From assembly GCF_003991155.1 (NCBI RefSeq), contig NZ_CP031295.1: a DNA stretch of 64,000 nt. The stretch is one strand, 5' to 3'. The notes beneath the pieces were generated by a model. The model did no database searches and had not been told where the DNA came from. It worked only from the letters and a program-made list of their open reading frames with translations. Numbering within the stretch: position 1 is the first letter of the stretch; each line of letters starts with the position of its first letter. This DNA is from Escherichia coli (lineage in GTDB: Bacteria; Pseudomonadota; Gammaproteobacteria; Enterobacterales; Enterobacteriaceae). Both the position numbers and the translations under genes were made by a program. Shown here piece by piece: positions 1 to 64,000 of the stretch.

Positions 1-1
1 T

Positions 2-328
2 GCGGACTACTTAATCCATGATTTGCAGACGGGTCACTTCGTGACAGTACTGCGTTTTATTTCGCCACTGATGGTTCGTCTTGGCGTACCTGAAAGGCGA
101 TTTTATCAACTGCTGGCAGCAGTGTTGAGTGATTACATGAAAAAACATCCACAAATGTCAGAGCGTTTTGCGCTTTTCTCACTTTTCAGGCCACAAATCA
201 TTCGCGTGGTGCTGAACCCGGTAAAACTGACCTGGCCTGATCTGGATGGCGGCAGCCGCATGCTGCCGAATTACCTTGAGGATCTGCAAAATCCGCTGTG
301 GCTGGTAACTCAGGAATATGAATCATGA
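2..328 (+). CDS. iucC: aerobactin synthase IucC, C-terminal fragment (5' end lies outside the window)
   Basis: ORF runs in from the window edge and its stop overlaps the iucD start by 4 bp; identity inferred from position upstream of iucD-iutA, not from a recognised motif. Confidence 0.6.
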   Translation, partial: ADYLIHDLQTGHFVTVLRFISPLMVRLGVPERRFYQLLAAVLSDYMKKHPQMSERFALFSLFRPQIIRVVLNPVKLTWPDLDGGSRMLPNYLEDLQNPLWLVTQEYES

Positions 329-1602
329 AAAAAAGTGTCGATTTTATTGGTGTAGGGACAGGGCCATTTAATCTCAGCATTGCTGCGTTGTCACATCAGA
401 TCGAAGAACTGGACTGTCTCTTCTTTGATGAACATCCTCATTTTTCCTGGCATCCGGGTATGCTGGTACCGGATTGTCATATGCAGACCGTCTTTCTGAA
501 AGATCTGGTCAGTGCTGTTGCACCTACAAATCCCTACAGTTTTGTTAACTATCTGGTGAAGCACAAAAAGTTCTATCGCTTCCTTACAAGCAGACTACGT
601 ACAGTATCCCGTGAAGAGTTTTCTGACTACCTCCGCTGGGCTGCTGAAGATATGAATAACCTGTATTTCAGTCATACCGTTGAAAACATTGATTTCGATA
701 AAAAACGTCGATTGTTTCTGGTGCAAACCAGCCAGGGAGAATATTTTGCCCGCAATATCTGCCTTGGTACAGGAAAACAACCTTATTTACCACCCTGTGT
801 GAAGCATATGACACAATCCTGTTTCCATGCCAGTGAAATGAATCTTCGTCGGCCGGACCTTAGTGGAAAACGGATAACCGTGGTTGGTGGAGGACAGAGT
901 GGTGCAGACCTGTTCCTTAATGCATTACGCGGGGAATGGGGAGAAGCGGCGGAAATAAACTGGGTCTCCCGGCGTAATAATTTTAACGCACTGGATGAGG
1001 CTGCTTTTGCTGATGAGTATTTTACACCTGAATATATTTCAGGCTTCTCCGGACTGGAGGAAGATATTCGCCATCAGTTACTGGATGAGCAGAAAATGAC
1101 ATCGGATGGCATCACTGCCGATTCTTTACTGACCATTTATCGTGAGTTGTACCACCGTTTTGAAGTTCTGAGAAAACCAAGAAATATCCGTCTGCTACCC
1201 AGCCGCTCGGTAACAACTCTGGAAAGTAGTGGTCCTGGCTGGAAGTTGCTGATGGAGCATCATCTGGATCAGGGCAGGGAGAGCCTGGAAAGTGATGTGG
1301 TGATTTTCGCCACAGGTTACCGTTCTGCGTTGCCACAAATACTTCCCTCACTGATGCCCCTGATCACCATGCACGATAAGAACACCTTTAAAGTGCGTGA
1401 TGACTTCACTCTGGAATGGAGTGGCCCGAAAGAGAACAACATCTTCGTGGTCAACGCCAGTATGCAAACCCATGGCATCGCCGAACCCCAGCTCAGCCTG
1501 ATGGCATGGAGATCTGCACGTATTCTTAATCGCGTAATGGGACGTGATTTATTCGATCTCAGTATGCCGCCCGCCCTGATTCAGTGGCGCAGCGGCACCT
1601 AG
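325..1602 (+). CDS. iucD: L-lysine N6-monooxygenase IucD (aerobactin biosynthesis)
   Basis: 425 aa ORF; N-terminal dinucleotide-binding motif GVGTGPFN and second GGGQSG motif typical of this flavin monooxygenase; immediately upstream of iutA. Confidence 0.9.
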   Translation: MKKSVDFIGVGTGPFNLSIAALSHQIEELDCLFFDEHPHFSWHPGMLVPDCHMQTVFLKDLVSAVAPTNPYSFVNYLVKHKKFYRFLTSRLRTVSREEFSDYLRWAAEDMNNLYFSHTVENIDFDKKRRLFLVQTSQGEYFARNICLGTGKQPYLPPCVKHMTQSCFHASEMNLRRPDLSGKRITVVGGGQSGADLFLNALRGEWGEAAEINWVSRRNNFNALDEAAFADEYFTPEYISGFSGLEEDIRHQLLDEQKMTSDGITADSLLTIYRELYHRFEVLRKPRNIRLLPSRSVTTLESSGPGWKLLMEHHLDQGRESLESDVVIFATGYRSALPQILPSLMPLITMHDKNTFKVRDDFTLEWSGPKENNIFVVNASMQTHGIAEPQLSLMAWRSARILNRVMGRDLFDLSMPPALIQWRSGT

Positions 1603-1683
1603 GGAAAACGCAGCCGGAGGCTGCTTCTTTAACTCGCTACACAGCATCTTTGGGCTGATTTTTTCCGCCCGTATGGAGGAATA

Positions 1684-3885
1684 ATGATGATAAGCAAAAA
1701 GTATACGCTTTGGGCTCTCAACCCACTGCTTCTTACCATGATGGCGCCAGCAGTCGCTCAACAAACCGATGATGAAACGTTCGTGGTGTCTGCCAACCGC
1801 AGCAATCGCACCGTAGCGGAGATGGCGCAAACCACCTGGGTTATCGAAAACGCCGAACTGGAACAGCAGATTCAGGGCGGCAAAGAGCTTAAAGACGCAC
1901 TGGCTCAGCTGATCCCTGGCCTTGACGTCAGCAGCCGGAGCCGCACCAACTACGGTATGAATGTGCGTGGCCGCCCGCTGGTCGTGCTGGTTGACGGCGT
2001 GCGTCTCAACTCTTCACGTACCGACAGCCGACAACTGGACTCTATAGATCCTTTTAATATCGACCATATTGAAGTGATCTCCGGTGCGACGTCCCTGTAC
2101 GGCGGCGGCAGTACCGGTGGCCTGATCAACATCGTGACCAAAAAAGGCCAGCCGGAAACCATGATGGAGTTTGAGGCTGGCACCAAAAGTGGCTTTAGCA
2201 GCAGTAAAGATCACGATGAACGCATTGCCGGAGCTGTCTCCGGCGGAAATGAGCATATCTCCGGACGTCTTTCCGTGGCATATCAGAAATTTGGCGGCTG
2301 GTTTGACGGTAACGGCGATGCCACCTTGCTTGATAACACCCAGACCGGCCTGCAGTACTCCGATCGGCTGGACATCATGGGAACTGGTACGCTGAACATC
2401 GATGAATCCCGGCAGCTTCAGTTGATCACACAGTACTATAAAAGCCAGGGCGACGACGATTACGGGCTTAATCTCGGGAAAGGCTTCTCTGCCATCAGAG
2501 GGACCAGCACGCCATTCGTCAGTAACGGGCTGAATTCCGACCGTATTCCCGGCACTGAGCGGCATTTGATCAGCCTGCAGTACTCTGACAGCGCTTTTCT
2601 GGGACAGGAGCTGGTCGGTCAGGTTTACTACCGCGATGAGTCGTTGCGATTCTACCCGTTCCCGACGGTAAATGCGAACAAACAGGTGACGGCTTTCTCT
2701 TCGTCACAGCAGGACACCGACCAGTACGGCATGAAACTGACTCTGAACAGCAAACCGATGGACGGCTGGCAAATCACCTGGGGGCTGGATGCTGATCATG
2801 AGCGCTTTACCTCCAACCAGATGTTCTTCGACCTGGCTCAGGCAAGCGCTTCCGGAGGGCTGAACAACAAGAAGATTTACACCACCGGGCGCTATCCGTC
2901 GTATGACATCACCAACCTGGCGGTCTTCCTGCAATCAGGCTATGACATCAATAATCTCTTTACCCTCAACGGTGGCGTACGCTATCAGTACACTGAAAAC
3001 AAGATTGATGATTTCATCGGCTACGCGCAGCAACGGCAGATTGCCGCCGGGAAGGCTACATCCGCCGACGCCATTCCTGGCGGCTCAGTCGATTACGACA
3101 ACTTCCTGTTCAACGCCGGTCTGCTGATGCACATCACCGAACGCCAGCAGGCATGGCTCAACTTCTCCCAGGGCGTGGAGCTGCCGGACCCGGGTAAATA
3201 CTATGGTCGCGGCATCTATGGTGCTGCAGTGAACGGCCATCTTCCTCTAACAAAGAGTGTGAACGTCAGCGACAGCAAGCTGGAAGGCGTGAAAGTCGAT
3301 TCTTATGAGCTGGGCTGGCGCTTTACTGGCAATAATCTGCGTACCCAAATCGCGGCCTACTATTCGATTTCTGATAAGAGCGTGGTGGCGAATAAAGATC
3401 TGACCATCAGCGTGGTGGACGACAAACGCCGTATTTACGGCGTGGAAGGTGCGGTGGACTACCTGATTCCTGATACTGACTGGAGTACCGGAGTGAACTT
3501 CAACGTGCTGAAAACTGAGTCGAAAGTGAACGGTACCTGGCAGAAATACGATGTGAAGACAGCAAGCCCATCAAAAGCGACAGCCTACATTGGCTGGGCA
3601 CCGGACCCGTGGAGTCTGCGCGTGCAGAGCACCACCTCCTTTGACGTGAGCGACGCGCAGGGCTACAAGGTCGATGGCTATACCACCGTGGATCTGCTCG
3701 GCAGTTATCAGCTTCCGGTGGGTACACTCAGCTTCAGCATTGAAAACCTCTTCGACCGTGACTACACCACTGTCTGGGGGCAGCGTGCACCACTGTACTA
3801 CAGCCCGGGTTACGGCCCAGCGTCACTGTACGACTACAAAGGCAGGGGCCGAACCTTTGGTCTGAACTACTCTGTGCTGTTCTGA
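1684..3885 (+). CDS. iutA: ferric aerobactin outer-membrane receptor IutA (TonB-dependent)
   Basis: 733 aa ORF; signal peptide, TonB box ETFVVSA near N-terminus, C-terminal aromatic residue; RBS GGAGG upstream. Confidence 0.9.
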   Translation: MMISKKYTLWALNPLLLTMMAPAVAQQTDDETFVVSANRSNRTVAEMAQTTWVIENAELEQQIQGGKELKDALAQLIPGLDVSSRSRTNYGMNVRGRPLVVLVDGVRLNSSRTDSRQLDSIDPFNIDHIEVISGATSLYGGGSTGGLINIVTKKGQPETMMEFEAGTKSGFSSSKDHDERIAGAVSGGNEHISGRLSVAYQKFGGWFDGNGDATLLDNTQTGLQYSDRLDIMGTGTLNIDESRQLQLITQYYKSQGDDDYGLNLGKGFSAIRGTSTPFVSNGLNSDRIPGTERHLISLQYSDSAFLGQELVGQVYYRDESLRFYPFPTVNANKQVTAFSSSQQDTDQYGMKLTLNSKPMDGWQITWGLDADHERFTSNQMFFDLAQASASGGLNNKKIYTTGRYPSYDITNLAVFLQSGYDINNLFTLNGGVRYQYTENKIDDFIGYAQQRQIAAGKATSADAIPGGSVDYDNFLFNAGLLMHITERQQAWLNFSQGVELPDPGKYYGRGIYGAAVNGHLPLTKSVNVSDSKLEGVKVDSYELGWRFTGNNLRTQIAAYYSISDKSVVANKDLTISVVDDKRRIYGVEGAVDYLIPDTDWSTGVNFNVLKTESKVNGTWQKYDVKTASPSKATAYIGWAPDPWSLRVQSTTSFDVSDAQGYKVDGYTTVDLLGSYQLPVGTLSFSIENLFDRDYTTVWGQRAPLYYSPGYGPASLYDYKGRGRTFGLNYSVLF

Positions 3886-3957
3886 CCGGTATTCCTTTAC
3901 AACAAAGGTACGCTGATATCAACATGGCCGCTGACAGCCAAGTTGATATCATATAAT

Positions 3958-4018
3958 ACACGACATAATCTGTAGTCAGGGAGGATAGACTCTTTACTGA
4001 CTACAGATTATGTCGTGT
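3958..4018. repeat. perfect 22-bp inverted repeat (arms 3958-3979 and 3997-4018, 17-bp spacer) downstream of iutA
   Basis: read directly: acacgacataatctgtagtcag ... ctgactacagattatgtcgtgt; a second 10-bp inverted repeat tgatatcaac/gttgatatca lies at 3914-3951. Confidence 0.8.
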
Positions 4019-4369
4019 TCCGTGCTCATTTCCTCAAAAAAATACAAGAAAAGAATTAGTATTCTAACAAAAAGTGAAATAAATTGTATCAAACTCCCTC
4101 TTTTAATCCTGTTGAGTAAATCAGCTTTTGCAATAGGATTGAAAGAGTGTAAGTGGAATCTCTTCCGGATACTCGTTACCACCGTGGCTAGAATATCTAC
4201 GGCTGCGGGCCAGTAATAGATTAAGTGATAACAGCTGTCTGGAAATGTAGGGGCGTATCCACTAATCATAATCATTGTGAGATAAATATTACGGGGCATT
4301 TTATAATGAATAAAGGTGATGCTGCCAACTTACTGATTTAGTGTATGATGGTGTTTTTGAGGTGCTCCA

Positions 4370-4645
4370 GTGGCTTCTGTTTCTATCAGCTGTCCCTCCT
4401 GTTCAGCTACTGACGGGGTGGTGCGTAACGGCAAAAGCACCGCCGGACATCAGCGCTATCTCTGCTCTCACTGCCGTAAAACATGGCAACTGCAGTTCAC
4501 TTACACCGCTTCTCAACCCGGTACGCACCAGAAAATCATTGATATGGCCATGAATGGCGTTGGATGCCGGGCAACTGCACGCATTATGGGCGTTAGCCTC
4601 AACACGATTTTACGTCACTTAAAAAACTCAGGCCGCAGTCGGTAA
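4370..4645 (+). CDS. insA: IS1 InsA
   Basis: 91 aa [17 protein letters not shown]... with zinc-finger-like CxxC pairs; starts at nt 56 of the element as in IS1. Confidence 0.9.
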
Positions 4646-4689
4646 CCTCGCGCATACAGCCGGGCAGTGACGTCATCGTCTGCGCGGAA

Positions 4690-5067
4690 ATGGACGAACA
4701 GTGGGGATACGTCGGGGCTAAATCGCGCCAGCGCTGGCTGTTTTACGCGTATGACAGGCTCCGGAAGACGGTTGTTGCGCACGTATTCGGTGAACGCACT
4801 ATGGCGACGCTGGGGCGTCTTATGAGCCTGCTGTCACCCTTTGACGTGGTGATATGGATGACGGATGGCTGGCCGCTGTATGAATCCCGCCTGAAGGGAA
4901 AGCTGCACGTAATCAGCAAGCGATATACGCAGCGAATTGAGCGGCATAACCTGAATCTGAGGCAGCACCTGGCACGGCTGGGACGGAAGTCGCTGTCGTT
5001 CTCAAAATCGGTGGAGCTGCATGACAAAGTCATCGGGCATTATCTGAACATAAAACACTATCAATAA
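4690..5067 (+). CDS. insB: IS1 InsB (made as InsAB' transposase by -1 frameshift from insA)
   Basis: 125 aa ORF in the -1 frame relative to insA, ending just inside the right IR. Confidence 0.85.
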
Positions 5068-5264
5068 GTTGGAGTCATTACCGCCTTGACCATCAGATAG
5101 TTATTTTGGTGCTAGGGATACTGAGTGTGAACAGTTAGCGCGCGTCCTCGCCAGTTAGCTCGCTACGCTCGGTTACACGACGGCTACGAGTACTAGTGAT
5201 AATTATTGACTGAGGTATGTGCTCTTCCTGTTTCCTTTTTTGATGTGTTGCTCTCATTTTAAAC

Positions 5265-5357
5265 AACTTTGCGGTTTTTTGACTACTTTGCAATTTTGTT
5301 GTTGCTTTGCAATAAAATGCAAGATTAAATGAAAATATGCAAAGCAATGATTAAAGG
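5265..5357 (+). promoter_or_regulatory. sopA promoter/operator region
   Basis: AT-rich stretch upstream of sopA with repeated CTTTGC/GCAAAG hexamers (ctttgcaat, gctttgcaat, gcaaagcaat); F SopA autorepresses via such repeats. Confidence 0.5.
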
Positions 5358-6533
5358 ATGTTCAGAATGAGACTCATGGAAACACTTAACCAGTGCATAA
5401 ACGCTGGTCATGAAATGACGAAGGCTATCGCCATTGCACAGTTTAATGATGACAGCCCGGAAGCGAGGAAAATCACCCGACGCTGGAGAATAGGTGAAGC
5501 AGCGGATTTAGTTGGAGTATCTTCTCAGGCTATCAGGGATGCCGAGAAAGCAGGCCGGCTACCGCACCCGGATATGGAAATACGAGGACGGGTTGAGCAA
5601 CGTGTTGGTTATACAATTGAACAAATTAATCATATGCGTGACGTGTTTGGTACGAGACTACGACGTGCTGAAGACGTATTTCCGCCGGTGATTGGAGTTG
5701 CTGCTCATAAAGGGGGCGTTTACAAAACCTCTGTTTCTGTTCATCTTGCTCAGGATCTGGCTCTGAAGGGATTACGTGTTCTGCTCGTGGAAGGTAACGA
5801 CCCCCAGGGAACAGCATCGATGTATCACGGCTGGGTGCCAGATCTTCATATTCATGCAGAGGATACTCTCCTTCCCTTCTATCTTGGGGAAAAGGACGAT
5901 GTCACTTATGCAATAAAGCCTACTTGCTGGCCTGGGCTTGACATTATTCCTTCCTGTTTGGCTCTGCACCGCATTGAAACTGAGCTAATGGGCAAATTTG
6001 ATGAAGGTAAATTGCCCACCGATCCACACCTGATGCTCCGACTGGCCATTGAAACCGTCGCTCATGACTATGATGTCATTGTCATTGACAGCGCGCCTAA
6101 CCTAGGTATCGGCACGATTAATGTTGTATGTGCTGCTGATGTGTTGATTGTCCCCACGCCTGCTGAGTTGTTCGACTACACTTCCGCTCTGCAGTTTTTC
6201 GATATGCTTCGTGATCTGCTCAAAAACGTAGATCTTAAAGGATTCGAGCCTGATGTACGTATTTTGCTTACCAAATACAGTAATAGTAATGGTTCTCAGT
6301 CCCCGTGGATGGAGGAGCAAATTCGGGACGCCTGGGGAAGCATGGTCCTAAAAAATGTTGTGCGTGAAACGGATGAAGTTGGTAAAGGTCAGATCCGGAT
6401 GAGAACTGTTTTTGAACAGGCTATTGATCAACGCTCTTCAACAGGTGCCTGGAGAAATGCCCTTTCTATTTGGGAACCTGTCTGCAATGAAATTTTCGAT
6501 CGTTTGATTAAACCACGCTGGGAGATTAGATAA
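5358..6533 (+). CDS. sopA: plasmid partition ATPase SopA (ParA family, F type)
   Basis: 391 aa ORF; deviant Walker A KGGVYKTS; matches F SopA as I remember it. Confidence 0.95.
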
Positions 6534-7504
6534 TGAAGCGTGCGCCTGTCATTCCAAAACATACGATTAAGACTCAACCGCTTGAAGATACTCCGTCATC
6601 GGCACCAGCTGCACCGATGGTGGATTCGTTAATTGCGCGCGTAGGAGCTATGGCTCGTGGCAATGCTATTACTTTGCCTGTATGTGGTAGGGACGTGAAA
6701 TTTACCCTTGAGGTGCTCCGGGGAGATAGTGTTGAGAAGACCTCTCGGGTATGGTCAGGTAATGAACGTGACCAGGAACTGCTTACCGAAGACGCCCTGG
6801 ATGATCTTATCCCTTCTTTTCTACTGACAGGTCAGCAGACACCAGCATTCGGTCGAAGAGTGTCTGGGGTCATAGAAATTGCCGATGGGAGCCGCCGTCG
6901 TAAAGCTGCTGCACTTACAGAAAGTGATTATCGAGTTCTGGTTGGTGAGCTGGATGATGAGCAGATGGCTGCATTGTCCAGATTGGGTAACGATTATAGG
7001 CCAACAAGTGCTTATGAACGTGGTCAGCGTTATGCAAGCCGATTGCAGAATGAATTTGCTGGAAATATTTCTGCGCTGGCTGATGCAGAAAATATTTCAC
7101 GTAAGATTATTACCCGCTGTATCAACACAGCTAAACTGCCTAAATCAGTTGTTGCTCTTTTTTCTCATCCCGGTGAACTATCTGCCCGGTCAGGTGATGC
7201 ACTTCAAAGAGCTTTTACAGATAAAGAAGAATTACTTAAGCAGCAGGCATCTAACCTTCACGAGCAGAAAAAAGCAGGAGTGATATTTGAAGCTGAAGAA
7301 GTCATCACTCTTTTAACGTCTGTGCTTAAAACGTCATCTGCCTCAAGAACTAGCTTAAGCTCACGACATCAGTTTGCTCCTGGAGCGACAGTGTTGTACA
7401 AGGGCGATAAAATGGTGTTAAACCTAGATAGATCTCGTATTCCAACTGAGTGTATAGAGAGAATTGAAGCCATTCTTAAGGAACTTGAAAAAGCGGCACT
7501 TTGA
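6533..7504 (+). CDS. sopB: plasmid partition protein SopB (ParB family, F type)
   Basis: 323 aa ORF overlapping the sopA stop; matches F SopB; followed by sopC repeats. Confidence 0.95.
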
Positions 7505-7583
7505 TGCGGCACGTTTTAGTCTACATTTATCTGTCTTTACTTAATTTCCTTTAGCACAGGCTAGAAAACATAACTAACTGGCC

Positions 7584-8100
7584 TGAATATTATATCTGGG
7601 ACCACGGTCCCAGTTGTATTGTCGGTCTGATAATCAGTCTGGGACCACGGTCCCACTCATATTGTCGGTCTGATAATCAGTCTGGGACCACGGTCCCACT
7701 CATATTGTCGGTCTGATTATCGGTCTGGGACCACGGGCCCACTCATATTGTTAGTCTGCTAATCAGTCTGGGACCGCGGTCCCACTCGTATTGTTGGTCT
7801 GCTAATCAGTCTGGGACCACGGTCCCACTCATATTGTCGGTCTGCTAATCAGTCTGGGACCACGGTCCCACTCATATTGTCGGTCTGCTAATCAGTCTGG
7901 GACCACGGTCCCACTCATATTGTCGGTCTGCTAATCAGTCTGGGACCACGGTCCCACTCATATTGTTGGTCTGATTATCGGTCTGCGACCACGGTCCCAC
8001 TCATATTGTTAGTCTGATAATCAGTCTGGGACCGCGGTCCCACTCGTATTGTTGGTCTGCTAATCAGTCTGGGACCACGGTCTCACTTGTATTGTCGATC
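7584..8100 (+). repeat. sopC: sopC centromere: 12 tandem 43-bp repeats
   Basis: 12 copies of a 43-bp unit each containing the palindrome TGGGACCACGGTCCCA, with a few point variants. Confidence 0.9.
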
Positions 8101-8499
8101 TGATTATCAGCGTGAGACTACGATTCCATTAATGCCTGCCAGTGAGTGTGTGGAACATATCTTGGCCAGTGGCTTGGTCTGTGATGTGCTGCGTATACCG
8201 GGTGAACCGCCCCGCCGCTTGTTTGACCGCTATATTCTGCGGGAGTTTTCTTGGAGGCACGGGATGAAATCCGCAGCATGGCGGATGCCCTGGCAAAAAT
8301 CCGGAAATGATGACGATGGCGGGGAAAATCCCCGCCTTTTTCCTGCCGGTCCCCGGACAGAGCACAAAGGAAGTCGCCGCCGGCTCCGCTTTACCCGGCC
8401 ATGCGGGGCATGGCCTTGTGGGGGTTCAGTTATGTGGACGTCGAGTCGTGTGCGGGCTGTGCCGTGCCTCCATCTTAGCCGGGCTGGCGTTGATGCAAG

Positions 8500-8860
8500 G
8501 GGCAACGCCGTTTCGCAAACCGCGCTTCACGTCGTTGCGGCGGGTCCCTGCCCGTTGTTCTGTCCGGTGCCATTCACCTGTTTAAGCCCCTGTCGCCGGG
8601 GGCTGATACAGCCACAACCGTCTCCGCCAGTCCAGGGGTGAAATGTACATCCCGCAAAACTTTTTGCCCAAAAGCAGGCAAAAACTTTTGCGGGATGTAC
8701 ATTTCACCCCCGGACAGTCGTTTCCGTCCGTGGCAGTGATGCCCCTTGCGGCGAAGGTTCTCAAAAAGGTGATGGTGAATACCGGAGGGAACAAAAGGCA
8801 GGTCCCCGCAAAACGTCAAAACCGCGGCTCCCGAAACTCAAAAGATGATGGGGGCTGAAA
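8500..8860 (+). promoter_or_regulatory. Frpo/ssi-like leading-region element, copy 1 (single-strand promoter/priming signal)
   Basis: ~360 bp highly structured non-coding DNA directly upstream of ssb, containing a 60-bp perfect palindrome (8643-8702); repeated at 12125-12478; F leading regions carry such ssDNA promoter elements. Confidence 0.55.
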
Positions 8861-8883
8861 ACATCAACAGAAGGAGGCACATC

Positions 8884-9423
8884 ATGGCAGTTCGTGGCAT
8901 TAACAAGGTCATTCTCGTAGGACGCCTGGGAAAAGATCCGGAAGTCCGTTACATCCCCAACGGGGGCGCAGTGGCAAACCTGCAGGTGGCCACATCAGAA
9001 AGCTGGCGTGACAAACAGACGGGGGAGATGCGGGAGCAGACAGAATGGCATCGTGTGGTGCTGTTCGGCAAGCTCGCGGAAGTGGCAGGTGAATATCTGC
9101 GCAAGGGCGCGCAGGTCTACATCGAAGGTCAGCTTCGCACCCGTAGCTGGGAGGATAACGGTATCACCCGTTACGTCACCGAAATTCTTGTTAAGACCAC
9201 GGGCACCATGCAGATGCTGGGACGTGCCGCAGGTGCTCAGACTCAGCCGGAAGAGGGGCAACAGTTCAGCGGTCAGTATCAGCCGGAACCACAGGCGGAG
9301 GCCGGTACGAAAAAAGGAGGCGCAAAAACGAAAGGCCGTGGACGTAAGGCCACGCAGCCGGAGTCGCAGCCGCAACCGCCGGAGAGTGACGATTACGGGT
9401 TTTCAGATGATATCCCGTTCTGA
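8884..9423 (+). CDS. ssb: plasmid single-stranded DNA-binding protein
   Basis: 179 aa from MAVRGINKV; OB-fold N-terminal region, Gly/Gln/Pro-rich linker, acidic C-terminus DDIPF; RBS AGGAGG. Confidence 0.9.
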
Positions 9424-9437
9424 ACGACTGACTGTGA

Positions 9438-9713
<276 letters not shown>

Positions 9714-9992
9714 GAGAGGTGCCCGACGCGCGAACGTCCGCCGCAGATTATCGCAGCCCTGAATAAGGCAGGGCTGTCCGGTGCCGCACGGGACGCGGAG
9801 AAGATGAAGAAAGGTGATGCGGCTGAACATGCAGAGCACCATATGAAAGACAACCGCTGGGTGCCTGGCTGGATGTGTGCACCACATCCACAGACGGATA
9901 CCACTGAACGCACCGATAACCTGGCTGATGCCGCCTGATAAACAACCACACCGCCCCGCCGGAGACGGGGCGGCAGCAAGGGAGATACCGTG

Positions 9993-10427
9993 ATGAAAAC
10001 TGAACTGACCCTGAATGTATTACAGACCATGAGCGCACAGGAATATGAAGATATCCGGGCAGCCGGAAGTGATGAACGTCGTGAGCTGACACACGCCGTG
10101 ATGCGGGAACTGGATGCGCCGGACAACTGGACGATGAACGGCGAGTACGGCAGCGAGTTTGGCGGATTTTTCCCCGTCCAGGTCCGTTTCACGCCTGCCC
10201 ACGAACGTTTCCACCTGGCGTTATGTTCACCGGGCGATGTCTCTCAGGTCTGGGTGCTGGTTCTGGTGAATGCCGGTGGTGAGCCGTTTGCGGTGGTTCA
10301 GGTACAGCGGCGGTTTGCACCGGAAGCCGTCAGCCATTCACTGGCACTGGCGGCGTCACTGGACGCGCAGGGGTACAGCGTCAGTGACATCATCCATATC
10401 CTGATGGCGGAAGGAGGTCAGGCATGA
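9993..10427 (+). CDS. psiB: PsiB, plasmid SOS inhibition protein (anti-RecA)
   Basis: 144 aa from [13 protein letters not shown]...; matches F/R100 PsiB. Confidence 0.9.
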
Positions 10428-11140
10428 GCGCACGTTCACAGGCACTGGTTCCTCTCAGCACAGAGCAACAGGCCGCATGGCGGGCGGTGGCGGAGACCGA
10501 AAAACGCCGCCATCAGGGTAACACGCTGGCTGAATATCCGTATGCGGGGGCGTTTTTCCGCTGTCTGAACGGAAGCCGCAGGATATCGCTGTCTGACCTG
10601 CGATTTTTCATGCCGTCCCTGACCGCAGAAGAACTGCACGGCAACCGTCTTCAGTGGCTGTATGCCATCGATGTGCTGATTGAAACACAGGGCGAGGTTG
10701 CCTCCTTCCCCTCCGGTGATGCAGCAGAGCGCTTGTTCCCGTCGGTGCGGTTTCGTGTCAGGGAACGCAGTCGCCATAAATCCGCGCTGGTCATGCAGAA
10801 GTACAGCCGCCAGCAGGCGAGGGAGGCAGAGCAGAAAGCCCGTGCGTACCAGGCGCTGGTCGCTCAGGCTGAAATCGAACTGGCATTCCATTCGCCGGAA
10901 ACAGTCGGAAGCTGGCATGCACGCTGGAGTGACCGGGTGGCAGAGCATGACCTGGAAACCCTGTTCTGGCAGTGGGGCGAGCGTTTTCCGTCACTGGCCG
11001 GAATGGAACGCTGGCAGTGGCAGGATATGCCATTCTGGCAGGTCATCGCAGAGGCTGGTATGGCGGCAAGGGTGGTCGGTCATGCTGTTCGTGAGATGGA
11101 GCGGTGGATGGTGCCGAACAAACTCCGGGAGGCAGCGTGA
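10424..11140 (+). CDS. psiA: PsiA, plasmid SOS inhibition protein A
   Basis: 238 aa ORF overlapping the psiB stop; matches F PsiA. Confidence 0.9.
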
Positions 11141-11334
11141 TGCGGCAACAATCACACGGATTTCCCGTGAACGGTCTGAATGAGCGGATTATTTTCAGGG
11201 AAAGTGAGTGTGGTCAGCGTGCAGGTATATGGGCTATGATGTGCCCGGCGCTTGAGGCTTTCTGCCTCATGACGTGAAGGTGGTTTGTTGCCGTGTTGTG
11301 TGGCAGAAAGAAGATAGCCCCGTAGTAAGTTAAT

Positions 11335-11400
11335 TTTCATTAACCACCACGAGGCATCCCTATGTCTAGTCCACATCAGGATAGCCTCTTACCGCGCTTT
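11335..11400 (-). ncRNA. sok: putative Sok/FlmB antisense RNA of the hok/mok module
   Basis: inferred by position: antisense to the mok start/hok leader; exact ends not determined. Confidence 0.35.
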
Positions 11401-11574
11401 GCGCAAGGAGAAGAAGGCCATGAAACTACCACGAAGTTCCCTTGTCTGGTGTGTGTTGATCGTGTGTCTCACACTGTTGATATTCACTTATCTGACACGA
11501 AAATCGCTGTGCGAGATTCGTTACAGAGACGGACACAGGGAGGTGGCGGCTTTCATGGCTTACGAATCCGGTAA
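11362..11574 (+). CDS. mok: Mok (modulation of killing), overlapping reading frame of the hok module
   Basis: 70 aa ORF in a different frame, covering almost all of hok. Confidence 0.7.
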
Positions 11575-11578
11575 GTAG
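11420..11578 (+). CDS. hok: Hok/FlmA family type I toxin (52 aa)
   Basis: [52 protein letters not shown]: single transmembrane helix plus conserved C-terminus of Hok; below the ORF-track size cut-off, found by reading the sequence. Confidence 0.85.
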
Positions 11579-11585
11579 CAACCTG

Positions 11586-11610
11586 GAGGCGGGCGCAGGC
11601 CCGCCTTTTC
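11586..11610 (+). terminator. rho-independent terminator after hok
   Basis: GC hairpin ggcgggcgcaggcccgcc followed by TTTT. Confidence 0.6.
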
Positions 11611-12124
11611 AGGACTGATGCTGGTCTGACTACTGAAGCGCCTTTATAAAGGGGCTGCTGGTTCGCCGGTAGCCCCTTTCTCCTTGCTGATGTTGTACGG
11701 GCATGAACAACCTGACTTCAGGAAGGTCGTTTCCCTTCAGGAACGGGGATGAACGCGCGCCTGCGGCGCCCGTTCTTTTCCCCCGCCTTCTCTGGTTATG
11801 GCCTGTCAGAAATCACATCACCTTCCCTGTGATTATTCTCTTTTTCTTCCTGCTCTGATTCTGACTACTGCAGTGTTGTCCTGTCTGCCGGGCGTACCTT
11901 CGGCTCCCGGCTGCCTGGCGGCATCCGGTCGTCAGGCCCGACTCCGACAGGCAGCTGCTGGCGCACCTGCCAGTCTCCGCCGAACCCGCTGGCGCGGTTT
12001 CGGGCTGTCGCTACGGTCCGATGCGTGAAAACCCCTGGCTTGCAGCGACCGTTCCGGTCGCGCCGCCTCTGTCGCGCCGTGACCTGCGCTCCCGGCATCC
12101 CGGCAAAAGGCGCCGGGATGTAAG

Positions 12125-12478
12125 GCGCAACGCCGTTTCGCAAACCGCGCTTCACGTCGTTGCGGCGGGTCCCTGCCCGTTGTTGTGTCCGGTGCCATTC
12201 ACCAGTTTAAGCCCCTGTCGCCGGGGGCATAGACAGCCACAACCGTCTCCGCCAGTCCAGGGGTGAAATGCACATCCCGCAAAACTTTTTGCCCAGAAGC
12301 AGGCAAAAACTTTTGCGGTCTGCCCCCGGACAGTCGTTTCCGGCCGTGGCAGTGATGCCCCATGCGGCGAAGGTTCTCAAACAGGTGATGGTGAATACCG
12401 GAGGGAACAAAAGGCAGGTCCCCGCAAAACGTCAAAACCGCGGCTCCCGAAACTCAACAGATGATGGGGGCTGAAAAC
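12125..12478 (+). promoter_or_regulatory. Frpo/ssi-like leading-region element, copy 2
   Basis: ~90% identical direct repeat of 8500-8860, directly upstream of the 95-aa ORF; lacks ~20 bp of the distal palindrome arm. Confidence 0.55.
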
Positions 12479-12498
12479 CAGAGAGAGGAGAAAGCAGG

Positions 12499-12786
12499 AT
12501 GAGTACCCGAAATATCCACGTTAACACCGCGTCGTACACGCTTCTTGTTGCCGGGAAGAAAAAAAACACCGGGGAAGAGTGGGACGTCCTGGAATTCAGC
12601 AGCCTGACTGAGCTGAAAAAATATCGCAAAAGCCACCCGGAAAAGATGGCCTTCAGTTATAGCTACGCGCTCAGTCAGGGTGTGGATAAGCAGTTCCGCC
12701 ATATCAACATTGCGGAAGCCGATCACTTCAAACAGTTCCTGCGTCAGATTAAGCGTGCCGGCCTCGATATCCGGGCGATCTGCTGA
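12499..12786 (+). CDS. hypothetical leading-region protein (95 aa)
   Basis: ORF with RBS GGAGAGGAG, directly downstream of the second Frpo-like element; no motif recognised. Confidence 0.5.
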   Translation: MSTRNIHVNTASYTLLVAGKKKNTGEEWDVLEFSSLTELKKYRKSHPEKMAFSYSYALSQGVDKQFRHINIAEADHFKQFLRQIKRAGLDIRAIC

Positions 12787-12903
12787 CCGGATGTGATGAA
12801 TATCCCTCCTGATTGTTGCAATCTTGTTAATGGAGATCGGGGGGATGATATTAAGCGGAAAAATTTTTTATTAAATTTATTCTTTCATAAAGGAGTAGCT
12901 GTT

Positions 12904-13725
12904 ATGCGATTAGCTTCCCGTTTTGGTCGGTATAATTCCATCCGCCGTGAACGTCCTTTAACGGATGATGAATTAATGCAGTTCGTGCCTTCGGTATTTT
13001 CCGGTGATAAACATGAGTCCCGGAGTGAACGTTATACGTATATTCCAACAATCAATATCATCAATAAGTTACGTGATGAAGGTTTCCAGCCATTCTTTGC
13101 CTGTCAGAGTCGGATTCGTGATTTGGGACGTCGCGAATACAGTAAACATATGTTACGTCTTCGCAGGGAAGGGCATATTAACGGACAGGAAGTTCCTGAA
13201 ATTATCCTGCTTAATTCACATGATGGTTCATCCAGTTATCAGATGATCCCCGGAATTTTTCGTTTTGTCTGCACAAATGGCCTGGTGTGCGGAAATAATT
13301 TTGGCGAAATCCGCGTTCCACATAAAGGTGATATTGTCGGGCAGGTTATCGAGGGAGCGTATGAAGTGCTCGGTGTCTTTGATAAGGTCACTGATAATAT
13401 GGAGGCGATGAAAGAAATTCATCTTAACAGTGACGAGCAACATTTATTTGGCAGAGCTGCACTGATGGTCAGGTATGAAGATGAAAATAAAACGCCAGTG
13501 ACACCTGAACAGATAATTACTCCCCGTCGTCGGGAAGACAAACAGAACGATCTCTGGACAACCTGGCAGCGGGTTCAGGAGAATATGATAAAAGGTGGAT
13601 TATCGGGGCGAAGTGCCTCCGGGAAAAATACCAGGACAAGAGCCATTACAGGTATTGATGGTGATATAAGAATCAACAAGGCGTTATGGGTGATTGCCGA
13701 ACAGTTCAGAAAGTGGAAGTCATGA
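12904..13725 (+). CDS. orf273-like leading-region protein
   Basis: 273 aa from MRLASRFGRY... with RBS AAAGGAG; size and position match F orf273; the ORF-track 5' extension rejected for lack of RBS. Confidence 0.7.
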   Translation: MRLASRFGRYNSIRRERPLTDDELMQFVPSVFSGDKHESRSERYTYIPTINIINKLRDEGFQPFFACQSRIRDLGRREYSKHMLRLRREGHINGQEVPEIILLNSHDGSSSYQMIPGIFRFVCTNGLVCGNNFGEIRVPHKGDIVGQVIEGAYEVLGVFDKVTDNMEAMKEIHLNSDEQHLFGRAALMVRYEDENKTPVTPEQIITPRRREDKQNDLWTTWQRVQENMIKGGLSGRSASGKNTRTRAITGIDGDIRINKALWVIAEQFRKWKS

Positions 13726-13778
13726 TAATATAAGTAAAGCCCCGAAAAAATTTTCGGGGCTTTACTTATATTATCATT
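13723..13778. terminator. long palindromic hairpin between convergent orf273 and orf169 (bidirectional terminator)
   Basis: perfect inverted repeat atgataatataagtaaagccccgaaaa / ttttcggggctttacttatattatcat. Confidence 0.6.
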
Positions 13779-14021
13779 TTTCGGCATTGCTGTGTCGTCT
13801 GATATACCTCAATTTCATCAACCGGATTTCCGGTTGTCTGTAAATATTGTGCCCGCGAAAAATGGTCTGGCAGGAGGCTGCACAGTTACCGGGTATATAT
13901 AAGATGGGTTCCCGCTTCGCGGGGCTTCGGCCAGTCAGTATTGTCACTCATATGATATTTTTGTGTGTGGCCTTCCATGCCGCTTTTGCGGCATAACCGG
14001 TATCTGACAATGTCTGTAAGA

Positions 14022-14531
14022 TTAATTGTTCTGCACGCTGTTAATTTCCGGAAGTGATTTCTTCGTGGCCGGAAGTCGGATACCTTTACTGCTTTTTATC
14101 CCAGTATAAATCCGGTAAACATCTGATGCGTAGGCAAGACGTCTCTGGTTCTGGCGTTCGGTTTTCCTGAATCCGGCATTGTATGCACCAACGGCCTCCC
14201 AGGTGACGCCCCATTTTTTAAATGCTATTGCCAGATAATAAGCACCGGTATAAATGTTCATGCAGGGATCTGTTGTCAGATGTTCTGGCTTAATTCCGTA
14301 GCGGGCCAGTTCGTTAAAATGCTGGGAATCTACCTGCATCAGTCCGCTGCCATATCCCGTTACCGGATTAATACCGATGGCATTAACCCGGTAACGGGAT
14401 TCTTGCCATGATATTGCTCTCAGTAAATCAGGATCTATTTTGTAATCCCGGCCTGCAAGATCAAAGCAATCAGTGGCCTGGCAGATCTCATTTATAAACA
14501 TCAGGCAGATGGCTAACATCCATTTTTTCAT
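14022..14531 (-). CDS. lytic transglycosylase (F orf169 / gene X type)
   Basis: 169 aa from [10 protein letters not shown]; signal peptide and Slt-like catalytic region (...[13 protein letters not shown]...GLMQV...); adjacent to oriT as in F. Confidence 0.85.
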
Positions 14532-14589
14532 TTTTCCACCTCTGGTGACTTTATCCGTAAATAATTTAACCCACTCCACAAAAAGGCTC

Positions 14590-14930
14590 AACAGGTTGGT
14601 GGTTCTCACCACCAAAAGCACCACACCCCACGCAAAAACAAGTTTTTGCTGATTTTTCTTTATAAATAGAGAGTTATGACAAATTAGTTCTTCTTGCTCT
14701 CTTTGTGATATTTAAAAAAGCGGTGTTGGCGCAGCTACAACACCGCGCCGACACCGCTTTTTAGGGGTGGTACTGACTATTTTCATAAAAAACATCATCT
14801 TATATTAGGGGTGCTGCTAGCGGCGCGGTGTGTTTTTTTACAGGACGCCCCTGGGGGCGCTGCTAGCGGTGCGTCCCTGTTTGCATTATGAATTTTAGTG
14901 TTTCGAAATTAACTTTATTTTATGTTCAAA
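14590..14930. other. oriT: origin of transfer oriT (F type), nick site and TraY/TraM/IHF binding region
   Basis: F-type nick motif as reverse complement (ggtggttctcaccaccaaaagcaccacaccccacgc), placing nic on the minus strand near 14622/14623; AT-rich repeats up to traM; nick strand and direction agree with the leading region at lower coordinates. Confidence 0.8.
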
Positions 14931-14944
14931 AAAGGTAATCTCTA

Positions 14945-15328
14945 ATGGCTAAGGTGAACCTGTATATCAGCAATGATGCCTATGAAAAAATAAATGCGAT
15001 TATTGAGAAGCGTCGACAGGAAGGGGCAAGGGAAAAAGATGTCAGTTTTTCAGCAACAGCTTCAATGCTTCTTGAACTGGGGCTTCGTGTACATGAGGCT
15101 CAGATGGAGCGTAAAGAGTCTGCATTTAATCAGACTGAGTTTAATAAATTGCTTCTTGAATGCGTTGTAAAAACACAATCATCAGTAGCGAAAATTTTGG
15201 GTATTGAGTCTCTCAGTCCTCATGTCTCCGGAAATCCAAAGTTTGAATATGCCAATATGGTTGAAGATATCAGGGAGAAGGTATCATCTGAGATGGAACG
15301 ATTTTTTCCAAAAAATGATGATGAATAA
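14945..15328 (+). CDS. traM: TraM, relaxosome accessory protein
   Basis: 127 aa, MAKVNLYISNDAYEKINAIIEKRRQEGAREKDVSFSATASMLLELGL..., matches F TraM. Confidence 0.95.
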   Translation: MAKVNLYISNDAYEKINAIIEKRRQEGAREKDVSFSATASMLLELGLRVHEAQMERKESAFNQTEFNKLLLECVVKTQSSVAKILGIESLSPHVSGNPKFEYANMVEDIREKVSSEMERFFPKNDDE

Positions 15329-15436
15329 AAGAAATTTGACTTCGTTCAAATATCAGAGTTTTTATGATTTAAAAAGGTGACAGTACGAAAGATAATTAGT
15401 ATATTAATTACGTGGTTAATGCCACGTTAAAATTTG

Positions 15437-15515
15437 AATTTGAAAATCGCCGATGCAGGGAGTTCTCTCCTCCCTGCATCGACTGTCCATAGAATCCTTT
15501 GTGAGGAGGTTCCTA
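15437..15515 (-). ncRNA. finP: putative FinP antisense RNA
   Basis: inferred by position antisense to the traJ 5' UTR, which has stem-loops (ccgatgcagggag...ctccctgcatcg); ends not determined. Confidence 0.5.
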
Positions 15516-16204
15516 TGTATCCGATGGATCGTATTCAACAAAAACATGCTCGTCAAATAGATCTGCTGGAAAATCTGACGGCAGTTATTCAGGATTATCC
15601 AAATCCAGCCTGTATCAGGGACGAAACTGGAAAATTTATTTTTTGCAATACGCTGTTTCATGAGTCATTTCTTACACAAGATCAAAGTGCTGAAAAATGG
15701 CTTCTGTCGCAGAGAGATTTTTGTGAATTGATCTCTGTCACAGAGATGGAAGCATACAGGAATGAGCATACGCATCTTAATCTTGTAGAGGATGTTTTTA
15801 TTCAGAACAGATTCTGGACAATATCTGTCCAGTCATTTCTTAATGGACACAGAAATATTATTCTGTGGCAATTTTATGATGCTGCTCATGTTCGTCATAA
15901 AGACAGTTATAATCAAAAAACGATTGTCAGTGATGATATCAGAAATATAATCAGAAGAATGAGTGATGATTCTTCTGTATCATCATATGTAAATGATGTC
16001 TTTTACTTATATAGCACCGGAATCAGTCATAATGCTATAGCAAGAATATTAAATATATCCATCTCCACATCAAAGAAACACGCATCTCTGATATGCGACT
16101 ACTTCTCTGTTTCTAATAAAGATGAGTTAATTATCTTACTCTACAATAAAAAGTTTATTTATTATTTATACGAGAAGGCTATGTGTATCATAAATACGCG
16201 TTAA
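15515..16204 (+). CDS. traJ: TraJ, transfer operon activator
   Basis: 229 aa from MYPMDRIQQKH...; ORF-track upstream extension rejected. Confidence 0.9.
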   Translation: MYPMDRIQQKHARQIDLLENLTAVIQDYPNPACIRDETGKFIFCNTLFHESFLTQDQSAEKWLLSQRDFCELISVTEMEAYRNEHTHLNLVEDVFIQNRFWTISVQSFLNGHRNIILWQFYDAAHVRHKDSYNQKTIVSDDIRNIIRRMSDDSSVSSYVNDVFYLYSTGISHNAIARILNISISTSKKHASLICDYFSVSNKDELIILLYNKKFIYYLYEKAMCIINTR

Positions 16205-16302
16205 TAAGGTGTTAATAAAATATAGACTTTCCGTCTATTTACCTTTTCTGATTATTCTGTAAACATAAGTGGTAACCAGAAGATAAACAGCGGGAGGTGT
16301 TA

Positions 16303-16698
16303 TTGAAAAGATTTGGTACACGTTCTGCAACAGGTAAGATGGTAAAACTAAAATTACCTGTAGATGTGGAAAGTCTATTAATTGAGGCAAGTAACAGAAG
16401 CGGAAGAAGTCGATCGTTTGAGGCAGTAATAAGACTTAAAGATCATCTTCACCGCTATCCAAAGTTTAACAGGGCAGGGAATATCTATGGTAAGTCGCTG
16501 GTTAAGTATCTGACAATGCGTCTGGATGATGAAACTAACCAGCTACTTATTGCAGCCAAAAATCGTAGTGGATGGTGTAAAACAGATGAGGCTGCAGACA
16601 GAGTTATTGATCATTTGATCAAGTTTCCTGATTTTTATAACTCGGAGATATTCAGGGAGGCAGATAAAGAGGAAGATATAACATTTAATACACTCTAG
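16303..16698 (+). CDS. traY: TraY, relaxosome accessory protein (ribbon-helix-helix)
   Basis: 131 aa if started at TTG 16303 (MKRFGTRSATGK...), as I recall for F TraY; the ORF track starts at GTG 16297. Confidence 0.85.
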   Translation: MKRFGTRSATGKMVKLKLPVDVESLLIEASNRSGRSRSFEAVIRLKDHLHRYPKFNRAGNIYGKSLVKYLTMRLDDETNQLLIAAKNRSGWCKTDEAADRVIDHLIKFPDFYNSEIFREADKEEDITFNTL

Positions 16699-16730
16699 TT
16701 TTATTCATTTATCCGAAATTGAGGTAACTT

Positions 16731-17099
16731 ATGAATGCTGTTTTAAGTGTTCAGGGTGCTTCTGCGCCCGTCAAAAAGAAGTCGTTTTTTTCTAAATTCA
16801 CTCGTCTGAATATGCTTCGCCTGGCTCGCGCAGTGATCCCGGCTGCTGTTCTGATGATGTTCTTCCCGCAGCTGGCGATGGCCGCCGGCAGCAGTGGTCA
16901 GGACCTGATGGCAAGCGGTAACACCACGGTTAAGGCGACCTTCGGTAAGGACTCCAGTGTTGTTAAATGGGTTGTTCTGGCTGAAGTTCTGGTCGGTGCT
17001 GTCATGTACATGATGACCAAAAACGTCAAGTTCCTGGCCGGTTTTGCCATCATCTCTGTATTTATTGCTGTGGGTATGGCCGTCGTTGGCCTGAAATAA
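16731..17099 (+). CDS. traA: TraA propilin
   Basis: 122 aa with long leader and hydrophobic mature pilin ...[71 protein letters not shown]. Confidence 0.95.
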
Positions 17100-17103
17100 A
17101 ACG

Positions 17104-17415
17104 ATGTCGGGAGACGAGAATAAACTTAAGAAATATCGTTTCCCGGAAACACTGACCAACCAGAGCCGCTGGTTTGGCCTGCCACTGGATGAACTGATCC
17201 CCGCAGCAATCTGTATTGGCTGGGGTATCACAACATCGAAATATCTGTTCGGTATTGGTGCAGCGGTTCTGGTTTATTTCGGGATTAAAAAACTGAAAAA
17301 AGGGCGGGGCAGTTCCTGGTTACGTGACCTGATTTACTGGTATATGCCAACAGCCCTGCTGCGCGGTATTTTTCATAATGTTCCCGATTCGTGTTTCCGG
17401 CAGTGGATTAAATAG
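17104..17415 (+). CDS. traL: TraL pilus assembly protein
   Basis: positional and sequence match to F TraL; precise start uncertain. Confidence 0.85.
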
Positions 17416-17436
17416 AACTGATACCAGGATTGTTAT

Positions 17437-18003
17437 ATGGAACACGGTGCCCGTTTAAGTACCAGTCGTGTAATGGCCATCGCCTTTATATTTATGTCAG
17501 TGCTTATTGTTCTCAGCCTCTCTGTTAACGTCATTCAGGGGGTGAATAACTACCGTCTTCAGAATGAGCAACGCACTGCCGTGACGCCAATGGCATTTAA
17601 TGCCCCCTTTGCCGTGTCACAGAACAGTGCCGACGCCTCTTATTTACAGCAGATGGCGCTGTCATTTATTGCCCTCCGTCTGAATGTTTCATCAGAAACC
17701 GTCGATGCCTCACATCAGGCGCTTCTGCAATATATCCGCCCGGGCGCACAGAACCAGATGAAAGTTATTCTGGCTGAAGAAGCGAAGCGTATTAAAAACG
17801 ATAACGTGAACTCAGCCTTTTTCCAGACCAGTGTTCGTGTCTGGCCTCAGTATGGCCGTGTGGAAATTCGAGGTGTGCTTAAAACCTGGATTGGTGATTC
17901 AAAACCTTTCACTGATATCAAACATTACATCCTTATTCTGAAGCGGGAAAACGGGGTGACCTGGCTGGATAATTTCGGGGAAACAGACGATGAGAAAAAA
18001 TAA
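17437..18003 (+). CDS. traE: TraE pilus assembly protein
   Basis: 188 aa, N-terminal membrane anchor; conserved order. Confidence 0.9.
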
Positions 18004-18718
18004 TACGGCAATAATATTCGGCAGCCTGTTTTTTTCCTGCAGCGTGATGGCCGCAAACGGTACGCTGGCCCCCACCGTGGTGCCAATGGTGAACGGTGGT
18101 CAGGCCAGTATTGCCATCAGCAATACCAGCCCGAATCTGTTTACCGTTCCCGGTGACCGGATTATCGCCGTGAACAGTCTGGATGGTGCCCTGACCAATA
18201 ATGAGCAGACCGCCTCCGGCGGTGTGGTGGTTGCCACCGTCAACAAAAAGCCCTTTACGTTCATTCTGGAAACAGAACGTGGTCTGAATCTTTCCATTCA
18301 GGCCGTTCCCCGTGAAGGCGCGGGGCGTACCATTCAGCTGGTCAGTGACCTGCGCGGAACCGGAGAAGAAGCCGGTGCGTGGGAAACGTCCACGCCTTAC
18401 GAATCCCTGCTTGTGACCATCAGCCAGGCCGTCCGTGGCGGAAAATTACCCGCAGGCTGGTATCAGGTCCCAGTGACAAAGGAAACCCTGCAGGCCCCGG
18501 CGGGGCTGTCTTCAGTGGCAGATGCCGTATGGACGGGGAATCACCTGAAGATGGTCCGCTTTGCCGTGGAAAATAAAACGCTGTCTGCCCTGAATATCCG
18601 GGAAAGTGACTTCTGGCAGCCGGGAACCCGTGCCGTGATGTTCAGCCAGCCTGCCAGCCAGTTACTGGCAGGTGCGCGCATGGATGTGTATGTCATCCGT
18701 GACGGGGAGGGCAACTGA
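17990..18718 (+). CDS. traK: TraK pilus assembly protein
   Basis: 242 aa, signal peptide; conserved order. Confidence 0.9.
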
Positions 18719-20145
18719 TGGCCAGTATCAATACCATTGTGAAACGCAAGCAGTACCTGTGGCTGGGGATTGTGGTTGTCGGTACAGCCTCCGCGATTGG
18801 TGGGGCACTGTATCTGTCTGATGTGGACATGTCCGGTAACGGTGAAACCGTGGCTGAACAGGAGCCTGTGCCGGATATGACCGGTGTGGTGGATACGACC
18901 TTTGATGACAAGGTGCGTCAGCATGCCACCACCGAGATGCAGGTGACGGCAGCGCAGATGCAGAAGCAGTATGAGGAAATCCGTCGTGAGCTGGATGTTC
19001 TGAACAAACAGCGCGGTGATGACCAGCGTCGTATTGAAAAGTTGGGACAGGACAATGCCGCCCTGGCAGAGCAGGTAAAAGCCCTGGGTGCTAATCCCGT
19101 CACGGCGACCGGTGAGCCTGTACCGCAGATGCCTGCCTCACCGCCCGGCCCGGAAGGCGAACCACAGCCAGGAAACACCCCCGTATCCTTCCCGCCGCAG
19201 GGCAGCGTTGCTGTTCCACCGCCGACGGCGTTTTATCCCGGGAATGGTGTCACGCCACCACCACAGGTGACGTACCAGTCTGTGCCGGTGCCTAACCGGA
19301 TACAGCGTAAGGTGTTTACCCGTAATGAGGGAAAACAGGGACCATCACTGCCGTACATTCCGTCAGGAAGTTTTGCGAAAGCCATGCTGATTGAAGGGGC
19401 GGATGCCAATGCCTCTGTCACCGGTAATGAATCCACGGTGCCGATGCAGCTGCGTATCACCGGCCTGGTGGAAATGCCGAACAGCAAGACGTATGACGCA
19501 ACGGGATGTTTTGTTGGTCTGGAAGCCTGGGGGGATGTGTCCAGTGAGCGTGCCATTGTACGTACCCGCAATATCAGCTGCCTGAAGGACGGCAAAACTA
19601 TTGATATGCCGATTAAGGGGCATGTCAGCTTCCGGGGTAAAAACGGTATCAAGGGCGAAGTGGTGATGCGTAACGGCAAAATCCTCGGCTGGGCATGGGG
19701 CGCGGGATTTGTTGACGGTATCGGTCAGGGAATGGAGCGCGCCTCCCAGCCGGCTGTCGGGCTGGGTGCCACTGCTGCTTACGGGGCCGGCGATGTCCTT
19801 AAAATGGGTATCGGTGGCGGCGCATCGAAAGCCGCACAGACGCTCAGTGACTACTACATCAAACGTGCCGAACAGTATCACCCGGTGATACCGATTGGTG
19901 CGGGCAACGAAGTGACCGTGGTGTTCCAGGACGGCTTCCAGCTGAAAACCGTGGAAGAGATGGCGCTGGAACGCACGCAGAGCAGAGCGGAAGAAGACAA
20001 TCCGGAAAGTCCGGTTCCTGTTCCGCCATCAGCTGAAAGTCATCTTAACGGCTTTAATACTGACCAGATGCTGAAGCAGCTGGGCAACCTGAATCCGCAG
20101 CAGTTTATGTCCGGCAGTCAGGGAGGGGGCAATGATGGCAAATAA
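18718..20145 (+). CDS. traB: TraB T4SS channel protein
   Basis: 475 aa; coiled-coil then Pro-rich region then VirB10-like domain. Confidence 0.9.
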   Translation: MASINTIVKRKQYLWLGIVVVGTASAIGGALYLSDVDMSGNGETVAEQEPVPDMTGVVDTTFDDKVRQHATTEMQVTAAQMQKQYEEIRRELDVLNKQRGDDQRRIEKLGQDNAALAEQVKALGANPVTATGEPVPQMPASPPGPEGEPQPGNTPVSFPPQGSVAVPPPTAFYPGNGVTPPPQVTYQSVPVPNRIQRKVFTRNEGKQGPSLPYIPSGSFAKAMLIEGADANASVTGNESTVPMQLRITGLVEMPNSKTYDATGCFVGLEAWGDVSSERAIVRTRNISCLKDGKTIDMPIKGHVSFRGKNGIKGEVVMRNGKILGWAWGAGFVDGIGQGMERASQPAVGLGATAAYGAGDVLKMGIGGGASKAAQTLSDYYIKRAEQYHPVIPIGAGNEVTVVFQDGFQLKTVEEMALERTQSRAEEDNPESPVPVPPSAESHLNGFNTDQMLKQLGNLNPQQFMSGSQGGGNDGK

Positions 20146-20725
20146 TACGTCGTCCCGTCAGGCGGGCCATGCCGCCCGGTATGTTGTCGCCCGGGTTCTG
20201 CGAGGACTGTTCTGGTGTCTGAAGTACACCGTCATTCTGCCACTGGCCACAATGGCCCTGATGGCTCTGTTTGTTTTATGGAAGGACAACACCACGCCGG
20301 GGAAATTACTGGTTAAGGAGATTAACTTCGTAAGACAAACAGCACCTGCCGGACAGTTCCCGGTCAGTGAATGCTGGTTTTCTTCCTCTGATTCTTCAGG
20401 CAGATCAGAAATACAGGATATCTGCCATTACCGCGCGGCTGATGCTGCAGATTATGTCAGGGAGACTGACCGGTCACTGATGCAACTGGTCACCGCATTA
20501 TGGGCAACACTGGCACTGATGTATGTCTCGCTGGCAGCGATCACCGGGAAATATCCGGTGCGACCCGGAAAAATGAAATGTATCCGGGTGGTAACCGCAG
20601 ATGAACATCTGAAGGAAGTTTATACGGAAGACGCTTCCCTGCCGGGAAAAATCAGGAAATGCCCTGTTTATCTTCCTGATGACAGAACAAACAGAAACAA
20701 CGGAGATAAAAATGAACATGCGTAA
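20132..20725 (+). CDS. traP: TraP
   Basis: 196-197 aa membrane protein in the conserved position after traB. Confidence 0.85.
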   Translation: MMANNTSSRQAGHAARYVVARVLRGLFWCLKYTVILPLATMALMALFVLWKDNTTPGKLLVKEINFVRQTAPAGQFPVSECWFSSSDSSGRSEIQDICHYRAADAADYVRETDRSLMQLVTALWATLALMYVSLAAITGKYPVRPGKMKCIRVVTADEHLKEVYTEDASLPGKIRKCPVYLPDDRTNRNNGDKNEHA

Positions 20726-20909
20726 TATTAATGTTATTACAGCCCTCTCTGTGCCGGGTAAAACCGTGTCAGATGATTTTATGCATGCTGTTCTCAGTAA
20801 CTGCGCCACAAGAATCGTACTTCCTGCACCGGAGAAATTCGGTTCTGAGTCATTGCCGGACAATTTTAATATGACTGCTGTCGGTGTGATGAAGAATTCA
20901 GAAATATAA
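20712..20909 (+). CDS. trbD: TrbD
   Basis: 65 aa from MNMRNINVITALS...; positional assignment. Confidence 0.7.
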   Translation: MNMRNINVITALSVPGKTVSDDFMHAVLSNCATRIVLPAPEKFGSESLPDNFNMTAVGVMKNSEI

Positions 20910-20920
20910 GGAACCCTTCG

Positions 20921-21172
20921 ATGAATAAGCTGGTTTCTGATGGCAGCGTCAAAAAAATAAATTATCCGGTGCTGTATGAGTCCGGAATAACACCTCCGTT
21001 ATGTGAAGTCAGTGCACCAGAACCTGATGCGGGTGGGAAACGCATTGTGGCATATGTTTATAAATCATCACGGAGTACGGTTTTTGAAAATCCTGACATT
21101 GTAAAAACCTGTACGGTCAGGGATTTGAAGAAGGATTTTGTGAACTGCGATGAGAAAGGTGAGGGACAATGA
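20921..21172 (+). CDS. trbG: TrbG
   Basis: 83 aa, positional assignment between trbD and traV. Confidence 0.75.
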   Translation: MNKLVSDGSVKKINYPVLYESGITPPLCEVSAPEPDAGGKRIVAYVYKSSRSTVFENPDIVKTCTVRDLKKDFVNCDEKGEGQ

Positions 21173-21684
21173 AACAGATTTCTTTCTTTATTCCTCTGCT
21201 GGGGACCTTATTACTTTCCGGCTGTGCCGGAACCAGTACGGAATTTGAGTGTAACGCCACCACATCCGATACCTGTATGACGATGGAGCAGGCCAATGAG
21301 AAGGCCAAAAAACTGGAGCAGTCCTCAGAAGCAAAGCCGGTTGCGGCATCACTGCCGCGCCTGGCTGAAGGGAACTTCCGGACAATGCCGGTGCAGACCG
21401 TCACCGCGACCACTCCGTCCGGCAGCAGACCTGCGGTGACAGCACATCCGGAGCAGAAACTGCTGGCACCTCGCCCGCTGTTTACCGCTGCCCGGGAAGT
21501 GAAAACGGTTGTTCCGGTCAGTTCAGTTACGCCGGTAACACCTCCTCGTCCGCTAAGAACGGGTGAGCAGACGGCAGCATTATGGATAGCGCCTTATATT
21601 GATAACCAGGATGTTTATCATCAGCCATCCAGCGTGTTTTTTGTTATTAAACCGTCTGCGTGGGGAAAACCACGTATTAATTAA
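21169..21684 (+). CDS. traV: TraV outer-membrane lipoprotein
   Basis: 171 aa, lipobox LLLSGCAG. Confidence 0.9.
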   Translation: MKQISFFIPLLGTLLLSGCAGTSTEFECNATTSDTCMTMEQANEKAKKLEQSSEAKPVAASLPRLAEGNFRTMPVQTVTATTPSGSRPAVTAHPEQKLLAPRPLFTAAREVKTVVPVSSVTPVTPPRPLRTGEQTAALWIAPYIDNQDVYHQPSSVFFVIKPSAWGKPRIN

Positions 21685-21818
21685 CTGGCCCTGAAGTTGT
21701 ATATCAGCCGGCAATGCCGGCGGGCTTTCTGTATTCAAAATCTGCCTGTAAAACGAGTGCCCTGTGCGTGAAAAGGGATGGGCGGTAGCGTGTCAGAACA
21801 TGTCGGGAGGAATATTCC

Positions 21819-22040
21819 GTGAGTGATGAAGCCGATGAAGCATATTCAGTGACAGAACAACTGACCATGACAGGAATAAACCGGATACGCCAGAAAATAA
21901 ATGCTCATGGTATTCCTGTTTATCTCTGTGAAGCATGCGGAAATCCTATTCCGGAAGCCCGGCGGAAAATATTTCCCGGTGTGACGTTGTGCGTTGAATG
22001 TCAGGCGTATCAGGAAAGACAGAGAAAACATTATGCATAA
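21819..22040 (+). CDS. traR: TraR (DksA/TraR-family zinc-finger protein)
   Basis: 73 aa with CEACGNPIPEARRKIFPGVTLCVECQ four-Cys zinc finger. Confidence 0.9.
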   Translation: MSDEADEAYSVTEQLTMTGINRIRQKINAHGIPVYLCEACGNPIPEARRKIFPGVTLCVECQAYQERQRKHYA

Positions 22041-22199
22041 GTCAGTCGCAGAACATAGTGATTTAATTCCGGATGAACATGAGTGGATATTCAGAAAACA
22101 GAAATCTTTGTATATGCGCCGGGAAATGGCGCGTTAATTACAGGTATTCCCTTCATGGCTACCGCATTTCTCGCTTTATTTTTCAACTAAGGAATTCAT

Positions 22200-24784
22200 G
22201 TGAATAACCCACTTGAGGCCGTCACTCAGGCGGTTAACTCCCTCGTCACAGCACTGAAACTGCCTGACGAATCCGCAAAGGCCAATGAAGTTCTGGGCGA
22301 AATGAGCTTCCCGCAGTTCAGCCGTCTGCTGCCGTACCGTGATTACAACCAGGAATCCGGTCTGTTCATGAATGACACCACGATGGGCTTTATGCTGGAA
22401 GCCATCCCCATCAATGGGGCGAATGAGTCCATTGTGGAGGCCCTCGATCACATGCTGCGCACCAAACTGCCGCGCGGTATTCCGTTGTGTATCCATCTGA
22501 TGTCCAGTCAGCTGGTTGGTGACAGGATTGAATACGGGCTGCGTGAGTTCTCTGGTCAGGTGAACAGGCTGAACGGTTTAACGCCATTACCCGGGCCTAT
22601 TATATGAAAGCGGCAGCGACACAGTTTCCGCTGCCGGAGGATGAATCTGCCCGACCCTGCGCCATTACCGGTGTTTATCTCGTACTGTTCTCCTCGAAGA
22701 AAAAAGCCGGGCCGACATTCTGGAAATGGAAAACCGGTGAAAATCATCCGGGCGTCGTTACAGGGGCCAGTATCACCACACAGACGGTGGATGCACAGGC
22801 CTTTATCGATATTGTCGGGGAGATGATTAACCATAACCCGGACTCCTGTACCCGAAAAGACGTCAGCTGGACCCGTATTCTGATCTGAATTATCAGTGTG
22901 TGGAGGACAGTTTTGATCTGAAAGTCCGGGCTGATTACCTGACGCTGGGCCTGCGTGAGAACGGCAGGAACAGCACGGCCCGCATCCTGAATTTCCATCT
23001 GGCCCGTAACCCGGAAATCGCCTTCCTGTGGAACATGGCCGACAACTACAGCAACCTGCTGAACCCGGAACTGTCCATCTCCTGTCCGTTCATCCTGACG
23101 CTGACTCTGGTGGTGGAAGACCGGTGAAACCCACAGCGAAGCCAACCTGAAGTACATGGACTCGAGAAAAGTCGAAGACCTCCTATGCCAAATGGTTTCC
23201 GTCCGTGGAGAAAGAGGCGAAGGAGTGGGGAACTGCGTCAGCGGCTGGGCTCCGGTCAGTCCTCTGTCGTGTCCTACTTCCTCAACATCACAGCATTCTG
23301 CAAGGACAATAATGAAACGGCGCTGGAAGTGGAGCAGGACATCCTGAACAGCTTCCGTAAAACGGTTTTGAGCTGATTTCACCGCGCTTTAACCACATGC
23401 GCAATTTCCTGACCTGCCTTCCCTTTATGGCCGGGAAAGGGCTGTTTAAACAGCTGAAAGAGGCCGGTGTGGTTCAGCGCGCAGAGAGCTTTAATGTGGC
23501 CAACCTGATGCCGTTAGTGGCGGATAACCCCGACACCGGCAGGTCTGCTGGCACCCACCTACCGTAACCAGCTGGCGTTTATCGATATTTTCTTCCGGGG
23601 ATGAATAACACCAACTACAACATGGCGGTCTGTGGCACCTCCGGCCGGTAAAACCGGGCTGATACAGCCACTTATCCGCAGCGTGCTGGACTCCGGGGCT
23701 TTGCCGTGGTGTTTGACATGGGGATGGATATAAGTCCCTGTGTGAGAACATGGGCGGGTGTATCTGGACGGTGAAACCCTGCGTTTTAACCCGTTTGCGA
23801 ACATCACCGATATTGACCAGTCAGCGGAGCGTGTCCGTGACCAGTTGTCGGTGATGGCCAGCCCCAACGGTAACCGGATGAAGTGCATGAAGGTCTGCTG
23901 CTGCAGGCGGTCAGGCCTCTCTGGCTAAAAAGAACACAGGCGCGCATCGATGATGGTGGATTTCCTGAAAACGCCCGTGATAACGACCAGTATGCGAGTC
24001 ACCGACCATCCGCAGCCGTCTGGATGAAATGATTGTCCTGCTGGATCATATACGCCGGCGGCACTTACGGCCAGTATTTTAACTCTGATGAGCCGTCCCT
24101 GCGGGATGACGCAAAAATGGTGGTGCTGGAGCTGGGCGGACTGGAAGACCGTCCGTCACTGCTGGTTGCGGTGATGTTCTCCCTGATTATCTACATCGAG
24201 AACAGGATGTACCGCACGCCGCGTAACCTCAAGAAACTGAACGTTATTGATGAAGGCTGGCGTCTGCTGGACTTCAAAAATCACAAGGTCGGTGAATTTA
24301 TTGAGAAAGGCTACCGTACGGCCCGCCGTCATACCGGTGCCTATATCACCATCACACAGAACATCGTCGACTTTGACTCTGATAAGGCCTCCAGTGCTGC
24401 CCGCGCGGCATGGGGTAACTCCTCCTACAAAATTATCCTCAAACAGAGTGCGAAGGAGTTCGCGAAATACAACCAGCTGTATCCGGACCAGTTCCTGCCA
24501 CTGCAGCGTGACATGATTGGTAAGTTCGGTGCGGCCAAAGATCAGTGGTTCAGTTCCTGCTGCAGGTGGAAAACCATTCCCCGCACCGTCTGTTTGTGGA
24601 CCCGTTAAGCCGCGCCATGTACAGCTCTGACGGCCCGGATTTTGAGTTTGTGCAGCAGAAGCGTAAAGAGGGGCTGAGTATTCATGAGGCGGTATGGCAG
24701 CTGGCGTGGAAGAAGTCAGGGCCGGAGATGGCTTCGCTGGAAGCCCGGCTGGAAGAACATGAGAAATACAGGAGTGTGGCATGA
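22200..24784 (+). pseudogene. traC: traC (T4SS ATPase) disrupted by multiple frameshifts
   Basis: N-terminal 120 aa intact (22200-22560), then the TraC peptide continues through many short pieces in changing frames (e.g. 22900-23127, 23185-23376, 24033-24608, 24545-24784); overall length fits traC. Confidence 0.8.
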
Positions 24785-25162
24785 GTTCAACGCAGAAACC
24801 CGCCGACGTCACGGCAGAACAACGCATCCACTGGTGGTGGATGGTGCCGGATGCCCGGCAATGGTGTTACTGAACGCAGCCGTCAGTTACGGCATTGTCA
24901 GACTGAACGCACCGGTGACTGTCGCCTTCAACATGAAACAGACCGTGGATGCGTTTTTGACAGCGCCAGTCAGAAACAACTGTCAGAAGCACAGTCAAAA
25001 GCCCTTTCAGCGCGTTTAACACGGCACTGGAAGCCAGCCTGCAGGCGTGGCAGCAGAAACACCACGCGGTCATTCTGGTGTCGCCTGCTGTGGTACAGGG
25101 GCACCGGATATCACCGGGAAATCCAGCAGGATATTGCCCGGCGAATGAGGGCGGAACCATGA
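24781..25162 (+). pseudogene. trbI: trbI disrupted by frameshifts
   Basis: starts MSSTQKPADVTAE... at 24781; frame lost repeatedly; C-terminal ...IARRMRAEP readable in another frame. Confidence 0.65.
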
Positions 25163-25777
25163 GATGCCGGGGCTGATTGCCCTGCTGATATGGGGCAGAG
25201 GCCGCCGCCGATCTTGGTACCTGGGGCGATCTGTGGCCGGTAAAGGAGCCGGACATGCTGACGGTGATCATGCAGCGCCTGACGGCACTGGAGCAGTCCG
25301 GTGAGATGGGCCGGAAAATGGATGCCTTTAAGGAGCGGGTGATCCGCAACAGTCTGCGGCCCCTGCCGTGCCCGGTATCGGACGCACGGAGAAATACGGC
25401 AGCCGGTTGTTTGACCCGTCCGTCAGACTGGCTGCGGATATCCGGGATAACGAAGGGCGGGTGTTTGCCCGTCAGGGTGAAGTGATGAATCCGCTGCAGT
25501 ATGTTCCTTTAACCAGACGCTGTATTTCATCAATGGCGATGATCCGGCGCAGGTGGCCCGATGAAACGCCAGACGCCGCCCACACTGGAGAGCAAAATTA
25601 TCCTCGTGCAGGGCAGTATCCGGAGATGCAGAAAGCGCTGGACAGCCGTATTTACTTTGACCAGAACGGTGTGCTCTGCCAGCGCCTCGGCATTGATCAG
25701 GTCCCGGCACGGGTGCGCCGTTCCCGGCGATCGCTTCCTGAAGGTGGAATTTATTCCGGCAGGAGGGCAGAAAATGA
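25159..25777 (+). pseudogene. traW: traW disrupted by frameshifts
   Basis: MRCRGLIALLIWGQ... start at 25159; TraW-like pieces appear in several frames (25255-25485, 25368-25937). Confidence 0.65.
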
Positions 25778-26758
25778 AGCGAGGCCTGTGGCTGCTGATG
25801 TTCTTCCTTTCGCCGGTCATGTCCCTGCGGCGTCTGCGGATTCTGCCTGTGAGGGGCGTTTTGTAAACCCGATCACGGATATCTGCTGGAGCTGTATTTT
25901 CCCGCCTCGCTGGGCAGTATCAAAGTCAGTCAGGTAAGGTCCCCGACACGGCGAACCCGTCGATGCCCATTCAGATTTGTCCGGCACCGCCGCCGCTGTT
26001 CAGGCGTATCGGGCTGGCCATTGGTTACTGGGAGCCGATGGCGCTGACGGACGTCACCCGGTCACCGGGATGCATGGTTAACTGGGCTTCAGCCTGCCGG
26101 CTTTGGTAAAACGGCACAGGAACGGCGAAAAGGATGAGAAGCAGGTGAACGGGCGTTCTATCACGTTCACTGGTACAAATACCCGCTGACGTACTGGCTG
26201 AACATCATCACATCGCTGGGCTGTCTGGAAGGTGGTGACCTGGATATCGCTTATCTTTCTGAAATTGACCCCACCTGGACGGACAGCAGCCTGACCACCA
26301 TTCTCAATCCGGAAGCTGTCATCTTTGCCAATCCGATAGCACAGGGGGCCTGTGCAGCAGATGCCATTGCCAGCGCCTTTAATATGCCTCTCGATGTTCT
26401 GTTCTGGTGTGCCGGTTCGCAGGGCAGTATGTACCCGTTCAATGGCTGGGTGAGTAATGAGTCCAGTCCGTTGCAGTCCTCCCTGCTGGTCAGTGAACGC
26501 ATGGCGTTCAAGCTGCACCGTCAGGGCATGATTATGGAAACCATCGGGAAAAATAACGCCGTCTGTAATGAATATCCGTCCCCAATCCTGCCCAAAGAAC
26601 GCTGGCGTTACCAGATGGTGAATATGTACCCGGACAGCAGACAGTGCCACCCGTTCGGGCGCAGTGTGACCCGCTGGGAAACCGGGAAAAATCCGCCCAA
26701 TACAAAGAAAAACTTCGGCTACCTGATGTGGCGTAAACGTAACTGTGTCTTCCTGTGA
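25774..26758 (+). pseudogene. traU: traU disrupted by frameshifts (last 124 codons intact)
   Basis: MKRGLWLLMF... start at 25774; frame lost by ~25900 and regained by 26384 (ORF 26384-26758 is the TraU C-terminus). Confidence 0.7.
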
Positions 26759-26763
26759 GGTGA

Positions 26764-27405
26764 ATGATGAAGCTGAGTATGAAATCTCTGGCAGCACTGC
26801 TGATGATGCTGAACGGGGCGGTTATGGCGTCAGAAAACGTGAACACTCCTGAAAACCGCCAGTTCCTGAAGCAGCAGGAAAATTTAAGCAGACAACTGCG
26901 TGAAAAACCTGACCATCAGCTGAAAGCCTGGGCGGAGAAGCAGGTGCTGGAAAACCCCCTTCAGCGTTCAGATAACCATTTCCTGGATGAGCTGGTTCGT
27001 AAACAGCAGGCTTCGCAGGACGGGAAACCCCGGCAGGGTGCTCTGTATTTTGTGTCGTTTTCCATTCCCGAAGAGGGGCTGAAACGAATGCTGGGCGAAA
27101 CCCGGCACTACGGTATTCCGGCCACACTGCGGGGCATGGTGAACAATGACCTGAAGACCACCGCTGAAGCTGTGTTGTCCCTGGTGAAAGACGGAGCGAC
27201 TGATGGTGTTCAGATCGACCCGACGCTGTTTTCACAGTACGGCATTCGCACTGTACCGGCACTGGTGGTGTTCTGCAGTCATGGATACGACATCATCCGG
27301 GGAAACCTGCGGGTCGGCCAGGCGCTGGAGAAAGTGGCCGCCACGGGTGACTGCCGGCAGGTGGCTCATGATTTACTGGCAGGGAAAGGAGATTCCGGGA
27401 AATGA
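26764..27405 (+). CDS. trbC: TrbC pilus assembly protein
   Basis: 213 aa with signal peptide; conserved order. Confidence 0.85.
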   Translation: MMKLSMKSLAALLMMLNGAVMASENVNTPENRQFLKQQENLSRQLREKPDHQLKAWAEKQVLENPLQRSDNHFLDELVRKQQASQDGKPRQGALYFVSFSIPEEGLKRMLGETRHYGIPATLRGMVNNDLKTTAEAVLSLVKDGATDGVQIDPTLFSQYGIRTVPALVVFCSHGYDIIRGNLRVGQALEKVAATGDCRQVAHDLLAGKGDSGK

Positions 27406-29210
27406 AACGTATTTTACCTCTGATACTGGCTCTGGTTGCCGGCATGGCACAGGCTGACAGCAACAGTGATTACCGGGCCGGCTCTGATTTTGCTCACCAG
27501 ATCAAAGGACAGGGAAGCAGCAGTATTCAGGGCTTTAAGCCACAGGAGAGTATCCCCGGCTATAACGCGAATCCGGACGAGACAAAATATTACGGTGGCG
27601 TGACTGCCGGCGGGGATGGCGGCCTGAAAAATGACGGCACCACGGAATGGGCGACCGGTGAAACCGGAAAAACCATCACAGAGTCATTCATGAACAAGCC
27701 GAAAGACATTCTTTCACCGGATGCACCGTTTATCCAGACCGGCAGGGATGTGGTGAACCGGGCTGACAGCATTGTGGGAAACACCGGGCAGCAGTGCAGT
27801 GCGCAGGAGATTAGCCGGAGTGAATACACGAATTACACCTGTGAGCGGGATTTACAGGTGGAGCAGTACTGCACACGAACTGCCCGTATGGAGCTGCAGG
27901 GGAGTACCACATGGGAAACCCGGACGCTGGAGTATGAAATGAGTCAGCTACCTGCACGTGAAGTGAATGGTCAGTATGTTGTCTCCATTACCTCTCCCGT
28001 TACCGGTGAAATTGTCGATGCGCATTACAGCTGGAGTCGTACTTACCTGCAGAAGAGTGTACCTATGACAATTACAGTACTGGGAACCCCACTGAGCTGG
28101 AATGCCAAATACTCAGCAGATGCCTCATTTACACCAGTACAGAAAACACTGACTGCCGGTGTTGCTTTTACGTCATCTCACCCCGTCCGGGTCGGGAATA
28201 CAAAATTCAGACGTCATACGGCAATGAAGCTGCGTCTGGTTGTCAGGGTAAAAAAAGCCTCGTACACCCCGTATGTTGTCTGGTCTGAAAGCTGCCCGTT
28301 CAGCAAGGAGCTGGGGAAACTGACAAAAACAGAATGTACGGAGGCTGGCGGGAACAGGACGCTGGTGAAAGATGGTCAGTCATACAGCATGTACCAGAGC
28401 TGCTGGGCATACCGGGACACGTATGTCACGCAGTCAGCAGACAAGGGAACCTGTCAGACCTACACCGACAATCCTGCCTGTACCCTGGTGTCACACCAGT
28501 GCGCCTTTTACTCCGAAGAAGGTGCCTGTCTGCATGAATATGCCACCTACTCCTGCGAGTCAAAAACATCAGGGAAAGTGATGGTCTGTGGGGGAGACGT
28601 CTTCTGTCTCGATGGCGAATGCGATAAGGCTCAGAGCGGGCAGAGTAATGATTTTGCCGAAGCCGTTTCTCAGCTGGCGGCACTGGCCGCAGCAGGTAAG
28701 GATGTTGCGGCGCTGAACGGGGTGGATGTCCGTGCTTTCACCGGTCAGGCGAAATTTTGTAAGAAGGCTGCAGCCGGATACAGCAACTGCTGTAAGGACA
28801 GCGGCTGGGGACAGGATATCGGGCTGGCCAAATGCAGCAGTGATGAAAAGGCCCTGGCTAAAGCAAAATCAAACAAACTGACCGTCAGTGTCGGAGAGTT
28901 CTGTTCGAAGAAAGTGCTGGGTGTCTGCCTGGAGAAAAAACGCAGTTACTGTCAGTTTGATTCGAAGCTGGCGCAGATAGTCCAGCAGCAGGGGCGCAAC
29001 GGACAGCTGCGTATCAGTTTTGGCAGTGCGAAGCATCCTGACTGTCGGGGGATTACGGTTGATGAGCTGCAGAAAATTCAGTTCGACAGACTGGATTTCA
29101 CTAACTTCTACGAAGACCTGATGAATAACCAGAAAATCCCGGACAGTGGCGTTCTGACGCAGAAAGTGAAAGAGCAGATTGCTGACCAGCTGAAACAGGC
29201 AGGACAGTAA
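27402..29210 (+). CDS. traN: TraN mating-pair stabilisation outer-membrane protein
   Basis: 602 aa, signal peptide, Cys-rich C-terminal half. Confidence 0.9.
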   Translation: MKRILPLILALVAGMAQADSNSDYRAGSDFAHQIKGQGSSSIQGFKPQESIPGYNANPDETKYYGGVTAGGDGGLKNDGTTEWATGETGKTITESFMNKPKDILSPDAPFIQTGRDVVNRADSIVGNTGQQCSAQEISRSEYTNYTCERDLQVEQYCTRTARMELQGSTTWETRTLEYEMSQLPAREVNGQYVVSITSPVTGEIVDAHYSWSRTYLQKSVPMTITVLGTPLSWNAKYSADASFTPVQKTLTAGVAFTSSHPVRVGNTKFRRHTAMKLRLVVRVKKASYTPYVVWSESCPFSKELGKLTKTECTEAGGNRTLVKDGQSYSMYQSCWAYRDTYVTQSADKGTCQTYTDNPACTLVSHQCAFYSEEGACLHEYATYSCESKTSGKVMVCGGDVFCLDGECDKAQSGQSNDFAEAVSQLAALAAAGKDVAALNGVDVRAFTGQAKFCKKAAAGYSNCCKDSGWGQDIGLAKCSSDEKALAKAKSNKLTVSVGEFCSKKVLGVCLEKKRSYCQFDSKLAQIVQQQGRNGQLRISFGSAKHPDCRGITVDELQKIQFDRLDFTNFYEDLMNNQKIPDSGVLTQKVKEQIADQLKQAGQ

Positions 29211-29233
29211 GGTAGGGAAAATAACCGGGGGAA

Positions 29234-29497
29234 ATGATGAAGGTCATATTCACTTCTAATCGTCTTGTTGATTTTCTTATCCGGCTTTTGATTACAGCGA
29301 TTGTCATTTCCCCGGTAATTATCTGGTCGTGGGATACGGTAAAAGAAACCACTGCAGGTGAGATGCTTGCTGCCTGTTTTGTTATTTTTTACTCCGGTGT
29401 GCTCCTGTTTATTCTGTATTTTTGTTTTTCTGCCCTGACTGACCTGCAGAAACCTGATGATGAAAGAAAAAGTGATGAAAGGAATGAAGATGAATAA
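29234..29497 (+). CDS. trbE: TrbE
   Basis: 87 aa small membrane protein, positional. Confidence 0.7.
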   Translation: MMKVIFTSNRLVDFLIRLLITAIVISPVIIWSWDTVKETTAGEMLAACFVIFYSGVLLFILYFCFSALTDLQKPDDERKSDERNEDE

Positions 29498-30233
29498 AGC
29501 ATTACTGCCACTGTTACTCTGCTGCTTTATTTTTCCGGCGTCAGGAAAAGATGCAGGCTGGCAGTGGTATAACGAGAAAATAAATCCGAAGGAAAAAGAA
29601 AATAAACCAGTACCTGCAGCCCCCCGTCAGGAGCCGGACATTATGCAGAAACTGGCCGCACTGCAGACGGCAACAAAGCGGGCGCTGTACGAAGCTATTC
29701 TGTATCCCGGCGTGGATAATTTTGTGAAATATTTCCGGCTGCAGAATTACTGGACTCAGCAGGCCGGGCTTTTCACCATGAGCGCCAAAAAAGCCATGCT
29801 GGCGCATCCCGAACTGGACTATAACCTGCAGTACAGCCATTACAACGGCACGGTCCGGAACCAGCTGGCGGCAGACCAGGTGCAGCAGCGACAGGCCATT
29901 GCGAAACTGGCTGAACACTACGGCATCATGTTCTTTTACCGGGGGCAGGACCCCATCGACGGGCAGCTGGCGCAGGTCATTAATGGCTTCAGGAATACCT
30001 ATGGTCTGAGTGTTATTCCCGTTTCCGTGGATGGCGTGATTAATCCGCTGTTGCCGGATTCCCGGACTGACCAGGGGCAGGCGCAGCGCCTCGGCGTGAA
30101 ATATTTCCCGGCCATGATGCTGGTTGACCCGAAACAGGGCAGTGTTCGTCCGTTATCATACGGTTTTATTTCGCAGGACGACCTGGCAAAACAGTTCCTG
30201 AACGTTTCTGAAGATTTTAAACCGAACTTCTGA
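29490..30233 (+). CDS. traF: TraF pilus assembly protein (thioredoxin-like fold)
   Basis: 247 aa from MNKALLPLLLCCFIFPASG (signal peptide). Confidence 0.9.
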   Translation: MNKALLPLLLCCFIFPASGKDAGWQWYNEKINPKEKENKPVPAAPRQEPDIMQKLAALQTATKRALYEAILYPGVDNFVKYFRLQNYWTQQAGLFTMSAKKAMLAHPELDYNLQYSHYNGTVRNQLAADQVQQRQAIAKLAEHYGIMFFYRGQDPIDGQLAQVINGFRNTYGLSVIPVSVDGVINPLLPDSRTDQGQAQRLGVKYFPAMMLVDPKQGSVRPLSYGFISQDDLAKQFLNVSEDFKPNF

Positions 30234-30348
30234 ATTACGGATATTTTCCGTTCGTCAGTAAATTCCATTAATTCTGAACCTGATAATAATTCACCATTTA
30301 TTCCGGTAGTCCCTTATTTAATTCTCTGTATGACAGGAGAGTTTTACT

Positions 30349-30630
30349 GTGCATAAATATAAATTCTCTTTACCCCGGCTTGATATTACGGGAATGTGGG
30401 TATTTTCCCTGGGTGTCTGGTTTCATATCGTCGCCCGTCTTGTTTACAGCAAACCCTGGATGGCTTTTCTTCTGGCGGAGTTGATTGCGGCCATCCTTGT
30501 GCTGTTCGGCGCATACCAGGTGCTGGATGCATGGATTGCCCGTGTCAGCCGGGAAGAGCGTGAGGCACTGGAAGCCAGGCAACAGGCCATGATGGAAGGG
30601 CAGCAGGAGGGCAGACATGTCTCTCATTAA
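30349..30630 (+). CDS. traQ: TraQ pilin chaperone
   Basis: 93 aa (GTG start) inner-membrane protein; trbA/artA, which I recall between traF and traQ in F, are absent (only ~115 bp spacer). Confidence 0.8.
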   Translation: MHKYKFSLPRLDITGMWVFSLGVWFHIVARLVYSKPWMAFLLAELIAAILVLFGAYQVLDAWIARVSREEREALEARQQAMMEGQQEGRHVSH

Positions 30631-31162
30631 ATCACTGTTGTTCACCCTGTTGCTGGCAGCCGCTGCCGTGCAGGCCTCCACCCGGGATGAAATTGAACGA
30701 CTCTGGAATCCGCAGGGCATGGCCGCGCAGCCTGCACAACCGGCAGCAGACACATCAGCCAGGACAGAAAAGCCGGCTCCCCGCTGGTTCCGCCTCAGCA
30801 ACGGCAGGCAGGTTAACCTGGCCGACTGGAAGGTGGTGCTGTTTATGCAGGGGCATTGCCCTTACTGCCACCAGTTTGACCCGGTACTGAAACAGCTGGC
30901 ACAGCAGTACGGCTTTTCCGTTTTTCCCTACACCCTGGATGGTCAGGGGGATAACGCCTTTCCGGAGGCATTGCCGGTGCCACCGGACGTGATGCAGACC
31001 TTCTTCCCGAATATCCCGGTGGCCACACCGACCACCTTCCTGGTCAACGTCAACACGCTTGAGGCATTACCGCTTTTACAGGGGGCAACGGATGCTGCCG
31101 GTTTTATGGCGCGGATGGATACCGTTCTGCAGATGTACGGAGGGAAAAAAGGTGCGAAATAA
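30617..31162 (+). CDS. trbB: TrbB periplasmic thiol-disulfide isomerase
   Basis: 181 aa, signal peptide, CPYC active-site motif. Confidence 0.85.
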   Translation: MSLIKSLLFTLLLAAAAVQASTRDEIERLWNPQGMAAQPAQPAADTSARTEKPAPRWFRLSNGRQVNLADWKVVLFMQGHCPYCHQFDPVLKQLAQQYGFSVFPYTLDGQGDNAFPEALPVPPDVMQTFFPNIPVATPTTFLVNVNTLEALPLLQGATDAAGFMARMDTVLQMYGGKKGAK

Positions 31163-31454
31163 GCAGGTGGTGTTACTCATTGCCGGAATATCCGGCATCG
31201 CGACGGGAATAATCGTCAGCCTGAATATCCCCTTTATCCATCAGGGGCTTTTTTATCCCGCCAGCCCTGTAGAAATTGTCGTTTCGCTGTGCCTTACCTT
31301 TTCTGTTTCTGTTGTGTTTTTTGTGGGGGCAATTGTGGGATGGATTTCGGTGTCTGAAATATATTACAGCCGCAGGACTGGACGGAAATATCGGGATATA
31401 CCTGCTGAAATGTCGTATGCGCCGGGAGAACAAATTAAGGGAGGGCAAGAATGA
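31152..31454 (+). CDS. trbJ: TrbJ-like small membrane protein
   Basis: 100 aa from GTG 31152 with RBS GGAGGG; two hydrophobic segments; only one ORF fits between trbB and traH, so a separate trbF is absent. Confidence 0.5.
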   Translation: MRNKQVVLLIAGISGIATGIIVSLNIPFIHQGLFYPASPVEIVVSLCLTFSVSVVFFVGAIVGWISVSEIYYSRRTGRKYRDIPAEMSYAPGEQIKGGQE

Positions 31455-32827
31455 TGCCACGCATTAAACCTCTTCTGGTTCTTTGTGCTGCTTTACTGAC
31501 GGTCACACCCGCAGCGTCAGCGGATGTGAACAGCGACATGAATCAGTTCTTTAACAAGCTGGGCTTCGCCTCCAATACCACACAGCCGGGCGTCTGGCAG
31601 GGGCAGGCCGCCGGTTATGCTTACGGTGGCTCCCTGTATGCCCGTACTCAGGTCAAAAATGTTCAGCTGATTTCCATGACGCTGCCGGATATCAATGCCG
31701 GATGTGGCGGCATCGACGCCTATCTCGGCTCGTTCAGCTTTATTAATAGCGAGCAGTTGCAGCGTTTTGTTAAGCAGATTATGAGCAATGCTGCCGGTTA
31801 CTTCTTTGACCTTGCCCTGCAGACAACGGTGCCGGAAATCAAAACCGCAAAAGACTTCCTGCAGAAAATGGCAAGCGACATTAACAGTATGAACCTCAGT
31901 TCCTGCCAGGCGGCGCAGGGGATTATTGGCGGGCTTTTCCCCCGGACGCAGGTGTCCCAGCAAAAAGTCTGTCAGGACATTGCCGGTGAGAGCAATATTT
32001 TTGCTGACTGGGCTGCTTCCCGGCAGGGATGTACCGTTGGCGGGAAATCTGACAGCGTCAGGGATAAAGCCAGCGACAAGGATAAGGAGCGGGTGACCAA
32101 AAACATTAACATCATGTGGAATGCGCTTTCCAAAAACAGAATGTTTGACGGCAACAAAGAGCTGAAAGAGTTTGTGATGACGCTGACCGGCTCACTGGTG
32201 TTTGGTCCCAACGGCGAAATCACACCGCTGTCGGCCAGAACCACTGACCGCTCAATTATCCGGGCCATGATGGAAGGCGGCACAGCAAAAATTTATCACT
32301 GCAACGATTCTGATAAATGCCTGAAAGTGGTGGCAGACACACCGGTGACTATAAGCCGGGATAATGCACTGAAGTCTCAGATTACTAAACTTCTGGCCAG
32401 CATTCAGAACAAGGCGGTCAGTGACACGCCTCTGGATGACAAGGAAAAAGGCTTTATTTCCAGTACCACCATCCCCGTCTTCAAATACCTGGTTGACCCG
32501 CAGATGCTCGGTGTTTCCAACAGCATGATTTACCAGCTGACGGACTATATCGGTTACGACATCCTGCTGCAGTACATTCAGGAGCTGATACAGCAGGCCC
32601 GGGCGATGGTGGCCACGGGAAATTATGACGAAGCAGTTATCGAACATATTAACGACAATATGAATGATGCCACCCGGCAGATTGCGGCGTTTCAGTCACA
32701 GGTGCAGGTACAGCAGGATGCGCTGCTGGTTGTCGATCGTCAGATGAGCTACATGCGTCAGCAGCTTTCCGCCCGCATGCTCAGTCGTTACCAGAACAAC
32801 TATCACTTCGGAGGGAGCACGCTGTGA
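31451..32827 (+). CDS. traH: TraH pilus assembly protein
   Basis: 458 aa, signal peptide, C-terminal coiled coil. Confidence 0.9.
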   Translation: MMPRIKPLLVLCAALLTVTPAASADVNSDMNQFFNKLGFASNTTQPGVWQGQAAGYAYGGSLYARTQVKNVQLISMTLPDINAGCGGIDAYLGSFSFINSEQLQRFVKQIMSNAAGYFFDLALQTTVPEIKTAKDFLQKMASDINSMNLSSCQAAQGIIGGLFPRTQVSQQKVCQDIAGESNIFADWAASRQGCTVGGKSDSVRDKASDKDKERVTKNINIMWNALSKNRMFDGNKELKEFVMTLTGSLVFGPNGEITPLSARTTDRSIIRAMMEGGTAKIYHCNDSDKCLKVVADTPVTISRDNALKSQITKLLASIQNKAVSDTPLDDKEKGFISSTTIPVFKYLVDPQMLGVSNSMIYQLTDYIGYDILLQYIQELIQQARAMVATGNYDEAVIEHINDNMNDATRQIAAFQSQVQVQQDALLVVDRQMSYMRQQLSARMLSRYQNNYHFGGSTL

Positions 32828-35646
32828 ATGAAGTTTATGTGATTGCCGGTGGTGAGTGGTTGCGGAATAACCTGAATGCCATTGCCGCCTTTATGGGAAC
32901 CCGGACGTGGGATTCCATTGAGAAAATTGCTCTCACCCTGTCTGTTGTTGCGGTGGCCTTTATGTGGGTACAGCGCCATAACGTGATGGATTTGCTGGGC
33001 TGGGCGGCGGTGTTTGTACTTATCAGCCTGCTGGTTAATATCCGCACATCGGTGCAGATTATTGATAACAGTGACCTGGTCAAAGTTCACCGGGCGGATA
33101 ATGTGCCGGTCGGACTGGCGATGCCACTTTCACTGACGACCCGTATCGGGCATGCAATGGTGGCCAGTTACGAGATGATCTACACGCAACCGGACAGTTT
33201 CACCTACAGCAAAACGGGGATGCTGTTTGGTGCAGAACTGGTATCAAAAAGCACTGACTTTTTGTCTCGTAATCCGGAAATCGCCAATCTTTTCCAGGAT
33301 TATGTGCAGAACTGCGTGATGGGGGATATTTACCTGAACCACAAATACACGCTGGAGGAGCTGATGGCCTCCTCTGATCCCTACACGCTGATTTTTTCCC
33401 GTCCCAGTCCGCTGCGGGGCGTTTATGACAGCAATAATAATTTCGTAACCTGTAAGGATGCGTCGGTTTCGTTGAAAGACAAGCTGAATCTGGACACACA
33501 GAGTGGCGGAAAAACCTGGCATTATTATGCCCAGCAGTTATTTGGTGGTCGCCCTGATCCGAACCTGTTGTTCAGTACGCTGATTGGCGACAGTTACCGT
33601 TACTTCTATGACTCAAGTAAATCAGCCAGCCAGATCATCCGCCAGAATGTCACCATTAATGCGCTGAAGGAGGGGATCACCAGTTATGCAGCACGTAATG
33701 GTGACTCAGCCAGCCTGGTGAATCTGGCCACCACGTCATCGATGGAGAAGCAACGTCTGGCACATGTCTCCATCGGTCATGTGGCGATGCGGACACTGCC
33801 CATGACGCAGACCATCCTGACGGGGATCGCCATTGGTATTTTCCCGCTTCTGGTACTGGCGGCTGTCTTCAACAAACTGACGCTGTCCGTCCTGAAAGGC
33901 TATGTGTTTGCCCTGATGTGGTTGCAGTCATGGCCAATGTTGTACGCCATTCTGAACAGCGCCATGACATTTTATGCGAAGCAGAATGGTGCACCGGTGG
34001 TGCTCTCGGAAATTTCACAGATACAGCTGAAATACTCCGATCTGGCTTCCACTGCCGGGTATCTTTCCATGATGATCCCGCCATTATCCTGGATGATGGT
34101 CAGGGGACTCGGGGCCGGATTTTCCAGTGTGTACAGCCATTTCGCTTCCTCTGCTATCAGCCCGACTGCCAGTGCGGCAGGTAGTGTGGTTGACGGTAAT
34201 TACTCCTACGGCAACATGCAGACGGAAAACGTGAACGGATTCAGCTGGAGCACCAACAGCACCACGTCGTTTGGTCAGATGATGTACCAGACCGGCAGTG
34301 GCGCAACCGCTACACAGACCCGTGACGGTAATATGGTGATGGATGCAAGCGGAGCGATGTCCCGGTTACCGGTCGGCATCAATGCAACGCGTCAGATTGC
34401 GGCGGCACAACAGGAAATGGCCCGGGAAGCATCGAACAGAGCAGAAAGTGCCCTGCATGGGTTCAGCAGCAGTATTGCCAGTGCCTGGAACTCGCTCAGT
34501 CAGTTTGGTTCTAACCGGGGGAGCAGTGATTCTGTCACCGGTGGTGCTGACAGCACGATGAGCGCACAGGACTCCATGATGGCCAGCCGTATGCGCAGCG
34601 CAGTGGAAAGCTATGCGAAGGCGCATAATATCAGTAATGAGCAGGCGACAAGAGAACTGGCATCAAGAAGTACGAGAGGTTCTGCGGGGATGTATGGCGA
34701 TGCTCATGCTGAATGGGGGGTTAAACCTAAAATTCTTGGTGTTGGTGGTGGCGTAGGTGTTAGAGGTGGTGGTCGGGCAAGTATTGACTGGAGTGATGAG
34801 GATGCGCATCAGGCCAGCAGTGGTTCACGGGCCAGCCATGATGCTCGCCATGATATCGATGCCAGGGCTACACAAGACTTTAAAGAGGCCAGCGATTACT
34901 TTACCAGTCGCAAGGTCAGTGAATCCGGCAGCCATACGGACAATAATGCCGATTCCCGTGTGGACCAGCTGTCTGCAGCCCTGAACTCAGCAAAACAGAG
35001 TTACGACCAGTACACGACGAATATGACCCGCAGCCATGAATATGCTGAAATGGCATCCCGTACTGAAAGCATGAGTGGGCAGATGAGTGAAGACCTGTCG
35101 CAACAGTTTGCACAGTATGTGATGAAACACGCGCCGCAGGATGCCGAAGCTATTCTGACAAACACCAGTTCACCGGAGATTGCAGAACGCCGTCGGGCTA
35201 TGGCGTGGTCTTTTGTTCAGGAACAGGTGCAGCCTGGTGTTGATAATGCCTGGCGTGAATCCCGTGGGGACATCGGTAAAGGAATGGAGAGCGTACCTTC
35301 GGGTGGTGGCAGCCAGGATATTATTGCTGATCATCAGGGGCATCAGGCCATTATTGAGCAAAGAACGCAGGACAGTAATATCCGTAATGATGTAAAACAT
35401 CAGGTTGATAATATGGTCACAGAATACCGAGGCAATATCGGAGATACTCAGAGCAGCATACGTGGCGAAGAAAATATTGTAGGAAGACAGTATTCTGAAC
35501 TACAAAATCACCATAAAACAGAGGCATTATCTCAGAATAATAAATATAATGAAGAAAAATCGGGTCAGGAAAGAATGCCCGGGGCTGACAGTCCACAGGA
35601 ACTGATGAAAAGAGCAAAGGAGTATCAGGATAAGCACAAGCAATAA
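32824..35646 (+). CDS. traG: TraG mating-pair stabilisation / entry-exclusion determinant
   Basis: 940 aa, polytopic N-terminal membrane domain plus large periplasmic C-terminal domain. Confidence 0.9.
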   Translation: MNEVYVIAGGEWLRNNLNAIAAFMGTRTWDSIEKIALTLSVVAVAFMWVQRHNVMDLLGWAAVFVLISLLVNIRTSVQIIDNSDLVKVHRADNVPVGLAMPLSLTTRIGHAMVASYEMIYTQPDSFTYSKTGMLFGAELVSKSTDFLSRNPEIANLFQDYVQNCVMGDIYLNHKYTLEELMASSDPYTLIFSRPSPLRGVYDSNNNFVTCKDASVSLKDKLNLDTQSGGKTWHYYAQQLFGGRPDPNLLFSTLIGDSYRYFYDSSKSASQIIRQNVTINALKEGITSYAARNGDSASLVNLATTSSMEKQRLAHVSIGHVAMRTLPMTQTILTGIAIGIFPLLVLAAVFNKLTLSVLKGYVFALMWLQSWPMLYAILNSAMTFYAKQNGAPVVLSEISQIQLKYSDLASTAGYLSMMIPPLSWMMVRGLGAGFSSVYSHFASSAISPTASAAGSVVDGNYSYGNMQTENVNGFSWSTNSTTSFGQMMYQTGSGATATQTRDGNMVMDASGAMSRLPVGINATRQIAAAQQEMAREASNRAESALHGFSSSIASAWNSLSQFGSNRGSSDSVTGGADSTMSAQDSMMASRMRSAVESYAKAHNISNEQATRELASRSTRGSAGMYGDAHAEWGVKPKILGVGGGVGVRGGGRASIDWSDEDAHQASSGSRASHDARHDIDARATQDFKEASDYFTSRKVSESGSHTDNNADSRVDQLSAALNSAKQSYDQYTTNMTRSHEYAEMASRTESMSGQMSEDLSQQFAQYVMKHAPQDAEAILTNTSSPEIAERRRAMAWSFVQEQVQPGVDNAWRESRGDIGKGMESVPSGGGSQDIIADHQGHQAIIEQRTQDSNIRNDVKHQVDNMVTEYRGNIGDTQSSIRGEENIVGRQYSELQNHHKTEALSQNNKYNEEKSGQERMPGADSPQELMKRAKEYQDKHKQ

Positions 35647-35648
35647 TA

Positions 35649-36164
35649 TTGTATGGGGAGATGATAATGAAAAATTTAGCTCATATTGCTCTGGTGACGG
35701 TGATACAGTTCATTGCCTGTTATCTGGCTGATTGGGGGAGTGCCGAAACAGTTTTTATCCTGTGCTTTATTGTACTATGGCAGGGATTGTTTATATGGTT
35801 ATTTTCTCAAATACGAAAAAAACGGCATGTGTCGGATGAGTTTAAATTCAGTAAAGGCGTTTGGTATATACTGATGCCAGTATCTTCCTTACTCTCTCCG
35901 TTATTAAGCCTGATGGTTTTTATCATTGGTACACTATACGAATTAAGGCGAATTAGTGGTTGTGTAAGTGTAAGAGAATGGATGCAATCTCAGGTAAATG
36001 AACAAACTAATGAAGATTTGCATCTGGATTTTGATGATGTGAATTTTGATTATGTGGATTTTTATCGTACTAATCCGGCAACAGGATTAGCTATGCATGG
36101 AGGATTTGATTCAGCAGGAAATACTTTTGGGACTTGTTGGCAGGACTATGATGACAGGCGATAA
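35649..36164 (+). CDS. traS: TraS entry-exclusion inner-membrane protein
   Basis: hydrophobic ORF in the traG-traT position; TraS is the variable specificity protein, so assignment is positional. Confidence 0.65.
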
Positions 36165-36195
36165 GAAAACTGTGGTTTGTAATAAAGGTAATTTG

Positions 36196-36927
36196 ATGAA
36201 AACAAAAAAATTGATGATGGTTGCACTGGTCAGTTCCACTCTGGCCCTTTCAGGGTGTGGTGCGATGAGCACAGCAATCAAGAAGCGTAACCTTGAGGTG
36301 AAGACTCAGATGAGTGAGACCATCTGGCTTGAACCCGCCAGCGAACGCACGGTATTTCTGCAGATCAAAAACACGTCTGATAAAGACATGAGTGGGCTGC
36401 AGGGCAAAATTGCTGATGCTGTGAAAGCAAAAGGATATCAGGTGGTGACTTCTCCGGATAAAGCCTACTACTGGATTCAGGCGAATGTGCTGAAGGCCGA
36501 TAAGATGGATCTGCGGGAATCTCAGGGATGGCTGAACCGTGGTTATGAAGGCGCAGCAGTTGGTGCAGCGTTAGGTGCCGGTATCACCGGATATAATTCC
36601 AGTTCTGCCGGTGCCACACTCGGTGTGGGCCTTGCTGCCGGTCTGGTGGGTATGGCTGCAGATGCGATGGTGGAAGATGTGAACTATACCATGATCACGG
36701 ATGTGCAGATTGCAGAGCGTACTAAGGCAACGGTGACAACGGATAATGTTGCCGCCCTGCGTCAGGGCACATCAGGTGCGAAAATTCAGACCAGTACTGA
36801 AACAGGTAACCAGCATAAATACCAGACCCGTGTGGTCTCAAATGCAAACAAGGTTAACCTGAAATTTGAAGAGGCGAAGCCTGTTCTCGAAGACCAGCTG
36901 GCCAAATCAATTGCAAATATTCTCTGA
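36196..36927 (+). CDS. traT: TraT surface-exclusion lipoprotein (also confers serum resistance)
   Basis: 243 aa from [25 protein letters not shown] (lipobox). Confidence 0.9.
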
Positions 36928-36938
36928 TTATCTTCCGG

Positions 36939-36961
36939 AGGCTGGTCTGACCGGCCTCCTG
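36939..36961 (+). terminator. hairpin after traT
   Basis: ggaggctggtctgaccggcctcc inverted repeat. Confidence 0.5.
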
Positions 36962-37179
36962 ACTGACGCCTCGCTTTGCTCGTTGTCCAACCCCGGAAAG
37001 AAATAAAATAAATTTTATTTCTCCCCGGCGTTTCCGAAATAAATATGAAAACAATGAGCGGTTGTGCAAATTCTTTGTGCGACCGTGAAGTGTTGCCGGC
37101 GAAGCCGGAATTTAACGGTTATTAATCTTTTCATCATTAATAATCAGTCCGACTGACTTTCTTTCTTCGGAATATCATC

Positions 37180-39387
37180 ATGAGTTTTAACGCAAAGGAT
37201 ATGACCCAGGGCGGTCAGATTGCGTCCATGCGTATCCGCATGTTCAGCCAGATCGCCAATATCATGCTTTACTGCCTGTTTATTTTTTTCTGGATACTCG
37301 TTGGTCTGGTTTTATGGGTAAAAATAAGCTGGCAGACGTTTGTGAACGGCTGTATTTACTGGTGGTGTACCACGCTGGAAGGTATGCGGGATTTAATCAG
37401 GTCCCAGCCGGTCTATGAGATCCAGTATTACGGCAAAACCTTCCGGATGAACGCTGCTCAGGTACTGCATGATAAATATATGATCTGGTGCGGAGAGCAG
37501 CTATGGTCCGCATTCGTTCTGGCCACAGTTGTGGCACTGGTTATTTGCCTGATTACCTTCTTTGTTGTCTCCTGGATTCTGGGGCGTCAGGGTAAACAAC
37601 AGAGCGAAAATGAAGTCACAGGTGGTCGTCAGCTGACAGACAATCCGAAAGACGTTGCCCGGATGCTGAAAAAAGACGGCAAGGACTCCGATATACGGAT
37701 TGGCGACCTGCCGATTATCCGGGATTCCGAAATCCAGAACTTCTGTCTGCACGGCACGGTCGGGGCCGGTAAGTCGGAAGTTATCCGTCGTCTGGCCAAC
37801 TACGCCCGTCAGCGTGGAGATATGGTGGTGATTTATGACCGTTCAGGGGAATTTGTTAAAAGTTACTATGATCCCTCCATCGATAAAATCCTGAATCCGC
37901 TGGATGCCCGCTGTGCCGCCTGGGATTTGTGGAAGGAGTGCCTGACACAGCCGGATTTTGATAATACCGCGAACACGCTGATCCCGATGGGCACAAAAGA
38001 GGACCCGTTCTGGCAGGGTTCAGGACGTACCATTTTTGCGGAAGCGGCGTACCTGATGCGTAATGACCCCAACCGCAGCTACAGCAAACTGGTGGACACA
38101 CTGCTTTCCATCAAAATCGAAAAACTGCGTACCTTCCTGCGTAATTCACCGGCGGCCAACCTGGTGGAAGAGAAAATTGAGAAAACGGCGATTTCCATCC
38201 GTGCTGTGCTGACCAACTACGTGAAAGCCATCCGTTACCTGCAGGGGATTGAGCATAACGGTGAGTCTTTTACCATCCGTGACTGGATGCGTGGTGTCCG
38301 GGAAGATCAGAAAAACGGCTGGCTGTTTATCTCGTCGAATGCCGACACCCATGCCTCCCTGAAGCCGGTGATCTCCATGTGGCTGTCCATTGCCATTCGT
38401 GGTCTGCTGGCAATGGGAGAAAACCGTAACCGTCGTGTGTGGTTTTTCTGTGATGAGCTACCCACGTTACACAAACTGCCGGACCTGGTGGAGATCCTGC
38501 CGGAAGCCCGTAAGTTCGGTGGCTGTTATGTGTTTGGTATCCAGTCCTATGCCCAGCTGGAAGATATCTACGGTGAGAAAGCGGCTGCCACGCTGTTTGA
38601 CGTCATGAACACCCGTGCCTTTTTCCGTTCTCCCAGCCATAAGATTGCAGAGTTCGCTGCCGGTGAGATTGGTGAGAAAGAGCACCTGAAAGCCAGCGAG
38701 CAGTATTCCTACGGTGCTGATCCGGTACGTGACGGGGTATCGACCGGTAAGGATATGGAGCGCCAGACGCTGGTCAGTTATTCCGACATTCAGTCTCTGC
38801 CGGATCTGACCTGTTATGTCACCCTGCCCGGACCGTATCCGGCAGTAAAACTCTCTCTGAAATATCAGACACGACCGAAGGTCGCTCCGGAGTTTATTCC
38901 GCGTGACATCAACCCGGAAATGGAGAACCGTCTGAGTGCCGTACTTGCCGCAAGGGAAGCAGAAGGTCGTCAGATGGCCAGCCTCTTCGAACCGGATGTG
39001 CCGGAAGTTGTTTCCGGAGAAGACGTGACTCAGGCTGAACAGCCGCAACAGCCGCAACAGCCGCAACAGCCGCAACAGCCGCAACAGCCGCAACAGCCGC
39101 AACAGCCGGTGTCTTCTGCCATCAACGATAAGAAGTCAGATTCAGGTGTGAATGTTCCGGCAGGGGGGATCGAGCAGGAGCTGAAAATGAAACCGGAAGA
39201 AGAGATGGAACAGCAACTGCCACCCGGGATCAGTGAATCCGGTGAAGTGGTGGATATGGCCGCTTATGAGGCATGGCAACAGGAAAATCATCCGGACATC
39301 CAGCAGCAGATGCAGCGTCGTGAAGAGGTGAACATTAATGTGCACCGGGAGCGTGGGGAGGATGTTGAGCCGGGAGATGATTTCTGA
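37180..39387 (+). CDS. traD: TraD type IV coupling protein
   Basis: 735 aa; N-terminal transmembrane segments, Walker [10 protein letters not shown]-terminal (QQP)n repeat tract and acidic tail. Confidence 0.9.
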
Positions 39388-42300
39388 TGATGAGTATCGC
39401 GCAGGTCAGATCGGCCGGAAGTGCCGGTAACTATTATACCGACAAGGATAATTACTATGTGCTGGGCAGCATGGGAGAACGCTGGGCCGGCAGGGGGGCT
39501 GAACAGCTGGGACTGCAGGGCAGTGTCGATAAGGATGTTTTTACCCGTCTTCTGGAGGGAAGGCTGCCGGACGGAGCGGATCTAAGCCGCATGCAGGATG
39601 GCAGTAATAAGCATCGTCCCGGCTACGACCTGACCTTCTCCGCCCCCAAAAGTGTCTCCATGATGGCCATGTTAGGTGGCGATAAGCGCCTGATTGATGC
39701 ACATAACCAGGCCGTGGACTTTGCTGTTCGTCAGGTGGAGGCGCTGGCCTCCACACGGGTTATGACGGACGGACAGTCAGAAACGGTGCTGACCGGTAAT
39801 CTGGTGATGGCACTGTTTAACCACGACACCAGTCGCGATCAGGAACCACAGCTACACACGCATACGGTGGTGGCTAATGTCACGCAGCATAACGGCGAAT
39901 GGAAGACACTGAGCAGTGACAAAGTGGGGAAAACGGGGTTCATTGAGAATGTGTACGCTAATCAGATTGCCTTTGGCAGGCTCTACCGGGAAAAACTGAA
40001 AGAGCAGGTTGAGGCGCTGGGCTATGAAACCGAAGTGGTGGGTAAGCACGGTATGTGGGAGATGCCGGGCGTACCGGTGGAGGCCTTTTCCGGACGCTCA
40101 CAGGCTATCCGGGAGGCCGTCGGGGAAGATGCCTCGCTGAAATCCCGGGATGTGGCGGCACTGGATACGCGAAAATCCAAACAGCACGTCGATCCTGAAG
40201 TCAGAATGGCTGAATGGATGCAGACGCTGAAGGAAACCGGGTTCGACATCCGGGCATATCGTGACGCGGCGGATCAGCGTGCGGAGACCCGCACGCAGGC
40301 GCCCGGGGCTGTTTCACAGGAGGGGCCGGATGTGCAGCAGGCGGTGACACAGGCGATTGCCGGATTAAGTGAACGAAAAGTGCAGTTTACGTACACGGAC
40401 GTGCTGGCCAGAACGGTCGGTATACTGCCGCCGGAAAATGGTGTGATTGAACGGGCACGCGCCGGTATCGATGAGGCCATCAGTCGTGAGCAGCTTATCC
40501 CCCTCGATCGTGAGAAGGGGCTGTTCACATCAGGAATTCATGTGCTCGATGAGCTGTCCGTCCGGGCACTCAGTCGTGACATCATGAAACAGAACCGGGT
40601 GACCGTACATCCGGAGAAAAGTGTCCCCCGGACGGCTGGTTACAGCGATGCGGTCAGTGTTCTGGCACAGGACCGTCCGTCGCTGGCCATTGTGTCCGGG
40701 CAGGGCGGTGCAGCCGGGCAGCGTGAGCGGGTGGCTGAACTGGTCATGATGGCCCGGGAGCAGGGGCGGGAAGTGCAGATTATCGCTGCTGACCGTCGCT
40801 CGCAGATGAACCTGAAGCAGGATGAACGGCTGTCCGGTGAGCTGATAACCGGACGTCGTCAGCTGCTGGAAGGCATGGCTTTCACGCCGGGCAGTACCGT
40901 TATCGTTGACCAGGGCGAAAAACTCTCCCTGAAAGAGACATTAACCCTGCTGGACGGTGCCGCACGTCATAACGTACAGGTCCTGATAACCGACAGTGGG
41001 CAGCGAACCGGTACAGGCAGTGCGCTGATGGCCATGAAGGATGCCGGGGTGAACTCATATCGCTGGCAGGGGGGAGAACAGCGACCGGCCACCATCATCA
41101 GTGAACCGGACCGTAATGTCCGCTATGCCCGGCTGGCCGGAGATTTTGCGGCCAGCGTGAAAGCCGGAGAAGAGAGCGTGGCACAGGTCAGCGGAGTACG
41201 GGAACAGGCCATACTGACACAGGCCATTCGCAGTGAGCTGAAAACACAGGGCGTGCTCGGACACCCGGAGGTAACCATGACCGCCCTGTCACCGGTCTGG
41301 CTGGACAGCCGGAGCCGTTACCTGCGGGATATGTACCGCCCGGGGATGGTGATGGAGCAGTGGAACCCGGAGACACGCAGTCATGACCGCTATGTGATAG
41401 ACCGGGTGACGGCGCAGAGTCACAGCCTGACCCTGCGGGATGCGCAGGGTGAAACGCAGGTGGTGCGTATTTCTTCTCTGGACAGCAGCTGGTCGCTGTT
41501 CCGGCCGGAGAAAATGCCGGTGGCAGACGGCGAGCGTCTGAGGGTGACAGGGAAAATTCCCGGACTCCGCGTCTCCGGCGGTGACCGCCTGCAGGTGACA
41601 TCCGTCAGTGAAGATGCGATGACGGTTGTTGTGCCGGGACGTGCTGAACCGGCCTCCCTGCCTGTGGCTGATTCACCGTTCACGGCACTGAAGCTGGAGA
41701 ACGGCTGGGTGGAAACGCCCGGGCATTCCGTCAGCGACAGTGCGACGGTTTTTGCCTCCGTCACACAGATGGCAATGGACAACGCCACCCTGAACGGTCT
41801 GGCCCGCAGCGGTCGTGATGTCCGGCTGTATTCATCGCTGGATGAAACCCGTACTGCGGAAAAACTTGCCCGCCATCCCTCCTTTACGGTGGTTTCTGAG
41901 CAGATAAAGGCGCGTGCCGGTGAGATATTGCTGGAAACCGCTATCAGTCTGCAGAAAGCAGGGCTTCACACGCCGGCACAGCAGGCCATTCATCTGGCCC
42001 TTCCTGTGCTGGAAAGTAAAAACCTGGCCTTCAGCATGGTGGACCTGCTGACAGAGGCGAAGTCGTTTGCTGCAGAAGGAACCAGTTTTACTGACCTGGG
42101 AGGGGAAATCAATGCGCAGATAAAACGCGGTGATTTACTGTATGTGGATGTGGCAAAAGGCTATGGCACAGGCCTGCTGGTTTCCCGTGCGTCGTATGAG
42201 GCTGAAAAAAGCATTCTTCGCCATATTCTCGAAGGTAAGGAGGCGGTCACGCCGCTGATGGAGAGAGTACCTGGCGAACTCATGGAGAAACTGACATCAG

Positions 42301-44657
42301 GACAGCGCGCCGCCACCCGCATGATACTGGAAACGTCCGACCGTTTCACGGTGGTGCAGGGCTATGCCGGTGTGGGGAAGACCACACAGTTCCGGGCGGT
42401 GATGTCAGCCGTGAACATGCTGCCGGAGAGTGGGCGTCCCCGTGTCGTGGGGCTGGGTCCCACGCACCGCGCGGTCGGGGAGATGCGCAGCGCCGGCGTG
42501 GATGCACAGACACTGGCGTCATTTCTGCATGACACGCAGCTGCAGCAGCGCAGCGGAGAAACACCGGATTTCAGCAACACGCTGTTCCTGCTCGATGAGA
42601 GCTCAATGGTGGGCAATACCGACATGGCACGGGCATACGCCCTGATTGCGGCCGGTGGTGGTCGTGCCGTGGCCAGCGGTGACACGGACCAGCTGCAGGC
42701 CATCGCGCCCGGTCAGCCTTTCCGTCTCCAGCAGACGCGCAGTGCTGCCGATGTGGCTATCATGAAAGAGATTGTGCGTCAGACGCCGGAACTGCGGGAG
42801 GCGGTATACAGCCTGATTAACCGGGATGTGGAAAGGGCATTGTCCGGGCTTGAGAGTGTGAAACCGTCTCAGGTGCCTCGTCAGGAGGGCGCATGGGCAC
42901 CGGAGCACTCTGTGACGGAGTTCAGTCACAGCCAGGAAGCGAAACTGGCAGAAGCGCAGCAGAAGGCGATGCTGAAAGGCGAGGCTTTCCCGGATGTCCC
43001 CATGACACTGTATGAAGCCATTGTCCGCGACTATACCGGCAGAACACCGGAAGCACGGGAGCAGACGCTGATTGTCACGCACCTGAATGAGGACCGGCGC
43101 GTACTGAACAGCATGATTCATGATGCACGGGAAAAGGCCGGTGAGCTGGGGAAAGAGCAGGTCATGGTGCCTGTCCTGAACACAGCGAATATACGCGACG
43201 GAGAGCTGCGTCGTCTCTCCACCTGGGAGACACATCGGGACGCACTTGTCCTGGTGGATAATGTGTATCACCGGATTGCCGGTATCAGTAAGGATGACGG
43301 GCTGATAACCCTGCAGGATGCGGAAGGTAACACGCGGCTGATTTCGCCCCGGGAGGCGGTGGCTGAAGGCGTCACACTGTACACCCCGGACACCATCCGG
43401 GTAGGGGCCGGTGACCGGATGCGCTTCACGAAGAGTGACCGGGAGCGTGGTTATGTGGCCAACAGCGTCTGGACGGTGACAGCGGTTTCCGGTGACAGTG
43501 TCACGCTGTCGGGCAGACAGCAGACCCGGGTGATTCGCCCCGCCCAGGAGCGGGCAGAGCAACATATTGACCTGGCCTATGCCATCACCGCTCACGGTGC
43601 GCAGGGGGCAAGTGAAACCTTTGCCATCGCGCTTGAAGGTACGGAAGGCAGCCGGAAACTGATGGCTGGCTTTGAGTCAGCCTACGTGGCCCTGTCGCGT
43701 ATGAAGCAGCATGTGCAGGTGTACACCGATAACCGTCAGGGCTGGACGGATGCCATTAACAATGCCGTACAGAAAGGAACAGCCCACGATGTGTTTGAAC
43801 CGAAACCGGACCGGGAGGTCATGAATGCAGAGCGGCTGTTCAGTACGGCGCGGGAGCTGCGGGACGTGGCGGCAGGGCGTGCCGTTCTTCGTCAGGCGGG
43901 GCTTGCCGGGGGAGACAGTCCTGCACGGTTTATTGCTCCGGGACGTAAATATCCACAGCCGTATGTGGCACTGCCGGCGTTTGACCGTAACGGCAAGTCT
44001 GCCGGTATCTGGCTGAACCCGCTGACCACGGATGACGGAAACGGGCTGCGGGGATTCAGTGGTGAAGGCCGTGTGAAAGGCAGCGGGGATGCGCAGTTCG
44101 TGGCCCTGCAGGGCAGCCGTAACGGCGAGAGCCTGCTGGCTGATAATATGCAGGATGGTGTCCGGATTGCCCGTGATAACCCCGACAGCGGTGTGGTGGT
44201 GAGAATCGCCGGTGAAGGTCGTCCGTGGAATCCCGGTGCCATCACCGGTGGCCGCGTGTGGGGGGATATCCCGGACAACAGCGTCCAGCCGGGAGCCGGA
44301 AATGGCGAGCCGGTCACGGCAGAGGTACTGGCACAGCGGCAGGCTGAAGAGGCCATCCGCCGTGAAACGGTACGCCGCGCAGATGAAATTGTCCGTAAAA
44401 TGGCAGAGAACAAACCTGACCTGCCGGACAGCAAAACAGAGCAGGCTGTCAGGGAGATTGCCGGGCAGGAGCGTGACCGGTCTGCCATATCTGAACGGGA
44501 AGCCGCGCTGCCGGAGAGTGTGCTGCGTGAATCACAACGGGAGCGGGAAGCTGTCAGGGAAATTGCCCGGGAAAATCTGCTGCAGGAGCGTCTGCAGCAG
44601 ATGGAACGGGATATGGTTCGTGACCTGCAGAAAGAGAAAACCCTGGGCGGAGACTGA
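39387..44657 (+). CDS. traI: TraI relaxase-helicase
   Basis: 1756 aa; N-terminal relaxase with catalytic tyrosines (..GNYYTDKDNYYVLG..) and HTH..H motif, central and C-terminal helicase domains (GYAGVGKT Walker A). Confidence 0.95.
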   Translation: MMSIAQVRSAGSAGNYYTDKDNYYVLGSMGERWAGRGAEQLGLQGSVDKDVFTRLLEGRLPDGADLSRMQDGSNKHRPGYDLTFSAPKSVSMMAMLGGDKRLIDAHNQAVDFAVRQVEALASTRVMTDGQSETVLTGNLVMALFNHDTSRDQEPQLHTHTVVANVTQHNGEWKTLSSDKVGKTGFIENVYANQIAFGRLYREKLKEQVEALGYETEVVGKHGMWEMPGVPVEAFSGRSQAIREAVGEDASLKSRDVAALDTRKSKQHVDPEVRMAEWMQTLKETGFDIRAYRDAADQRAETRTQAPGAVSQEGPDVQQAVTQAIAGLSERKVQFTYTDVLARTVGILPPENGVIERARAGIDEAISREQLIPLDREKGLFTSGIHVLDELSVRALSRDIMKQNRVTVHPEKSVPRTAGYSDAVSVLAQDRPSLAIVSGQGGAAGQRERVAELVMMAREQGREVQIIAADRRSQMNLKQDERLSGELITGRRQLLEGMAFTPGSTVIVDQGEKLSLKETLTLLDGAARHNVQVLITDSGQRTGTGSALMAMKDAGVNSYRWQGGEQRPATIISEPDRNVRYARLAGDFAASVKAGEESVAQVSGVREQAILTQAIRSELKTQGVLGHPEVTMTALSPVWLDSRSRYLRDMYRPGMVMEQWNPETRSHDRYVIDRVTAQSHSLTLRDAQGETQVVRISSLDSSWSLFRPEKMPVADGERLRVTGKIPGLRVSGGDRLQVTSVSEDAMTVVVPGRAEPASLPVADSPFTALKLENGWVETPGHSVSDSATVFASVTQMAMDNATLNGLARSGRDVRLYSSLDETRTAEKLARHPSFTVVSEQIKARAGEILLETAISLQKAGLHTPAQQAIHLALPVLESKNLAFSMVDLLTEAKSFAAEGTSFTDLGGEINAQIKRGDLLYVDVAKGYGTGLLVSRASYEAEKSILRHILEGKEAVTPLMERVPGELMEKLTSGQRAATRMILETSDRFTVVQGYAGVGKTTQFRAVMSAVNMLPESGRPRVVGLGPTHRAVGEMRSAGVDAQTLASFLHDTQLQQRSGETPDFSNTLFLLDESSMVGNTDMARAYALIAAGGGRAVASGDTDQLQAIAPGQPFRLQQTRSAADVAIMKEIVRQTPELREAVYSLINRDVERALSGLESVKPSQVPRQEGAWAPEHSVTEFSHSQEAKLAEAQQKAMLKGEAFPDVPMTLYEAIVRDYTGRTPEAREQTLIVTHLNEDRRVLNSMIHDAREKAGELGKEQVMVPVLNTANIRDGELRRLSTWETHRDALVLVDNVYHRIAGISKDDGLITLQDAEGNTRLISPREAVAEGVTLYTPDTIRVGAGDRMRFTKSDRERGYVANSVWTVTAVSGDSVTLSGRQQTRVIRPAQERAEQHIDLAYAITAHGAQGASETFAIALEGTEGSRKLMAGFESAYVALSRMKQHVQVYTDNRQGWTDAINNAVQKGTAHDVFEPKPDREVMNAERLFSTARELRDVAAGRAVLRQAGLAGGDSPARFIAPGRKYPQPYVALPAFDRNGKSAGIWLNPLTTDDGNGLRGFSGEGRVKGSGDAQFVALQGSRNGESLLADNMQDGVRIARDNPDSGVVVRIAGEGRPWNPGAITGGRVWGDIPDNSVQPGAGNGEPVTAEVLAQRQAEEAIRRETVRRADEIVRKMAENKPDLPDSKTEQAVREIAGQERDRSAISEREAALPESVLRESQREREAVREIARENLLQERLQQMERDMVRDLQKEKTLGGD

Positions 44658-44676
44658 TACAGGAAGACAAACGCTG

Positions 44677-45420
44677 ATGACAACGGATAACACGAACACA
44701 CGTAACGATTCACTGGCTGCCCGGACCGATACCTGGTTGCAGTCGTTGCTGGTCTGGTCACCCGGACAGCGGGATATCATCAAAACGGTGGCACTGGTGC
44801 TGATGGTACTGGACCATGCAAACCGCATTCTGCATCTGGACCAGACGTGGATGTTTCTGGCCGGGCGTGGGGCCTTTCCGTTGTTTGCCCTTGTGTGGGG
44901 ACTGAATCTGTCCCGTCATGCGCATATCCAGCAGGTGGCCATTAACCGGCTGTGGGGATGGGCAGTGATTGCTCAGTTCGCATATTATCTGGCCGACTTT
45001 CCCTGGTATGAGGGGAATATCCTGTTTGCCTTTGCAGTTGCGGCTCAGGTGCTGACATGGTGTGAAACGCGCAGTGGGTGGCGTACTGCAGCGGCCATAC
45101 TCCTGATGGCACTGTGGGGGCCTTTGTCCGGCACCAGTTACGGCATTGCCGGGTTGCTGATGCTGGCAGTCAGCCACCGGCTGTACCGGGCGGAAGACAG
45201 AGCGGAACGTCTGGCGCTGGTCGCCTGCCTGCTGGCTGTTATTCCGGCGCTTAATCTTGCCACCAGTGATGCCGCGGCGGTGGCCGGCCTTGTGATGACG
45301 GTGCTGACTGTTGGCCTGGTGTCCTGTGCAGGGAAATCATTACCCCGTTTCTGGCCCGGAGACTTTTTCCCGACGTTCTATGCCTGTCATCTGGCTGTGC
45401 TGGGCGTTCTGGCGCTGTGA
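44677..45420 (+). CDS. traX: TraX pilin N-acetylase
   Basis: 247 aa polytopic membrane protein from MTTDNTNTRNDSL...; 5' extension of the track ORF into traI rejected. Confidence 0.85.
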   Translation: MTTDNTNTRNDSLAARTDTWLQSLLVWSPGQRDIIKTVALVLMVLDHANRILHLDQTWMFLAGRGAFPLFALVWGLNLSRHAHIQQVAINRLWGWAVIAQFAYYLADFPWYEGNILFAFAVAAQVLTWCETRSGWRTAAAILLMALWGPLSGTSYGIAGLLMLAVSHRLYRAEDRAERLALVACLLAVIPALNLATSDAAAVAGLVMTVLTVGLVSCAGKSLPRFWPGDFFPTFYACHLAVLGVLAL

Positions 45421-45474
45421 CGGGTGTGGTATCTTTGGCCGCAAGAGGATGATTCGTCAGAGGCAGAACACAGC

Positions 45475-46035
45475 ATGACAGAGCAGAAGCGACCGGTACT
45501 GACACTGAAGCGGAAGACAGAAGGGGAGACGCTTGTCCGCAGCCGGAAAACCATCATCAATGTCACCACGCCACCAAAGTGGAAGGTGAAAAAGCAGAAG
45601 CTGGCCGAGAAAGCAGCCCGGGAAGCAGAGCTGGCGGCAAAAAAAGCGCAGGCCAGACAGGCGCTGTCCATTTATCTGAATCTGCCCACGCTGGATGATG
45701 CCGTGAACACCCTGAAGCCCTGGTGGCCGGGATTATTTGACGGTGACACGCCCCGGCTTCTGGCCTGCGGTATCCGGGACGTGTTACTGGAAGACGTGGC
45801 GCAGCGGAATATCCCGCTCTCGCATAAAAAACTGCGCAGGGCGCTGAAGGCCATCACCCGTTCAGAAAGCTATCTGTGTGCCATGAAAGCCGGTGCCTGC
45901 CGGTATGACACGGAAGGGTATGTGACGGAGCATATTTCTCAGGAGGAGGAAGCGTATGCGGCAGAGCGTCTGGATAAAATCCGCCGCCAGAACCGGATAA
46001 AGGCAGAACTTCAGGCCGTGCTTGATGAGAAATAA
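45475..46035 (+). CDS. finO: FinO fertility-inhibition RNA chaperone (intact)
   Basis: 186 aa from [14 protein letters not shown]...; basic N-terminus; not interrupted by an IS, unlike F as I recall it. Confidence 0.9.
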
Positions 46036-46169
46036 AAAAAAGCCTCCATCAGAGAGAGGAGGCAGGGAAATAAGGCTTAAAAGGAAATAACTTCCGTACC
46101 CGAAAGGAAGCCAGTCCACTGAATTATTTACCACAATAATACTGACGACTAAAAGGGAGGGGCAGAAAA

Positions 46170-46382
46170 ATGAATGGATTCAGAAACAGTTCACGGAACG
46201 GTCAGGTCTGGCGTTACCAGCGTGCCGGCGGGCGGGCCGTTATTCTGGAGGTCAGTGGACGCTGGATGGAAGCGGCAGAAGCATGGCGACGGGCTGCCTG
46301 TGTTACGCCCCGGACAGACTGGCAGCAGTTTGCCCAAAAAAGGGCTGAACACTGCCACCGGCGCTGCCGGGGAAGGGGGTAA
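46170..46382 (+). CDS. hypothetical protein (70 aa, Cys/His-rich C-terminus)
   Basis: ORF with strong RBS AAGGGAGGGG 8 bp upstream; no family recognised; an overlapping 87-aa ORF in another frame (46174-46437) is the alternative. Confidence 0.35.
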   Translation: MNGFRNSSRNGQVWRYQRAGGRAVILEVSGRWMEAAEAWRRAACVTPRTDWQQFAQKRAEHCHRRCRGRG

Positions 46383-46771
46383 CGAAAAAAGCAGCCTTCA
46401 TTACACCAGAAGTCAGAAGGCTGAAAGGAGTTTATGAGATTTGCTTTTTTTAGTTTCATCTTCATACCTTATTGGGTGTATTAAAAACAGTAGGCTGCCA
46501 AAGTTTTAAACAAGTTTCAATTCTCCATGACTGCTCAGCATCAGCCAGAGGGAATTCCCATTCTGGACCAGCGGGAGCATACGAATAATAATTTACGGGT
46601 TTCCCCGCTCCCGGCGTTTTTGTAACAAAAACAGGCAAATGGGGGTAATAGTCAGCAACAGGGAATGTGGTATTATCGCGGCGGGTGTCTGAGCCTTTCT
46701 GGTTCAGGCAAGACGCAGGTACCAGAAATGCGAAGACCCCACTCGTTAATCCATTAACTCGTGAGGTCTGC

Positions 46772-46978
46772 ATGAAGTACCTTAACACTACTGATTGTAG
46801 CCTCTTCTTTGCAGAGAGGTCAAAGTTTATGACGAAATATGCCCTTATCGGGTTGCTCGCCGTGTGCGCCACTGTGTTGTGTTTTTCACTGATATTCAGG
46901 GAACGGTTATGTGAGCTGAATATTCACAGAGGAAATACAGTGGTGCAGGTAACTCTGGCCTACGAAGCACGGAAGTAA
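46772..46978 (+). CDS. srnB: SrnB/PndA-type Hok-family type I toxin
   Basis: 68 aa MKYLNTTDCSLFFAERSKFMTKYALIGLLAVCATVLCFSLIFRERLCELNIHRGNTVVQVTLAYEARK; antisense RNA expected on the opposite strand around 46700-46780 (not delimited). Confidence 0.8.
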   Translation: MKYLNTTDCSLFFAERSKFMTKYALIGLLAVCATVLCFSLIFRERLCELNIHRGNTVVQVTLAYEARK

Positions 46979-46986
46979 GCTGCCGG

Positions 46987-47010
46987 GCGGGGACGGAAGT
47001 CCCCGCTTTC
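46987..47010 (+). terminator. rho-independent terminator after srnB
   Basis: cggggacggaagtccccg hairpin followed by CTTTCC. Confidence 0.5.
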
Positions 47011-47245
47011 CGGAAGTGCGAGGTATTTCAGGGGCAGACACCCTATATACCAGAAACAGCCGGTCCCCTGGCTAAGGCATTTCCAGCTTTTCAGTCATTT
47101 CATTATCAAAATCACATTAAACGGTCGTAATCAGACATGATTTGTGCGCCAACACAGATCATCGTCACAACTTTCAAGTCGCTGATTTCAAAAAACTGTA
47201 GTATTCTCTGCGAAACGATCCCTGTTTGAGAATTGAGGAGGCGAG

Positions 47246-47503
47246 ATGTCGCAGAAAGAAAATGCAGTGACTTCCTCATCAGGCACCAAGCGTACATACC
47301 GGAAAGGTAACCCTGTTCCGGCTAGAGAGAGGCAAAGAGCTTCTCTGGCTCGCAGAAGCAACACTCATAAGGCTTTTCATGCGGTTATTCAGGCCCGGTT
47401 AAAAGACAGGCTGAGTGAACTGGCGGATGAGGAAGGTATTACTCAGGCGCAGATGCTTGAAAAACTGATTGAATCAGAGCTGAAACGCAGAGCGACTTCG
47501 TAA
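47246..47503 (+). CDS. repA2: RepA2/CopB replication copy-number repressor (IncFII)
   Basis: 85 aa basic protein in the canonical position upstream of copA/tap/repA1; C-terminal ...[19 protein letters not shown] matches the CopB family. Confidence 0.85.
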
Positions 47504-47589
47504 ATATTCACATTCTTGCTTATCTCAGGAGTGAGTGGTAGATTACTGATCGTTTAAGGAATTTTGTGGCTGGCCACGCCGTAAGGTGG

Positions 47590-47690
47590 CAGGGAACTGG
47601 TTCTGATGTGGATTTACAGGAGCCAGGAAAGTGAAAACCCCGATAATCTTCTTCAAGTTTGGCGACTAGAAAGATTATCGGGGCCCCATA
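47590..47690 (-). ncRNA. copA: putative CopA antisense RNA
   Basis: inferred by position in the repA1 leader; contains an inverted repeat ccccgataatcttc...gaagattatcgggg that could form the major stem-loop; ends not determined. Confidence 0.45.
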
Positions 47691-47734
47691 AAACCACATA
47701 GCCAACAATTCAGCTATGTGGGGAGTATAGTTAT

Positions 47735-47809
47735 ATGCCCGGAAAAATTCAAGACATCTTTCTGTGCTCACTCCTTCTGTGCATTGTAAGTGCAGGATGG
47801 TGTGACTGA
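47735..47809 (+). CDS. repA6: Tap/RepA6 leader peptide (translationally coupled to repA1)
   Basis: 24-codon [27 protein letters not shown] whose TGA overlaps the GTG start of repA1. Confidence 0.7.
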
Positions 47810-48659
47810 TCTTCAACAAACGTATTACCGCCAGGTAAAGAACCCGAATCCGGTGTTTACACCCCGTGAAGGTGCCGGAACGCTGAAGTTCTGCGAAAAA
47901 CTGATGGAAAAGGCGGTGGGCTTCACTTCCCGTTTTGATTTCGCCATTCATGTGGCGCATGCCCGTTCGCGTGGTCTGCGTCGACGCATGCCACCGGTAC
48001 TGCGTCGCCGGGCCATTGATGCGCTGCTGCAGGGGCTGTGTTTTCACTATGACCCGCTGGCCAACCGCGTCCAGTGCTCCATCACCACACTGGCCATTGA
48101 GTGCGGACTGGCGACGGAGTCTGCTGCTGGAACACTCTCCATCACCCGAGCCACTCGTGCCCTGACATTCCTGTCAGAGCTGGGACTGATTACCTACCAG
48201 ACGGAATATGACCCGCTTATTGGCTGCTATATTCCGACCGACATCACGTTCACACCGGCGCTGTTTGCTGCTCTCGATATCTCAGAAGAGGCGGTGGCTT
48301 CCGCACGCCGCAGCCGTGTGGAATGGGAAAACAGACAGCGCAAAAAGCAGGGGCTGGATACCCTGGGTATGGATGAGCTGATAGCGAAAGCCTGGCGTTT
48401 TGTGCGTGAGCGTTTCCGCAGTTACCAGACAGAGCTTAAGTCCCGTGGAATAAAACGTGCCCGTGCGCGTCGTGATGCGAACAGGGAACGTCAGGATATC
48501 GTCACCCTGGTGAAACGGCAGCTGACGCGTGAAATCTCGGAAGGGCGCTTCTCTGCCTGTCGTGAGGCGGTAAAACGTGAAGTGGAGCGTCGTGTGAAGG
48601 AGCGCATGATTCTGTCACGTAACCGCAATTACAGCCGGCTGGCCACCGCTTCCCCCTGA
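47802..48659 (+). CDS. repA1: RepA1 replication initiator (IncFII)
   Basis: 285 aa from GTG ([24 protein letters not shown]...); the track ORF starts 4 codons earlier at 47790. Confidence 0.9.
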
Positions 48660-48829
48660 AAGTGACCTCCTCAGAATAATCCGGCCTGCGCCGGAGGAAT
48701 CCGCACGTCTGAAGCCCGCCAGTACAGAAAAAACAGCACCACATACAAAAAACAACCTCACCATCCACCTTCTGGAGCATCCGGTTCCCCCTGTTTTTAA
48801 TACAAAATACGCCTCAGCGACGGGGAATT

Positions 48830-49020
48830 TTGCTTATCCACATTAAACTGCAAGGGACTTCCCCATAAGGTTACAACCGTTCATGTCATAAAGCGCCAGC
48901 CGCCAGTCTTACAGGGTGCAATGTATCTTTTAAACACCTGTTTATATCTCCTTTAAACTACTTAATTACATTCATTTAAAAAGAAAACCTGTTCACTGCC
49001 TGTCCTGTGGACAGGCAGAT
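48830..49020 (+). other. putative oriR (IncFII vegetative origin)
   Basis: DnaA box TTATCCACA ~170 bp downstream of repA1, followed by an AT-rich segment. Confidence 0.6.
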
Positions 49021-49215
49021 ATGCGGCGCCCACCGCAAGCAGCGGGCCCCGACCGGAGCCACTTTAGTTACAACACACAAAGACAACCTCCGGAAAAACC
49101 CCGGTCCAGCGTAGAACCGAAACCACAAAGCCCCTCCCTCATAACTGAAAAGCGAGGCCGCCCCCGCCCGAAGGGCGGGAACAACATCGCTTTTAATTAT
49201 GAATGTTGTAACTAA
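49021..49215 (+). CDS. small ORF in the RepA4 position (doubtful)
   Basis: 64 aa Pro/Arg-rich ORF downstream of the origin; low-complexity, may be non-coding. Confidence 0.3.
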   Translation: MRRPPQAAGPDRSHFSYNTQRQPPEKPRSSVEPKPQSPSLITEKRGRPRPKGGNNIAFNYECCN

Positions 49216-49624
49216 GAATCCTCATCGCTGTCAGTCTTCTGGCTGGAAGTATTGAGTACACGCTCGTAAGCGGCCCTCACGGCCCGCTAACGCGGAGATA
49301 CGCCCCGACTTCGGGTAAACCCTCGTCGGGACCACTCCGACCGCGCACAGAAGCTCTGTTGTGGCTGAAAGCGGATATGGCTTAGCAGGACTGAGGATGG
49401 GTAAGGTGATATCTATCAATCCGTACCGGCTTACGCCGGGCTTCGGCGGTTTTACTCCGGTATCATATGCAACAACGGAGTACCGCCTTCCATGCCGCTG
49501 ACGCGGCATCAGAATAATACAAACAGCATTTAATGCATTTGCAAAAGTGTGAGTAATAAAGACTTGTTAAGTGGTCGTTTCAGGGATATCGTTAAGACTT
49601 GTTAAACAGTCTCAAAGGTGCGTT

Positions 49625-49876
49625 ATGCCTAACATCATTCTGTCTGACACCAGTGCAAGTGTCAGTGAACTGAAAAAAAATCCTATGGCTACAGTCAGTG
49701 CCGGAGATGGTTACCCTGTCGCCATTCTTAACCGGAATCAGCCGGCATTCTACTGTGTGCCTGCTGAACTGTATGAAAGGATGCTTGATGCTCTGGATGA
49801 CCAGGAACTGGTGAAACTGGTTACTGAACGCAGCAATCAGCCACTGCATGATGTGGACCTAGACAGTTATTTATGA
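49625..49876 (+). CDS. Phd/YefM-family antitoxin
   Basis: 83 aa from MPNIILSDTSASVSELKKNPMATV...; overlaps the downstream toxin start by 4 bp; direct repeats agacttgttaa in the promoter. Confidence 0.8.
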   Translation: MPNIILSDTSASVSELKKNPMATVSAGDGYPVAILNRNQPAFYCVPAELYERMLDALDDQELVKLVTERSNQPLHDVDLDSYL

Positions 49877-50160
49877 CTTATACGGTAAAATTCAGGGATG
49901 ATGCGCTCAAGGAATGGCTGAAACTGGATAAGACCATTCAACAACAGTTTGTGAAAAAACTAAAAAAATGCAGCGAAAATCCTCATATACCGTCAGCAAA
50001 ACTAAGAGGGCTAAAGGATTGCTACAAAATTAAACTACGTGCATCGGGATTTCGTCTGGTTTATCAGGTGATTGACGATATGTTAATTATTGCGGTTGTT
50101 GCGGTAGGAAAACGAGAACGTAGTAACGTTTATAATCTCGCCAGTGAGAGAATGAGATAG
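49873..50160 (+). CDS. RelE/ParE-family toxin
   Basis: 95 aa MTYTVKFRDDALKEWLKLDKTIQQQFVKKLKK...; classic antitoxin-toxin operon arrangement. Confidence 0.8.
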   Translation: MTYTVKFRDDALKEWLKLDKTIQQQFVKKLKKCSENPHIPSAKLRGLKDCYKIKLRASGFRLVYQVIDDMLIIAVVAVGKRERSNVYNLASERMR

Positions 50161-50423
50161 TAACATATAAATAGCCTTTCCCGCAGATAACTCTCAGAAT
50201 TGTTATTTTCTCTGTGGACTCGCTGGATTTGCCCCTATATTTCCAGACATCTGTTATCACTTAACCCATTACAAGCCCGCTGCCGCAGATATTCCCGTGG
50301 CGAGCGATAACCCAGCGCACTATGCGGATGCCATTCGTTATAATGCTCGAACGCCTCTGCAAGGTTCTTTGCTGCCGTTAACCCGTCTGGTTTGGGCATG
50401 ATACTGATGTAGTCACGCTTTAT

Positions 50424-50461
50424 GGGGAGCCCGCAGAATTCGGAAAAAATCGTACGCTAAG
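50424..50461. repeat. 38-bp terminal inverted repeat of a Tn21-subfamily (Tn1721-like) transposon
   Basis: GGGGAGCCCGCAGAATTCGGAAAAAATCGTACGCTAAG overlapping the 3' end of the tnpA remnant. Confidence 0.7.
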
Positions 50462-50957
50462 GTTTTCCGGGCATCCGTAAGGGCCGAAACTTCCCGTCTT
50501 CCAGTCTGCGGCTCTGCCGCCAGACGTAATCGCCGGTTAGGTTGATGTGCTCCCAGCCCAGCGGCGACAGGAATTGCAGCAGCTCGCCGTCCACCGGCTT
50601 GCCGGCCTCGACCAACCCCTGGGTGGCGCGTTCCAGGTACACCGTGTTCCACAGCACGATAGCCGCCGTCACCAGGTTGAGGCCGCTGGCCCGGTAGCGC
50701 TGCTGCTCGAAGCTCCGATCCCTGATTTCCCCAAGGCGGTTGAAGAACACCGCCCTGGCCAGCGAGTTGCGCGCCTCACCTTTGTTCAGGCCGGCATGCA
50801 CGCGGCGGCGCAGTTCAACACTTTGCAGCCAGTCCAGGATGAACAGCGTGCGCTCGATCCGGCCCAGCTCGCGCAGGGCCACGGCCAGTCCGTTCTGGCG
50901 CGGGTAGCTGCCGAGCTTGCGCAGCATCAGCGAGGCGGTGACGGTGCCCTGCTTGAT
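50457..50957 (-). pseudogene. tnpA: Tn21-subfamily transposase tnpA, C-terminal fragment (cut by the Tn2/Tn3 insertion)
   Basis: translation ...[40 protein letters not shown]...[15 protein letters not shown]... matches Tn3-family TnpA C-termini; reading frame runs straight into the Tn3 IR at 50958. Confidence 0.75.
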
Positions 50958-50990
50958 GGGGTCTGACGCTCAGTGGAACGAAAACTCACG

Positions 50991-53900
50991 TTAAGCAACG
51001 TTTTCTGCCTCTGACGCCTCTTTTAATGGTCTCAGATGTCCTTTGGTCACCAGTTCTGCCAGCGTGAAGGAATAATGGCCGAGCATATTGATATGTCCGT
51101 GGCAAAGCGGGGAGAGGCGTGCGATATCTTCATCATTCAGTGTTTCACCCTGCGCCCGGAGATGATCCAGGGCTGCCTGCATATAAATAGTGTTCCATAA
51201 CACGACGGCGTTAGTGACCAGCCCCAGTGTGCCCAGTTGATCTTCCTGACCGTCGGTATATCGTTTTCTTATCTCACCTTTTTGACCGTGACAGATGGCT
51301 CTGGCAACGGCATGGCGACTTTCTCCCCGATTAAGCTGGGTCAGAATGCGCCGGCGGTAATCTTCATCATCAATATAATTAAGCAGATACAGCGTTTTGT
51401 TGATGCGCCCCACTTCAATGATTGCCTGAGTCAGTCCGGAAGGACGTTCACTTTTCAGCAATGAACGGACCAGCACTGAAACCTGTACTTTGCCCAGCTT
51501 CAGGGAGCCAGCGGTCCGGATCATTTCGTCCCACTGAAGGACTATTTTTCGGGGATCTGATTGCCCTCTGGCAATATCATTCAGCACGCCATAGTCGGCA
51601 TCATGGTCCATTCGCCAGAAAACCGAAGCACCGGCATCAGCCAGGCGTGGAGAAAACTGGTATCCCAGCAGCCAGAAAAGGCCAAAGACAAGTTCGCTGG
51701 CACCTGCTGTATCGGTCATAATTTCGGTTGGATTCAGCCCGGTCTCCTGTTCCAGAAGACCTTCCAGCACAAAGATAGAGTCCCTCAGCGTCCCCGGTAT
51801 AACGATGCCATGAAAGCCGGAATACTGATCGGACACAAAGTTGTACCAGGTGATCCCTCTGTTATTACCAAAGTATTTGCGGTTCGGTCCGGCATTGATT
51901 GTTCTGACTGGCGTAACAAAGCGCATTCCATCTGCAGATGCCACTTCTCCTCCACCCCATATCTGTGCCAGTGGCAGCGTTGCCTGAAAATCAACCAGTC
52001 TGGCATTAGCGCTGGTGATAGTTTCAGCCCGCAGATAGTTCGCTTTTGTCCAGTTCAGCCGGTGTCGGGTCAGTGCAGGAACATTTGATCTGATCAGTGG
52101 TTCCAGACCGATATTGCAGGCTTCAGCCATCAGCACGGCGCTGATGCTGACGGGCAGATCATCAACTCTGGCACTGGCTTCACTAGCATGGAAAAACTCA
52201 TCAGCAAATCCGGTATGGGCGTTAATTTCGAGCAGCAACTCCGTTAAATCCACCGGAGGGAGTAGATCACTGATCATTTTGCTCAGTCGTTTCAGACTGT
52301 CCGGCTCATCAAGACTGGCGAGGGGAGAAATTGTCAACCGGGGCTTCGGGCCAGAAACATCGAGTTCGACAGCCTCATTTTCGCAAAGACGTGCAGCAAC
52401 CTGTCTGTAACGACTATCAAGCTGATGACCCAGAGATTTTATTGCTTCCTGCGGGTCTGTCGGGTGCCCCAAAGAACGATAAACCTTAATCCGGTTTGCC
52501 TGCCAGTCAGCACCCTGTAGTAATCTTGCACGAGGATCTCCCCACCGGTTACTGCCGGTAACGTAGACATCCCTCCGCCTCAGACTATCCTGCAGTTTAC
52601 TGAGAAAGCAGAGCGTGTATCCCCTGCGGGTGATATGTTTTTCCTTGTTAATCACCAGCCGTTTCCATGACCGACTGATAATTTCCGTTGGTGCGTCGTC
52701 AAAAAACTGCCGCCGTGAGCTGAACTCCCGGCTGAGGTAGTCACAGGCATTCAGAGTGGTAACCCCGGCAGGTGCGGATGAAAATTTAACGGTATTCAGC
52801 AGATGGGGCAGGAAACGACGAACGCGCCCGTACTGCTCCACCATTTCTTCATGAAAATTATCGTCTGAGGGCCGGGCAATTTCACGGACAAGCGTGATGA
52901 TTTCAGCCAGCTTTTGCCTTGGGATGTAGCTGAACACCTCAGCACGAATCGATTCGTCCGGTGTTTCTTCTTTCAGCAGGTACGAACATGCGCTGGCGAG
53001 CGCCAATGCAGATTTATCCAGATCCTTCAGCGAGCGGAGCCGTTTTTTCTGCCCAATCTTTCTGGCGTCACGGATGATAACGGCCAGCATGGCGTCCAGA
53101 ACGTCCAATGCATCATCCAGCGCCAGCGTTTCCCATGCAAGGACAAAGGCAACCAGAACCGCCATCCTTTTCTGCGGTGACATCCTGGCAATATTGAACA
53201 CCGAAGTCATACCAGCATAACGTGCGAGATTTTTCAGGCGCACAGCCGGGAGTGTACTCAGGTTTTCAGCATGCAGGCCAAAATCGTTCAGAGTTTTCCA
53301 GCGTTCAATTGCTTCATTAAACGCCGGACCACTGATGGTCACAGGGCCCTTTTTCAGTGATTCCAGTAAAGACAGGCGGCTGCAATCAGTTGGCCCCAGC
53401 AGCATCTCCAGCTGTGAACGCTGTTCGGCTGACGGTATCAGTGCCAGTTTGTTCCACAGGCGCAACGTCGCCTTTTCCCTTACCTCTGAAATCAACCGGG
53501 TCAGCGTAGTGGCTCCGGGGAGAATAATACGATGTTGCATAAGCCACCCTGTCGCCAGATCGAAAAGCAGGCCAGGACGTTCGTTGCTTATCCAGCTCCG
53601 GGTATATAAAAGACGGGTAAGGCGAAATGTCCAGGGCCAGGCAAATTCACGATACTGATAGTGCTGACGTATCAGCGCTGCATGCTCACGGCGGGTATTT
53701 TCCCTCTGACCGTATTCTGCAAGAACGGTGATATCACGAATCCCGAGCTGTCTGGCGGTAAAATGCCGGACGCCGGAAGGAATATGATTCATATCGGTGA
53801 GGAAGGTGCCCAGAAAACGGACACATCCAATTTGCAGGGCAATGCCCAGACGGTTGTGATCACCTCTGCTTTTTCCGATAAATTCCTTGTCTGCTTCATC

Positions 53901-53996
53901 AAGGTGAAAATATCGTGCCAGCTGAAGCTCATCCGGTTCACCGGTGAATCTGCCATAGCTTTCAGTCTGCTCAGTGGTCAGAAAGTCAACGGGCAT
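50991..53996 (-). CDS. tnpA: Tn3-family transposase TnpA
   Basis: 1001 aa from MPVDFLTTEQTESYGRF...; track ORF 5' extension rejected. Confidence 0.9.
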   Translation of the reverse strand: MPVDFLTTEQTESYGRFTGEPDELQLARYFHLDEADKEFIGKSRGDHNRLGIALQIGCVRFLGTFLTDMNHIPSGVRHFTARQLGIRDITVLAEYGQRENTRREHAALIRQHYQYREFAWPWTFRLTRLLYTRSWISNERPGLLFDLATGWLMQHRIILPGATTLTRLISEVREKATLRLWNKLALIPSAEQRSQLEMLLGPTDCSRLSLLESLKKGPVTISGPAFNEAIERWKTLNDFGLHAENLSTLPAVRLKNLARYAGMTSVFNIARMSPQKRMAVLVAFVLAWETLALDDALDVLDAMLAVIIRDARKIGQKKRLRSLKDLDKSALALASACSYLLKEETPDESIRAEVFSYIPRQKLAEIITLVREIARPSDDNFHEEMVEQYGRVRRFLPHLLNTVKFSSAPAGVTTLNACDYLSREFSSRRQFFDDAPTEIISRSWKRLVINKEKHITRRGYTLCFLSKLQDSLRRRDVYVTGSNRWGDPRARLLQGADWQANRIKVYRSLGHPTDPQEAIKSLGHQLDSRYRQVAARLCENEAVELDVSGPKPRLTISPLASLDEPDSLKRLSKMISDLLPPVDLTELLLEINAHTGFADEFFHASEASARVDDLPVSISAVLMAEACNIGLEPLIRSNVPALTRHRLNWTKANYLRAETITSANARLVDFQATLPLAQIWGGGEVASADGMRFVTPVRTINAGPNRKYFGNNRGITWYNFVSDQYSGFHGIVIPGTLRDSIFVLEGLLEQETGLNPTEIMTDTAGASELVFGLFWLLGYQFSPRLADAGASVFWRMDHDADYGVLNDIARGQSDPRKIVLQWDEMIRTAGSLKLGKVQVSVLVRSLLKSERPSGLTQAIIEVGRINKTLYLLNYIDDEDYRRRILTQLNRGESRHAVARAICHGQKGEIRKRYTDGQEDQLGTLGLVTNAVVLWNTIYMQAALDHLRAQGETLNDEDIARLSPLCHGHINMLGHYSFTLAELVTKGHLRPLKEASEAENVA

Positions 53997-54717
<721 letters not shown>

Positions 54718-54887
54718 TACGCCTATTTTTATAGGTTAATGTCATGATAATAATGGTTTCTTAGACGTCAGGTGGCACTTTTCGGGGAAATGTGCGCGGA
54801 ACCCCTATTTGTTTATTTTTCTAAATACATTCAAATATGTATCCGCTCATGAGACAATAACCCTGGTAAATGCTTCAATAATATTGA

Positions 54888-55760
<873 letters not shown>

Positions 55761-55907
55761 CTGTCAGACCAAGTTTACTCATATATACTTTAGATTGATT
55801 TAAAACTTCATTTTTAATTTAAAAGGATCTAGGTGAAGATCCTTTTTGATAATCTCATGACCAAAATCCCTTAACGTGAGTTTTCGTTCCACTGAGCGTC
55901 AGACCCC

Positions 55908-56815
55908 TTCAAGTGGGTGAAGTGGCGGCTGAAGCCCGTCCAGTCGTCCACGTCCATCAGCAGTTCGGTGATCTTGATGCGCGGCAGTAACTGGCTGGTT
56001 TGGTCGATCAGCGCCTGCGCCCGATCCGGCACCGCCGCATCCAGCGGGGTGATTTTCAGCCCTGACTCGGTGAGGATGGCATCGGGCAGCTCGTTGTCCT
56101 TGGCCAGGCGGGTGACGGTGGCCAACTGCTCGTCCAGCAGCTGCAAACGCTCTTCCAGGTACTGGTCGCTGTTCGGGTTGATCGCCAGGGGCAGGGCCTG
56201 CTCGCGCTTGAGTGCGGCGAACTTCTCGGCCGGCAGCAGGTAGTCGTCGAAGTCGCGGAACTGCCGCGAGCCCTTGACCCAGATGTCGCCGGAGCGCAGG
56301 GCGTTCTTCAGCTCGGACAGGGCGCAGATTTCGTAGAATTTCCGGTCGAGGCCTTCCGGGGTGATCACCAGCGGCTTCCAGCGCGGCTTGATGAAGGCCG
56401 TGGGTGCATCGGCCGGCACCTTGCGCAGGTTGTCGGCGTTCATCTCACGCAGGGTCTGCACGGCTGCCAGCACGCCTTGCGCGGCCGGCGCGGCGCGCAG
56501 TTCCAGCACCTCCAGCAAGGCCGGCGTGTAACGGCGCAGGGTGGCGAAGTTCTCGCCGACCAGGTGCAGGTGGTCGAAGCCTTCCGGCCGGGCCAGCAGC
56601 TCGGCCTCGCTGACGCTCTCGGTGAACTCGTCCCAGGGAATCACCGCCTCGATGGCGGCATAGGGGTCGCTGCCGCTTTCCTTCGCTTCCAGCAGCGCCC
56701 GGCGGCCAGGGTCGCGTAGCGGCGCTGCGGCTCGAACTTACCGAGGTCTTTGGGCGTCATCTGCCCACCCTCGCGGGCCAGCTTGAGCAGGCGGTTCTGG
56801 TGGATGTGCCGGCCC
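55908..56815 (-). pseudogene. tnpA: Tn21-subfamily transposase tnpA, internal fragment (N-terminal ~300 codons missing, internal frameshift/deletion)
   Basis: ORFs 55871-56644 and 56641-56847 on the minus strand translate to mid-TnpA-like sequence (...[40 protein letters not shown]...[10 protein letters not shown]...) in two frames; ends at the integron IRi. Confidence 0.7.
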
Positions 56816-56822
56816 AGGCCTT

Positions 56823-56847
56823 TGTCGTTTTCAGAAGACGGCTGCAC
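56823..56847. repeat. IRi, 25-bp inverted repeat at the intI1 end of a class 1 integron
   Basis: TGTCGTTTTCAGAAGACGGCTGCAC read directly. Confidence 0.7.
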
Positions 56848-57024
56848 TGAACGTCAGAAGCCGACTGCACTATAGCAGCGGAGGGGTTGGATCCATCAGG
56901 CAACGACGGGCTGCTGCCGGCCATCAGCGGACGCAGGGAGGACTTTCCGCAACCGGCCGTTCGATGCGGCACCGATGGCCTTCGCGCAGGGGTAGTGAAT
57001 CCGCCAGGATTGACTTGCGCTGCC

Positions 57025-57248
57025 CTACCTCTCACTAGTGAGGGGCGGCAGCGCATCAAGCGGTGAGCGCACTCCGGCACCGCCAACTTTCAGCACATGC
57101 GTGTAAATCATCGTCGTAGAGACGTCGGAATGGCCGAGCAGATCCTGCACGGTTCGAATGTCGTAACCGCTGCGGAGCAAGGCCGTCGCGAACGAGTGGC
57201 GGAGGGTGTGCGGTGTGGCGGGCTTCGTGATGCCTGCTTGTTCTACGG
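57025..57248 (-). pseudogene. intI1: intI1 (class 1 integron integrase) 3' fragment, truncated by IS26
   Basis: minus-strand translation ...[68 protein letters not shown] is a tyrosine-recombinase C-terminus with the catalytic Tyr; the upstream part is replaced by IS26 at 57249. Confidence 0.8.
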
Positions 57249-58068
57249 GGCACTGTTGCAAATAGTCGGTGGTGATAAACTTATCATCCCCTTTTGCTGA
57301 TGGAGCTGCACATGAACCCATTCAAAGGCCGGCATTTTCAGCGTGACATCATTCTGTGGGCCGTACGCTGGTACTGCAAATACGGCATCAGTTACCGTGA
57401 GCTGCAGGAGATGCTGGCTGAACGCGGAGTGAATGTCGATCACTCCACGATTTACCGCTGGGTTCAGCGTTATGCGCCTGAAATGGAAAAACGGCTGCGC
57501 TGGTACTGGCGTAACCCTTCCGATCTTTGCCCGTGGCACATGGATGAAACCTACGTGAAGGTCAATGGCCGCTGGGCGTATCTGTACCGGGCCGTCGACA
57601 GCCGGGGCCGCACTGTCGATTTTTATCTCTCCTCCCGTCGTAACAGCAAAGCTGCATACCGGTTTCTGGGTAAAATCCTCAACAACGTGAAGAAGTGGCA
57701 GATCCCGCGATTCATCAACACGGATAAAGCGCCCGCCTATGGTCGCGCGCTTGCTCTGCTCAAACGCGAAGGCCGGTGCCCGTCTGACGTTGAACACCGA
57801 CAGATTAAGTACCGGAACAACGTGATTGAATGCGATCATGGCAAACTGAAACGGATAATCGGCGCCACGCTGGGATTTAAATCCATGAAGACGGCTTACG
57901 CCACCATCAAAGGTATTGAGGTGATGCGTGCACTACGCAAAGGCCAGGCCTCAGCATTTTATTATGGTGATCCCCTGGGCGAAATGCGCCTGGTAAGCAG
58001 AGTTTTTGAAATGTAAGGCCTTTGAATAAGACAAAAGGCTGCCTCATCGCTAACTTTGCAACAGTGCC
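57249..58068 (+). mobile_element. IS26 (820 bp)
   Basis: 14-bp terminal IRs GGCACTGTTGCAAA at 57249-57262 and TTTGCAACAGTGCC at 58055-58068. Confidence 0.9.
57312..58016 (+). CDS. tnpA: IS26 transposase
   Basis: 234 aa from [21 protein letters not shown]... Confidence 0.9.
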
Positions 58069-58090
58069 TTTTCATACAACGGAGGGGGTT

Positions 58091-58477
58091 ATGAATAAAC
58101 CAGCAGATCTGAAACCCCGCAACTTATCGGCTGCTGTCAGATTGCGCCTAAATGAAATCGAGAACTGGCTGGACAGAGGGCTAACGCGGCATGAAATTGC
58201 TGAAATCCTCGACAGCGAATACAGCTTTTCGGTAACAGCCAAAGGGCTTGAGATGGCACTGTATAGAACGCGGCAAAACCGAAAAAATGTATTGCACAAT
58301 ACGCATGATAAGAGTAGCGCGAAGGGTGCAGCGGAAAGTGTATTGCACAATACACAACCGTCTGAGCCTGAAGTGCAGGAAAGTAAAAAAGCAGAGAGTC
58401 CCGGCATTATTGATAAAGAATTCTTCAAGAAAATCGGTGAGAATTTCGACCCTAAGAAGTTCAACAAAAAATTCTGA
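58091..58477 (+). CDS. hypothetical protein (128 aa) with possible N-terminal helix-turn-helix
   Basis: first ATG outside IS26 (MNKPADLKPRNL...); segment RGLTRHEIAEIL resembles an HTH; contains two copies of the near-palindrome TGTATTGCACAATAC (about 58279 and 58332); family not recognised. Confidence 0.4.
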   Translation: MNKPADLKPRNLSAAVRLRLNEIENWLDRGLTRHEIAEILDSEYSFSVTAKGLEMALYRTRQNRKNVLHNTHDKSSAKGAAESVLHNTQPSEPEVQESKKAESPGIIDKEFFKKIGENFDPKKFNKKF

Positions 58478-58560
58478 GGTGATTTATGAAAGTAGCGGTA
58501 ATTAATTACAGTGGCAGTGTTCGTAAAACCTTAATTTCATCTTACCTGTTAGCCCCGCGC

Positions 58561-59617
58561 GGCTTTGTTGAATAAATCAGATTTCGGGTAAGTCTCCCCC
58601 GTAGCGGGTTGTGTTTTCAGGCAATACGCACGCTTTCAGGCATACCTGCTTTCGTCATTTTGTTCAGCGCTCGTACCAGGGCCATAGCCTCTGCAACCTG
58701 ACCATCGTAGTCACGCAGTATCAGTGAACCTCCGAACAGCTGTTTTACCCGGTACATCGCCGTTTCCGCTATCGAGCGACGGTTGTAATCTGTTGTCCAT
58801 TTCCACCGCGCATTACTCCCGGTCAGCCGCTGATTCGCAACAGCACGGTTACGGTCTGCATATTCACCGGGCCAGTAACCCGCGCCTTTTCGGGGCGGGA
58901 TAAGCGCGCTGATTTTCTTACGCCGCAGTTCATCGTGACAGAGTTGGGTGTCGTAAGCGCCGTCTGCCGATGCTGCCCTGATTTTTCTGTGAGTCTGCCG
59001 GATAAGACCCGGGAAGGCTTCTGAGTCCGTCACATTGTTCAGCGACAGGTTTGCACAGATGATTTCATGTGTGTTGCTGTCAACTGCCAGATGCAACTTT
59101 CGCCATATACGACGGCGTTCCTGGCCATGCTTTTTGACTTTCCATTCGCCTTCACCAAAGACCTTCAGCCCGGTGGAATCAATCACCAGATGCGCGATTT
59201 CACCCCGGGTGAACGTTTTGAAACTGACATTAACCGACTTTGCGCGCCTGCTGACACTGGTGTAATCCGGGCAGCGCAACGGAACATTCATCAGTGTAAA
59301 AATGGAATCAATAAAACCCTGTGCAGCCCGCAGGGTCAACCTGAACACGCGTTTAATGACCAGAACGGTGGTGATGGCGAGATCAGAATAGCGCTGAGGT
59401 CTTCCCCGTGATGAAGGCGTTGCCGACTCATACCAGGCCTGAATAGCTTCATCATCCAGCCAGAAAGTTATGGAGCCACGGTTGATGAGGGCTTTATTGT
59501 AGGTGGGCCAGTTGGTTATTTTGAACTTTTGCTTTGCCACGGAACGGTCTGCGTTGTCGGGAAGATGCGTGATCTGATCCTTCAACTCAGCAAAAGTTCG
59601 ATTTATTCAACAAAGCC
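58561..59617 (-). mobile_element. IS903-like insertion sequence (IS5 family, 1057 bp)
   Basis: 18-bp terminal IRs GGCTTTGTTGAATAAATC at 58561-58578 and inverted at 59600-59617; flanking 9 bp differ. Confidence 0.8.
58617..59585 (-). CDS. IS903-like transposase (DDE)
   Basis: 322 aa ORF filling the element; recognised as the IS903/IS102 transposase family from memory; true start may be an internal Met. Confidence 0.8.
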   Translation of the reverse strand: MKDQITHLPDNADRSVAKQKFKITNWPTYNKALINRGSITFWLDDEAIQAWYESATPSSRGRPQRYSDLAITTVLVIKRVFRLTLRAAQGFIDSIFTLMNVPLRCPDYTSVSRRAKSVNVSFKTFTRGEIAHLVIDSTGLKVFGEGEWKVKKHGQERRRIWRKLHLAVDSNTHEIICANLSLNNVTDSEAFPGLIRQTHRKIRAASADGAYDTQLCHDELRRKKISALIPPRKGAGYWPGEYADRNRAVANQRLTGSNARWKWTTDYNRRSIAETAMYRVKQLFGGSLILRDYDGQVAEAMALVRALNKMTKAGMPESVRIA

Positions 59618-59989
59618 GTCTGTGTTGTAAAATGGCGCCGAAAGCCCGGCGTAGCCGGTTGCCGGGCTATAAATTCTGCCACCCTACCCCCTGCCCTGAT
59701 TAGCCTTAACTCGCGAACAGCAATGAAGAAGTCAAAGTAATCCCTTTTAACCCCGGTGAGCGGGCTTTACGGCGTTTACGACGTAAAGGGCGTGATTTCC
59801 GGGGCCTAAGCGGCGGCAGCTTGCTGCTGACGCTTAGGGGGATGTTCATCAACTATTTCAGCGACACCAGGGAACTTAACACGGTAGCTGCAAAGCCCTA
59901 ATCCCGCTCACCGCCACGCAGCTGCCGTACGTCCCCCACGGGGGTGCGCAGTGCTGCGCGCGGGAACGGCGGCCCGTCTGCGGGACGCG

Positions 59990-60735
59990 GCGCCGTACTG
60001 CGCGTTAGCGGCCGCACGCGGCCGGTTAACCGTATTGCACGCAAGCTAAATGTGCTGGGCATAAAAACCGCGCTCGATCTGGCTCTGACGAACCCGGCCT
60101 TCATCCGCAAAAATTTTTCTGTCGTCCTTGAGCGAACGGTACGGGAACTGAACGGGGAAAGCTGCCTTTCGCTTGAGGAAGCCCCTCCGACGAAACAGCA
60201 AATTGTCTGCAGCCGCAGTTTTGGCGTGAAGATCACGGAGTACGAGTCACTCCGTCAGGCTATCTGTCAGCACGCAGAGCGGGCCTCTGAAAAACTGCGT
60301 AAAGAGCACCAGTATTGCCGGCATATTTCCGTTTTCATCAAAACGTCTCCGTTCGCCATTAAAGAGCCTTACTACGGCAACGTGGCTACGGAAAAACTTC
60401 TTACACCCACTCAGGACACCAGGGACATCATTGCAGCCGCTACAACGGCTCTGGAGCGTATCTGGAGGGATGGGCACCGGTATGCCAAAGCCGGAGTTAT
60501 GCTGAATGACTTCACCGGCTCCGGAGTTTCGCAGCTGCAACTGTTCGACGAACGCCCGCCACGCCCTCACAGTGCTGAGCTGATGAGGGTTCTGGACGGG
60601 ATCAACAACTCAGGGCTGGGTAAAGTATGGTTTGCGGGGCGGGGTATGGCCCCGGAATGGCAGATGAAACGGGAGATGCTTTCTCCTGCTTATACGACAC
60701 GATGGTCAGATATTCCTGCAGCGAAACTGGCGTGA
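59990..60735 (+). pseudogene. umuC: umuC-like (Y-family DNA polymerase V catalytic subunit), C-terminal fragment
   Basis: translation ...NRIARKLNVLGIKTALDLALTNPAFIRKNFSVVLERTVRELNGESCLSLEE...LSPAYTTRWSDIPAAKLA aligns with the C-terminal half of UmuC/MucB; no N-terminal half and no umuD upstream. Confidence 0.7.
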
Positions 60736-60739
60736 AACT

Positions 60740-60816
60740 ATGGCGATTTCACCGTGAAATTCTCAACCTAAACTGCCTAATTACAATAAGTTAGATGTGA
60801 AATCGCCATGGCGAAA
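60740..60816. repeat. parS: putative P1-type parS centromere
   Basis: immediately downstream of parB; heptamer ATTTCAC/GTGAAAT and hexamer TCGCCA/TGGCGA boxes around an AT-rich core. Confidence 0.5.
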
Positions 60817-61791
60817 TTATTGACTCAAATTTCTGTCAAGGACTTCGTTGATAGCCTTGTCCAGTTCATCCTGAATCACTTTTGACATACGGCTAAACTC
60901 ATAAGTCAGCGTGCGCCCTTTCACACGCTTACGCGCGAACTTGTCCTTTTCTTCAAAAGACCAGAGTGGGGAAACCACTGACTTTTCCTTGGGAGATGGA
61001 TCTATCAATGCCTGAGATGCCTGAGAAATCAGCTTCAGAATACTGGCTTTCTGTTCGTCTTCTGGTCGCTCGCCATCACTCAAAATTGCATCGAGCTGAG
61101 CTGATACAGACTGAATGAGTTCTTCAGGCGTTAATCCCTTTTCACCGAGTTTTTCATTAACTTCTAAAAGAAGTTTATAATCACTAAACGATAGCTCCGA
61201 CTGAACCGGGAACAGAGAAATTAAGTCTTGCGGTACGGCCGCCGCCTGCAGCGCCCTGGTAACTTTAGCCTGAGATAATCCCTCCAGTTCAGCAATTTCC
61301 TTTTGATTAAATCCGGACTCTTTAAGAGCGATCAATCTCAGACCAATCTCCCGAAGATTATGTTCTTTAGCTGTCTGGATATCTTTAGCCAGTTGGCGAG
61401 CTTCATCAGCTGATAAATGTTCTTCGGTAACCATTACATCAAGGCCTGTACGGACAAAAATTGCTGAGGCTCGCCGTCTTGAACCATCCAGTATCTCAAT
61501 CCTTTCACTTTGCTTAATACCAATACAGGGAAAGAACTGCTGAAACTTAATCGTCTGGATAATGGATTTCAGAGACTCCCTGGTCAGTGCAAGTTGATCT
61601 CTTCCATTGTTTTCCTGGTTTACGAAGGTCTTACTTTCAACTTCAGATGCAGGCACCCGAACAAACCTGAACGTTACCTTCCTGCCGGTTTTTAAGGTAA
61701 ATACCTGACTTCTACCGGTGTCAGCCATTTCGAGCATTGACGCCTGAGTATTTAACTGTCTGCCGATGGTTTTTCTTTTCTCATTCGACAT
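60817..61791 (-). CDS. parB: ParB partition protein (P1/P7 type)
   Basis: starts MSNEKRKTIGRQLN...; HTH region ...GLSQAKVTRALQAA...; start overlaps the parA stop. Confidence 0.85.
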   Translation of the reverse strand: MSNEKRKTIGRQLNTQASMLEMADTGRSQVFTLKTGRKVTFRFVRVPASEVESKTFVNQENNGRDQLALTRESLKSIIQTIKFQQFFPCIGIKQSERIEILDGSRRRASAIFVRTGLDVMVTEEHLSADEARQLAKDIQTAKEHNLREIGLRLIALKESGFNQKEIAELEGLSQAKVTRALQAAAVPQDLISLFPVQSELSFSDYKLLLEVNEKLGEKGLTPEELIQSVSAQLDAILSDGERPEDEQKASILKLISQASQALIDPSPKEKSVVSPLWSFEEKDKFARKRVKGRTLTYEFSRMSKVIQDELDKAINEVLDRNLSQ

Positions 61792-62996
61792 CACATACCT
61801 CCGTTAGTACGAATGAACTCGATGCGATCAAAGACTGCCTTCGCAAAGTCTTCCGCTGCTGATTTTGCGCTTTTTAGTGCCTCTGTACTTCCATCATAGG
61901 TTGCTGGATTTGCTGAAATAACTGTGTCAAAAGTCTCCCCACAACGTTCGAAACCATCCAGTCTTGGCAGAACCATGTCTAGCATATCGGCACCGAAAAC
62001 CTCTTTGGCCTGACTATGGCAAATTTTGTGATCAGACTTGTTCAGGATCTTGGACATGAAGCCGACATTACCGATGAGATTGCAGGTGTGCCCATCCATT
62101 TCGATGGAATCTATGAGGGCAGGGAGGCTGGCCACAAACTTCAGGGAAGAATGAAAATCAACCGTCGCCGGTGGAAGAGGGGTCAACATCAGGTCTGCCG
62201 CCCCAATGCAGTTTTTCAGGAACGCATCAAGGTGAGGACCACTATCAAGGAAAATAAAGTCGTAGTCATGCTGGAGCTTGTCGATAATGTTCTCTTTAAG
62301 CACCGCATGAATATTTTTCCCTGGCAGATGTTCTTCACACAATCCCTTCCAGCCTTCAGCAAGGAATGCATCGTCAATGGAAGCGGGGATTACATCAACA
62401 CCAGGGATAATAGACGGTACTATAAAATCGGAAAGTAATTCTTCACGAGACACGTTCTGGAGCATGGCCTGAGCAGCCGTATTTTCAACCAAGCCCACTG
62501 AATTCTCATGGCTCAGGAACATTGTCAGAGATGCCTGCGGATCGAAATCGATGGCCAGAATACGCAGGTCTTCGAACAGAAGCTGAGGATGAGCTCGAAA
62601 AGCATGTGATAATGAAGCGGTAGAAACTGTCTTGGAACCACCACCTTTAAGATTACATACAAAAATCGTAAAGGCTTTATCGAAGCGATCCCTGTACTTC
62701 GGTACTTTACGATGGTTATACAGATCGATGACATTCTGAATCGTCATCGCGTATTTCATCGTATTACCAGAAGGTTTCTTTTTAAAAATGTAGCCACCGG
62801 CTTCCATTTCGGACACAGCATACTCAACACTGCCTTTACTGAGCTTAGGCAGCTTATACAGAGCGGCTTTGCTGTATTCCTGATAGAACTCGGTAAGCTT
62901 CAATTCCTCTTTTTGCTGTCGGATACTTTCGCTCAAAGATGTCAGAAGCTTACCTGCACGTGTAGCGACTTTCCGTAACTGCTCAATATTGTCCAT
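61791..62996 (-). CDS. parA: ParA partition ATPase (P1/P7 type, type Ia with N-terminal regulatory domain)
   Basis: 401 aa; deviant Walker A CNLKGGGSKTVST; ~100-aa N-terminal extension typical of autoregulating type Ia ParA. Confidence 0.9.
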   Translation of the reverse strand: MDNIEQLRKVATRAGKLLTSLSESIRQQKEELKLTEFYQEYSKAALYKLPKLSKGSVEYAVSEMEAGGYIFKKKPSGNTMKYAMTIQNVIDLYNHRKVPKYRDRFDKAFTIFVCNLKGGGSKTVSTASLSHAFRAHPQLLFEDLRILAIDFDPQASLTMFLSHENSVGLVENTAAQAMLQNVSREELLSDFIVPSIIPGVDVIPASIDDAFLAEGWKGLCEEHLPGKNIHAVLKENIIDKLQHDYDFIFLDSGPHLDAFLKNCIGAADLMLTPLPPATVDFHSSLKFVASLPALIDSIEMDGHTCNLIGNVGFMSKILNKSDHKICHSQAKEVFGADMLDMVLPRLDGFERCGETFDTVISANPATYDGSTEALKSAKSAAEDFAKAVFDRIEFIRTNGGM

Positions 62997-63060
62997 TTAT
63001 CACCTCATGACGTTTTTTGTCATTTTGAACAAAAAGTGTCATGTTGCAAGAAAAAAATCA
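62997..63060 (-). promoter_or_regulatory. putative parA promoter/operator
   Basis: AT-rich region with inverted repeats (tgacgttttttgtca, gtgtcatg) directly upstream of parA. Confidence 0.4.
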
Positions 63061-63391
63061 TATTGTTTTGATTTCGCTCTCAACAGAAGGGGGATGAAGC
63101 TCGACGGGCGTGCTACTAAATCACACTGCAGCAACACGCAGACGCACTTTTGACCATCAACAGCAACTCATACAAAAGGGCTTTGAGAAAGGTATTCAAC
63201 TTGCAAGACAGGAGAGTCATTCAGAAGGATTCTGATTTTAGTTACGACCAGTGCAATGCTGAGCCTTATGTATCAGCGCTCGCCGCAGCCATGTAACCGA
63301 GCGTAGCGAGCGAACTGGCGAGGAAGCGAAGAGGAACCGTTCCGGCAGATAGCTCTTACGCTCAGCACAAGAAGAGTTTTCCATCCTCTGT

Positions 63392-63955
63392 GGGAAACAG
63401 GTCAACTTTAATGGACGCTCCGGACTATGGGAAACAGGTCAACTTCGCGGACGGCCCGGACTATGGGAAACAGGTCAACTTCACGGGCGGCCGGGAGTGT
63501 GGGGAACAGGTCAACTTCGCGGACGGCCCGGACTATGGGAAACAGGTCAACTTCGCGGGCGGCCGGGACTGTGGGAAACAGGTCAACTTTGCAGACGGCC
63601 CGGACTGTGGGAAACAGGTCAACTTCGCGGGCGGCCGGGAGTGTGGGGAACAGGTCAACTTCGCGGACGGCCCGGACTAAGGGAAACAGGTCAGCTTCTC
63701 GGACGGCCCGGACTATGGGAAACAGGTCAACTTCTCGGACGGTCGGGAGTGTGGGAAACAGGTCAACTCCGCGTACGGCCCGGACTGTGGGAAACAGGTC
63801 AACTTTGCAGACGGCCGGGACTGTGGGAAACAGGTCAACTTTGCAGACGACCGGGACTGTGGGAAACAGGTCAACTACGCAGACAGCCGCGATTGCGGGA
63901 AACAGGTCAAGTTAGGCAAGCACTATGGGAAACACAGCAAGTTCAGTATCCCCCC
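63392..63955. repeat. tandem array of about 15 iteron-like direct repeats (period 35-37 bp)
   Basis: core GGGAAACAGGTCAACTT every 35-37 bp with a variable GC-rich spacer; the six-frame ORFs across it are 12-residue peptide repeats, i.e. translation artefacts. Confidence 0.85.
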
Positions 63956-64000
63956 ATATGTCAGCAACAAACTAAGGGGGGAGGAAATAAAAATTACAGA

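Follow-up and report, generated by a model that had tools for sequence, protein, structure and literature searches.

An F-like tra operon without trbA, artA, most of trbF and ‘trbH’ probably combines three common natural alleles

The 64-kb stretch of Escherichia coli DNA analysed here (the window) belongs to an F-like conjugative plasmid with a classical tra operon of MOBF12 group A and MPF_F type; the MOBF and MPF_F typing is that of the identical record p13C1065T-2 (NZ_CP019261). In blastn, F (NC_002483) and the window are colinear over 33 kb, the genes between traM and traX follow each other in the same order and direction, and the proteins of the region are 90–99.6% identical. For traM, traJ and traY, the window aligns to the segments carrying them in F and in L001, and for finO to the segment of L001. 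Besides a divergent traS allele and a repeat in traD, the colinearity is broken only at F positions 17851–18618, approx. 19644–19983 and 27962–28673. Relative to the window, F additionally has trbA and artA in a 768-bp segment (site 1), a complete trbJ plus trbF (site 2) and a 712-bp vapBC cassette (site 3). Its traS allele is another one, and the QQP repeat of its TraD is shorter.

All genes around the three sites lie on the plus strand. Intact traF (29490..30233; 247 aa, 98.4% identity to F TraF) is followed by a spacer of 115 nt (30234..30348) and by traQ (30349..30630; 93 codons from a GTG with AGGAG upstream). trbB (30617..31162; 181 aa, 95.6% identity to F TrbB) is intact as well, and a single small ORF of 120 aa, starting with ATG (31092..31454), leads to traH (31451..32827), which begins at ATG 31451 or 31454 and is intact (457 aa from ATG 31454; 99.3% identity to F TraH). 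Next come intact traG (32824..35646; 940 aa, 90.4% identity to F TraG) and, at the traS position, an entry-exclusion gene (35661..36164) representing a non-F allele, which does not align with F traS; the protein at this position in L005 is annotated as ‘entry exclusion protein’. They are followed by traT (36196..36927; 243 aa, 99.6% identity to F TraT), traD (37180..39387; 735 aa), whose QQP repeat is expanded compared to F, and the relaxase/helicase gene traI (39387..44657; 1756 aa, 97.4% identity to F TraI). The essential genes flanking the three sites, traF, traQ, trbB, traH, traG, traD and traI, are all intact and 90–99.6% identical to the F proteins. Each gene in 28–45 kb and the genes from traN onward have an intact reading frame.

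An original prediction, made from the sequence alone, had proposed approximately 115 bp between traF and traQ, one small ORF between trbB and traH, and a traD ending where traI starts; the coordinates bear out all three. The F gene order on which it relied is also correct: NC_002483 reads traF, trbA, artA (minus strand), traQ, trbB, trbJ, trbF, traH. Its claim that the accessory genes are absent holds for trbA, artA and ‘trbH’, which are found nowhere in the window, but not entirely for trbF, of which the last 23 codons survive in fused form.

At site 1, the 115-nt spacer stands in the place of F trbA and artA. It is AT-rich (33% GC), non-coding, and shares no sequence with the trbA/artA segment of F, which is itself AT-rich (36.8% GC vs 51.9% in the operon). 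Searches of the complete window with TrbA and ArtA in tblastn gave best E-values of 0.83 and 1.5, respectively, blastn gave no matches, and no ORF homologous to TrbA (NCBIfam NF010266) or ArtA was detected anywhere in it. In contrast, the right end of the spacer and the beginning of traQ (GTGCATAAATATAAATT, VHKYKF) match the version in pSLT (GTGCGTAAATATAAATT), while F and R100 share another sequence upstream of traQ and start the gene with ATG (MISKRRF). The 93-codon traQ ORF is recognized by Pfam TraQ (1.9e-41, residues 2–91) and scores above the TIGR02741 cutoff (178.6 vs 111.6 bits). RefSeq annotates a shorter form beginning at ATG 30394, although the residues upstream of it (FSLPRLDITG) are conserved with F TraQ. 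Within the spacer, a search for functional elements detected no promoter-like site, no terminator and no Rfam family, and its predicted fold is insignificant (z = −1.4). Because the spacer has no F homology and its right end and the traQ start resemble pSLT, site 1 appears to be an alternative allele related to that of pSLT rather than trimmed F sequence. A GTG-initiated traQ behind a 115-nt untranslated spacer is found where F and R100 have the AT-rich trbA(+artA) segment. The AT-richness of that segment and the list of conserved genes in PMC5102898 favor a gain of trbA/artA in the F and R100 lineages. As a side observation, the record CP142574 carries the product name ‘toxin ArtA’; neither an NCBIfam model nor a paper supporting this name was found. 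The name may be a collision with the Salmonella ArtAB toxin.

At site 2, approx. 349 nt of the trbB–traH interval are missing compared to F and R100, and the two sides meet between 31381 and 31382. Owing to this deletion, the reading frame of trbJ continues in that of trbF, and the resulting ORF consists of TrbJ residues 1 to approx. 97 followed by RKYRDIPAEMSYAPGEQIKGGQE, the F-type TrbF tail (last 23 residues). In a tblastn search of the window with TrbF, this C-terminal tail was the sole match. The fusion ORF passes the NCBIfam TrbJ model (NF010265; 238.7 bits vs a cutoff of 164, model positions 1–114 of 115) and does not match the TrbF model (NF010306; cutoff 144 bits), which is why annotation pipelines label it trbJ. 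What is called ‘trbJ’ in this large group of plasmids is in reality a trbJ–trbF fusion. Since both flanks survive at F-like identity, site 2 is clearly a deletion, and it is the only demonstrable one among the three sites. Five diverged carriers agree exactly in the junction, and the 120-codon ORF is intact in each, indicating a single old deletion event. Through such an ancestral deletion of approx. 349 nt, trbJ would have lost its 3′ end and trbF most of its length, with the remainders joined in frame. The Shine-Dalgarno sequence of traH (AAGGGAGGG) and the ATGA stop/start overlap sit in the retained 3′ end of the fusion, and translation of the essential traH would be undisturbed, as the DNA for both elements is kept. 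Conservation is unlikely to act on the amino acids of the tail, since the TrbF tail of R100 is in a different frame. Two routes to the deletion were considered and rejected. Unequal crossing-over would require paralogy of TrbJ and TrbF, but BLASTP aligned them with E = 0.01 over 38 residues only; a simple repeat-mediated deletion via a 10-nt direct repeat of F (CGGAAATATC) would place the junction 13 nt to the right of the actual one.

At site 3, the traD stop TGA (39385–39387) shares its A with the traI start ATG at 39387, forming TGATG with no DNA in between. The 712-bp insert of F is missing, and R100 has the same TGATG overlap. In both F and pSLT, an insert of 712 bp is located at exactly this point. 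RefSeq annotates the F insert as vapC/vapB on the minus strand, and the domain searches agree: F VapC matches PIN (6e-21) and the NCBIfam tRNA(fMet) endonuclease VapC (287 bits), and F VapB a MazE type. The plus-strand ORF of 239 codons known as ‘trbH’ in F, antisense to vapBC, has no family match. In pSLT, the annotated trbH overlaps an mvpA homolog, and vapBC2, which stabilized pSLT 5.5-fold, has been placed ‘within the trbH gene’ (PMC5065971). Judged by these annotations and searches, ‘trbH’ is an antisense ORF of vapBC and no credible gene. No match to VapB, VapC or ‘TrbH’ of F was detected in the window by tblastn or sensitive blastn. The window thus has the translationally coupled junction of R100 and most F-like plasmids, from which F and pSLT differ by a vapBC cassette, historically taken for ‘trbH’, serving plasmid maintenance, not transfer. 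As ‘trbH’ is an antisense shadow of this cassette, its absence would bear on plasmid stability rather than on transfer.

At each of the three sites, the maps of the reference plasmids differ. R100 (NC_002134) resembles the window in its traD/traI overlap without vapBC and in lacking a full artA, of which 277 bp covering most of the gene are missing. However, it keeps trbA, has trbJ and trbF as separate genes, and carries extra ORFs after traR, after traU and before traD. pSLT (NC_003277) is like the window without trbA/artA and with a GTG start of traQ, and the spacer upstream is similar in part; but this spacer has 213 nt, trbJ and trbF are wholly missing so that trbB overlaps traH, and vapBC2/‘trbH’ is present. 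Nearly complete agreement (approx. 100% identity over 28–42 kb, including all three junctions) was found with p13C1065T-2, pJZ27-tet(X4) (ON390808) and other IncFIB/FIC multiresistance plasmids. The annotation of p13C1065T-2 runs traF, traQ, trbB, ‘trbJ’, traH, traG, entry-exclusion gene, traT, traD, with traI starting from the last base of traD. Between 28 kb and approx. 39.08 kb, where the aligned block ends inside traD, the window is free of mismatches and indels compared with this record, and the blastn alignment continues to 52.3 kb; the TraD repeat length differs between the window and the p13C1065T-2 group, and 60 nt across the traD–traI junction match at 100%. The proximal half of the tra region is F-type in the window, but in p13C1065T-2 it contains a long trbD and lacks trbG. 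The complete p13C1065T-2 lacks TrbA, ArtA and TrbF beyond the tail, and its only vapBC is a distant paralog (VapC 42% identical) at another place. The original prediction had named a location of the genes elsewhere as what would refute it, and they are found neither in the window nor in complete NZ_CP019261, apart from the remnants named. In the synteny comparison it had suggested, the window differs from F at three sites and shares the traD/traI overlap with R100.

To assess how common these states are, we searched complete E. coli genomes using megablast; the resulting counts come from a clinically biased collection and miss alleles below approx. 85% identity. trbB, taken as denominator, was found in 2976 E. 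coli records, F-type trbA in 1561–1853, full artA in 834 and the trbF core in 1407. The window’s traF–traQ spacer occurs in 364 records, and a 48-nt junction probe detected the trbJ′–′trbF fusion in 698 (approx. 23% of those bearing trbB). The vapBC insert was present in only 764 of the 3215 records matching the traD–traI junction, so the state of the window, without insert (approx. 76%), is common. By this count, most records have the traD/traI overlap, which suggests that F is the variant with an inserted vapBC maintenance cassette. When 28–42 kb of the window was used as megablast query, the hits comprised at least 5000 records of plasmids in Escherichia, Salmonella, Shigella and Klebsiella, 111 of them at ≥99% identity among the matches listed. 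The four carriers of the fusion that were sampled differ at the other two sites: L005 has trbA and vapBC, L007 has trbA without vapBC, and L006 and L008 have neither. Since the states occur in different combinations among the sampled plasmids, they are three separate, independently recombining polymorphisms and not a single lineage marker. This contradicts the original prediction, which had seen a lineage marker in the reduced gene set; freely recombining small indel polymorphisms of this kind would be unfit as stand-alone markers of IncF plasmid lineages.

A separate observation concerns the stretch upstream of the three sites. traC, trbI, traW and traU (22552–26151) have no intact frame in the window, due to 57 private small indels within 3.6 kb, 56 of which are deletions. 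Most are deletions of 1–2 nt at homopolymers and CCWGG sites, and they are the same against three references. They coincide with a switch of the window from the type of L009, an F-type relative, to that of p13C1065T-2; the proximal tra half (15–22 kb) shows near identity to an F-type plasmid with trbA, artA, trbJ and trbF. The indels are probably an assembly error, and their position points to a long-read consensus that is unpolished or chimeric over a stretch common to two co-resident plasmids. If the breaks were real, the element would be transfer-dead for reasons apart from the missing accessory genes.

Taken together, we regard it as very probable that the window contains a classical F-like tra operon combining three independent and common natural alleles. 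The original prediction had instead spoken of a reduced variant of F. This would require an F-identical ancestor that recently lost the genes by deletion at all three sites, an idea for which the trbJ/trbF site, clearly a deletion with both flanks at F-like identity, and the near identity of 15–22 kb with an F-type plasmid still possessing trbA, artA, trbJ and trbF speak. Nevertheless, it is improbable: the spacer has no homology to trbA/artA and the 5′ end of traQ is of the pSLT GTG type, the traD/traI overlap is identical to that of R100 and the majority state, the window is recombinant with its distal part (28–52 kb) coming from another lineage, and for plasmid groups other than group A these genes do not appear in the list of conserved ones (PMC5102898). 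A loss at trbJ/trbF is the one part of this description that fits. For sites 1 and 3, polarity is inferred from the distribution and the form of the junctions, not from a rooted phylogeny, and a precise loss of the cassettes is possible at both. Selection might also have shaped site 2, either for a chimeric inner-membrane protein encoded by the fusion or for the loss of TrbF, which may alter how efficiently the plasmid transfers, its range of recipients, its sensitivity to pilus phages or a similar trait of transfer; we consider such selection quite improbable. No description of a trbJ–trbF fusion as such was found in the literature, pipelines naming it TrbJ, and the fusion protein is presumed to be produced and harmless.

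It is still harder to believe that the gaps mark a decaying, transfer-defective operon. The lack of intact frames for traC, trbI, traW and traU would fit, but the 57 private indels at homopolymers and CCWGG sites are confined to 3.6 kb, as is typical of an unpolished long-read consensus, all genes in 28–45 kb are intact, and hundreds of plasmids with a conjugative typing share these junctions, one of which plasmids is reported to transfer. That the absences are mere assembly or annotation artefacts of the window is extremely improbable, even though assembly-type errors and a mosaic switch are seen elsewhere in it. The independently sequenced NZ_CP019261 matches from 28 to approx. 39.08 kb (the traD repeat and the last approx. 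300 nt lie outside the aligned block), the 60 nt at the traD–traI junction agree fully, and the spacer and the fusion junction recur in 364 and 698 E. coli records, respectively. Given this agreement with NZ_CP019261, the result is no sequencing artefact.

The dispensability of the accessory tra genes is judged from the summary in PMC5102898 and the studies cited therein, and from transfer data of natural plasmids. That F-like plasmids vary in their content of trbA, artA, trbF and ‘trbH’ is already documented (PMC5102898). According to this survey, the non-essential genes are found less frequently, and these accessory genes show the lowest conservation of the tra region in F-like plasmids; trbA, trbG and artA are rare and co-occur, a trbH was found in 8% of the 256 MOBF12 plasmids, and for MOBF12 groups B, D and E the text names none of trbA, artA, trbF and trbH as a conserved gene (PMC5102898). 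As a general statement, IncFV plasmids are said there to keep the same homologs as group A, and studies of insertion mutants of trbA/artA and trbJ/trbH are cited (PMC5102898). Among natural plasmids, pEC_B24, which is without trbF and artA, ‘is easily transferred’ (PMC2887853). pJZ27-tet(X4), 100% identical to the window over 28–42 kb, reportedly transferred at about 1e-4 in filter matings from a wild donor, in which help by co-resident plasmids is possible (PMC9602804). From these data we infer that none of the three states affects transfer. The original prediction was right in considering the layout no defect, given the intact essential genes at its flanks and the reported transfer of a plasmid with the identical region; it is an ordinary layout, common, documented and present in a plasmid reported to transfer.

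The tra region of the window (12000-32000) is a mosaic of two plasmid types. Between 15 and 22 kb, it differs by only 0-1 mismatch per kb from pA237_p0 (CP142574), an F-type plasmid which has trbG, trbA, artA and trbF, and its sequence from 28 kb onward matches the complete plasmid p13C1065T-2 (NZ_CP019261) without differences. In the switch zone between the pA237_p0-like and the p13C1065T-2-like parts lies a patch (22552-26151) in which traC, trbI, traW and traU are each left without an intact reading frame. Compared with three different references, 57 small indels were detected in this patch, 56 of them deletions of 1-4 nt, and they cluster at homopolymers and CCWGG (Dcm) sites. From 27 kb to approx. 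39.1 kb, the end of that alignment, no small indels were found. The traC-traU indels look like errors of an unpolished long-read assembly, and real pseudogenes are not favored. Since the patch coincides with the switch zone, the assembly may here be a chimera in which the sequences of two co-resident F-like plasmids were merged into one consensus.

In R100-type plasmids (R100, 18215-18334; sampled plasmids L005 and L007), trbA and approx. 45 nt of the 3′ end of artA are retained, and 277 bp comprising the remainder of artA, including its start, are missing. Matches to artA occur in 1951 E. coli records, most of the gene being present in only 834; the truncated artA of the R100-type plasmids probably explains this gap. 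In the GenBank record of pA237_p0, ArtA (18671-18985) is named “toxin ArtA.” Neither an NCBIfam model nor a supporting paper was found for a toxin role of ArtA. The label may stem from confusion with ArtAB, an unrelated toxin of similar name.

In F (locus 27962-28673) and in pSLT (locus 36561-37280), the historical plus-strand ORF “trbH” of 239 codons lies antisense to the toxin-antitoxin pair vapC/vapB, as already described (PMC5065971). No family match was obtained for this ORF; in the pSLT annotation, trbH and vapC/vapB are both listed, overlapping each other. A different vapBC pair, with a VapC 42% identical to that of F, is located in p13C1065T-2 at 32576-33219, distant from the tra operon, and toxin-antitoxin maintenance is therefore supplied by other modules.

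For the traQ allele of the window, the RefSeq start is an internal ATG, resulting in 78 aa. This start is probably too short, as the 15 codons upstream (30349-30393, beginning with GTG 30349) show conservation with F TraQ and fall within the TraQ models.

A match to Rfam AS-traG, antisense to traG, was detected on the minus strand at 33543-33628 (56.2 bits, E = 6e-9), slightly below the gathering score of 58. At the position of the entry-exclusion gene traS (35633-36191), the window carries another allele; no alignment with F traS was obtained, which implies that the exclusion specificity differs. The C-terminal QQP repeat of TraD is expanded (39055-39091; 7 to 8 PQQ units versus 2 in F), and TraD of the window, at 735 aa, is longer than that of p13C1065T-2 (726 aa) and that of F (717 aa).

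Follow-up and report, generated by a model that had tools for sequence, protein, structure and literature searches.

A 9-bp in-frame coding repeat of variable copy number in traD of IncF plasmids and its probable role as a length-variable spacer

Coding tandem repeats whose copy number is altered by slipped-strand mispairing are familiar from the simple-sequence contingency loci of Haemophilus, Neisseria, and Campylobacter, whose units of 1-7 nt either cannot be divided evenly by three or sit in promoters, and which switch expression on or off. In the conjugative coupling protein TraD of F-like plasmids, a variable "QQP motif" region was described within the C-terminal extension (Lang et al. 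2011, Mol Microbiol 82:1071, PMC3245843, Fig. 8), whose length was heterogeneous in related plasmids, with QPQQP (5 residues) in F and 23 residues in R1. At the DNA level, a 9-bp VNTR in traD (PSLT104) of the Salmonella Typhimurium plasmid pSLT was sized by PCR and had 5-19 repeats in 220 isolates (Hiley et al. 2019, PLoS One 14:e0215207, PMC6459517); it was presented as a typing marker, and the protein tract was not discussed. The acidic tail of TraD is known to bind the tetramerisation domain of TraM and to give plasmid specificity (Wong et al. 2011; Lang et al. 2011; a 2020 review). Both the variability of the protein and the VNTR behaviour of the DNA are therefore already known.

The sequence analysed here, referred to as the window, is a stretch of 64,000 nt from Escherichia coli contig NZ_CP031295.1. 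It represents an IncF plasmid backbone with sopAB, a sopC-like array, FinP/traJ, the tra operon, finO, hok/sok, CopA/repA, and Tn3. The features at and around the traD repeat are as follows:

37180-39387, plus strand: traD, F-type type IV coupling protein of 735 aa (NCBIfam, Pfam, and annotation in identical plasmids)
39001-39207, plus strand: segment predicted to be disordered, TraD aa 608-676, which has the tract in its middle (AlphaFold2 and alignment; hypervariable and indel-rich in homologues)
39038-39108, plus strand: perfect tandem array with unit AACAGCCGC, equal to CAACAGCCG or CAGCCGCAA (TRF, sequence, and unit dissection)
39040-39108, plus strand: codons of the QP(QQP)7 tract of 23 residues, TraD aa 621-643 (by translation)
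39109-39384, plus strand: conserved 92-aa C-terminal module ending in the acidic tail (conservation in the alignment of TraD C-termini)
39387-44657, plus strand: traI, relaxase/helicase (ORF and annotation of the identical locus L020)

The gene that carries the repeat had been named TraD in the initial annotation, and this identity is borne out by a match to the NCBIfam model NF010254 spanning residues 1-735 of the 735-aa product (1695.7 bits against a cutoff of 1221), by TIGR02759 (833.6 bits against a cutoff of 521), and by the Pfam domain architecture, which comprises TraD_N (PF12615, aa 32-128), TrwB_AAD_bind (PF10412, aa 172-561), and TraG-D_C. According to the ORFs and the annotation of locus L020, the gene order traT-traD-traI is that of the F-like tra operon, and the traD stop overlaps the traI start at 39387. 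This direct overlap is shared by the window and its close relatives, which have no insert at the junction, whereas in classic F (L007, an F' record, locus 2643-3268) and pSLT (L022, locus 36570-37198) an opposite-strand vapBC/mvpAT toxin-antitoxin pair lies between traD and traI.

TRF reported a single array at 39038-39108, with a period of 9, 7.9 copies, 100% matches, no indels, and a score of 142, and this array falls inside the interval first assigned to the repeat (39037-39112), which exceeds it by margins of 1-4 nt. In the CAGCCGCAA register there are seven full copies from 39040 followed by CAGCCG, whereas unit dissection gives eight units when the array is counted as GAACAGCCG plus 7 x CAACAGCCG. 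The codons run GAA (E), CAG-CCG, seven times CAA-CAG-CCG, and GTG (V), so that the original description of about eight cagccgcaa copies encoding a QPQQPQQP-type product in TraD is correct, the translated stretch being E-QP(QQP)7-V, in frame. Chance is excluded as the origin of such an array, as it contains 62 lag-9 matches in succession (probability about 4^-62), and among the six tandem arrays of the window it is the only one with 100% matches.

Repeat number was compared across F-like traD alleles with a 688-bp BLAST query (38700-39387), which matched 3,986 plasmid records and 2,803 of 5,426 complete E. coli genomes; 58 plasmid rows and 58 E. coli rows, spaced evenly down the rankings, served as systematic samples. 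The matched span differed from 688 bp by a multiple of 9 in 57 of the 58 plasmid rows and 57 of the 58 E. coli rows (114/116 together). These samples comprised 19 length classes in the 58 plasmids and 16 in the 58 E. coli records, over a range of 625-796 bp; they are given as length classes because unit numbers read from the span would be wrong by one in a lineage built of CAACAGCCA units, whose left flank (EPEVASGE) is 9 nt shorter. The most frequent class, at about 23%, was the F-type length.

Exact unit counts were obtained from 21 fetched loci that were dissected at the DNA level and, with the window, provide 22 alleles. Their counts were 2 (classic F, L007), 2, 4, 4, 5, 5, 5, 6, 6, 8, 8, 10, 10, 11, 11, 12, 13, 18, 19, 19, 20, and 21. 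Every array was internally pure across the 219 units, and, except in L009, all length differences among the dissected alleles fell inside the array. The IncF plasmids with 2-21 units came from E. coli, Shigella, Salmonella, and Klebsiella. The number of repeats is thus not invariant in F-like traD, as 2-21 units in 22 alleles and 19 length classes in 58 plasmids demonstrate. In 19 of the 20 dissected plasmid loci besides that of the window, traD was annotated or translated intact, with products of 714-774 aa.

Several records deviated from this pattern. The one exception to an intact traD, L010 (NZ_CP128879.1), has an intact 19-unit array but no listed traD CDS, and translation from the traD start ends before the tract, which may reflect a frameshifted gene or a pseudogene. 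At about 2300-2500 of its locus, L009 (NZ_CP124478.1) has 11 CAACAGCCA units, then a second copy of the left flank derived from a different allele (PEVASGEGVNQAQ), and then 3 more units; this higher-order duplication points to alleles having recombined unequally at the array. A span of 689 bp in H123 (NZ_CP023367.1) is a single-base length anomaly, and L021 (NZ_CP101667.1) has a 1-nt indel within the 14.9 kb downstream of the array; both anomalies could be either real frameshifts or homopolymer sequencing errors. The C-terminal 188 aa were also searched against a set of 5.8 billion proteins, with scoring confined to the 8,000 candidates that had the most words in common with the query, a choice in which Q-rich words prevail; as the matches were mostly partial fragments, they served for distant homologues only and not for counts of tract length.

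It might be argued that these differences in copy number come from public records in which a short tandem repeat was mis-assembled, and that the true array hardly varies. At lengths of up to 189 bp, the arrays are longer than some reads, short-read assembly could struggle with them, and many TraD entries in the databases are "partial", with short contigs over the C-terminal region (one example, P0050, has 860 member sequences, and its longest contig is 539 nt). However, almost every difference amounts to a whole multiple of 9 in pure units, the same counts recur independently (37 records with 5 units and two duck isolates with 21), and F and R1 differed already in classical sequences, with 5 and 23 tract residues, respectively. 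Furthermore, the PCR sizing that gave 5-19 repeats at the orthologous pSLT locus does not depend on assembly (Hiley et al. 2019). Assembly artefacts are hence very improbable as the source of the variation and are largely refuted, although some differences between records could be errors.

Comparison of nearly identical plasmids provides an indication of how readily the array changes. The window region 30000-54000 and the corresponding part of pCP52E-IncFIB (L020, NZ_CP075732.1) have 8 and 5 units, respectively, with 0 mismatches in 9,037 + 14,892 = 23,929 flanking nt. Similarly, pM171-1.1 (L021) has 6 units and differs from the window in its flanks by 0 mismatches and one 1-nt indel, and three plasmids of about 75 kb (L002, L005, and L015) have 20, 21, and 18 units with 0 mismatches over 4,550 flanking nt. 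The array therefore alters faster than point substitutions build up in about 24 kb. Among the best 60 of the 3,986 plasmid matches, the 42 whose 688-bp flanks are 100.0% identical have 5 (37 records), 8 (two), 12 (two), or 13 (one) units, whereas the 18 at 99.9% identity show eight different counts from 11 to 21. The greater diversity of long arrays hints at length-dependent instability, a reading that is only suggestive, as these identity classes may mix lineages. Two independent duck isolates both had 21 units. On the other hand, over epidemiological time spans the array is not hypermutable, as E. coli, Salmonella, and Shigella from several countries and hosts share the exact 5-unit allele without change (37 records among the best 60).

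The same count does not imply close relationship. The allele L004 has 8 units like the window but differs at 12 of 4,550 flanking positions, whereas plasmids with flanks identical to those of the window have 5 or 6 units, an example of size homoplasy. Two flank lineages can be distinguished: the window, F, and pSLT use CAACAGCCG only, whereas the other lineage uses CAACAGCCA only and has the left flank that is shorter by 9 nt, with about 4-5% flank divergence between them. A single synonymous difference in the unit has thereby been homogenised over up to 19-21 units, and scattered substitutions are absent. Such homogenised unit types are the signature of continual unit turnover (concerted evolution) rather than of an old static repeat.

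Taken together, the repeat is very probably an in-frame coding VNTR in which slippage or unequal exchange changes the length of a flexible, disordered spacer. Perfect head-to-tail 9-bp units (CAA-CAG-CCG, encoding Q-Q-P) could misalign during replication (strand slippage) or in unequal exchange between plasmid copies, and such misalignment would lead to the gain or loss of whole units. As the unit is three codons, the reading frame is kept at every change, and only the Gln/Pro-rich segment in the middle of the linker grows or shrinks. The suspicion of a slippage hot spot is strongly supported by whole-unit changes in pure arrays, which differ on flanks without a mismatch over 23.9 kb. The mechanism may be slippage, unequal recombination, or both. 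Homologous exchange has enough length to work with in arrays of 72-189 bp, and L009, which looks like a product of unequal recombination, points to recombination. Two other candidates were rejected. Hairpin-promoted slippage is unnecessary, and the ssDNA fold of neither strand beats its shuffles (z = +0.75 and +0.84). A phase-variation on/off switch is incompatible with a 9-nt unit, with multiples of 9 in 114 of 116 rows, and with a tract inside the CDS, 1.86 kb from its start.

The tract had been placed near the C-terminus of TraD, which is right, and just before the acidic tail, which is imprecise, since 92 residues come after it. TrwB of R388, the only solved homologue by sequence, has crystal structures that align to TraD aa 161-573 only, so the tract belongs to the structurally unsolved C-terminal extension. 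The alignment of 15 TraD C-termini (48-99% identity) has a conserved block upstream that includes LAAREAE...LFEPD, then an indel-rich hypervariable stretch that holds the tract, and then the conserved module downstream. In distant TraDs, the hypervariable stretch has just a short kernel, namely EQPQQL, GQPQQPQQL, or GQPQPQPIQQPQQP, with QPQQ as the kernel, and other distant TraDs have an unrelated A/P/V/S-rich sequence at this position. Between the window and classic F, the block after the tract differs at one position only (VSSAIND versus VSPAIND), and the tail, ...VEPGDDF, is identical.

An AlphaFold2 model of aa 540-735 assigned pLDDT values of 33-42 (below 50) and no secondary structure to fragment residues 69-137 (aa 608-676), with confident helices on either side at aa 579-603 (pLDDT 81-93) and aa 693-715. 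The predicted disorder fits the wording "unstructured extension" in the literature, and it is supportive rather than conclusive because the model was built from a shallow alignment of 15 sequences only, with a pTM of 0.22. In functional terms, the tract may belong to a flexible spacer that has the ATPase body on one side and the conserved C-terminal module on the other. The linker would join the TrwB-like ATPase body (to about aa 575-603) to the 92-residue module, whose acidic tail would dock on TraM at oriT. By sequence, the tail of the window can be likened to the homologous acidic tail of F TraD, which is the TraM binder, and the earlier remark that this region matters for coupling-protein contacts agrees with the literature, which ties the C-terminal extension of TraD to docking of TraM and the relaxosome.

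Tract length might itself be subject to selection, diversifying or lineage-specific, as an adaptive tuning knob, acting through the reach or avidity of the TraD tail for TraM and the relaxosome or through susceptibility to RNA phage (R17). The number of QQP units would then set how far, or how many, tails reach the TraM tetramers on oriT, or would affect entry of R17-type phages, and the mutable array would work as a "rheostat", which seems doubtful. The difference in QQP length between F and R1 was noted by Lang et al. (2011), who also suggested that variation of the TraD C-terminus may underlie plasmid-specific requirements of R17, with phage resistance driving the diversification of type IV coupling proteins, and the flexibility of the TraD tail matters in the avidity model of Wong et al. 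(2011). The broad length distribution, with characteristic ranges in some lineages, is also in line with tuning. Instability may in addition depend on length: among the best 60 of the 3,986 matches, the long-array lineage has 8 lengths in 18 records and the short-array class one length in 37 of 42. Nevertheless, a search of the literature returned no functional test of tract length, and mutation pressure alone yields pure arrays with size homoplasy. Distant TraDs with unrelated low-complexity sequence at this position imply that a specific sequence or length is apparently not required, and classic F, which has two units only, is a standard transfer-proficient plasmid. Selection on tract length is therefore an unlikely, if conceivable, explanation. 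In view of classic F with its two units and of the unrelated linkers in distant TraDs, broad tolerance of length is the default expectation, and the length changes may be tolerated as near-neutral variation of a spacer rather than acting as a switch of function. Effects of length on the reach or avidity for TraM, on regulation of the ATPase, or on RNA-phage entry are conceivable.

Apart from any role in TraD, the repeat could act at the level of nucleic acid, as a structured RNA, an iteron-like protein-binding array, or an antisense-encoded peptide. Iteron-like arrays that work as DNA do occur in the window, and they are listed below together with its partition genes and Rfam matches above the gathering score:

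5358-6533: sopA (NF010259, 872 bits)
6533-7504: sopB (NF010252, 636 bits)
7595-8110: tandem array of 12 x 43 bp with 91% matches, directly downstream of sopA and sopB
11246-11422 and 46683-46841, plus strand: two sok antitoxin RNAs
15410-15521: FinP with the traJ 5'UTR
42236-42312, minus strand: AS-traI antisense RNA, inside traI
46279-46462, minus strand: AS-pc02
47629-47717, minus strand: CopA
60817-62996, minus strand: second ParA-like/ParB-like pair, transcribed away from the array at 63388-63910 and weakly matching the SopA/SopB models
63388-63910: tandem array of 14.5 x 36 bp with 86% matches, upstream of the second ParA-like/ParB-like pair

The array at 7595-8110 is the F-type sopC partition centromere, and that at 63388-63910 is probably the centromere of the second partition system, whose region is most frequent in Klebsiella plasmids (1,554 of 2,601 matching records). 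An ORF of 162 aa (63427-63915) overlaps the 36-bp array and may be spurious. The Rfam set (AS-traI, AS-pc02, sok, CopA, and FinP with the traJ 5'UTR) is as expected for an IncF backbone.

Besides the sopC-type and the second partition-associated array, a mechanical antisense ORF of 211 aa (38467-39102) that covers the repeat could be cited for a nucleic-acid role. This ORF was rejected as a candidate gene: it is an (LLR)n by-product of the repeat with no supporting evidence. The search of the window against Rfam families gave no match at the array, and folds of both strands were no better than those of shuffled sequences (z = +0.75 and +0.84). In addition, the unit consists of three codons in frame and is homogenised at a synonymous site, and its copy number varies 10-fold. 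A function independent of TraD is accordingly highly implausible, and the in-frame coding VNTR with a length-variable spacer is the reading kept here.

The repeat has only modest practical implications. As a marker that evolves fast, the array can tell apart otherwise identical epidemic IncF resistance plasmids, as shown here on 24 kb without a mismatch, and the repeat of pSLT has already been put to such use; owing to size homoplasy, it is unreliable for deep phylogeny. It may also trouble short-read assembly, with contigs that may break nearby, and it affects the clustering and annotation of TraD proteins because length variants are treated as different proteins. If it were true that tract length affects TraD-TraM coupling or phage entry, the repeat would offer a simple natural handle on conjugation efficiency; if tuning holds, F-like plasmids would have a rapidly adjustable control of transfer efficiency, specificity, or phage sensitivity, that is, an evolvability device.

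Compared with the systems described before, the traD repeat is an ordinary finding, as its polymorphism is real but published (Lang et al. 2011; Hiley et al. 2019). What is added is incremental and consists of the range of 2-21 units, differences in copy number between plasmids whose backgrounds match over 24 kb, two synonymous unit types that have each been homogenised, and size homoplasy. When the unit sequence itself was sought in the literature, only unrelated primer matches were obtained, and the published pSLT primers, with up to 3 mismatches allowed, had no match in the window; orthology to pSLT was established instead from the pSLT sequence and the alignment of TraD C-termini. In traD of pSLT LT2, AACAGCCGC occurs 10 times at CDS nt 1859-1948, from codon 620, and is bracketed by the published primers. 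The two arrays thus share the same unit, are aligned at the orthologous codon position, and have a similar copy range, whereas the flanks of pSLT have diverged from those of the window (at the protein level, the C-terminal 196 aa are about 77% identical). Like the contingency loci, the traD array is a coding tandem repeat of changing copy number; unlike them, its unit is 9 nt long and always in frame, and it provides no on/off switch. The closest counterpart is the QQP region of Lang et al. (2011), which is of the same family and has the same position and motif: the classic F allele (L007) encodes QPQQP as in that report, the tract of the window has 23 residues like that of R1, and there is no essential difference between the two.

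What the first reader, a model, noticed from the sequence alone, without database searches (positions are those of the whole stretch)
46170..46437. Unassigned small ORF with a strong RBS between finO and srnB
ATG 46170 is preceded by AAGGGAGGGG and opens a 70-aa ORF ending in a Cys/His-rich tail (...AEHCHRRCRGRG). An overlapping 87-aa ORF in another frame (46174-46437) is the alternative. Neither matches a family I recognise.
Basis: seen in the sequence. Interest (0 to 1): 0.3.

Follow-up and report, generated by a model that had tools for sequence, protein, structure and literature searches.

The report
finO-linked ANR small regulator gene (yigA)
The small ORF is a real protein-coding gene that RefSeq already annotates as an ANR-family (Aar-like) anti-activator. 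It sits directly after finO on thousands of F-like plasmids, its 3' end is overlapped by a known antisense RNA, and its role on plasmids has never been tested.

Summary
ATG 46170 follows AAGGGAGGGG (46153-46162) and opens a 70-codon ORF ending at 46382, between finO and srnB.

The ORF is not unassigned. It passes the NCBIfam model NF033650 (ANR family). An identical plasmid record names the same CDS "ANR family transcriptional regulator". It is probably the old "yigA".

The 70-aa frame has dN/dS 0.30 (CI 0.19-0.44) and no stops in 11 alleles. The 87-aa frame has dN/dS 1.46 and 13 stops.

The protein is 8.2 kDa with pI 11.6. It is predicted to form three helices and keeps the ANR signature residues. 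The Cys/His tail is not conserved apart from Cys62, the family cysteine.

The finO-ANR order holds in alleles down to 40% identity, even though FinO stays far more conserved.

The minus strand at 46462-46279 is a full-length match to Rfam AS-pc02 ("antisense to pHK01_099"). Here its first ~20 nt differ and its usual upstream DNA is missing.

The likely mechanism is protein-protein inhibition of AraC/XylS activators and/or H-NS. This is inferred from Aar and Rnr and was not tested. The gene is ordinary as an annotation, but its function on plasmids is an open question.

The parts
46153..46162 (+). Shine-Dalgarno sequence AAGGGAGGGG, with 7 nt between it and the ATG
   Evidence: Read directly. 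A purine-rich GGAGG/GGGGG/GAGGAG block is kept 7-10 nt upstream of the start in 12 of 13 alleles, including ones with only 40-47% protein identity.
46170..46382 (+). CDS for a 70-aa ANR-family protein (probable yigA): 8.2 kDa, pI 11.6, three predicted helices
   Evidence: ORF. NF033650 scores 33.1 bits against a cutoff of 32. PGAP annotation of the identical DNA. dN/dS 0.30 with bootstrap CI 0.19-0.44 and 0 stops in 11 alleles. AF2 helices 7-29, 32-45 and 49-67 at pLDDT 78. Gap-free alignment to Aar places the signature residues in register. MW and pI.
46174..46437 (+). Overlapping 87-aa ORF, rejected as a gene
   Evidence: dN/dS 1.46, 13 in-frame stops over 11 alleles, and no family hit.
46279..46462 (-). 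Copy of the antisense RNA AS-pc02 (Rfam RF02876, 'antisense to pHK01_099'), overlapping the last 104 nt of the CDS and its 3' flank
   Evidence: cmscan gives 156.1 bits (gathering 40), E 1.6e-40, model positions 1-185 of 185. The same family is found at the same place in 9 related loci. The first ~20 nt differ from the consensus. Homology to pHK01-type plasmids stops at ~46452, so the usual upstream DNA is absent here.
46302..46383 (.). Long imperfect palindrome inside the 3' third of the CDS, forming the core stem-loop of AS-pc02
   Evidence: The minus strand folds at -42.6 kcal/mol (z -4.4) and the plus strand at -40.4 (z -3.4). No compensatory changes occur among 10 alleles, so covariation gives no support.
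46392..46423 (.). 8-bp hairpin just after the stop codon, preceded by an A-run on the + strand and so followed by a T-run on the - strand
   Evidence: L011 carries a change on both sides of the stem (CAGCCTCC...GGAGGCTG).
46042..46063 (.). Hairpin immediately after finO, with its T-run only on the minus strand
   Evidence: z -4.1. There is no U-tract on the + strand, so read-through from finO into the ANR gene is plausible. This is an inference.
45475..46035 (+). finO (context), the conserved upstream neighbour
46830..46978 (+). Hok/Gef-family toxin gene (srnB type; context)
   Evidence: The Rfam sok-region hit lies at 46683-46841.

Best explanation
46170-46382 (+) is a genuine protein-coding gene. 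It is the finO-linked small gene of F-like plasmids, probably the old 'yigA'. It encodes a 70-aa, very basic, three-helix protein of the ANR (AraC Negative Regulator; Aar/Cnr/Rnr) family. It is translated from ATG 46170 using the GGGAGG Shine-Dalgarno sequence. It is probably transcribed together with or just after finO as the last gene of the transfer region.

By analogy with Aar and Rnr, it would not bind DNA itself. It would instead bind other regulators: the linker region of AraC/XylS-type activators and/or H-NS-family silencers. That binding would damp or re-tune their activity. The plasmid carries no annotated AraC-family gene. The targets would therefore be host or co-resident regulators, or H-NS, which is known to silence F tra promoters.

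The opposite strand carries a copy of the antisense RNA AS-pc02 across the 3' third of the gene. In other plasmids this RNA could control the gene's mRNA. In this window its own 5' end and upstream DNA have been replaced.

Shown here: coding frame, family membership by profile, signature residues, predicted fold, synteny, and the antisense RNA homology. Inferred: co-transcription with finO, binding partners, the effect on the host or on transfer, and any role for AS-pc02.
For: Coding frame: dN/dS is 0.30 (bootstrap CI 0.19-0.44) with 0 stops in 11 alleles. pN/pS is about 0.4 both in the half overlapped by the antisense RNA and in the half that is not. The Shine-Dalgarno sequence is kept across alleles.

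Family: NF033650 scores 33.1 against a cutoff of 32. All 24 members of a diverse homologue alignment hit the same model, with a best E-value of 1.2e-13. The identical DNA is annotated as ANR family.

Signature residues: a gap-free alignment to Aar from pAA of EAEC 042 puts A23/E27/A35/W39/A42/F54/R58/C62 opposite Aar A14/E18/A26/W30/A33/W45/R49/C53. Santiago 2016 (PMC4983702) reports that A14, E18, A26 and W45 are required for Aar activity.

Fold: three helices are predicted, as described for the family.

Synteny: four alleles at 40-51% identity still lie directly after finO on the same strand. In one of them the gap is only 43 nt, which implies co-transcription.

Mechanism of characterised relatives: Aar binds the AggR linker and blocks DNA binding (PMC4983702). 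Aar binds H-NS (PMC5570504). Rnr shares 25% identity with Aar, is interchangeable with it, and binds H-NS and Ler (PMC10148876).

Transcription: the gene called yigA between finO and the yigB nuclease in pS88 was quantified by qRT-PCR (PMC3438092).
Against: The HMM score is only 1 bit above the cutoff, and several close alleles are labelled 'hypothetical protein'. Identity to Aar is about 20%, and the hhalign probability against the single Aar sequence is low. Position W45 of Aar is F here. The protein is far more basic than Aar (pI 11.6 against 8.5), so it could bind nucleic acid instead.

No AraC-family partner is annotated on the identical plasmid, although the PLSDB gene table is incomplete. 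No sigma-70-like promoter was found upstream.

The gene is dispensable in some plasmids. F itself has a 64-nt internal deletion and L012 has frameshifts.

No experiment on this subfamily was found in the literature searched.
Confidence: 0.7

Rival explanations
1. An ANR-fold protein with a different job from Aar. Its finO linkage and extreme basicity (pI 11.6) would fit a nucleic-acid-binding or FinO/FinP/TraJ-related modulator of conjugation, rather than an anti-AraC or anti-H-NS factor.
For: Position strictly after finO down to 40% identity. 15 Arg+Lys against 5 Asp+Glu. No AraC gene on the plasmid. The allele series is hypervariable next to a 96-98% conserved FinO, reminiscent of plasmid-specific regulators.
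Against: The residues needed for Aar's protein-protein function are kept. No nucleic-acid-binding family or fold was hit.
Confidence: 0.18
2. The conservation belongs to the antisense RNA AS-pc02 and its palindrome, and the ORF is fortuitous.
For: Full-length Rfam hit on the minus strand. A very stable stem-loop lies inside the 3' third of the ORF. Synonymous divergence is lower in the overlapped part (pS 0.166 against 0.261).
Against: Purifying selection is frame-specific and equally strong in the 5' half, which the RNA does not cover. The ORF and Shine-Dalgarno sequence persist in alleles that cannot be aligned at DNA level and that have no AS-pc02 hit over the gene. The ORF hits a protein family HMM.
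Confidence: 0.04
3. A decaying remnant under relaxed selection, with no function on this plasmid.
For: The F plasmid copy has an internal deletion and L012 has frameshifts. Many C-terminal length variants exist in the protein database. The third-codon-position excess of variable sites is only moderate (24/30/49).
Against: dN/dS 0.30 with a CI well below 1. The copy here is intact. The main 70-aa cluster has 1313 member sequences. The position is conserved across distant alleles.
Confidence: 0.07
4. The 87-aa ORF (46174-46437) is the real gene.
For: It is open in this window and could share the same Shine-Dalgarno sequence.
Against: dN/dS 1.46, 13 stops across 11 alleles, and no family hit.
Confidence: 0.01

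Closest known systems
Aar (AggR-activated regulator) of EAEC 042 pAA, and the ANR family (Cnr of ETEC, Rnr of C. rodentium/EPEC); NCBIfam NF033650
   Same: Small size (<10 kDa) and three predicted helices. The conserved A/E/A/W/A/aromatic/R/C pattern aligns without gaps. The gene is carried on a mobile element of Enterobacteriaceae.
   Different: Only about 20% identical to Aar. It has F where Aar has the essential W45. It has an extra conserved 14-residue N-terminus and is much more basic (pI 11.6 against 8.5). It is not near an AraC-family gene, fimbrial operon or dispersin/Aat locus, and is instead fixed downstream of finO in the transfer region. Binding partners are untested.
AS-pc02 (Rfam RF02876), antisense RNA to pHK01_099 of IncFII plasmid pHK01 (Jiang et al. 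2017, FEMS Microbiol Ecol 93:fix090; the citation was seen but the paper was not readable here)
   Same: Full-length covariance-model match on the strand opposite the ANR gene, covering its 3' third and downstream hairpin.
   Different: The first ~20 nt deviate from the consensus. The DNA upstream of the RNA start in pHK01-type plasmids is replaced here by srnB-side sequence: about 750 bp present in F are missing. Expression in this plasmid is therefore uncertain.
yigA, a 'conserved hypothetical protein' of F-like plasmids (e.g. pS88097 in pS88)
   Same: Same slot between finO and the yigB nuclease or repA2 region (one search compared).
   Different: The identity is inferred from gene order only. 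The pS88 sequence was not fetched.
Hha/YmoA-family modulators carried by F-like plasmids (hha-type gene two genes downstream in many relatives)
   Same: A small plasmid-borne protein expected to act by binding a nucleoid-associated or regulatory protein rather than DNA. In many plasmids it lies in the same variable block: ANR, thermonuclease, hha, DUF2726.
   Different: No sequence relationship was found. This window has no hha gene. The functional parallel rests on background knowledge and was not tested here.

Membership tests
ANR (AraC Negative Regulator) family | Score at or above the curated cutoff of the family profile NF033650 | tested here: met
   33.1 bits against a cutoff of 32, E 3.7e-8, profile positions 1-51 of 54. 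All 24 diverse homologues hit the same model. The margin is narrow.
ANR (AraC Negative Regulator) family | Small protein (<10 kDa) | tested here: met
   70 aa, 8218 Da. The criterion comes from PMC4983702.
ANR (AraC Negative Regulator) family | Three alpha-helices spanning the protein | tested here: met
   The AF2 model has helices 7-29, 32-45 and 49-67, mean pLDDT 78. This is a prediction only.
ANR (AraC Negative Regulator) family | Signature residues A10, E14, A22, W26, A29, W43, R47, plus the conserved Cys | tested here: met
   A23, E27, A35, W39, A42, R58 and C62 are present in register with Aar. W43 is replaced by F54, an aromatic residue that is W or Y in other homologues. That is 6 of 7 exact, plus the Cys.
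ANR (AraC Negative Regulator) family | Accompanied by an AraC/XylS-family partner (nearby in EAEC and ETEC) | tested here: not met
   No AraC-family gene is annotated anywhere on the identical 108-kb plasmid (the table is incomplete). The host chromosome is unknown. Any E. coli host has AraC-family proteins, so the looser 'same genome' criterion is trivially satisfiable.
ANR (AraC Negative Regulator) family | Binds AraC-family linker and/or H-NS, and represses the partner's regulon | not testable with these tools
   This needs two-hybrid, pull-down or complementation experiments.
AS-pc02 antisense RNA (RF02876) | Covariance-model score above gathering, over the full length | tested here: met
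   156.1 bits against 40, model positions 1-185 of 185.
AS-pc02 antisense RNA (RF02876) | Lies antisense to the finO-distal small ORF | tested here: met
   Minus strand 46462-46279 overlaps CDS 46170-46382 by 104 nt.
AS-pc02 antisense RNA (RF02876) | Conserved 5' end and upstream (promoter) DNA | tested here: not met
   The first ~20 nt differ. Homology to L004 and F ends at ~46452. The promoter-like sites seen in L004 lie beyond that point.
AS-pc02 antisense RNA (RF02876) | Transcribed as a discrete RNA | not testable with these tools
   This needs Northern blotting or RNA-seq on this plasmid.

The most novel reading that the evidence does not exclude
The finO-linked ANR gene, with or without its cis-antisense RNA AS-pc02, is a plasmid-encoded regulator. 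Through it, F-like plasmids would re-tune H-NS silencing and/or host AraC/XylS regulators such as GadX/GadW, Rns, AggR and VirF. That would couple plasmid carriage or transfer to host stress and virulence programmes. Its allele series is hypervariable: 40-96% protein identity beside a FinO that can stay 96-98% identical. This would reflect diversifying selection for partner specificity. It would then be the most widespread ANR gene known (4768 of 72,556 plasmid records) and is so far unstudied.
Probability: 0.25. Interest if true: 0.55.

Novelty: already known. Interest (0 to 1): 0.3.

Why it matters
The annotation question is closed. The ORF is a known, named family member, and the antisense RNA is in Rfam. 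What remains open is biological. ANR proteins are known only as virulence anti-activators in diarrhoeal pathogens. A 2025 paper (PMC11773190) states that why mobile elements carry them is unresolved. This gene sits at a fixed place at the end of the transfer region in about 6.6% of all plasmid records searched (4768 of 72,556). It is under purifying selection and it diversifies rapidly. If it binds H-NS or AraC-type regulators, it would be a general route by which resistance and virulence plasmids reprogram their hosts or their own transfer.

Tried and rejected
- **Family scans.** Pfam found nothing for any of the four overlapping ORFs, and PADLOC found nothing. PHROGs gave only an unknown-function family, phrog_2227.
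- **PDB sequence search.** It returned only designed TPR and TIM proteins at weak E-values. This hints at TPR-like helices but finds no solved ANR structure.
- **Fold search.** Foldseek against PDB gave nothing at E<0.25. The best matches are TPR- or MIT-like three-helix units. The AFDB library was unavailable.
- **Promoter scan.** No sigma-70-like site lies upstream of the ORF.
- **Cys/His tail as a metal site.** Rejected, because only C62 is conserved.
- **Minus-strand ORFs.** The 83-aa and 55-aa ORFs are rejected: dN/dS is 0.9-1.5 or the frames carry many stops.
- **Covariation in the AS-pc02 core hairpin.** There are no compensatory pairs among 10 alleles, so the test is uninformative.
- **Intergenic hairpin 46091-46106.** It is not more stable than shuffled sequence.
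- **Sources I could not obtain.** The pHK01 record, the Jiang 2017 paper, FN554767 under that accession (NC_017627.1 was used instead), the supplement with the ANR alignment, and contigs for P0125.

Full report
**Observation.**
- AAGGGAGGGG occupies 46153-46162.
- ATG 46170 opens a 70-codon ORF ending at 46382, with the product ending ...AEHCHRRCRGRG.
- A second ORF in another frame runs 46174-46437 (87 aa).
- finO ends at 46035, and the Hok/Gef (srnB-type) gene begins at 46830.
- ORFs of this length are common here on all six frames, so the ORF alone means little.

**What the databases already say.** Megablast of 46040-46470 finds 4768 plasmid records.
- These are mostly Escherichia, Klebsiella, Shigella and Salmonella.
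- 3680 of them are predicted to be conjugative.
- The 100% identical record NZ_CP037904.1 carries a CDS at exactly this place, WP_001541896.1, named "ANR family transcriptional regulator". It lies between FinO and the Hok/Gef gene.
- The 70-aa product passes NCBIfam NF033650 (ANR_neg_reg) at 33.1 bits against a cutoff of 32.
- The 87-aa product and the two minus-strand ORFs hit nothing in Pfam or NCBIfam.
- In pS88 the gene between finO and the yigB nuclease is called yigA, and its transcript was quantified (PMC3438092). By gene order this is the same gene, which is an inference.

**Which frame is coding.** I aligned the region from 12 related plasmids.

| Frame | dN/dS (pooled Nei-Gojobori) | Codon-bootstrap CI | In-frame stops in 11 intact alleles |
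|---|---|---|---|
| ATG 46170 (70 aa) | 0.30 | 0.19-0.44 | 0 |
| ATG 46174 (87 aa) | 1.46 | 0.90-2.62 | 13 |
| Third + frame | 0.99 | 0.61-1.65 | 15 |

- The minus frames all carry many stops.
- pN/pS is about 0.4 in both halves of the gene.
- A purine-rich Shine-Dalgarno block is kept 7-10 nt before the start in nearly every allele.
The gene is real, and the 87-aa alternative is rejected.

**Family membership.**
- A profile of the plasmid alleles, searched against 1.84 billion representative proteins, recovers small proteins down to about 30% identity. They share A..LE...G.(W/F/Y)..AA..W..A..AP...W..(F/W)A..RA..C.
- All 24 sequences of that alignment hit NF033650, with a best E-value of 1.2e-13.
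- I fetched aar itself from pAA of EAEC 042. The profile aligns to it without gaps. A23/E27/A35/W39/A42/F54/R58/C62 fall opposite Aar A14/E18/A26/W30/A33/W45/R49/C53.
- These are the family's published signature positions. A14, E18, A26 and W45 are required for Aar activity (PMC4983702), and the cysteine is the family's conserved Cys (PMC4038620).
- AlphaFold predicts three helices at pLDDT 78, as described for the family.
- Identity to Aar is only about 20%. However, Aar and Rnr share 25% identity and are interchangeable (PMC10148876).
- Among H61, C62, H63 and C66, only C62 is conserved. The "Cys/His tail" is therefore not a motif.

**Differences from characterised ANRs.**
- Known ANR genes lie near an AraC-family activator with fimbrial and dispersin/Aat genes (PMC4038620; pAA map).
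- This gene is fixed directly downstream of finO.
- Four alleles at 40-51% protein identity still sit there on the same strand, one with a gap of only 43 nt.
- FinO can remain 96-98% identical while the ANR protein drops to 47-76%. In L019, DNA homology stops just inside the end of finO and resumes in the 3' flank of the ANR gene. The CDS therefore behaves as a hypervariable cassette between conserved flanks.
- The identical plasmid has no annotated AraC-family gene, although the PLSDB table is incomplete.
- The protein is very basic, with pI 11.6 against 8.5 for Aar.
- More distant homologues occur in other contexts.

**The other strand.**
- Rfam finds a full-length match to RF02876, AS-pc02 "antisense to pHK01_099", on the minus strand from 46462 to 46279. 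The score is 156 bits against a gathering threshold of 40.
- The match overlaps the last 104 nt of the CDS.
- Nine related loci carry it at the same position.
- Its core is a long imperfect palindrome (46302-46383). This folds at -42.6 kcal/mol with z -4.4.
- Among 10 alleles the stem shows no compensatory changes, so covariation neither supports nor contradicts it.
- Synonymous divergence is somewhat lower in the overlapped part.
- In this window the first ~20 nt of the RNA differ from the consensus. Homology to pHK01-type plasmids and to F ends at ~46452, and about 750 bp present in F are missing. The RNA's native upstream DNA is therefore absent, and its expression here is uncertain.
- The original paper (Jiang et al. 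2017) could not be read. Its citation was seen.

**Transcription of the gene.**
- No sigma-70-like promoter was found upstream.
- The hairpin after finO (46042-46063) has its T-run only on the minus strand.
- Together with the 43-nt gap in L019, this suggests read-through from finO. This is an inference.

**Mechanism.**
- Aar binds the central linker of AggR and other AraC/XylS proteins and prevents DNA binding (PMC4983702). It also binds H-NS and modulates silencing (PMC5570504). Rnr binds H-NS and Ler (PMC10148876).
- The best-supported model for this protein is the same kind of protein-protein anti-regulator. Host or co-resident AraC-type regulators and/or H-NS would be the targets.
- No experiment on this subfamily was found.
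- I put about 0.9 on "real ANR-family gene" and about 0.4 on the specific mechanism.

**Verdict.** The finding is a correct observation of a gene that is already annotated, and the antisense RNA is already in Rfam. Novelty is "already known". Interest is low to moderate. It rests on the uncharacterised role of a very widespread plasmid ANR gene, not on any anomaly.

Noticed in passing
L027:1561-1749 (F plasmid NC_002483.1): The classical F plasmid carries this gene with a 64-nt internal deletion, equivalent to window 46299-46362. The deletion removes helix 3 and most of the AS-pc02 hairpin and leaves a 62-aa 'hypothetical protein'. In F, an IS3 element lies where finO is expected and no finO CDS is listed (the PLSDB table omits pseudogenes). 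F may therefore lack both functions.
   Followed up: partly
window 46452/46453: Recombination or deletion junction. About 750 bp present in F (L027 1770-2518) are absent here. In other relatives the same spot holds thermonuclease, hha and DUF2726 genes, or a PIN-domain gene. The block after the ANR gene is highly variable.
   Followed up: partly
window 46042-46063 and 46392-46423: Both hairpins flanking the ANR gene have an A-run before them and no T-run after them on the + strand. They therefore look like terminators for leftward (minus-strand) transcription rather than for finO or the ANR gene.
   Followed up: partly
L019:3935-4280 compared with window 46010-46386: The ANR CDS cannot be aligned at DNA level (47% protein identity), while the adjacent FinO is 96% identical and the 3' hairpin region is 89% identical. 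This is an allelic cassette between conserved flanks.
   Followed up: partly
window 46683-46841 (+), 47629-47717 (-), 47630-47757 (+): Rfam hits to the sok/srnC-region family (94.5 bits), to the CopA antisense RNA (92 bits), and a sub-threshold PK-repZ-like pseudoknot (35.8 against 44) in the repA leader.
   Followed up: no
L017:1925-4201: A 41%-identical ANR homologue (P0128) sits just after a PAPS-reductase/DUF3440 gene and a ParB_N gene, next to fimbrial genes and not on an F-like transfer region.
   Followed up: no
window 46170-46382 (protein level): The ANR profile and the single sequence both pick up TPR-type repeats. These include designed TPR proteins in the PDB, a 1044-aa protein with 17 matching stretches (P0137), and Tom70/71 and MIT domains by Foldseek. 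The ANR fold may be about 1.5 TPR units.
   Followed up: no
window 46170-46382 (protein level): The protein hits PHROG family 2227 (unknown function, E 4.5e-8), so ANR-like proteins also occur in phages.
   Followed up: no
L014:47670-48995 (NZ_CP037904.1, outside the window): rclA is annotated between IS26 and IS1 copies, with no AraC-family rclR gene listed beside it.
   Followed up: no

What the first reader, a model, noticed from the sequence alone, without database searches (positions are those of the whole stretch)
49260..49515. Hairpin-dense non-coding segment downstream of oriR: candidate single-strand initiation site or structured RNA
About 250 bp between the RepFIIA origin and the toxin-antitoxin operon is packed with GC-rich stem-loops read directly from the sequence: gcgg...ccgc around 49270-49288, cccgac[ttcgggtaaaccctc]gtcggg at 49304-49330, ccggc-ttac-gccgg at 49426-49439, ggcgg-tttt-actccg...cggagt-a-ccgcc at 49445-49487, and atgccgc-tgac-gcggcat at 49491-49508. 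The only ORF across it (49231-49509, minus strand) has no RBS and looks spurious. Such structure near an IncFII origin would fit a primosome or primase recognition site for lagging-strand initiation, or a small regulatory RNA.
Basis: inference. Interest (0 to 1): 0.45.

Follow-up and report, generated by a model that had tools for sequence, protein, structure and literature searches.

The report
Known primase start site beside IncFII origin
The hairpin-rich stretch is real, conserved and non-coding. Its right half matches the long-known "G site", where host primase starts the leading DNA strand of R1/R100-type plasmids, so the finding is essentially ordinary; its strongly conserved left half still has no assigned job.

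Summary
All five hairpins are present; one is 1 nt off (49492-49509, not 49491-49508). Both strands fold better than shuffles (z -3.25 and -4.54). The 279-nt block is shared by >5000 IncF plasmids and is 97% identical to R100. Homology stops exactly at 49509. Across IncFII-type replicons of about 30 enterobacterial species (RepA 52-97% identical) the stems keep pairing through compensatory changes. The minus-strand ORF is broken by stops and frameshifts in every relative. No promoter, terminator or Rfam family fits.

There are two elements. The right one (49373-49511) has an invariant CTG on the minus strand (49386-88) in a motif matching the annotated primer start of phage G4 (13/13 nt in one relative), with three or four stem-loops 5' of it on that strand. 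This fits the primase-dependent "G site" of R1/R100, which primes the leading strand about 400 bp from oriR (from memory; papers not retrievable). The same element recurs next to oriT here and in F, and downstream of repZ in R64.

The left one (49258-49351) is more conserved, occurs only with the origin, and sits 40 bp after a Ter site. Its function is unassigned.

The lagging-strand and small-RNA alternatives are not. Already known; low interest.

The parts
49373..49511 (-). Right element: plasmid-type G site, a primase-dependent single-strand initiation signal. The functional template is inferred to be the minus strand.
   Evidence: Covariance model R1 scores it at 107.8 bits. In 33 aligned sites 91.7% of cells are paired against 33-57% in slid controls; 19 of 24 pairs show double changes; 0/500 shuffles reach this. 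It is 97% identical to R100.
49386..49388 (-). Invariant 5'-CTG-3' on the minus strand (CAG on the + strand). Inferred primase start: first primer base A at 49387, primer growing rightward.
   Evidence: CAGG is invariant in all 33 sites. The surrounding motif CTGC.A..C.A aligns with the G4 primer start (annotated at 3997/3998); locus L027 matches 13/13 nt and this window 12/16.
49401..49417 (.). Helix H0. It is weak in this window and clear in most relatives. It would lie inside the first ~30 nt of the primer.
   Evidence: All six pairs show double changes, but only 75% of cells are paired. There are 21 G.T on the + sense against 4 A.C.
49426..49439 (.). Hairpin I (ccggc-ttac-gccgg), followed by the conserved GGGCTTCGGCG.
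   Evidence: 96% of cells paired, with CG/GC swaps such as cccgc/gcggg, gcggc/gccgc and ccgcc/ggcgg.
49445..49487 (.). Hairpin II. The base of the stem is conserved and covarying; the interior is variable.
   Evidence: 97% of cells paired. Arms vary as GGCGG/CCGCC, GGCGCC/GGCGCC, GGTGCC/GGCACC and GGCGAC/GTCGCC. The interior is unrelated between site 1 and site 2.
49492..49509 (.). Hairpin III (atgccgc-tgac-gcggcat), preceded by GCCTTCC. It marks the end of the conserved backbone.
   Evidence: 97.5% of cells paired, with variants ATGCGCC/GGCGCAT, GTGCCGC/GCGGCAC, ATACCGC/GCGGTAT and ATGCCC/GGGCAT. The pattern occurs exactly twice in the window against 0.01 expected. Homology to thousands of plasmids ends at 49509.
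49258..49351 (.). Left element: a very conserved structured element of unassigned function. It comprises hairpin a (49270-87), enclosing helix 49293-97/49335-39, hairpin b (49304-30) with an inner hairpin (49313-15/49320-22), and AAGCGG at 49268-73.
   Evidence: A profile HMM finds one copy per IncFII/IncI replicon. Mean column identity is 87%, with a 16-nt invariant GCTAACGCGGAGATAC. 90.3% of cells are paired against 33-42% in slid controls, and 9 pairs show double changes.
49196..49218 (+). Ter site, Tus-binding consensus (core GTTGTAACTAA with G6), oriented to stop rightward-moving forks. Context only, outside the finding.
   Evidence: Sequence and core scan. It is conserved 53-54 bp left of the left element in most loci. 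Polarity was calibrated on MG1655 TerB.
49061..49083 (-). Inverted Ter site (19/23 match to TerA), oriented to stop leftward-moving forks. Context only.
13858..13996 (-). Second G-site copy (site 2), in the leading region 620-760 nt from the oriT nick, on the transferred strand.
   Evidence: Found by blastn-short and read. The covariance model gives 71.4 bits. The F plasmid has the same element at the same place, 62 bits and not in the training set. The nick motif lies on the minus strand at 14614-34.
59594..59711 (+). Third, truncated G-site copy (site 3). The covariance-model hit reads on the minus strand, so its template would be the + strand. It is cut after the 5' arm of hairpin II by an IS903-like end.
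   Evidence: 43.9 bits, E = 4e-12, not in the training set. Its context is 95% identical over 290 bp to a Klebsiella grimontii IncFII-type locus.

Best explanation
The segment is the cis-acting, non-coding region just downstream of the IncFII origin, historically called the 'repA4 region'. It contains two single-stranded-DNA elements.

Right element (49373-49511): the plasmid-type G site.
- After RepA and DnaA open oriR and DnaB unwinds rightward, the minus strand becomes single-stranded.
- Its hairpins III, II and I (and H0) stay folded within SSB-coated DNA and mark the site for DnaG primase.
- Primase starts at the invariant 5'-CTG-3' (49386-88, first base A at 49387) and makes a short primer that grows rightward.
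- Pol III extends this primer as the leading strand of unidirectional replication.
- After one round the fork returns through repA and oriR and is arrested at Ter(+) (49196-218), about 170 nt short of the starting point.

Copies of the same element sit next to oriT on the transferred strand. There they would prime complementary-strand synthesis in the recipient.

Left element (49258-49351): a second structured element, conserved at the sequence level and specific to the origin. Its role is not established here. My best guess is an accessory single-strand signal, acting either as a PriA-type primosome assembly site or in handling the gap left between Ter(+) and the primer start.

What is shown: the structures, their conservation and covariation, the CTG/G4 motif, the strand geometry, and the non-coding status. 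What is inferred or taken from memory of the literature: primase-only priming, the exact start base, and the order of events.
For: Structure and conservation
- All hairpins are present and fold better than shuffles.
- The block is in >5000 plasmids, with homology ending at 49509, and is 97% identical to R100.
- It is present in 31 of 35 informative IncFII-type loci from GTDB species representatives, at a fixed distance after repA.
- Right element: 19 of 24 pairs with compensatory changes, 91.7% paired against at most 57% in slid controls. Left element: 90.3% against at most 42%.

Link to G4-type priming
- An invariant CTG lies on the minus strand with the motif CTGC.A..C.A, aligned to the annotated G4 primer start.
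- The layout matches G4: stem-loops 5' of the CTG on the template.

Independent copies
- The model finds copies outside the training set in F next to oriT, in R64 about 700 bp after repZ at 112 bits, and as a truncated copy in the window.
- Site 1 and site 2 share three blocks separated by unrelated spacers. This matches what I recall of Tanaka et al. 1994: blocks A, B and C, with domain II dispensable.
- The oriT nick motif is on the minus strand, so site 2 lies on the transferred strand in the same orientation as site 1.

Fork geometry and genetics
- The Ter pair forms a trap whose rightward-blocking member lies just before the module. This fits rightward unidirectional replication that starts at the G site.
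- A transposon-insertion study found the 'repA4' region required for stable maintenance of an IncFII plasmid (PMC4398462).

Exclusions
- The ORFs are not conserved.
- There is no promoter or terminator and no Rfam hit.
Against: - No primary paper on the R1/R100 G site could be retrieved (searches failed; searches were uninformative). Identification with the experimentally defined site therefore rests on my memory of Masai & Arai 1989, Bernander et al. 1992, Jiang et al. 1993 and Tanaka et al. 1994, plus near-identity to R100.
- The exact start base is inferred. R100 and R64 also have a TACTG directly after hairpin I on the minus strand, and a CTG 3 nt after hairpin III on the plus strand. This window lacks both.
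- Wobble asymmetry does not settle the strand. H0 favours the + sense (21 G.T against 4 A.C). Hairpin II favours the minus strand (0 against 4). The left element favours the minus strand (10 against 24).
- Ter(+) would also block the helicase coming from oriR before it reaches the G site. This is unexplained.
- Four IncFII-type loci with enough downstream sequence lack the module.
- The left element has no assigned function.
Confidence: 0.8

Rival explanations
1. The segment, or at least its left element, is a phiX174-type primosome assembly site. It would be recognised by PriA on the plus strand (the lagging-strand template) and would start or restart lagging-strand synthesis.
For: - The hexamer AAGCGG, recalled as the motif shared by ColE1/pBR322 n' sites, sits at 49268-73 on the plus strand in a nearly invariant context.
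- The left element is a compact multi-hairpin structure.
- It occurs only with vegetative origins and never with the oriT copies.
- I recall a report that an R1 derivative carries two ssi signals (Bahk et al. 1988).
Against: - No diagnostic sequence model exists for such sites, so nothing could be tested beyond the hexamer.
- Wobble counts lean to the minus strand.
- By my recollection, R1 replication does not need the PriA/DnaT primosome.
- For the right element, the CTG/G4 motif and the geometry point to the minus strand and the leading strand.
Confidence: 0.25
2. The region encodes a structured small RNA or a cis-regulatory RNA, and the stems are RNA helices.
For: - The compensatory changes would equally fit RNA helices.
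- H0 shows G.U-type wobbles on the plus sense.
Against: - There is no sigma-70-like promoter on either strand and no intrinsic terminator in 49220-49520. The only terminator-like hit inside is the GGGCTTCGGCG hairpin.
- No Rfam family matches at E <= 1, whereas CopA, sok and AS-pc02 nearby are found.
- The same element sits in unrelated transcriptional contexts: after oriR, next to oriT, and after repZ.
- The invariant CTG and the G4 start motif are properties of a DNA template.
- The plus-sense wobbles in H0 are explained if H0 lies within the primer RNA itself.
Confidence: 0.04
3. The region is protein-coding: the minus-strand ORF 49231-49509, the plus-strand ORF 49361-49501, or a 'RepA4' protein.
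For: - The ORFs exist.
- Some records annotate a 'hypothetical protein' or 'replication protein' here.
- repA4 is a traditional gene name.
Against: - The minus-strand ORF has 1-7 stops in all 22 relatives, including the R100-like one, and its length is not kept in multiples of three. The plus-strand ORF is likewise broken.
- There are no Pfam hits.
- Substitutions follow base-pairing, not codon position.
- By my recollection, Jiang et al. 1993 found that no RepA4 protein is needed.
Confidence: 0.02
4. The inverted repeats act in double-stranded DNA, as binding sites for a dimeric protein or as cruciforms, rather than as single-strand hairpins.
For: - Palindromes are typical protein operators.
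- Tus-binding Ter sites lie next door.
Against: - The stem sequences change freely as long as pairing is kept, whereas loops and linkers are the invariant parts. This is the opposite of an operator.
- There are bulges and asymmetric inner hairpins.
- The element occurs on the transferred strand next to oriT, which is single-stranded on entry into the recipient.
Confidence: 0.04

Closest known systems
G site of IncFII plasmids R1, R100 and NR1: the primase-dependent ssi about 400 bp downstream of oriR, inside the 'repA4 region'. Sources, from memory: Masai & Arai 1989 J Biol Chem 264:8082; Bernander et al. 1992 EMBO J 11:4481; Jiang et al. 1993 J Bacteriol 175:5350; Tanaka et al. 1994 J Bacteriol 176:3606.
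   Same: - The position after oriR is the same. The CTG lies 553 bp after the DnaA box, roughly 370 bp after the end of a 188-bp oriR.
- 49225-49509 is 97% identical to R100.
- Three conserved blocks are separated by variable spacers.
- The region is required for stable inheritance (PMC4398462).
   Different: - This window has CCG instead of the CAG of R100 just left of hairpin I. That removes the second CTG candidate on the minus strand.
- The sequence right of hairpin III is replaced by a Phd/ParE-type toxin-antitoxin cassette instead of tir.
Phage G4 origin of complementary-strand synthesis (oric)
   Same: - The template carries several stem-loops followed on the 3' side by the start CTG.
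- The motif CTGCAAAGCCAAA at the annotated start is shared: 13/13 nt with locus L027, 12/16 with this window.
- In both, the primer would copy the nearest hairpin.
   Different: - There is no overall sequence or covariance-model similarity; G4 gets no model hit.
- The distance from the CTG to the first stem is about 14 nt to H0, or 37 nt to hairpin I, against 4 nt in G4.
- The plasmid element has four helices and a variable middle domain.
G-site copies next to oriT of F-like plasmids, and the G site downstream of repZ in IncI1 plasmids (R64, ColIb-P9)
   Same: Both are hit by the same covariance model: F at 62 bits, window site 2 at 71 bits, R64 at 112 bits. The CTG block, hairpin I, GGGCTTCGGC and GCCTTCCATGCCGC..GCGGCAT are shared.
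   Different: - The oriT copies lack the left element and the Ter sites, and their H0 and hairpin II interiors are unrelated.
- R64 carries the whole module, including Ter(+) and the left element.
phiX174-type primosome assembly sites (n' sites; ColE1 rriA and rriB)
   Same: The left element is hairpin-rich ssDNA near a plasmid origin and carries an AAGCGG hexamer.
   Different: No further similarity could be tested, and PriA dependence is unknown.
Frpo / ssiD-type single-stranded DNA promoters of leading regions
   Same: Both are folded ssDNA signals on the transferred strand that start primer synthesis (PMC7690428).
   Different: Frpo is recognised by RNA polymerase through -35 and -10 boxes in a long hairpin. 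No such hexamers occur here, and the start motif is the primase CTG.

Membership tests
G4-type, primase-dependent single-strand initiation signal (G site) | A 5'-CTG-3' start trinucleotide on the template strand | tested here: met
   The CTG on the minus strand (49386-88) is invariant in 33 of 33 aligned sites, and also in F and R64.
G4-type, primase-dependent single-strand initiation signal (G site) | Stable stem-loops located 5' of the start site on the template | tested here: met
   Hairpins I-III (and H0) lie 5' of the CTG on the minus strand. Fold z = -3.86, with covariation in 19 of 24 pairs. G4 has the same order.
G4-type, primase-dependent single-strand initiation signal (G site) | Sequence resemblance to the G4 start region | tested here: met
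   CTGC.A..C.A is invariant; 13/13 nt match in L027 and 12/16 in this window. G4 start annotation.
G4-type, primase-dependent single-strand initiation signal (G site) | Priming by DnaG alone on SSB-coated ssDNA, independent of DnaB, DnaC, PriA and RNA polymerase | not testable with these tools
   This is a biochemical property. It is known for R1 and R100 only from my memory of the literature.
Plasmid-type G site (R1, R100, ColIb-P9, F) | Near-identity to the experimentally dissected R100 site | tested here: met
   97% identity over 49225-49509. The R100 locus scores 112.4 bits with the model.
Plasmid-type G site (R1, R100, ColIb-P9, F) | Conserved blocks separated by a dispensable, variable internal domain | tested here: met
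   Site 1 and site 2 share GGCAGG, GGGCTTCGGC and GCCTTCCATGCCGC..GCGGCAT, with unrelated spacers. That these correspond to the published blocks A, B and C is my inference.
Plasmid-type G site (R1, R100, ColIb-P9, F) | Located a few hundred bp downstream of oriR, on the leading-strand template | tested here: met
   The CTG is 553 bp after the DnaA box. It is on the minus strand, so the primer grows away from oriR. The Ter trap orientation agrees. The direction of R1 replication itself is established knowledge and was not tested.
phiX174-type primosome assembly site | Hairpin structure carrying the AAGCGG motif | tested here: inconclusive
   AAGCGG is present at 49268-73 and conserved. The motif is short and not diagnostic.
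phiX174-type primosome assembly site | PriA binding and ATPase activation | not testable with these tools
   No computation is available for this.
Any Rfam RNA family | A covariance-model match | tested here: not met
   No hit in 49000-49600 at E <= 1, while CopA, sok and AS-pc02 nearby are detected.
Frpo-type ssDNA promoter | -35 and -10 hexamers formed within a long hairpin | tested here: not met
   No promoter-like site in 49220-49520 on either strand.
Protein-coding gene (repA4 or the minus-strand ORF) | An open frame preserved in relatives | tested here: not met
   Stops and frame changes in all 22 relatives. No Pfam hit.

The most novel reading that the evidence does not exclude
The left element (49258-49351) may be a functionally undescribed single-strand DNA signal, not an appendage of the G site.
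- It is the best-conserved part of the whole post-origin region, more so than RepA itself.
- It has covarying hairpins and a 16-nt invariant linker.
- It is always locked 53-54 bp after the rightward-blocking Ter site and just before the primer start.

It could act at the point where the returning fork is held by Tus, for example in filling or protecting the last ~170-nt gap. Alternatively it could let the initiating helicase get past or reload beyond Ter(+).
Probability: 0.2. Interest if true: 0.5.

Novelty: already known. Interest (0 to 1): 0.2.

Why it matters
This adds little new biology. The leading-strand priming site of IncFII plasmids has been known since the late 1980s.

The practical value lies in annotation. 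The element is not annotated in thousands of clinical IncF and IncI plasmid records. It is often overlaid with spurious 'hypothetical protein' or 'replication protein' ORFs, and it is absent from RNA and DNA motif libraries.

The work here yields three usable results:
- A covariance-supported model that finds origin-linked and oriT-linked copies across Enterobacterales.
- A fixed order of parts: oriR, Ter(-), Ter(+), left element, G site.
- A clear boundary (49509) at which accessory cargo is joined to the replicon.

Two points could be worth an experiment. The first is the unassigned, very conserved left element. The second is the odd placement of a non-permissive Ter site between the origin and its own priming site.

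Tried and rejected
Literature
- The primary papers (Jiang 1993, Bernander 1992, del Solar 1998, Lilly & Camps 2015) are not held.
- Nine full-text searches found only indirect mentions: repA4 and ter, the Nomura 1991 ssi list, and Frpo.

Database searches
- The Rfam scan found nothing in the segment.
- blastn of the segment against phage records found no G4-like match. The covariance model does not hit G4 either. The only link to G4 is the short start motif and the layout.
- The first attempt to seed search for related loci with a 15-sequence RepA alignment failed for lack of a conserved peptide. An 8-sequence alignment worked.
- A scan of viral contigs for the invariant 16-mer returned six loci, all carrying left plus right elements together. 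Those without RepA look like truncated plasmid remnants with the same toxin-antitoxin cassette. This gave no independent context.

Strand assignment
- Assigning the strand by G.T against A.C counts gave mixed signals.

Readings tested and rejected
- Coding.
- A promoter- or terminator-bounded small RNA.
- Duplex operators, rejected because of the pattern of variation.

Full report
**Setting**

The window carries an IncFII-type replicon.
- CopA RNA lies at 47629-47717 (-) (Rfam).
- repA lies at 47790-48659.
- The oriR DnaA box TTATCCACA is at 48834-42, followed by an AT-rich stretch.
- Two inverted Ter-like sites lie at 49061-83 (-) and 49196-218 (+).
- The finding covers 49260-49515.
- A Phd/YefM-ParE/RelE toxin-antitoxin pair lies at 49625-50160.

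**Observation**

The last one is at 49492-49509, 1 nt right of the stated coordinates.

As ssDNA, 49225-49520 folds to -59 kcal/mol on the + strand and -63 kcal/mol on the - strand. The z-scores are -3.25 and -4.54, and no shuffle out of 200 folds as well. The two halves are each significant on at least the minus strand.

**Conservation**

Homology ends exactly at 49509, the last base of the last hairpin. Alignment with R100 shows 97% identity over 49225-49509 and unrelated sequence beyond.

To escape this near-clonal set I built a RepA alignment and fetched 38 IncFII-type loci from one-genome-per-species contigs. RepA identity in these loci ranges from 52 to 97%. They come from Yersinia, Pantoea, Erwinia, Hafnia, Citrobacter, Klebsiella, Serratia, Mixta and others.

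The segment is found at the same place, 600-900 bp after repA, in 31 of the 35 loci that have enough downstream DNA. Four loci lack it: L034, L036, L037 and L038.

**Not coding, not an RNA gene**

The minus-strand ORF carries 1-7 stop codons in all 22 aligned relatives, including the R100-like one, and its length is not kept modulo 3. The plus-strand ORF 49361-49501 fares no better. Neither has a Pfam hit.

No promoter-like site and no real terminator lies within 49220-49520. No Rfam family matches at E <= 1.

**Two elements**

The alignment splits the segment into two parts.

The LEFT element (49258-49351) is almost invariant. Mean column identity is 87%, and the 16-mer GCTAACGCGGAGATAC is identical in all 31 sequences. 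Its proposed structure has four parts:
- hairpin a with a bulged C;
- an invariant enclosing helix;
- hairpin b;
- an inner hairpin within b.

This structure is 90.3% paired, against 33-42% when partners are slid. Nine pairs show changes on both sides, for example GCAGCC/GGCTGC, CACAAC/GTTGTG and CCAGC/GCTGG.

A profile HMM finds exactly one copy per replicon. It is always between Ter(+) and the right element. It occurs nowhere else in the window apart from a weak remnant in F.

The RIGHT element (49373-49511) is more variable in sequence but strictly conserved in architecture. A covariance model was built from 21 sequences with four helices. It re-aligns 33 sites. In these, 91.7% of cells are paired, against 33-57% in slid controls. 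Nineteen of 24 pairs have double changes, and 0 of 500 shuffles reach any of the five measures.

**What the right element is**

Four independent observations point to a primase start signal read on the minus strand.

(i) CAGG at 49386-89 is invariant in all sites. This gives 5'-CCTG-3' on the minus strand.

(ii) On the minus strand the motif around it, CTGC.A..C.A, aligns with the spot annotated in phage G4 as the origin of complementary-strand synthesis, with the RNA primer at 3970-3997. The Hafnia locus is identical to G4 over 13 nt (CTGCAAAGCCAAA). This window matches 12 of 16.

(iii) The order of parts on the minus strand is 5'-hairpin III, II, I, (H0), CTG-3'. This is the G4 order.

(iv) The model finds further copies that make sense only for single-stranded DNA.
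- One copy is at 13858-13996. Its counterpart in plasmid F, not in the training set, scores 62 bits. Both lie between the DUF932 gene and the transglycosylase gene next to oriT.
- The oriT nick motif TGCGTGGGGTGT/GGTGCTTTT lies on the minus strand at 14614-34. The minus strand is therefore the transferred strand, and this copy enters the recipient within the first ~760 nt, in the same orientation as the origin copy.

R64 (IncI1) has the whole module about 700 bp after repZ: Ter(+), the left element, and the right element at 112 bits.

The origin copy and the oriT copy share three blocks: GGCAGG; hairpin I plus GGGCTTCGGC; and GCCTTCCATGCCGC....GCGGCAT. The blocks are separated by unrelated spacers.

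This matches what I remember of the dissection of the R100 G site by Tanaka et al. 1994: blocks A, B and C in two essential domains, a dispensable middle domain, and only limited homology to phage G sites near the primer start. It also matches the R1 and NR1 work that places the start of leading-strand synthesis about 380-400 bp downstream of oriR, near the 3' end of 'repA4' (Masai & Arai 1989; Bernander et al. 1992; Jiang et al. 1993).

I could not retrieve these papers, so this part is own knowledge. From the library:
- The repA4 region of an IncFII plasmid is required for stable maintenance and contains the ter sites (PMC4398462).
- ssi signals were catalogued in F, R6K, R100 and ColE2 (reference lists).

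**Mechanism**

The following sequence is inferred. Opening of oriR and rightward unwinding expose the minus strand. The hairpins resist SSB and present the site to DnaG. DnaG starts at the T of the CTG (first primer base A at 49387) and synthesises rightward. Pol III extends this primer as the leading strand.

Helix H0 would lie within the first ~30 nt of the primer. It shows 21 G.T against 4 A.C on the plus sense, which would fit a hairpin in the primer RNA, as in G4. Hairpin II shows 0 against 4, the opposite bias. The numbers are small and not decisive.

**Ter sites**

Polarity was calibrated on E. coli TerB. TerB reads AATAAGTATGTTGTAACTAAAGT on the + strand just upstream of tus and arrests clockwise forks (established knowledge).

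On this basis Ter(+) at 49196-218 stops rightward forks and Ter(-) at 49061-83 stops leftward forks. Ter(+) is conserved 53-54 bp left of the left element in most loci. Ter(-) lies about 188 bp to the left in many.

This fits a round of rightward replication that starts at the G site and ends at Ter(+). It leaves a puzzle, because the helicase coming from oriR must cross the same barrier.

**Left element**

Its function is not established. It contains AAGCGG (49268-73), the hexamer I recall from PriA-dependent n' sites, on the plus strand. Wobble counts lean to the minus strand, 24 against 10.

It is absent from the oriT copies, so it is not needed for G-site function as such. It coincides with the stretch of minus strand that would remain unreplicated between Tus-Ter(+) and the 5' end of the leading strand.

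I rate a primosome assembly site at about 0.25 and an undescribed role at about 0.2. The 1988-94 literature may already cover it.

**Verdict**

The feature is already known, and interest is low.

Noticed in passing
window 13858-13996 (functional strand -); F plasmid L043 25392-25531: A second copy of the G-site element lies in the leading region, 620-760 nt from the oriT nick and on the transferred strand. It is present in about 4200 mostly conjugative plasmid records and is unannotated. It lacks the left element and the Ter sites.
   Followed up: yes
window 59594-59711 (-): A third, truncated G-site copy (43.9 bits) is cut after the 5' arm of hairpin II by an IS903-like inverted repeat (ggctttgttgaataaatcg; transposase ORF at 58617-59585). 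Its 290-bp context is 95% identical to a Klebsiella grimontii IncFII-type locus. It is a relic of another replicon.
   Followed up: partly
window 49061-49083 (-) and 49196-49218 (+): An inverted pair of Tus-binding Ter sites forms a fork trap between oriR and the G site. The rightward-blocking site is conserved 53-54 bp before the left element across genera. It should also hinder the helicase that has to expose the G site.
   Followed up: partly
L005 4563-4775, L029 4665-4878, L012 4614-4804: In Klebsiella-type and one Pantoea replicon the left and right elements are separated by about 190-215 nt instead of 22 nt. The content of this insert was not examined.
   Followed up: no
L025 4598-4735 and 4758-4875: One Enterobacter replicon has two G-site copies in tandem (133 and 56 bits).
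   Followed up: no
L034, L036, L037, L038: Four IncFII-type RepA loci (58-75% identity; Salmonella arizonae and diarizonae, Photorhabdus, Erwinia dacicola) have at least 1.4 kb downstream of repA but neither element. The module is therefore not universal in the family.
   Followed up: no
window 49157-49185 (-): A strong GC-rich hairpin followed by a T-run (terminator-like, 13 pairs) lies on the minus strand, between the two Ter sites.
   Followed up: no
window 46279-46462 (-), 46683-46841 (+), 47629-47717 (-): Rfam hits upstream of repA: AS-pc02 antisense RNA (156 bits), sok antitoxin RNA of a hok/sok module (94.5 bits), and CopA (92 bits).
   Followed up: no
F plasmid L043 13900-14022 (F 53899-54021): A weak model hit (11.8 bits, E = 0.009) has a hairpin III-like CCTTCAAGCCGCTTTCGCGGCAT, at the far end of the F leading region. 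It may be a diverged priming signal.
   Followed up: no
window 49510 onward; L046, L050, L051: The junction G site / Phd-ParE toxin-antitoxin cassette at 49509/49510 recurs in other contigs, some of which have lost repA and oriR. The end of hairpin III behaves as a recombination boundary for accessory DNA.
   Followed up: partly

What the first reader, a model, noticed from the sequence alone, without database searches (positions are those of the whole stretch)
58069..58560. Orphan interval between IS26 and IS903: uncharacterised HTH-like ORF with internal palindromic repeats, and a gene start cut off by IS903
The 492 bp between the two IS elements encode a 128-aa ORF (58091-58477) with an HTH-like segment RGLTRHEIAEIL and a Lys-rich tail. 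Inside it, the near-palindrome TGTATTGCACAATAC occurs twice about 53 bp apart, which could be operator sites embedded in or overlapping the gene. Directly after it a new ORF begins (58487, MKVAVINYSGSVRKTLISSYLLAP...) and is cut after about 24 codons by the IS903 end at 58561. Both are of unknown family and may be relics of a regulatory or maintenance locus.
Basis: seen in the sequence. Interest (0 to 1): 0.45.

Follow-up and report, generated by a model that had tools for sequence, protein, structure and literature searches.

The report
Truncated stbA plasmid-stability relic with palindromes
The interval is a well-known leftover of an IncN-type plasmid stability operon (a complete stbA gene and the first 25 codons of stbB) trapped between IS26 and IS903, and the two palindromes inside stbA are conserved DNA sites that, in intact plasmids, also sit at the promoter of a neighbouring SprT-like protease gene.

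Summary
The "unknown family" reading is wrong.

**What the genes are**
- ORF 58091-58477 is StbA. It passes the NCBIfam equivalog model, and its N-terminal helix-turn-helix is homologous to R388 StbA (PDB 7PC1).
- 58486-58560 is the first 25 codons of StbB, carrying a Walker-A G13R change.
- IS26 cuts 22 bp upstream of stbA. This removes the promoter, the 11-bp direct-repeat stbDR centromere and oriT.
- IS903 removes the rest of stbB and stbC.
- The identical relic is annotated in more than 800 plasmids, mostly IncR-type. It is an ordinary, known, decaying remnant.

**The palindromes**
The two palindromes (58288-58303 and 58339-58354) are more than a peptide repeat.
- Their synonymous sites are frozen across StbA homologues of 30-40% identity.
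- Their sequence variants match sites upstream of the SprT-like (mpr) gene of the same plasmid.
- In Pseudomonas and Vibrio plasmids the same palindrome lies inside stbA in other reading frames.
- In 79 of 92 loci from diverse bacteria the palindrome sits within 300 nt upstream of the SprT-like gene.
- Its base pair 3/14 tracks one residue of that protein (Glu with G:C 23/23, Gln with T:A 15/15).

I infer an operator bound by the SprT-like protein. In this window the sites are orphaned.

The parts
57249..58068 (+). IS26 (820 bp; tnpA 57312-58016 on the + strand, reading towards stbA). Its right end replaces everything upstream of position -22 of stbA.
   Evidence: Terminal inverted repeats located. 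ORF. The same IS26/stbA junction is present in L015.
58069..58090 (+). The last 22 bp of the native stbA leader, including the GGAGG ribosome-binding site (58081-58085). The native promoter, stbDR repeats and oriT are missing.
   Evidence: Comparison with pKPS77 (L001 4476-5022) and the intact IncN locus L009. No promoter-like site in 57200-58650. No ACTACA 11-bp array anywhere in the window.
58091..58477 (+). stbA, complete (128 aa). It has an N-terminal HTH DNA-binding domain, a low-complexity linker and a conserved Lys-rich C-terminal tail.
   Evidence: NCBIfam NF041290 StbA_2: 204 bits against a cut-off of 100, E 7.8e-61. 100% identical to WP_001039464.1, annotated stbA, in many plasmids.
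58103..58276 (+). The part of stbA encoding the HTH domain (about residues 5-62; it includes RGLTRHEIAEIL and the LYRTR motif).
   Evidence: A profile of 7 IncN-type StbA proteins matches PDB 7PC1 (R388 StbA residues 1-75), E 2.1e-5, profile positions 5-62 to chain residues 12-69.
58288..58303 (.). Palindrome copy 1, TGTATTGCACAATACG (one arm mismatch; codons GTA TTG CAC AAT ACG = VLHNT).
58339..58354 (.). Palindrome copy 2, TGTATTGCACAATACA (perfect 7-bp arms, 8 bp with the flanking G/C). It is identical to the sites inside R46 stbA and upstream of R46 mpr.
58486..58560 (+). The 5' end of stbB (25 codons of about 238; ParA-like ATPase). It is a pseudogene fragment whose Walker-A glycine is changed to Arg (G13R, GGT to CGT).
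   Evidence: NF041292 StbB profile positions 1-25, E 1.5e-8. Comparison with five intact StbB proteins, all with G at residue 13.
58561..59617 (-). IS903B-type IS5-family element (1057 bp) that truncates stbB. The flanks show no 9-bp target duplication.
   Evidence: Inverted repeats and flanks. Transposase ORF. Annotation of the identical element.
59944..60735 (+). The 3' part of a umuC/mucB-like polymerase V gene of the IncR backbone. It abuts the other side of IS903 and is not part of the stb relic.
   Evidence: Pfam IMS_C and DUF4113. 56% identical to R46 MucB residues 188-420. Followed by parB/parA and the IncR rep gene in the identical plasmid segment L015.

Best explanation
**What is shown**
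- The interval is a dead-end fragment of the stbABC operon of an IncN-type conjugative plasmid, now resident in an IncR-type backbone.
- stbA is intact. It encodes the small HTH protein that, in intact plasmids, binds arrays of 11-bp-spaced direct repeats (stbDR) next to oriT. There it drives plasmid segregation, represses its own and other promoters, and restrains conjugation.
- IS26 has removed the promoter, the stbDR arrays and oriT.
- IS903 has removed stbB beyond codon 25, plus stbC.
- The stbB stump has a broken P-loop.
- The two 16-bp palindromes in the linker-coding part of stbA are conserved as DNA, not as peptide.
- They belong to a palindrome family, TG(T/G)ATTG-NN-CAAT(A/C)CA. In intact plasmids of many bacterial groups this family lies immediately upstream of the SprT-like metalloprotease gene mpr, which normally follows stbC. 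Extra copies lie inside stbA.

**What is inferred**
- The relic cannot work as a segregation or conjugation-control module.
- At most, StbA is made at low level by read-through from the IS26 transposase gene.
- The palindromes are operators bound by a dimeric, plasmid-encoded protein. The most likely binder is the SprT-like protein itself, because one of its residues switches with base pair 3/14 of the site.
- In this window the sites have no cognate gene and are functionless passengers.
For: **Identity of the genes**
- NCBIfam StbA_2 above its cut-off, and the StbB N-terminus.
- PDB 7PC1 profile match.
- 98% DNA identity to the intact traK-stbA-stbB-stbC locus of IncN plasmid pEC656_KPC.

**Truncations**
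-.

**Ubiquity of the relic**
- 873 plasmid records at 99% identity or more.
- The same IS903 junction in IncR plasmids.
- The literature lists 'delta-IS903B, stbA, IS903B' in an IncR plasmid (PMC11792461).

**StbA biology**
- PMC3098194 and bioRxiv 10.1101/2022.04.29.490116.

**DNA-level selection on the palindromes**
- The codons are identical in every copy across homologues of 30-40% identity. Codon identity at conserved residues elsewhere is only 31-48% (Fisher p 2e-4 and 1e-3).
- The V-to-G and T-to-P changes are mirror-image complementary base changes that keep the palindrome.
- The same variant is found upstream of mpr in the same plasmid.
- The palindrome lies inside stbA in other reading frames: VDCAIQ, VDCTNH and VSYDT.
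- A StbA homologue on a small Col plasmid has no palindrome.

**Link to the SprT-like gene**
- 79 of 92 loci have a site within 300 nt upstream (my estimate of the chance expectation is about 3). Glu goes with G:C in 23/23 loci and Gln with T:A in 15/15. The two classes are interleaved at least 5 times on the protein tree.
- In several promoters the sites flank a -10 box.
- The modelled protein (pLDDT 89) has a SPRTN-like, DNA-dependent protease fold.
- The window has no SprT-like gene.
Against: - No experiment shows binding. The binder is inferred from co-variation only.
- Proteins with Asp at the co-varying position carry either site type (31 T:A, 6 G:C, 4 mixed). That residue therefore cannot be the sole determinant.
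- A co-inherited unidentified protein, or an RNA-level role, is not excluded. The sites can form hairpins, although weak ones (-2.5 and -9.6 kcal/mol in the window).
- R46 ArdK boxes (TACTTGTATTGAC) share TGTATTG with the palindrome. Some cross-talk with ArdK is possible in IncN1 plasmids.
- Whether stbA is transcribed in this plasmid is not known.
- Older subscription papers on pKM101 (Delver & Belogurov 1997; Paterson et al. 1999) could not be read and may already mention the repeats.
Confidence: 0.85

Rival explanations
1. The repeats are only a duplicated peptide motif (S/N)VLHNT(Q/H) in the disordered linker of StbA, made by slippage. The palindromic look is a coincidence of the codons.
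For: Copy number varies from 1 to 3 between close relatives, as expected for slippage. The motif is in frame and lies in the poorly conserved C-terminal half. The R388 StbA C-terminal half is unstructured.
Against: The same 16-mer occurs in intergenic DNA upstream of mpr and after the stb operon. Synonymous positions are frozen. The amino-acid changes are mirror-complementary at the DNA level. The palindrome lies in other reading frames in Pseudomonas and Vibrio stbA. It is absent from a Col-plasmid StbA homologue.
Confidence: 0.03
2. The palindromes act as RNA (or transferred single-strand DNA) hairpins. They would affect mRNA stability, translation of mpr or stbB/C, or early events on the incoming strand, rather than serving as double-strand operators.
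For: The compensatory changes also preserve a hairpin. The last site upstream of mpr usually lies 0-20 nt 5' of the Shine-Dalgarno. The stb region is in the leading region, which enters recipients single-stranded. Paired sites upstream of mpr fold strongly (-22.6 kcal/mol, z -7.2).
Against: A structural hairpin does not need the same sequence at every site of a plasmid, nor a protein residue that tracks one base pair. The central G/C pair next to a 2-nt centre is conserved although it could not pair in a hairpin. Single hairpins are weak: copy 1 in the window is -2.5 kcal/mol, no better than shuffles. Sites occur in both orientations relative to transcription. Sites flank -10 boxes like classical operators. 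There is no Rfam match.
Confidence: 0.1
3. The palindromes are operators, but the binder is not the SprT-like protein. It is another plasmid regulator (ArdK/TrfB-like, KorA, TraK, OrfD, or a small neighbouring protein) or a host factor.
For: The R46 ArdK box shares TGTATTG. ArdK-family proteins can bind inverted repeats (PMC9723621). TrfB-related genes are present in all IncN-like plasmids examined. SprT-family proteases are not known as sequence-specific repressors.
Against: ArdK-type promoters of the G:C-type plasmids carry GATACTAAAAGTTGAC and no GGATTG. KorA is missing from RCS25_p and OrfD from the G:C clade. StbC is a coiled coil with a membrane anchor. IncX3, MOBP, Acinetobacter, Brevundimonas and Desulfovibrio-group elements share only the SprT-like gene next to the site. 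Both site types occur in the same host genera, which argues against a host factor. The Glu/Gln residue in the SprT-like protein co-varies with the site.
Confidence: 0.3
4. StbA itself binds the internal palindromes, giving auto-regulation through operators inside its own gene.
For: StbA is a DNA-binding repressor. The sites lie in its gene.
Against: StbA-family sites are head-to-tail direct repeats with 11-bp period: TTGCATCAT in R388, TACATCA in R46 and ACTACA in the window's type. Three different N-terminal domain types carry the same palindrome type, and similar N-terminal types carry different palindrome types. Plasmids without stbA (IncX3, Acinetobacter, Brevundimonas) have the site upstream of the SprT-like gene.
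Confidence: 0.03
5. The relic is not inert. StbA expressed from IS26 read-through acts in trans on co-resident IncN plasmids that carry ACTACA-type stbDRs (lowering their transfer or disturbing their segregation). Or the palindromes titrate the SprT-like protein of such plasmids. Either effect could explain why the fragment persists in IncR plasmids.
For: stbA is intact in more than 800 copies, while the stbB stump has decayed. R388 StbA acts in trans and inhibits conjugation about 50-fold. There is no + strand terminator between IS26 tnpA and stbA.
Against: The identical copies may simply reflect recent clonal spread of one IS-bounded segment (100% DNA identity). No promoter is detectable. 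Variants that have lost a repeat unit exist (L004).
Confidence: 0.15

Closest known systems
stbABC operon of IncN plasmids R46/pKM101 and IncW plasmid R388 (StbA binding stbDR repeats next to oriT)
   Same: Same gene family and order (stbA then stbB). The HTH domain is homologous to R388 StbA (7PC1). Relatives of the window's stbA have oriT and 11-bp-periodic direct repeats upstream.
   Different: Here the cis sites, promoter, most of stbB and all of stbC are gone. The repeat unit of this StbA type (ACTACA) differs from R46 (TACATCA) and R388 (TTGCATCAT). R46 StbA is only 50% identical and has three palindromes, not two.
IS903B-bounded stbA segment of IncR plasmids (pKPS77, pK245, p12-6919.2; 'delta-IS903B, stbA, IS903B' in PMC11792461)
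   Same: 100% identical DNA, including the stbB/IS903 junction and the IS903/umuC-side junction.
   Different: Those plasmids keep about 550 bp upstream (oriT plus stbDR arrays) bounded by a second IS903B. In the window, IS26 has deleted all of that.
Operators or centromere sites embedded in coding DNA: KorB O_B sites of IncP-1 plasmids, and parS inside spo0J (from my own knowledge, not tested here)
   Same: Short palindromes recognised by a plasmid or chromosome protein, tolerated inside genes and repeated at several loci of one replicon.
   Different: No ParB/KorB homologue is involved. The sites cluster in the linker of stbA and at the mpr promoter. The inferred binder is a protease-family protein.
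SPRTN/Wss1-type SprT-domain DNA-dependent metalloproteases
   Same: The modelled R46 Mpr matches the human SPRTN SprT domain solved with DNA (6MDX/6MDW; Foldseek E 2.4e-4). It has the HExxH motif and a C-terminal zinc ribbon.
   Different: SPRTN binds DNA without sequence specificity and is not a repressor. The plasmid proteins appear tied to a specific 16-bp palindrome at their own promoter. This is an inference.
ArdK/KorA (TrfB-family) regulon of IncN/IncW leading regions (CUP elements)
   Same: A repeated short operator controls leading-region genes on the same plasmids. The R46 ArdK box TACTTGTATTGAC shares 7 nt with the palindrome arm.
   Different: ArdK boxes are direct repeats overlapping the -35 box. 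They are not found at mpr or in stbA, and they do not co-vary with the palindrome type.

Membership tests
StbA (IncN-type, NCBIfam NF041290 StbA_2) | Scores above the curated cut-off of the family model over its full length | tested here: met
   204.1 bits against a cut-off of 100, E 7.8e-61, profile positions 1-123 of 123.
StbA (IncN-type, NCBIfam NF041290 StbA_2) | N-terminal HTH DNA-binding domain homologous to R388 StbA residues 1-75 | tested here: met
   A family profile hits PDB 7PC1 at E 2.1e-5 over 58 residues. The single sequence alone does not reach it.
StbA (IncN-type, NCBIfam NF041290 StbA_2) | First gene of an stbA-stbB-stbC operon | tested here: met
   stbB starts 9 nt after the stbA stop. 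The full operon is present in L009 at 98% DNA identity. In the window the operon is cut after codon 25 of stbB.
StbA (IncN-type, NCBIfam NF041290 StbA_2) | Arrays of 11-bp-spaced direct repeats (stbDR) and oriT upstream of the gene | tested here: not met
   Only 22 bp of native upstream DNA remain, and no ACTACA array exists in the window. The repeats are present in relatives (pKPS77: 2.7 and 8.7 copies, period 11). This is loss by IS26, not evidence against family membership.
StbA (IncN-type, NCBIfam NF041290 StbA_2) | Specific binding to stbDR, segregation and repression activity | not testable with these tools
   Known for R388 StbA only.
StbB (ParA-like ATPase, NF041292) | Full-length protein of about 235 aa matching the family model | tested here: not met
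   Only residues 1-25 are present (34 bits against a cut-off of 200). It is a gene fragment.
StbB (ParA-like ATPase, NF041292) | Deviant Walker A motif NYSGSVGKT | tested here: not met
   The window and pKPS77 have NYSGSVRKT. All five intact homologues have G at that position.
IS26 (IS6 family) | 820 bp, 14-bp terminal inverted repeats, single transposase gene | tested here: met
   57249-58068. Inverted repeats found. 234-aa transposase ORF.
IS903 (IS5 family) | 1057 bp, 18-bp terminal inverted repeats, transposase; 9-bp target duplication on simple insertion | tested here: inconclusive
   Length, inverted repeats and transposase are met. The flanks GCCCCGCGC and GTCTGTGTT are not a duplication, so the present junctions arose by deletion or recombination.
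Palindrome family upstream of plasmid SprT-like (mpr) genes (defined here; not a published family) | 16-bp dyad TG(T/G)(A/T)T(T/C)G-NN-C(A/G)A(A/T)(A/C)CA | tested here: met
   Copy 2 matches exactly and copy 1 has one mismatch.
Palindrome family upstream of plasmid SprT-like (mpr) genes (defined here; not a published family) | Further copies at the promoter of a SprT-like gene on the same replicon | tested here: not met
   No SprT-like gene and no other site in the 64-kb window. The rest of the replicon was not available.
Palindrome family upstream of plasmid SprT-like (mpr) genes (defined here; not a published family) | Bound by a specific protein | not testable with these tools
   Only co-variation evidence is available.

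The most novel reading that the evidence does not exclude
The two palindromes are orphan copies of a widespread, apparently undescribed operator.
- It is a 16-bp dyad that sits at the promoter of plasmid and ICE SprT-like (Mpr) metalloprotease genes. It occurs across Alpha-, Beta- and Gammaproteobacteria and Desulfovibrio-group elements.
- The dyad is duplicated inside the neighbouring stbA gene in whichever reading frame is tolerated.
- The SprT-like protein would itself be the sequence-specific binder. Glu or Gln at R46 Mpr residue 130 would read base pair 3/14.
- That would make it a sequence-specific, DNA-tethered member of the SPRTN protease family that autoregulates and is parked on the stb segregation/conjugation-control locus.
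Probability: 0.5. Interest if true: 0.65.

Novelty: already known. Interest (0 to 1): 0.35.

Why it matters
As a locus, it matters little. It is a common IS-bounded scar that annotators already label stbA. It is useful mainly as a marker of the IncR lineage and of IS26/IS903 reshuffling.

The palindromes are the part worth keeping. If the inference holds, they give a testable handle on two open points of plasmid biology:
- what the conserved leading-region SprT-like protease Mpr does and how it is controlled;
- why it is genetically coupled to the StbA/StbB switch between vertical stability and conjugation.

A sequence-specific DNA-binding SprT-family protease would also be new for that enzyme family.

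Tried and rejected
- **Pfam.** It gave nothing significant for the 128-aa ORF (Clr5 at 15 bits, below cut-off).
- **PDB with the single sequence.** phmmer gave only a spurious bS20 match. A family profile was needed to reach 7PC1.
- **Rfam.** No match in 57900-58700.
- **Hybrid promoter.** IS26 -35 plus local -10 was considered by eye and with the scan. None was found.
- **LexA box.** Some sites read CTGT-N10-ACAG, but the spacing is 2 bp too long and G:C-type sites lack CTGT. Rejected by inspection and my own knowledge.
- **ArdK as binder.** The R46 ArdK box was recovered by searching R46 for matches to 13 nt I read at the dfrA/IS26 junction of pA56-1S. The coordinates that paper gives for its ArdK site did not correspond to that junction in the record I fetched. 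The G:C-type plasmids show no matching change in their ArdK-type promoters.
- **Other candidate binders.** StbC, OrfD, KorA and TraK were set aside on distribution or predicted topology.
- **Records not held.** R388 (BR000038) and AP018362 were not found under those accessions. PMC93686 (Paterson 1999) is not held.
- **Literature.** Searches for the 16-mer and for SprT-like/Mpr regulation found nothing relevant.
- **Failed look-up.** P0042 is not on record.
- **Loci without a site.** In L020 and L030 the SprT-like gene lies inside a longer operon. L020 has a site upstream of that operon; L030 showed none within the 1.5 kb examined. L024 has none directly upstream.
Full report
**1. Observation**

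The window holds one IS26 (57249-58068) and one IS903 (58561-59617), both with intact terminal inverted repeats. The 492 bp between them contain three things.
- An ATG-initiated 128-codon ORF at 58091-58477, preceded by GGAGG.
- A 22-nt direct repeat at 58284-58305 and 58335-58356, with 51-nt spacing. Its core is the near-palindrome TGTATTGCACAATAC(G/A).
- A second ORF starting at 58486. It runs 25 codons before the IS903 end.

Only small details differ: 51 nt rather than 53, a start at 58486 rather than 58487, and 25 codons rather than 24.

**2. Identity of the genes**

The ORF is StbA.
- It scores 204 bits against the NCBIfam equivalog StbA_2 (cut-off 100).
- The 25-codon stump matches positions 1-25 of the StbB model.
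- Pfam has no model for it.
- A profile of seven IncN-type StbA proteins matches the crystal structure of the R388 StbA DNA-binding domain (7PC1, E 2.1e-5).

The 492 bp are widespread.
- They are 100% identical in hundreds of plasmid records (873 at 99% or more). These are mainly Klebsiella and E. coli plasmids, and the ORF is annotated stbA.
- An intact version, traK-oriT-stbA-stbB-stbC, is present in IncN plasmid pEC656_KPC at 98% DNA identity.
- R46/pKM101 carries a 50%-identical StbA in the same operon.

From the literature, R388 StbA binds two sets of five 9-bp direct repeats spaced by 2 nt (stbDR) upstream of its gene. It is required for plasmid inheritance, represses several promoters and inhibits conjugation. 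StbB, a ParA-like ATPase with a deviant Walker A, counteracts that inhibition. The C-terminal half of StbA is unstructured and poorly conserved (PMC3098194; bioRxiv 10.1101/2022.04.29.490116; PMC3937220).

**3. What has been lost**

Upstream side:
- In IncR plasmid pKPS77, about 550 bp upstream of stbA carry an IncN/W-like oriT. They also carry two arrays of 11-bp-periodic repeats (units AAACTACAGAT and ACTACAAATAA), bounded by a second IS903B.
- In the window, IS26 abuts position -22 of stbA, so all of this is gone.
- No such array exists anywhere in the 64 kb.
- No promoter-like site is found upstream of stbA. There is also no + strand terminator between the co-oriented IS26 transposase gene and stbA. 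Read-through is therefore the only evident source of transcription, and this is an inference.

Downstream side:
- IS903 cuts stbB after codon 25.
- The stump carries G13R in the P-loop, whereas five intact StbB proteins have Gly.
- The IS903 flanks are not a 9-bp duplication.
- The same right-hand junction is shared with IncR plasmids.

Context:
- The DNA beyond IS903 is the IncR backbone: a umuC fragment, parB, parA and rep.
- The arrangement 'delta-IS903B, stbA, IS903B' is reported in the IncR literature (PMC11792461).

The locus is therefore a known, non-functional remnant.

**4. The palindromes are conserved as DNA**

Evidence within stbA homologues:
- IncN-type StbA proteins contain one to three copies of an xLHN(T/P) motif.
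- In every copy the codons are GTA TTG CAC AAT ACA, even in homologues only 33-40% identical.
- Among conserved residues elsewhere in these genes, only 31-48% use the same codon. Within the motif the figure is 95-100% (Fisher p 2e-4 and 1e-3 for two distant pairs).
- In a second clade (pConj58k, pMQB_Silv108.1, p2014AM-1331_1) the motif is GLHNP, encoded GGA TTG CAC AAT CCA. The two amino-acid changes are a T-to-G change in one arm and the complementary A-to-C change in the other.

Evidence outside stbA:
- The 16-mer also occurs after the last gene of the stb operon and 14-33 bp upstream of the SprT-like gene mpr (R46, RCS25_p). R46 has 9 strand-hits against 0.31 expected.
- In the second clade, where mpr directly follows stbC, the two sites upstream of mpr carry the same G:C variant as the stbA-internal sites.

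Evidence from other reading frames:
- A GC-rich Pseudomonas aeruginosa plasmid with traK-stbA-stbB-stbC-SprT synteny has TGGATTGCGCAATCCA inside a very different stbA. It is read as V-D-C-A-I-Q. Two more copies lie upstream of its SprT-like gene.
- A Vibrio plasmid has two sites in two different frames of one stbA-like gene.
- Pseudomonas elements with the third variant, TGTATCGTACGATACA, have it both inside stbA (V-S-Y-D-T) and upstream of the SprT-like gene.
- A StbA homologue on a small Col plasmid lacks the motif.

A peptide-repeat explanation is therefore excluded.

**5. What the palindromes belong to**

Distribution:
- Sites of the same family lie upstream of SprT-like genes, or of the operon that contains them, in many unrelated elements. 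These are IncX3, a MOBP E. coli plasmid, P. putida pLD209, and Acinetobacter, Brevundimonas, Burkholderia and Pseudodesulfovibrio elements.
- In several of these the sites flank a -10 box. The last site lies just 5' of the Shine-Dalgarno.

Large-scale test:
- A scan of one genome per species returned 80 more loci. Of 92 loci analysed in all, 79 have at least one site within 300 nt upstream of the gene. My estimate of the chance expectation is about 3.
- One conserved residue of the SprT-like protein tracks base pair 3/14 of the site. It lies in the motif PGGxxxG(Q/E/D)xM and is Gln130 in R46 Mpr.
- Glu goes with G:C in 23 of 23 loci and Gln with T:A in 15 of 15. Asp goes mostly with T:A (31) but also with G:C (6) or mixed sites (4).
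- The Gln and Glu classes are interleaved at least five times on a neighbour-joining tree.

Structure:
- The modelled R46 protein (pLDDT 89) has the fold of the human SPRTN protease domain solved with DNA (6MDX/6MDW). It also has a C-terminal zinc ribbon.

Other candidates:
- ArdK, KorA, OrfD, StbC, TraK, StbA and host factors fit the distribution or the co-variation less well.

I therefore infer that the palindrome is an operator and that the SprT-like protein is its most likely binder. This is not shown. I found no paper describing it in the searchable library. Two older pKM101 papers could not be read.

**6. Consequence for the window**

The window contains only the two stbA-internal sites and no SprT-like, stbC, ardK or IncN rep gene. 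Within these 64 kb the palindromes are orphan sites and stbA is an orphan gene.

Possible residual effects are speculative. They include trans action of StbA on a co-resident IncN plasmid and titration of a SprT-like protein.

**7. Verdict**

The finding is real, but its object is already known and ordinary: an IS-bounded stbA/delta-stbB relic. The sites are conserved DNA elements tied to the SprT-like gene of the parental plasmid type, not to the HTH protein that hosts them. That by-product is the only part of wider interest, and it needs experimental confirmation.

Noticed in passing
L003 (R46) 30004-30019; L014 32994-33037; L019 3433-3476; L023 3918-3986; L025 2469-2484; L026 1422-1481; L027 1430-1484; L031-L110: A 16-bp palindrome family lies within 300 nt upstream of plasmid/ICE SprT-like (Mpr) genes in 79 of 92 loci from many bacterial groups. 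Base pair 3/14 co-varies with one residue of the SprT-like protein (Glu with G:C 23/23, Gln with T:A 15/15). I found no description of this in the searchable literature.
   Followed up: yes
window 58522-58524 (codon 13 of the stbB stump): The Walker-A glycine is changed to arginine (GGT to CGT) in the truncated stbB of the window and of pKPS77. All intact homologues keep Gly. This is consistent with decay after truncation.
   Followed up: yes
L001 (pKPS77) 3419-6549; L002: In IncR plasmids the stbA relic still carries an IncN/W-type oriT and stbDR arrays. It is bracketed by two directly oriented IS903 copies, a composite-transposon-like unit without a 9-bp target duplication. This may explain why such plasmids are typed as mobilizable.
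   Followed up: partly
window 57025-57248, minus strand: An ORF fragment ending ...[39 protein letters not shown]... runs into the left end of IS26. It looks like the C-terminal part of an integron-type tyrosine recombinase cut by IS26. This is recognised from memory and was not tested.
   Followed up: no
window 39483-43520: A MobF-family relaxase homologue (22-36% identical to R46 MobF in two segments). This suggests the window also carries an F-like transfer region, in line with multi-replicon IncF/IncR relatives.
   Followed up: no
L003 (R46) 23301, 24642, 25852, 27870, 31240 (minus strand): Five copies of TACTTGTATTGAC next to -35 boxes in the CUP elements, presumably the ArdK boxes. A separate invariant CUP core, TGAGCTGCACAATCCA, is shared by R46 and RCS25_p and resembles half of the G:C-type palindrome.
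   Followed up: partly
L004 (pTKEC21-59-tetX-86kb) 1501-1836: A 111-aa StbA variant with a single, degenerate copy of the motif (GTA TTG TAC AAC ACA). It shows that copy number changes and that the palindrome decays in another relic.
   Followed up: partly
L019 4300-4315; L029 2293-2308; L024 22-37: Extra copies of the palindrome just downstream of the SprT-like gene in a Pseudomonas plasmid and a Burkholderia contig, and near a recX-like gene in an IncFII Klebsiella plasmid that has no site directly upstream of its SprT-like gene.
   Followed up: no
L022 (IncX3 pECO3183-2) 18896-18923: A 28-bp perfect palindrome, ATTATCTGTATCGTACGATACAGATAAT, lies upstream of a 59-aa ORF plus the SprT-like operon. 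It is the only site of the family on this 46-kb plasmid.
   Followed up: partly
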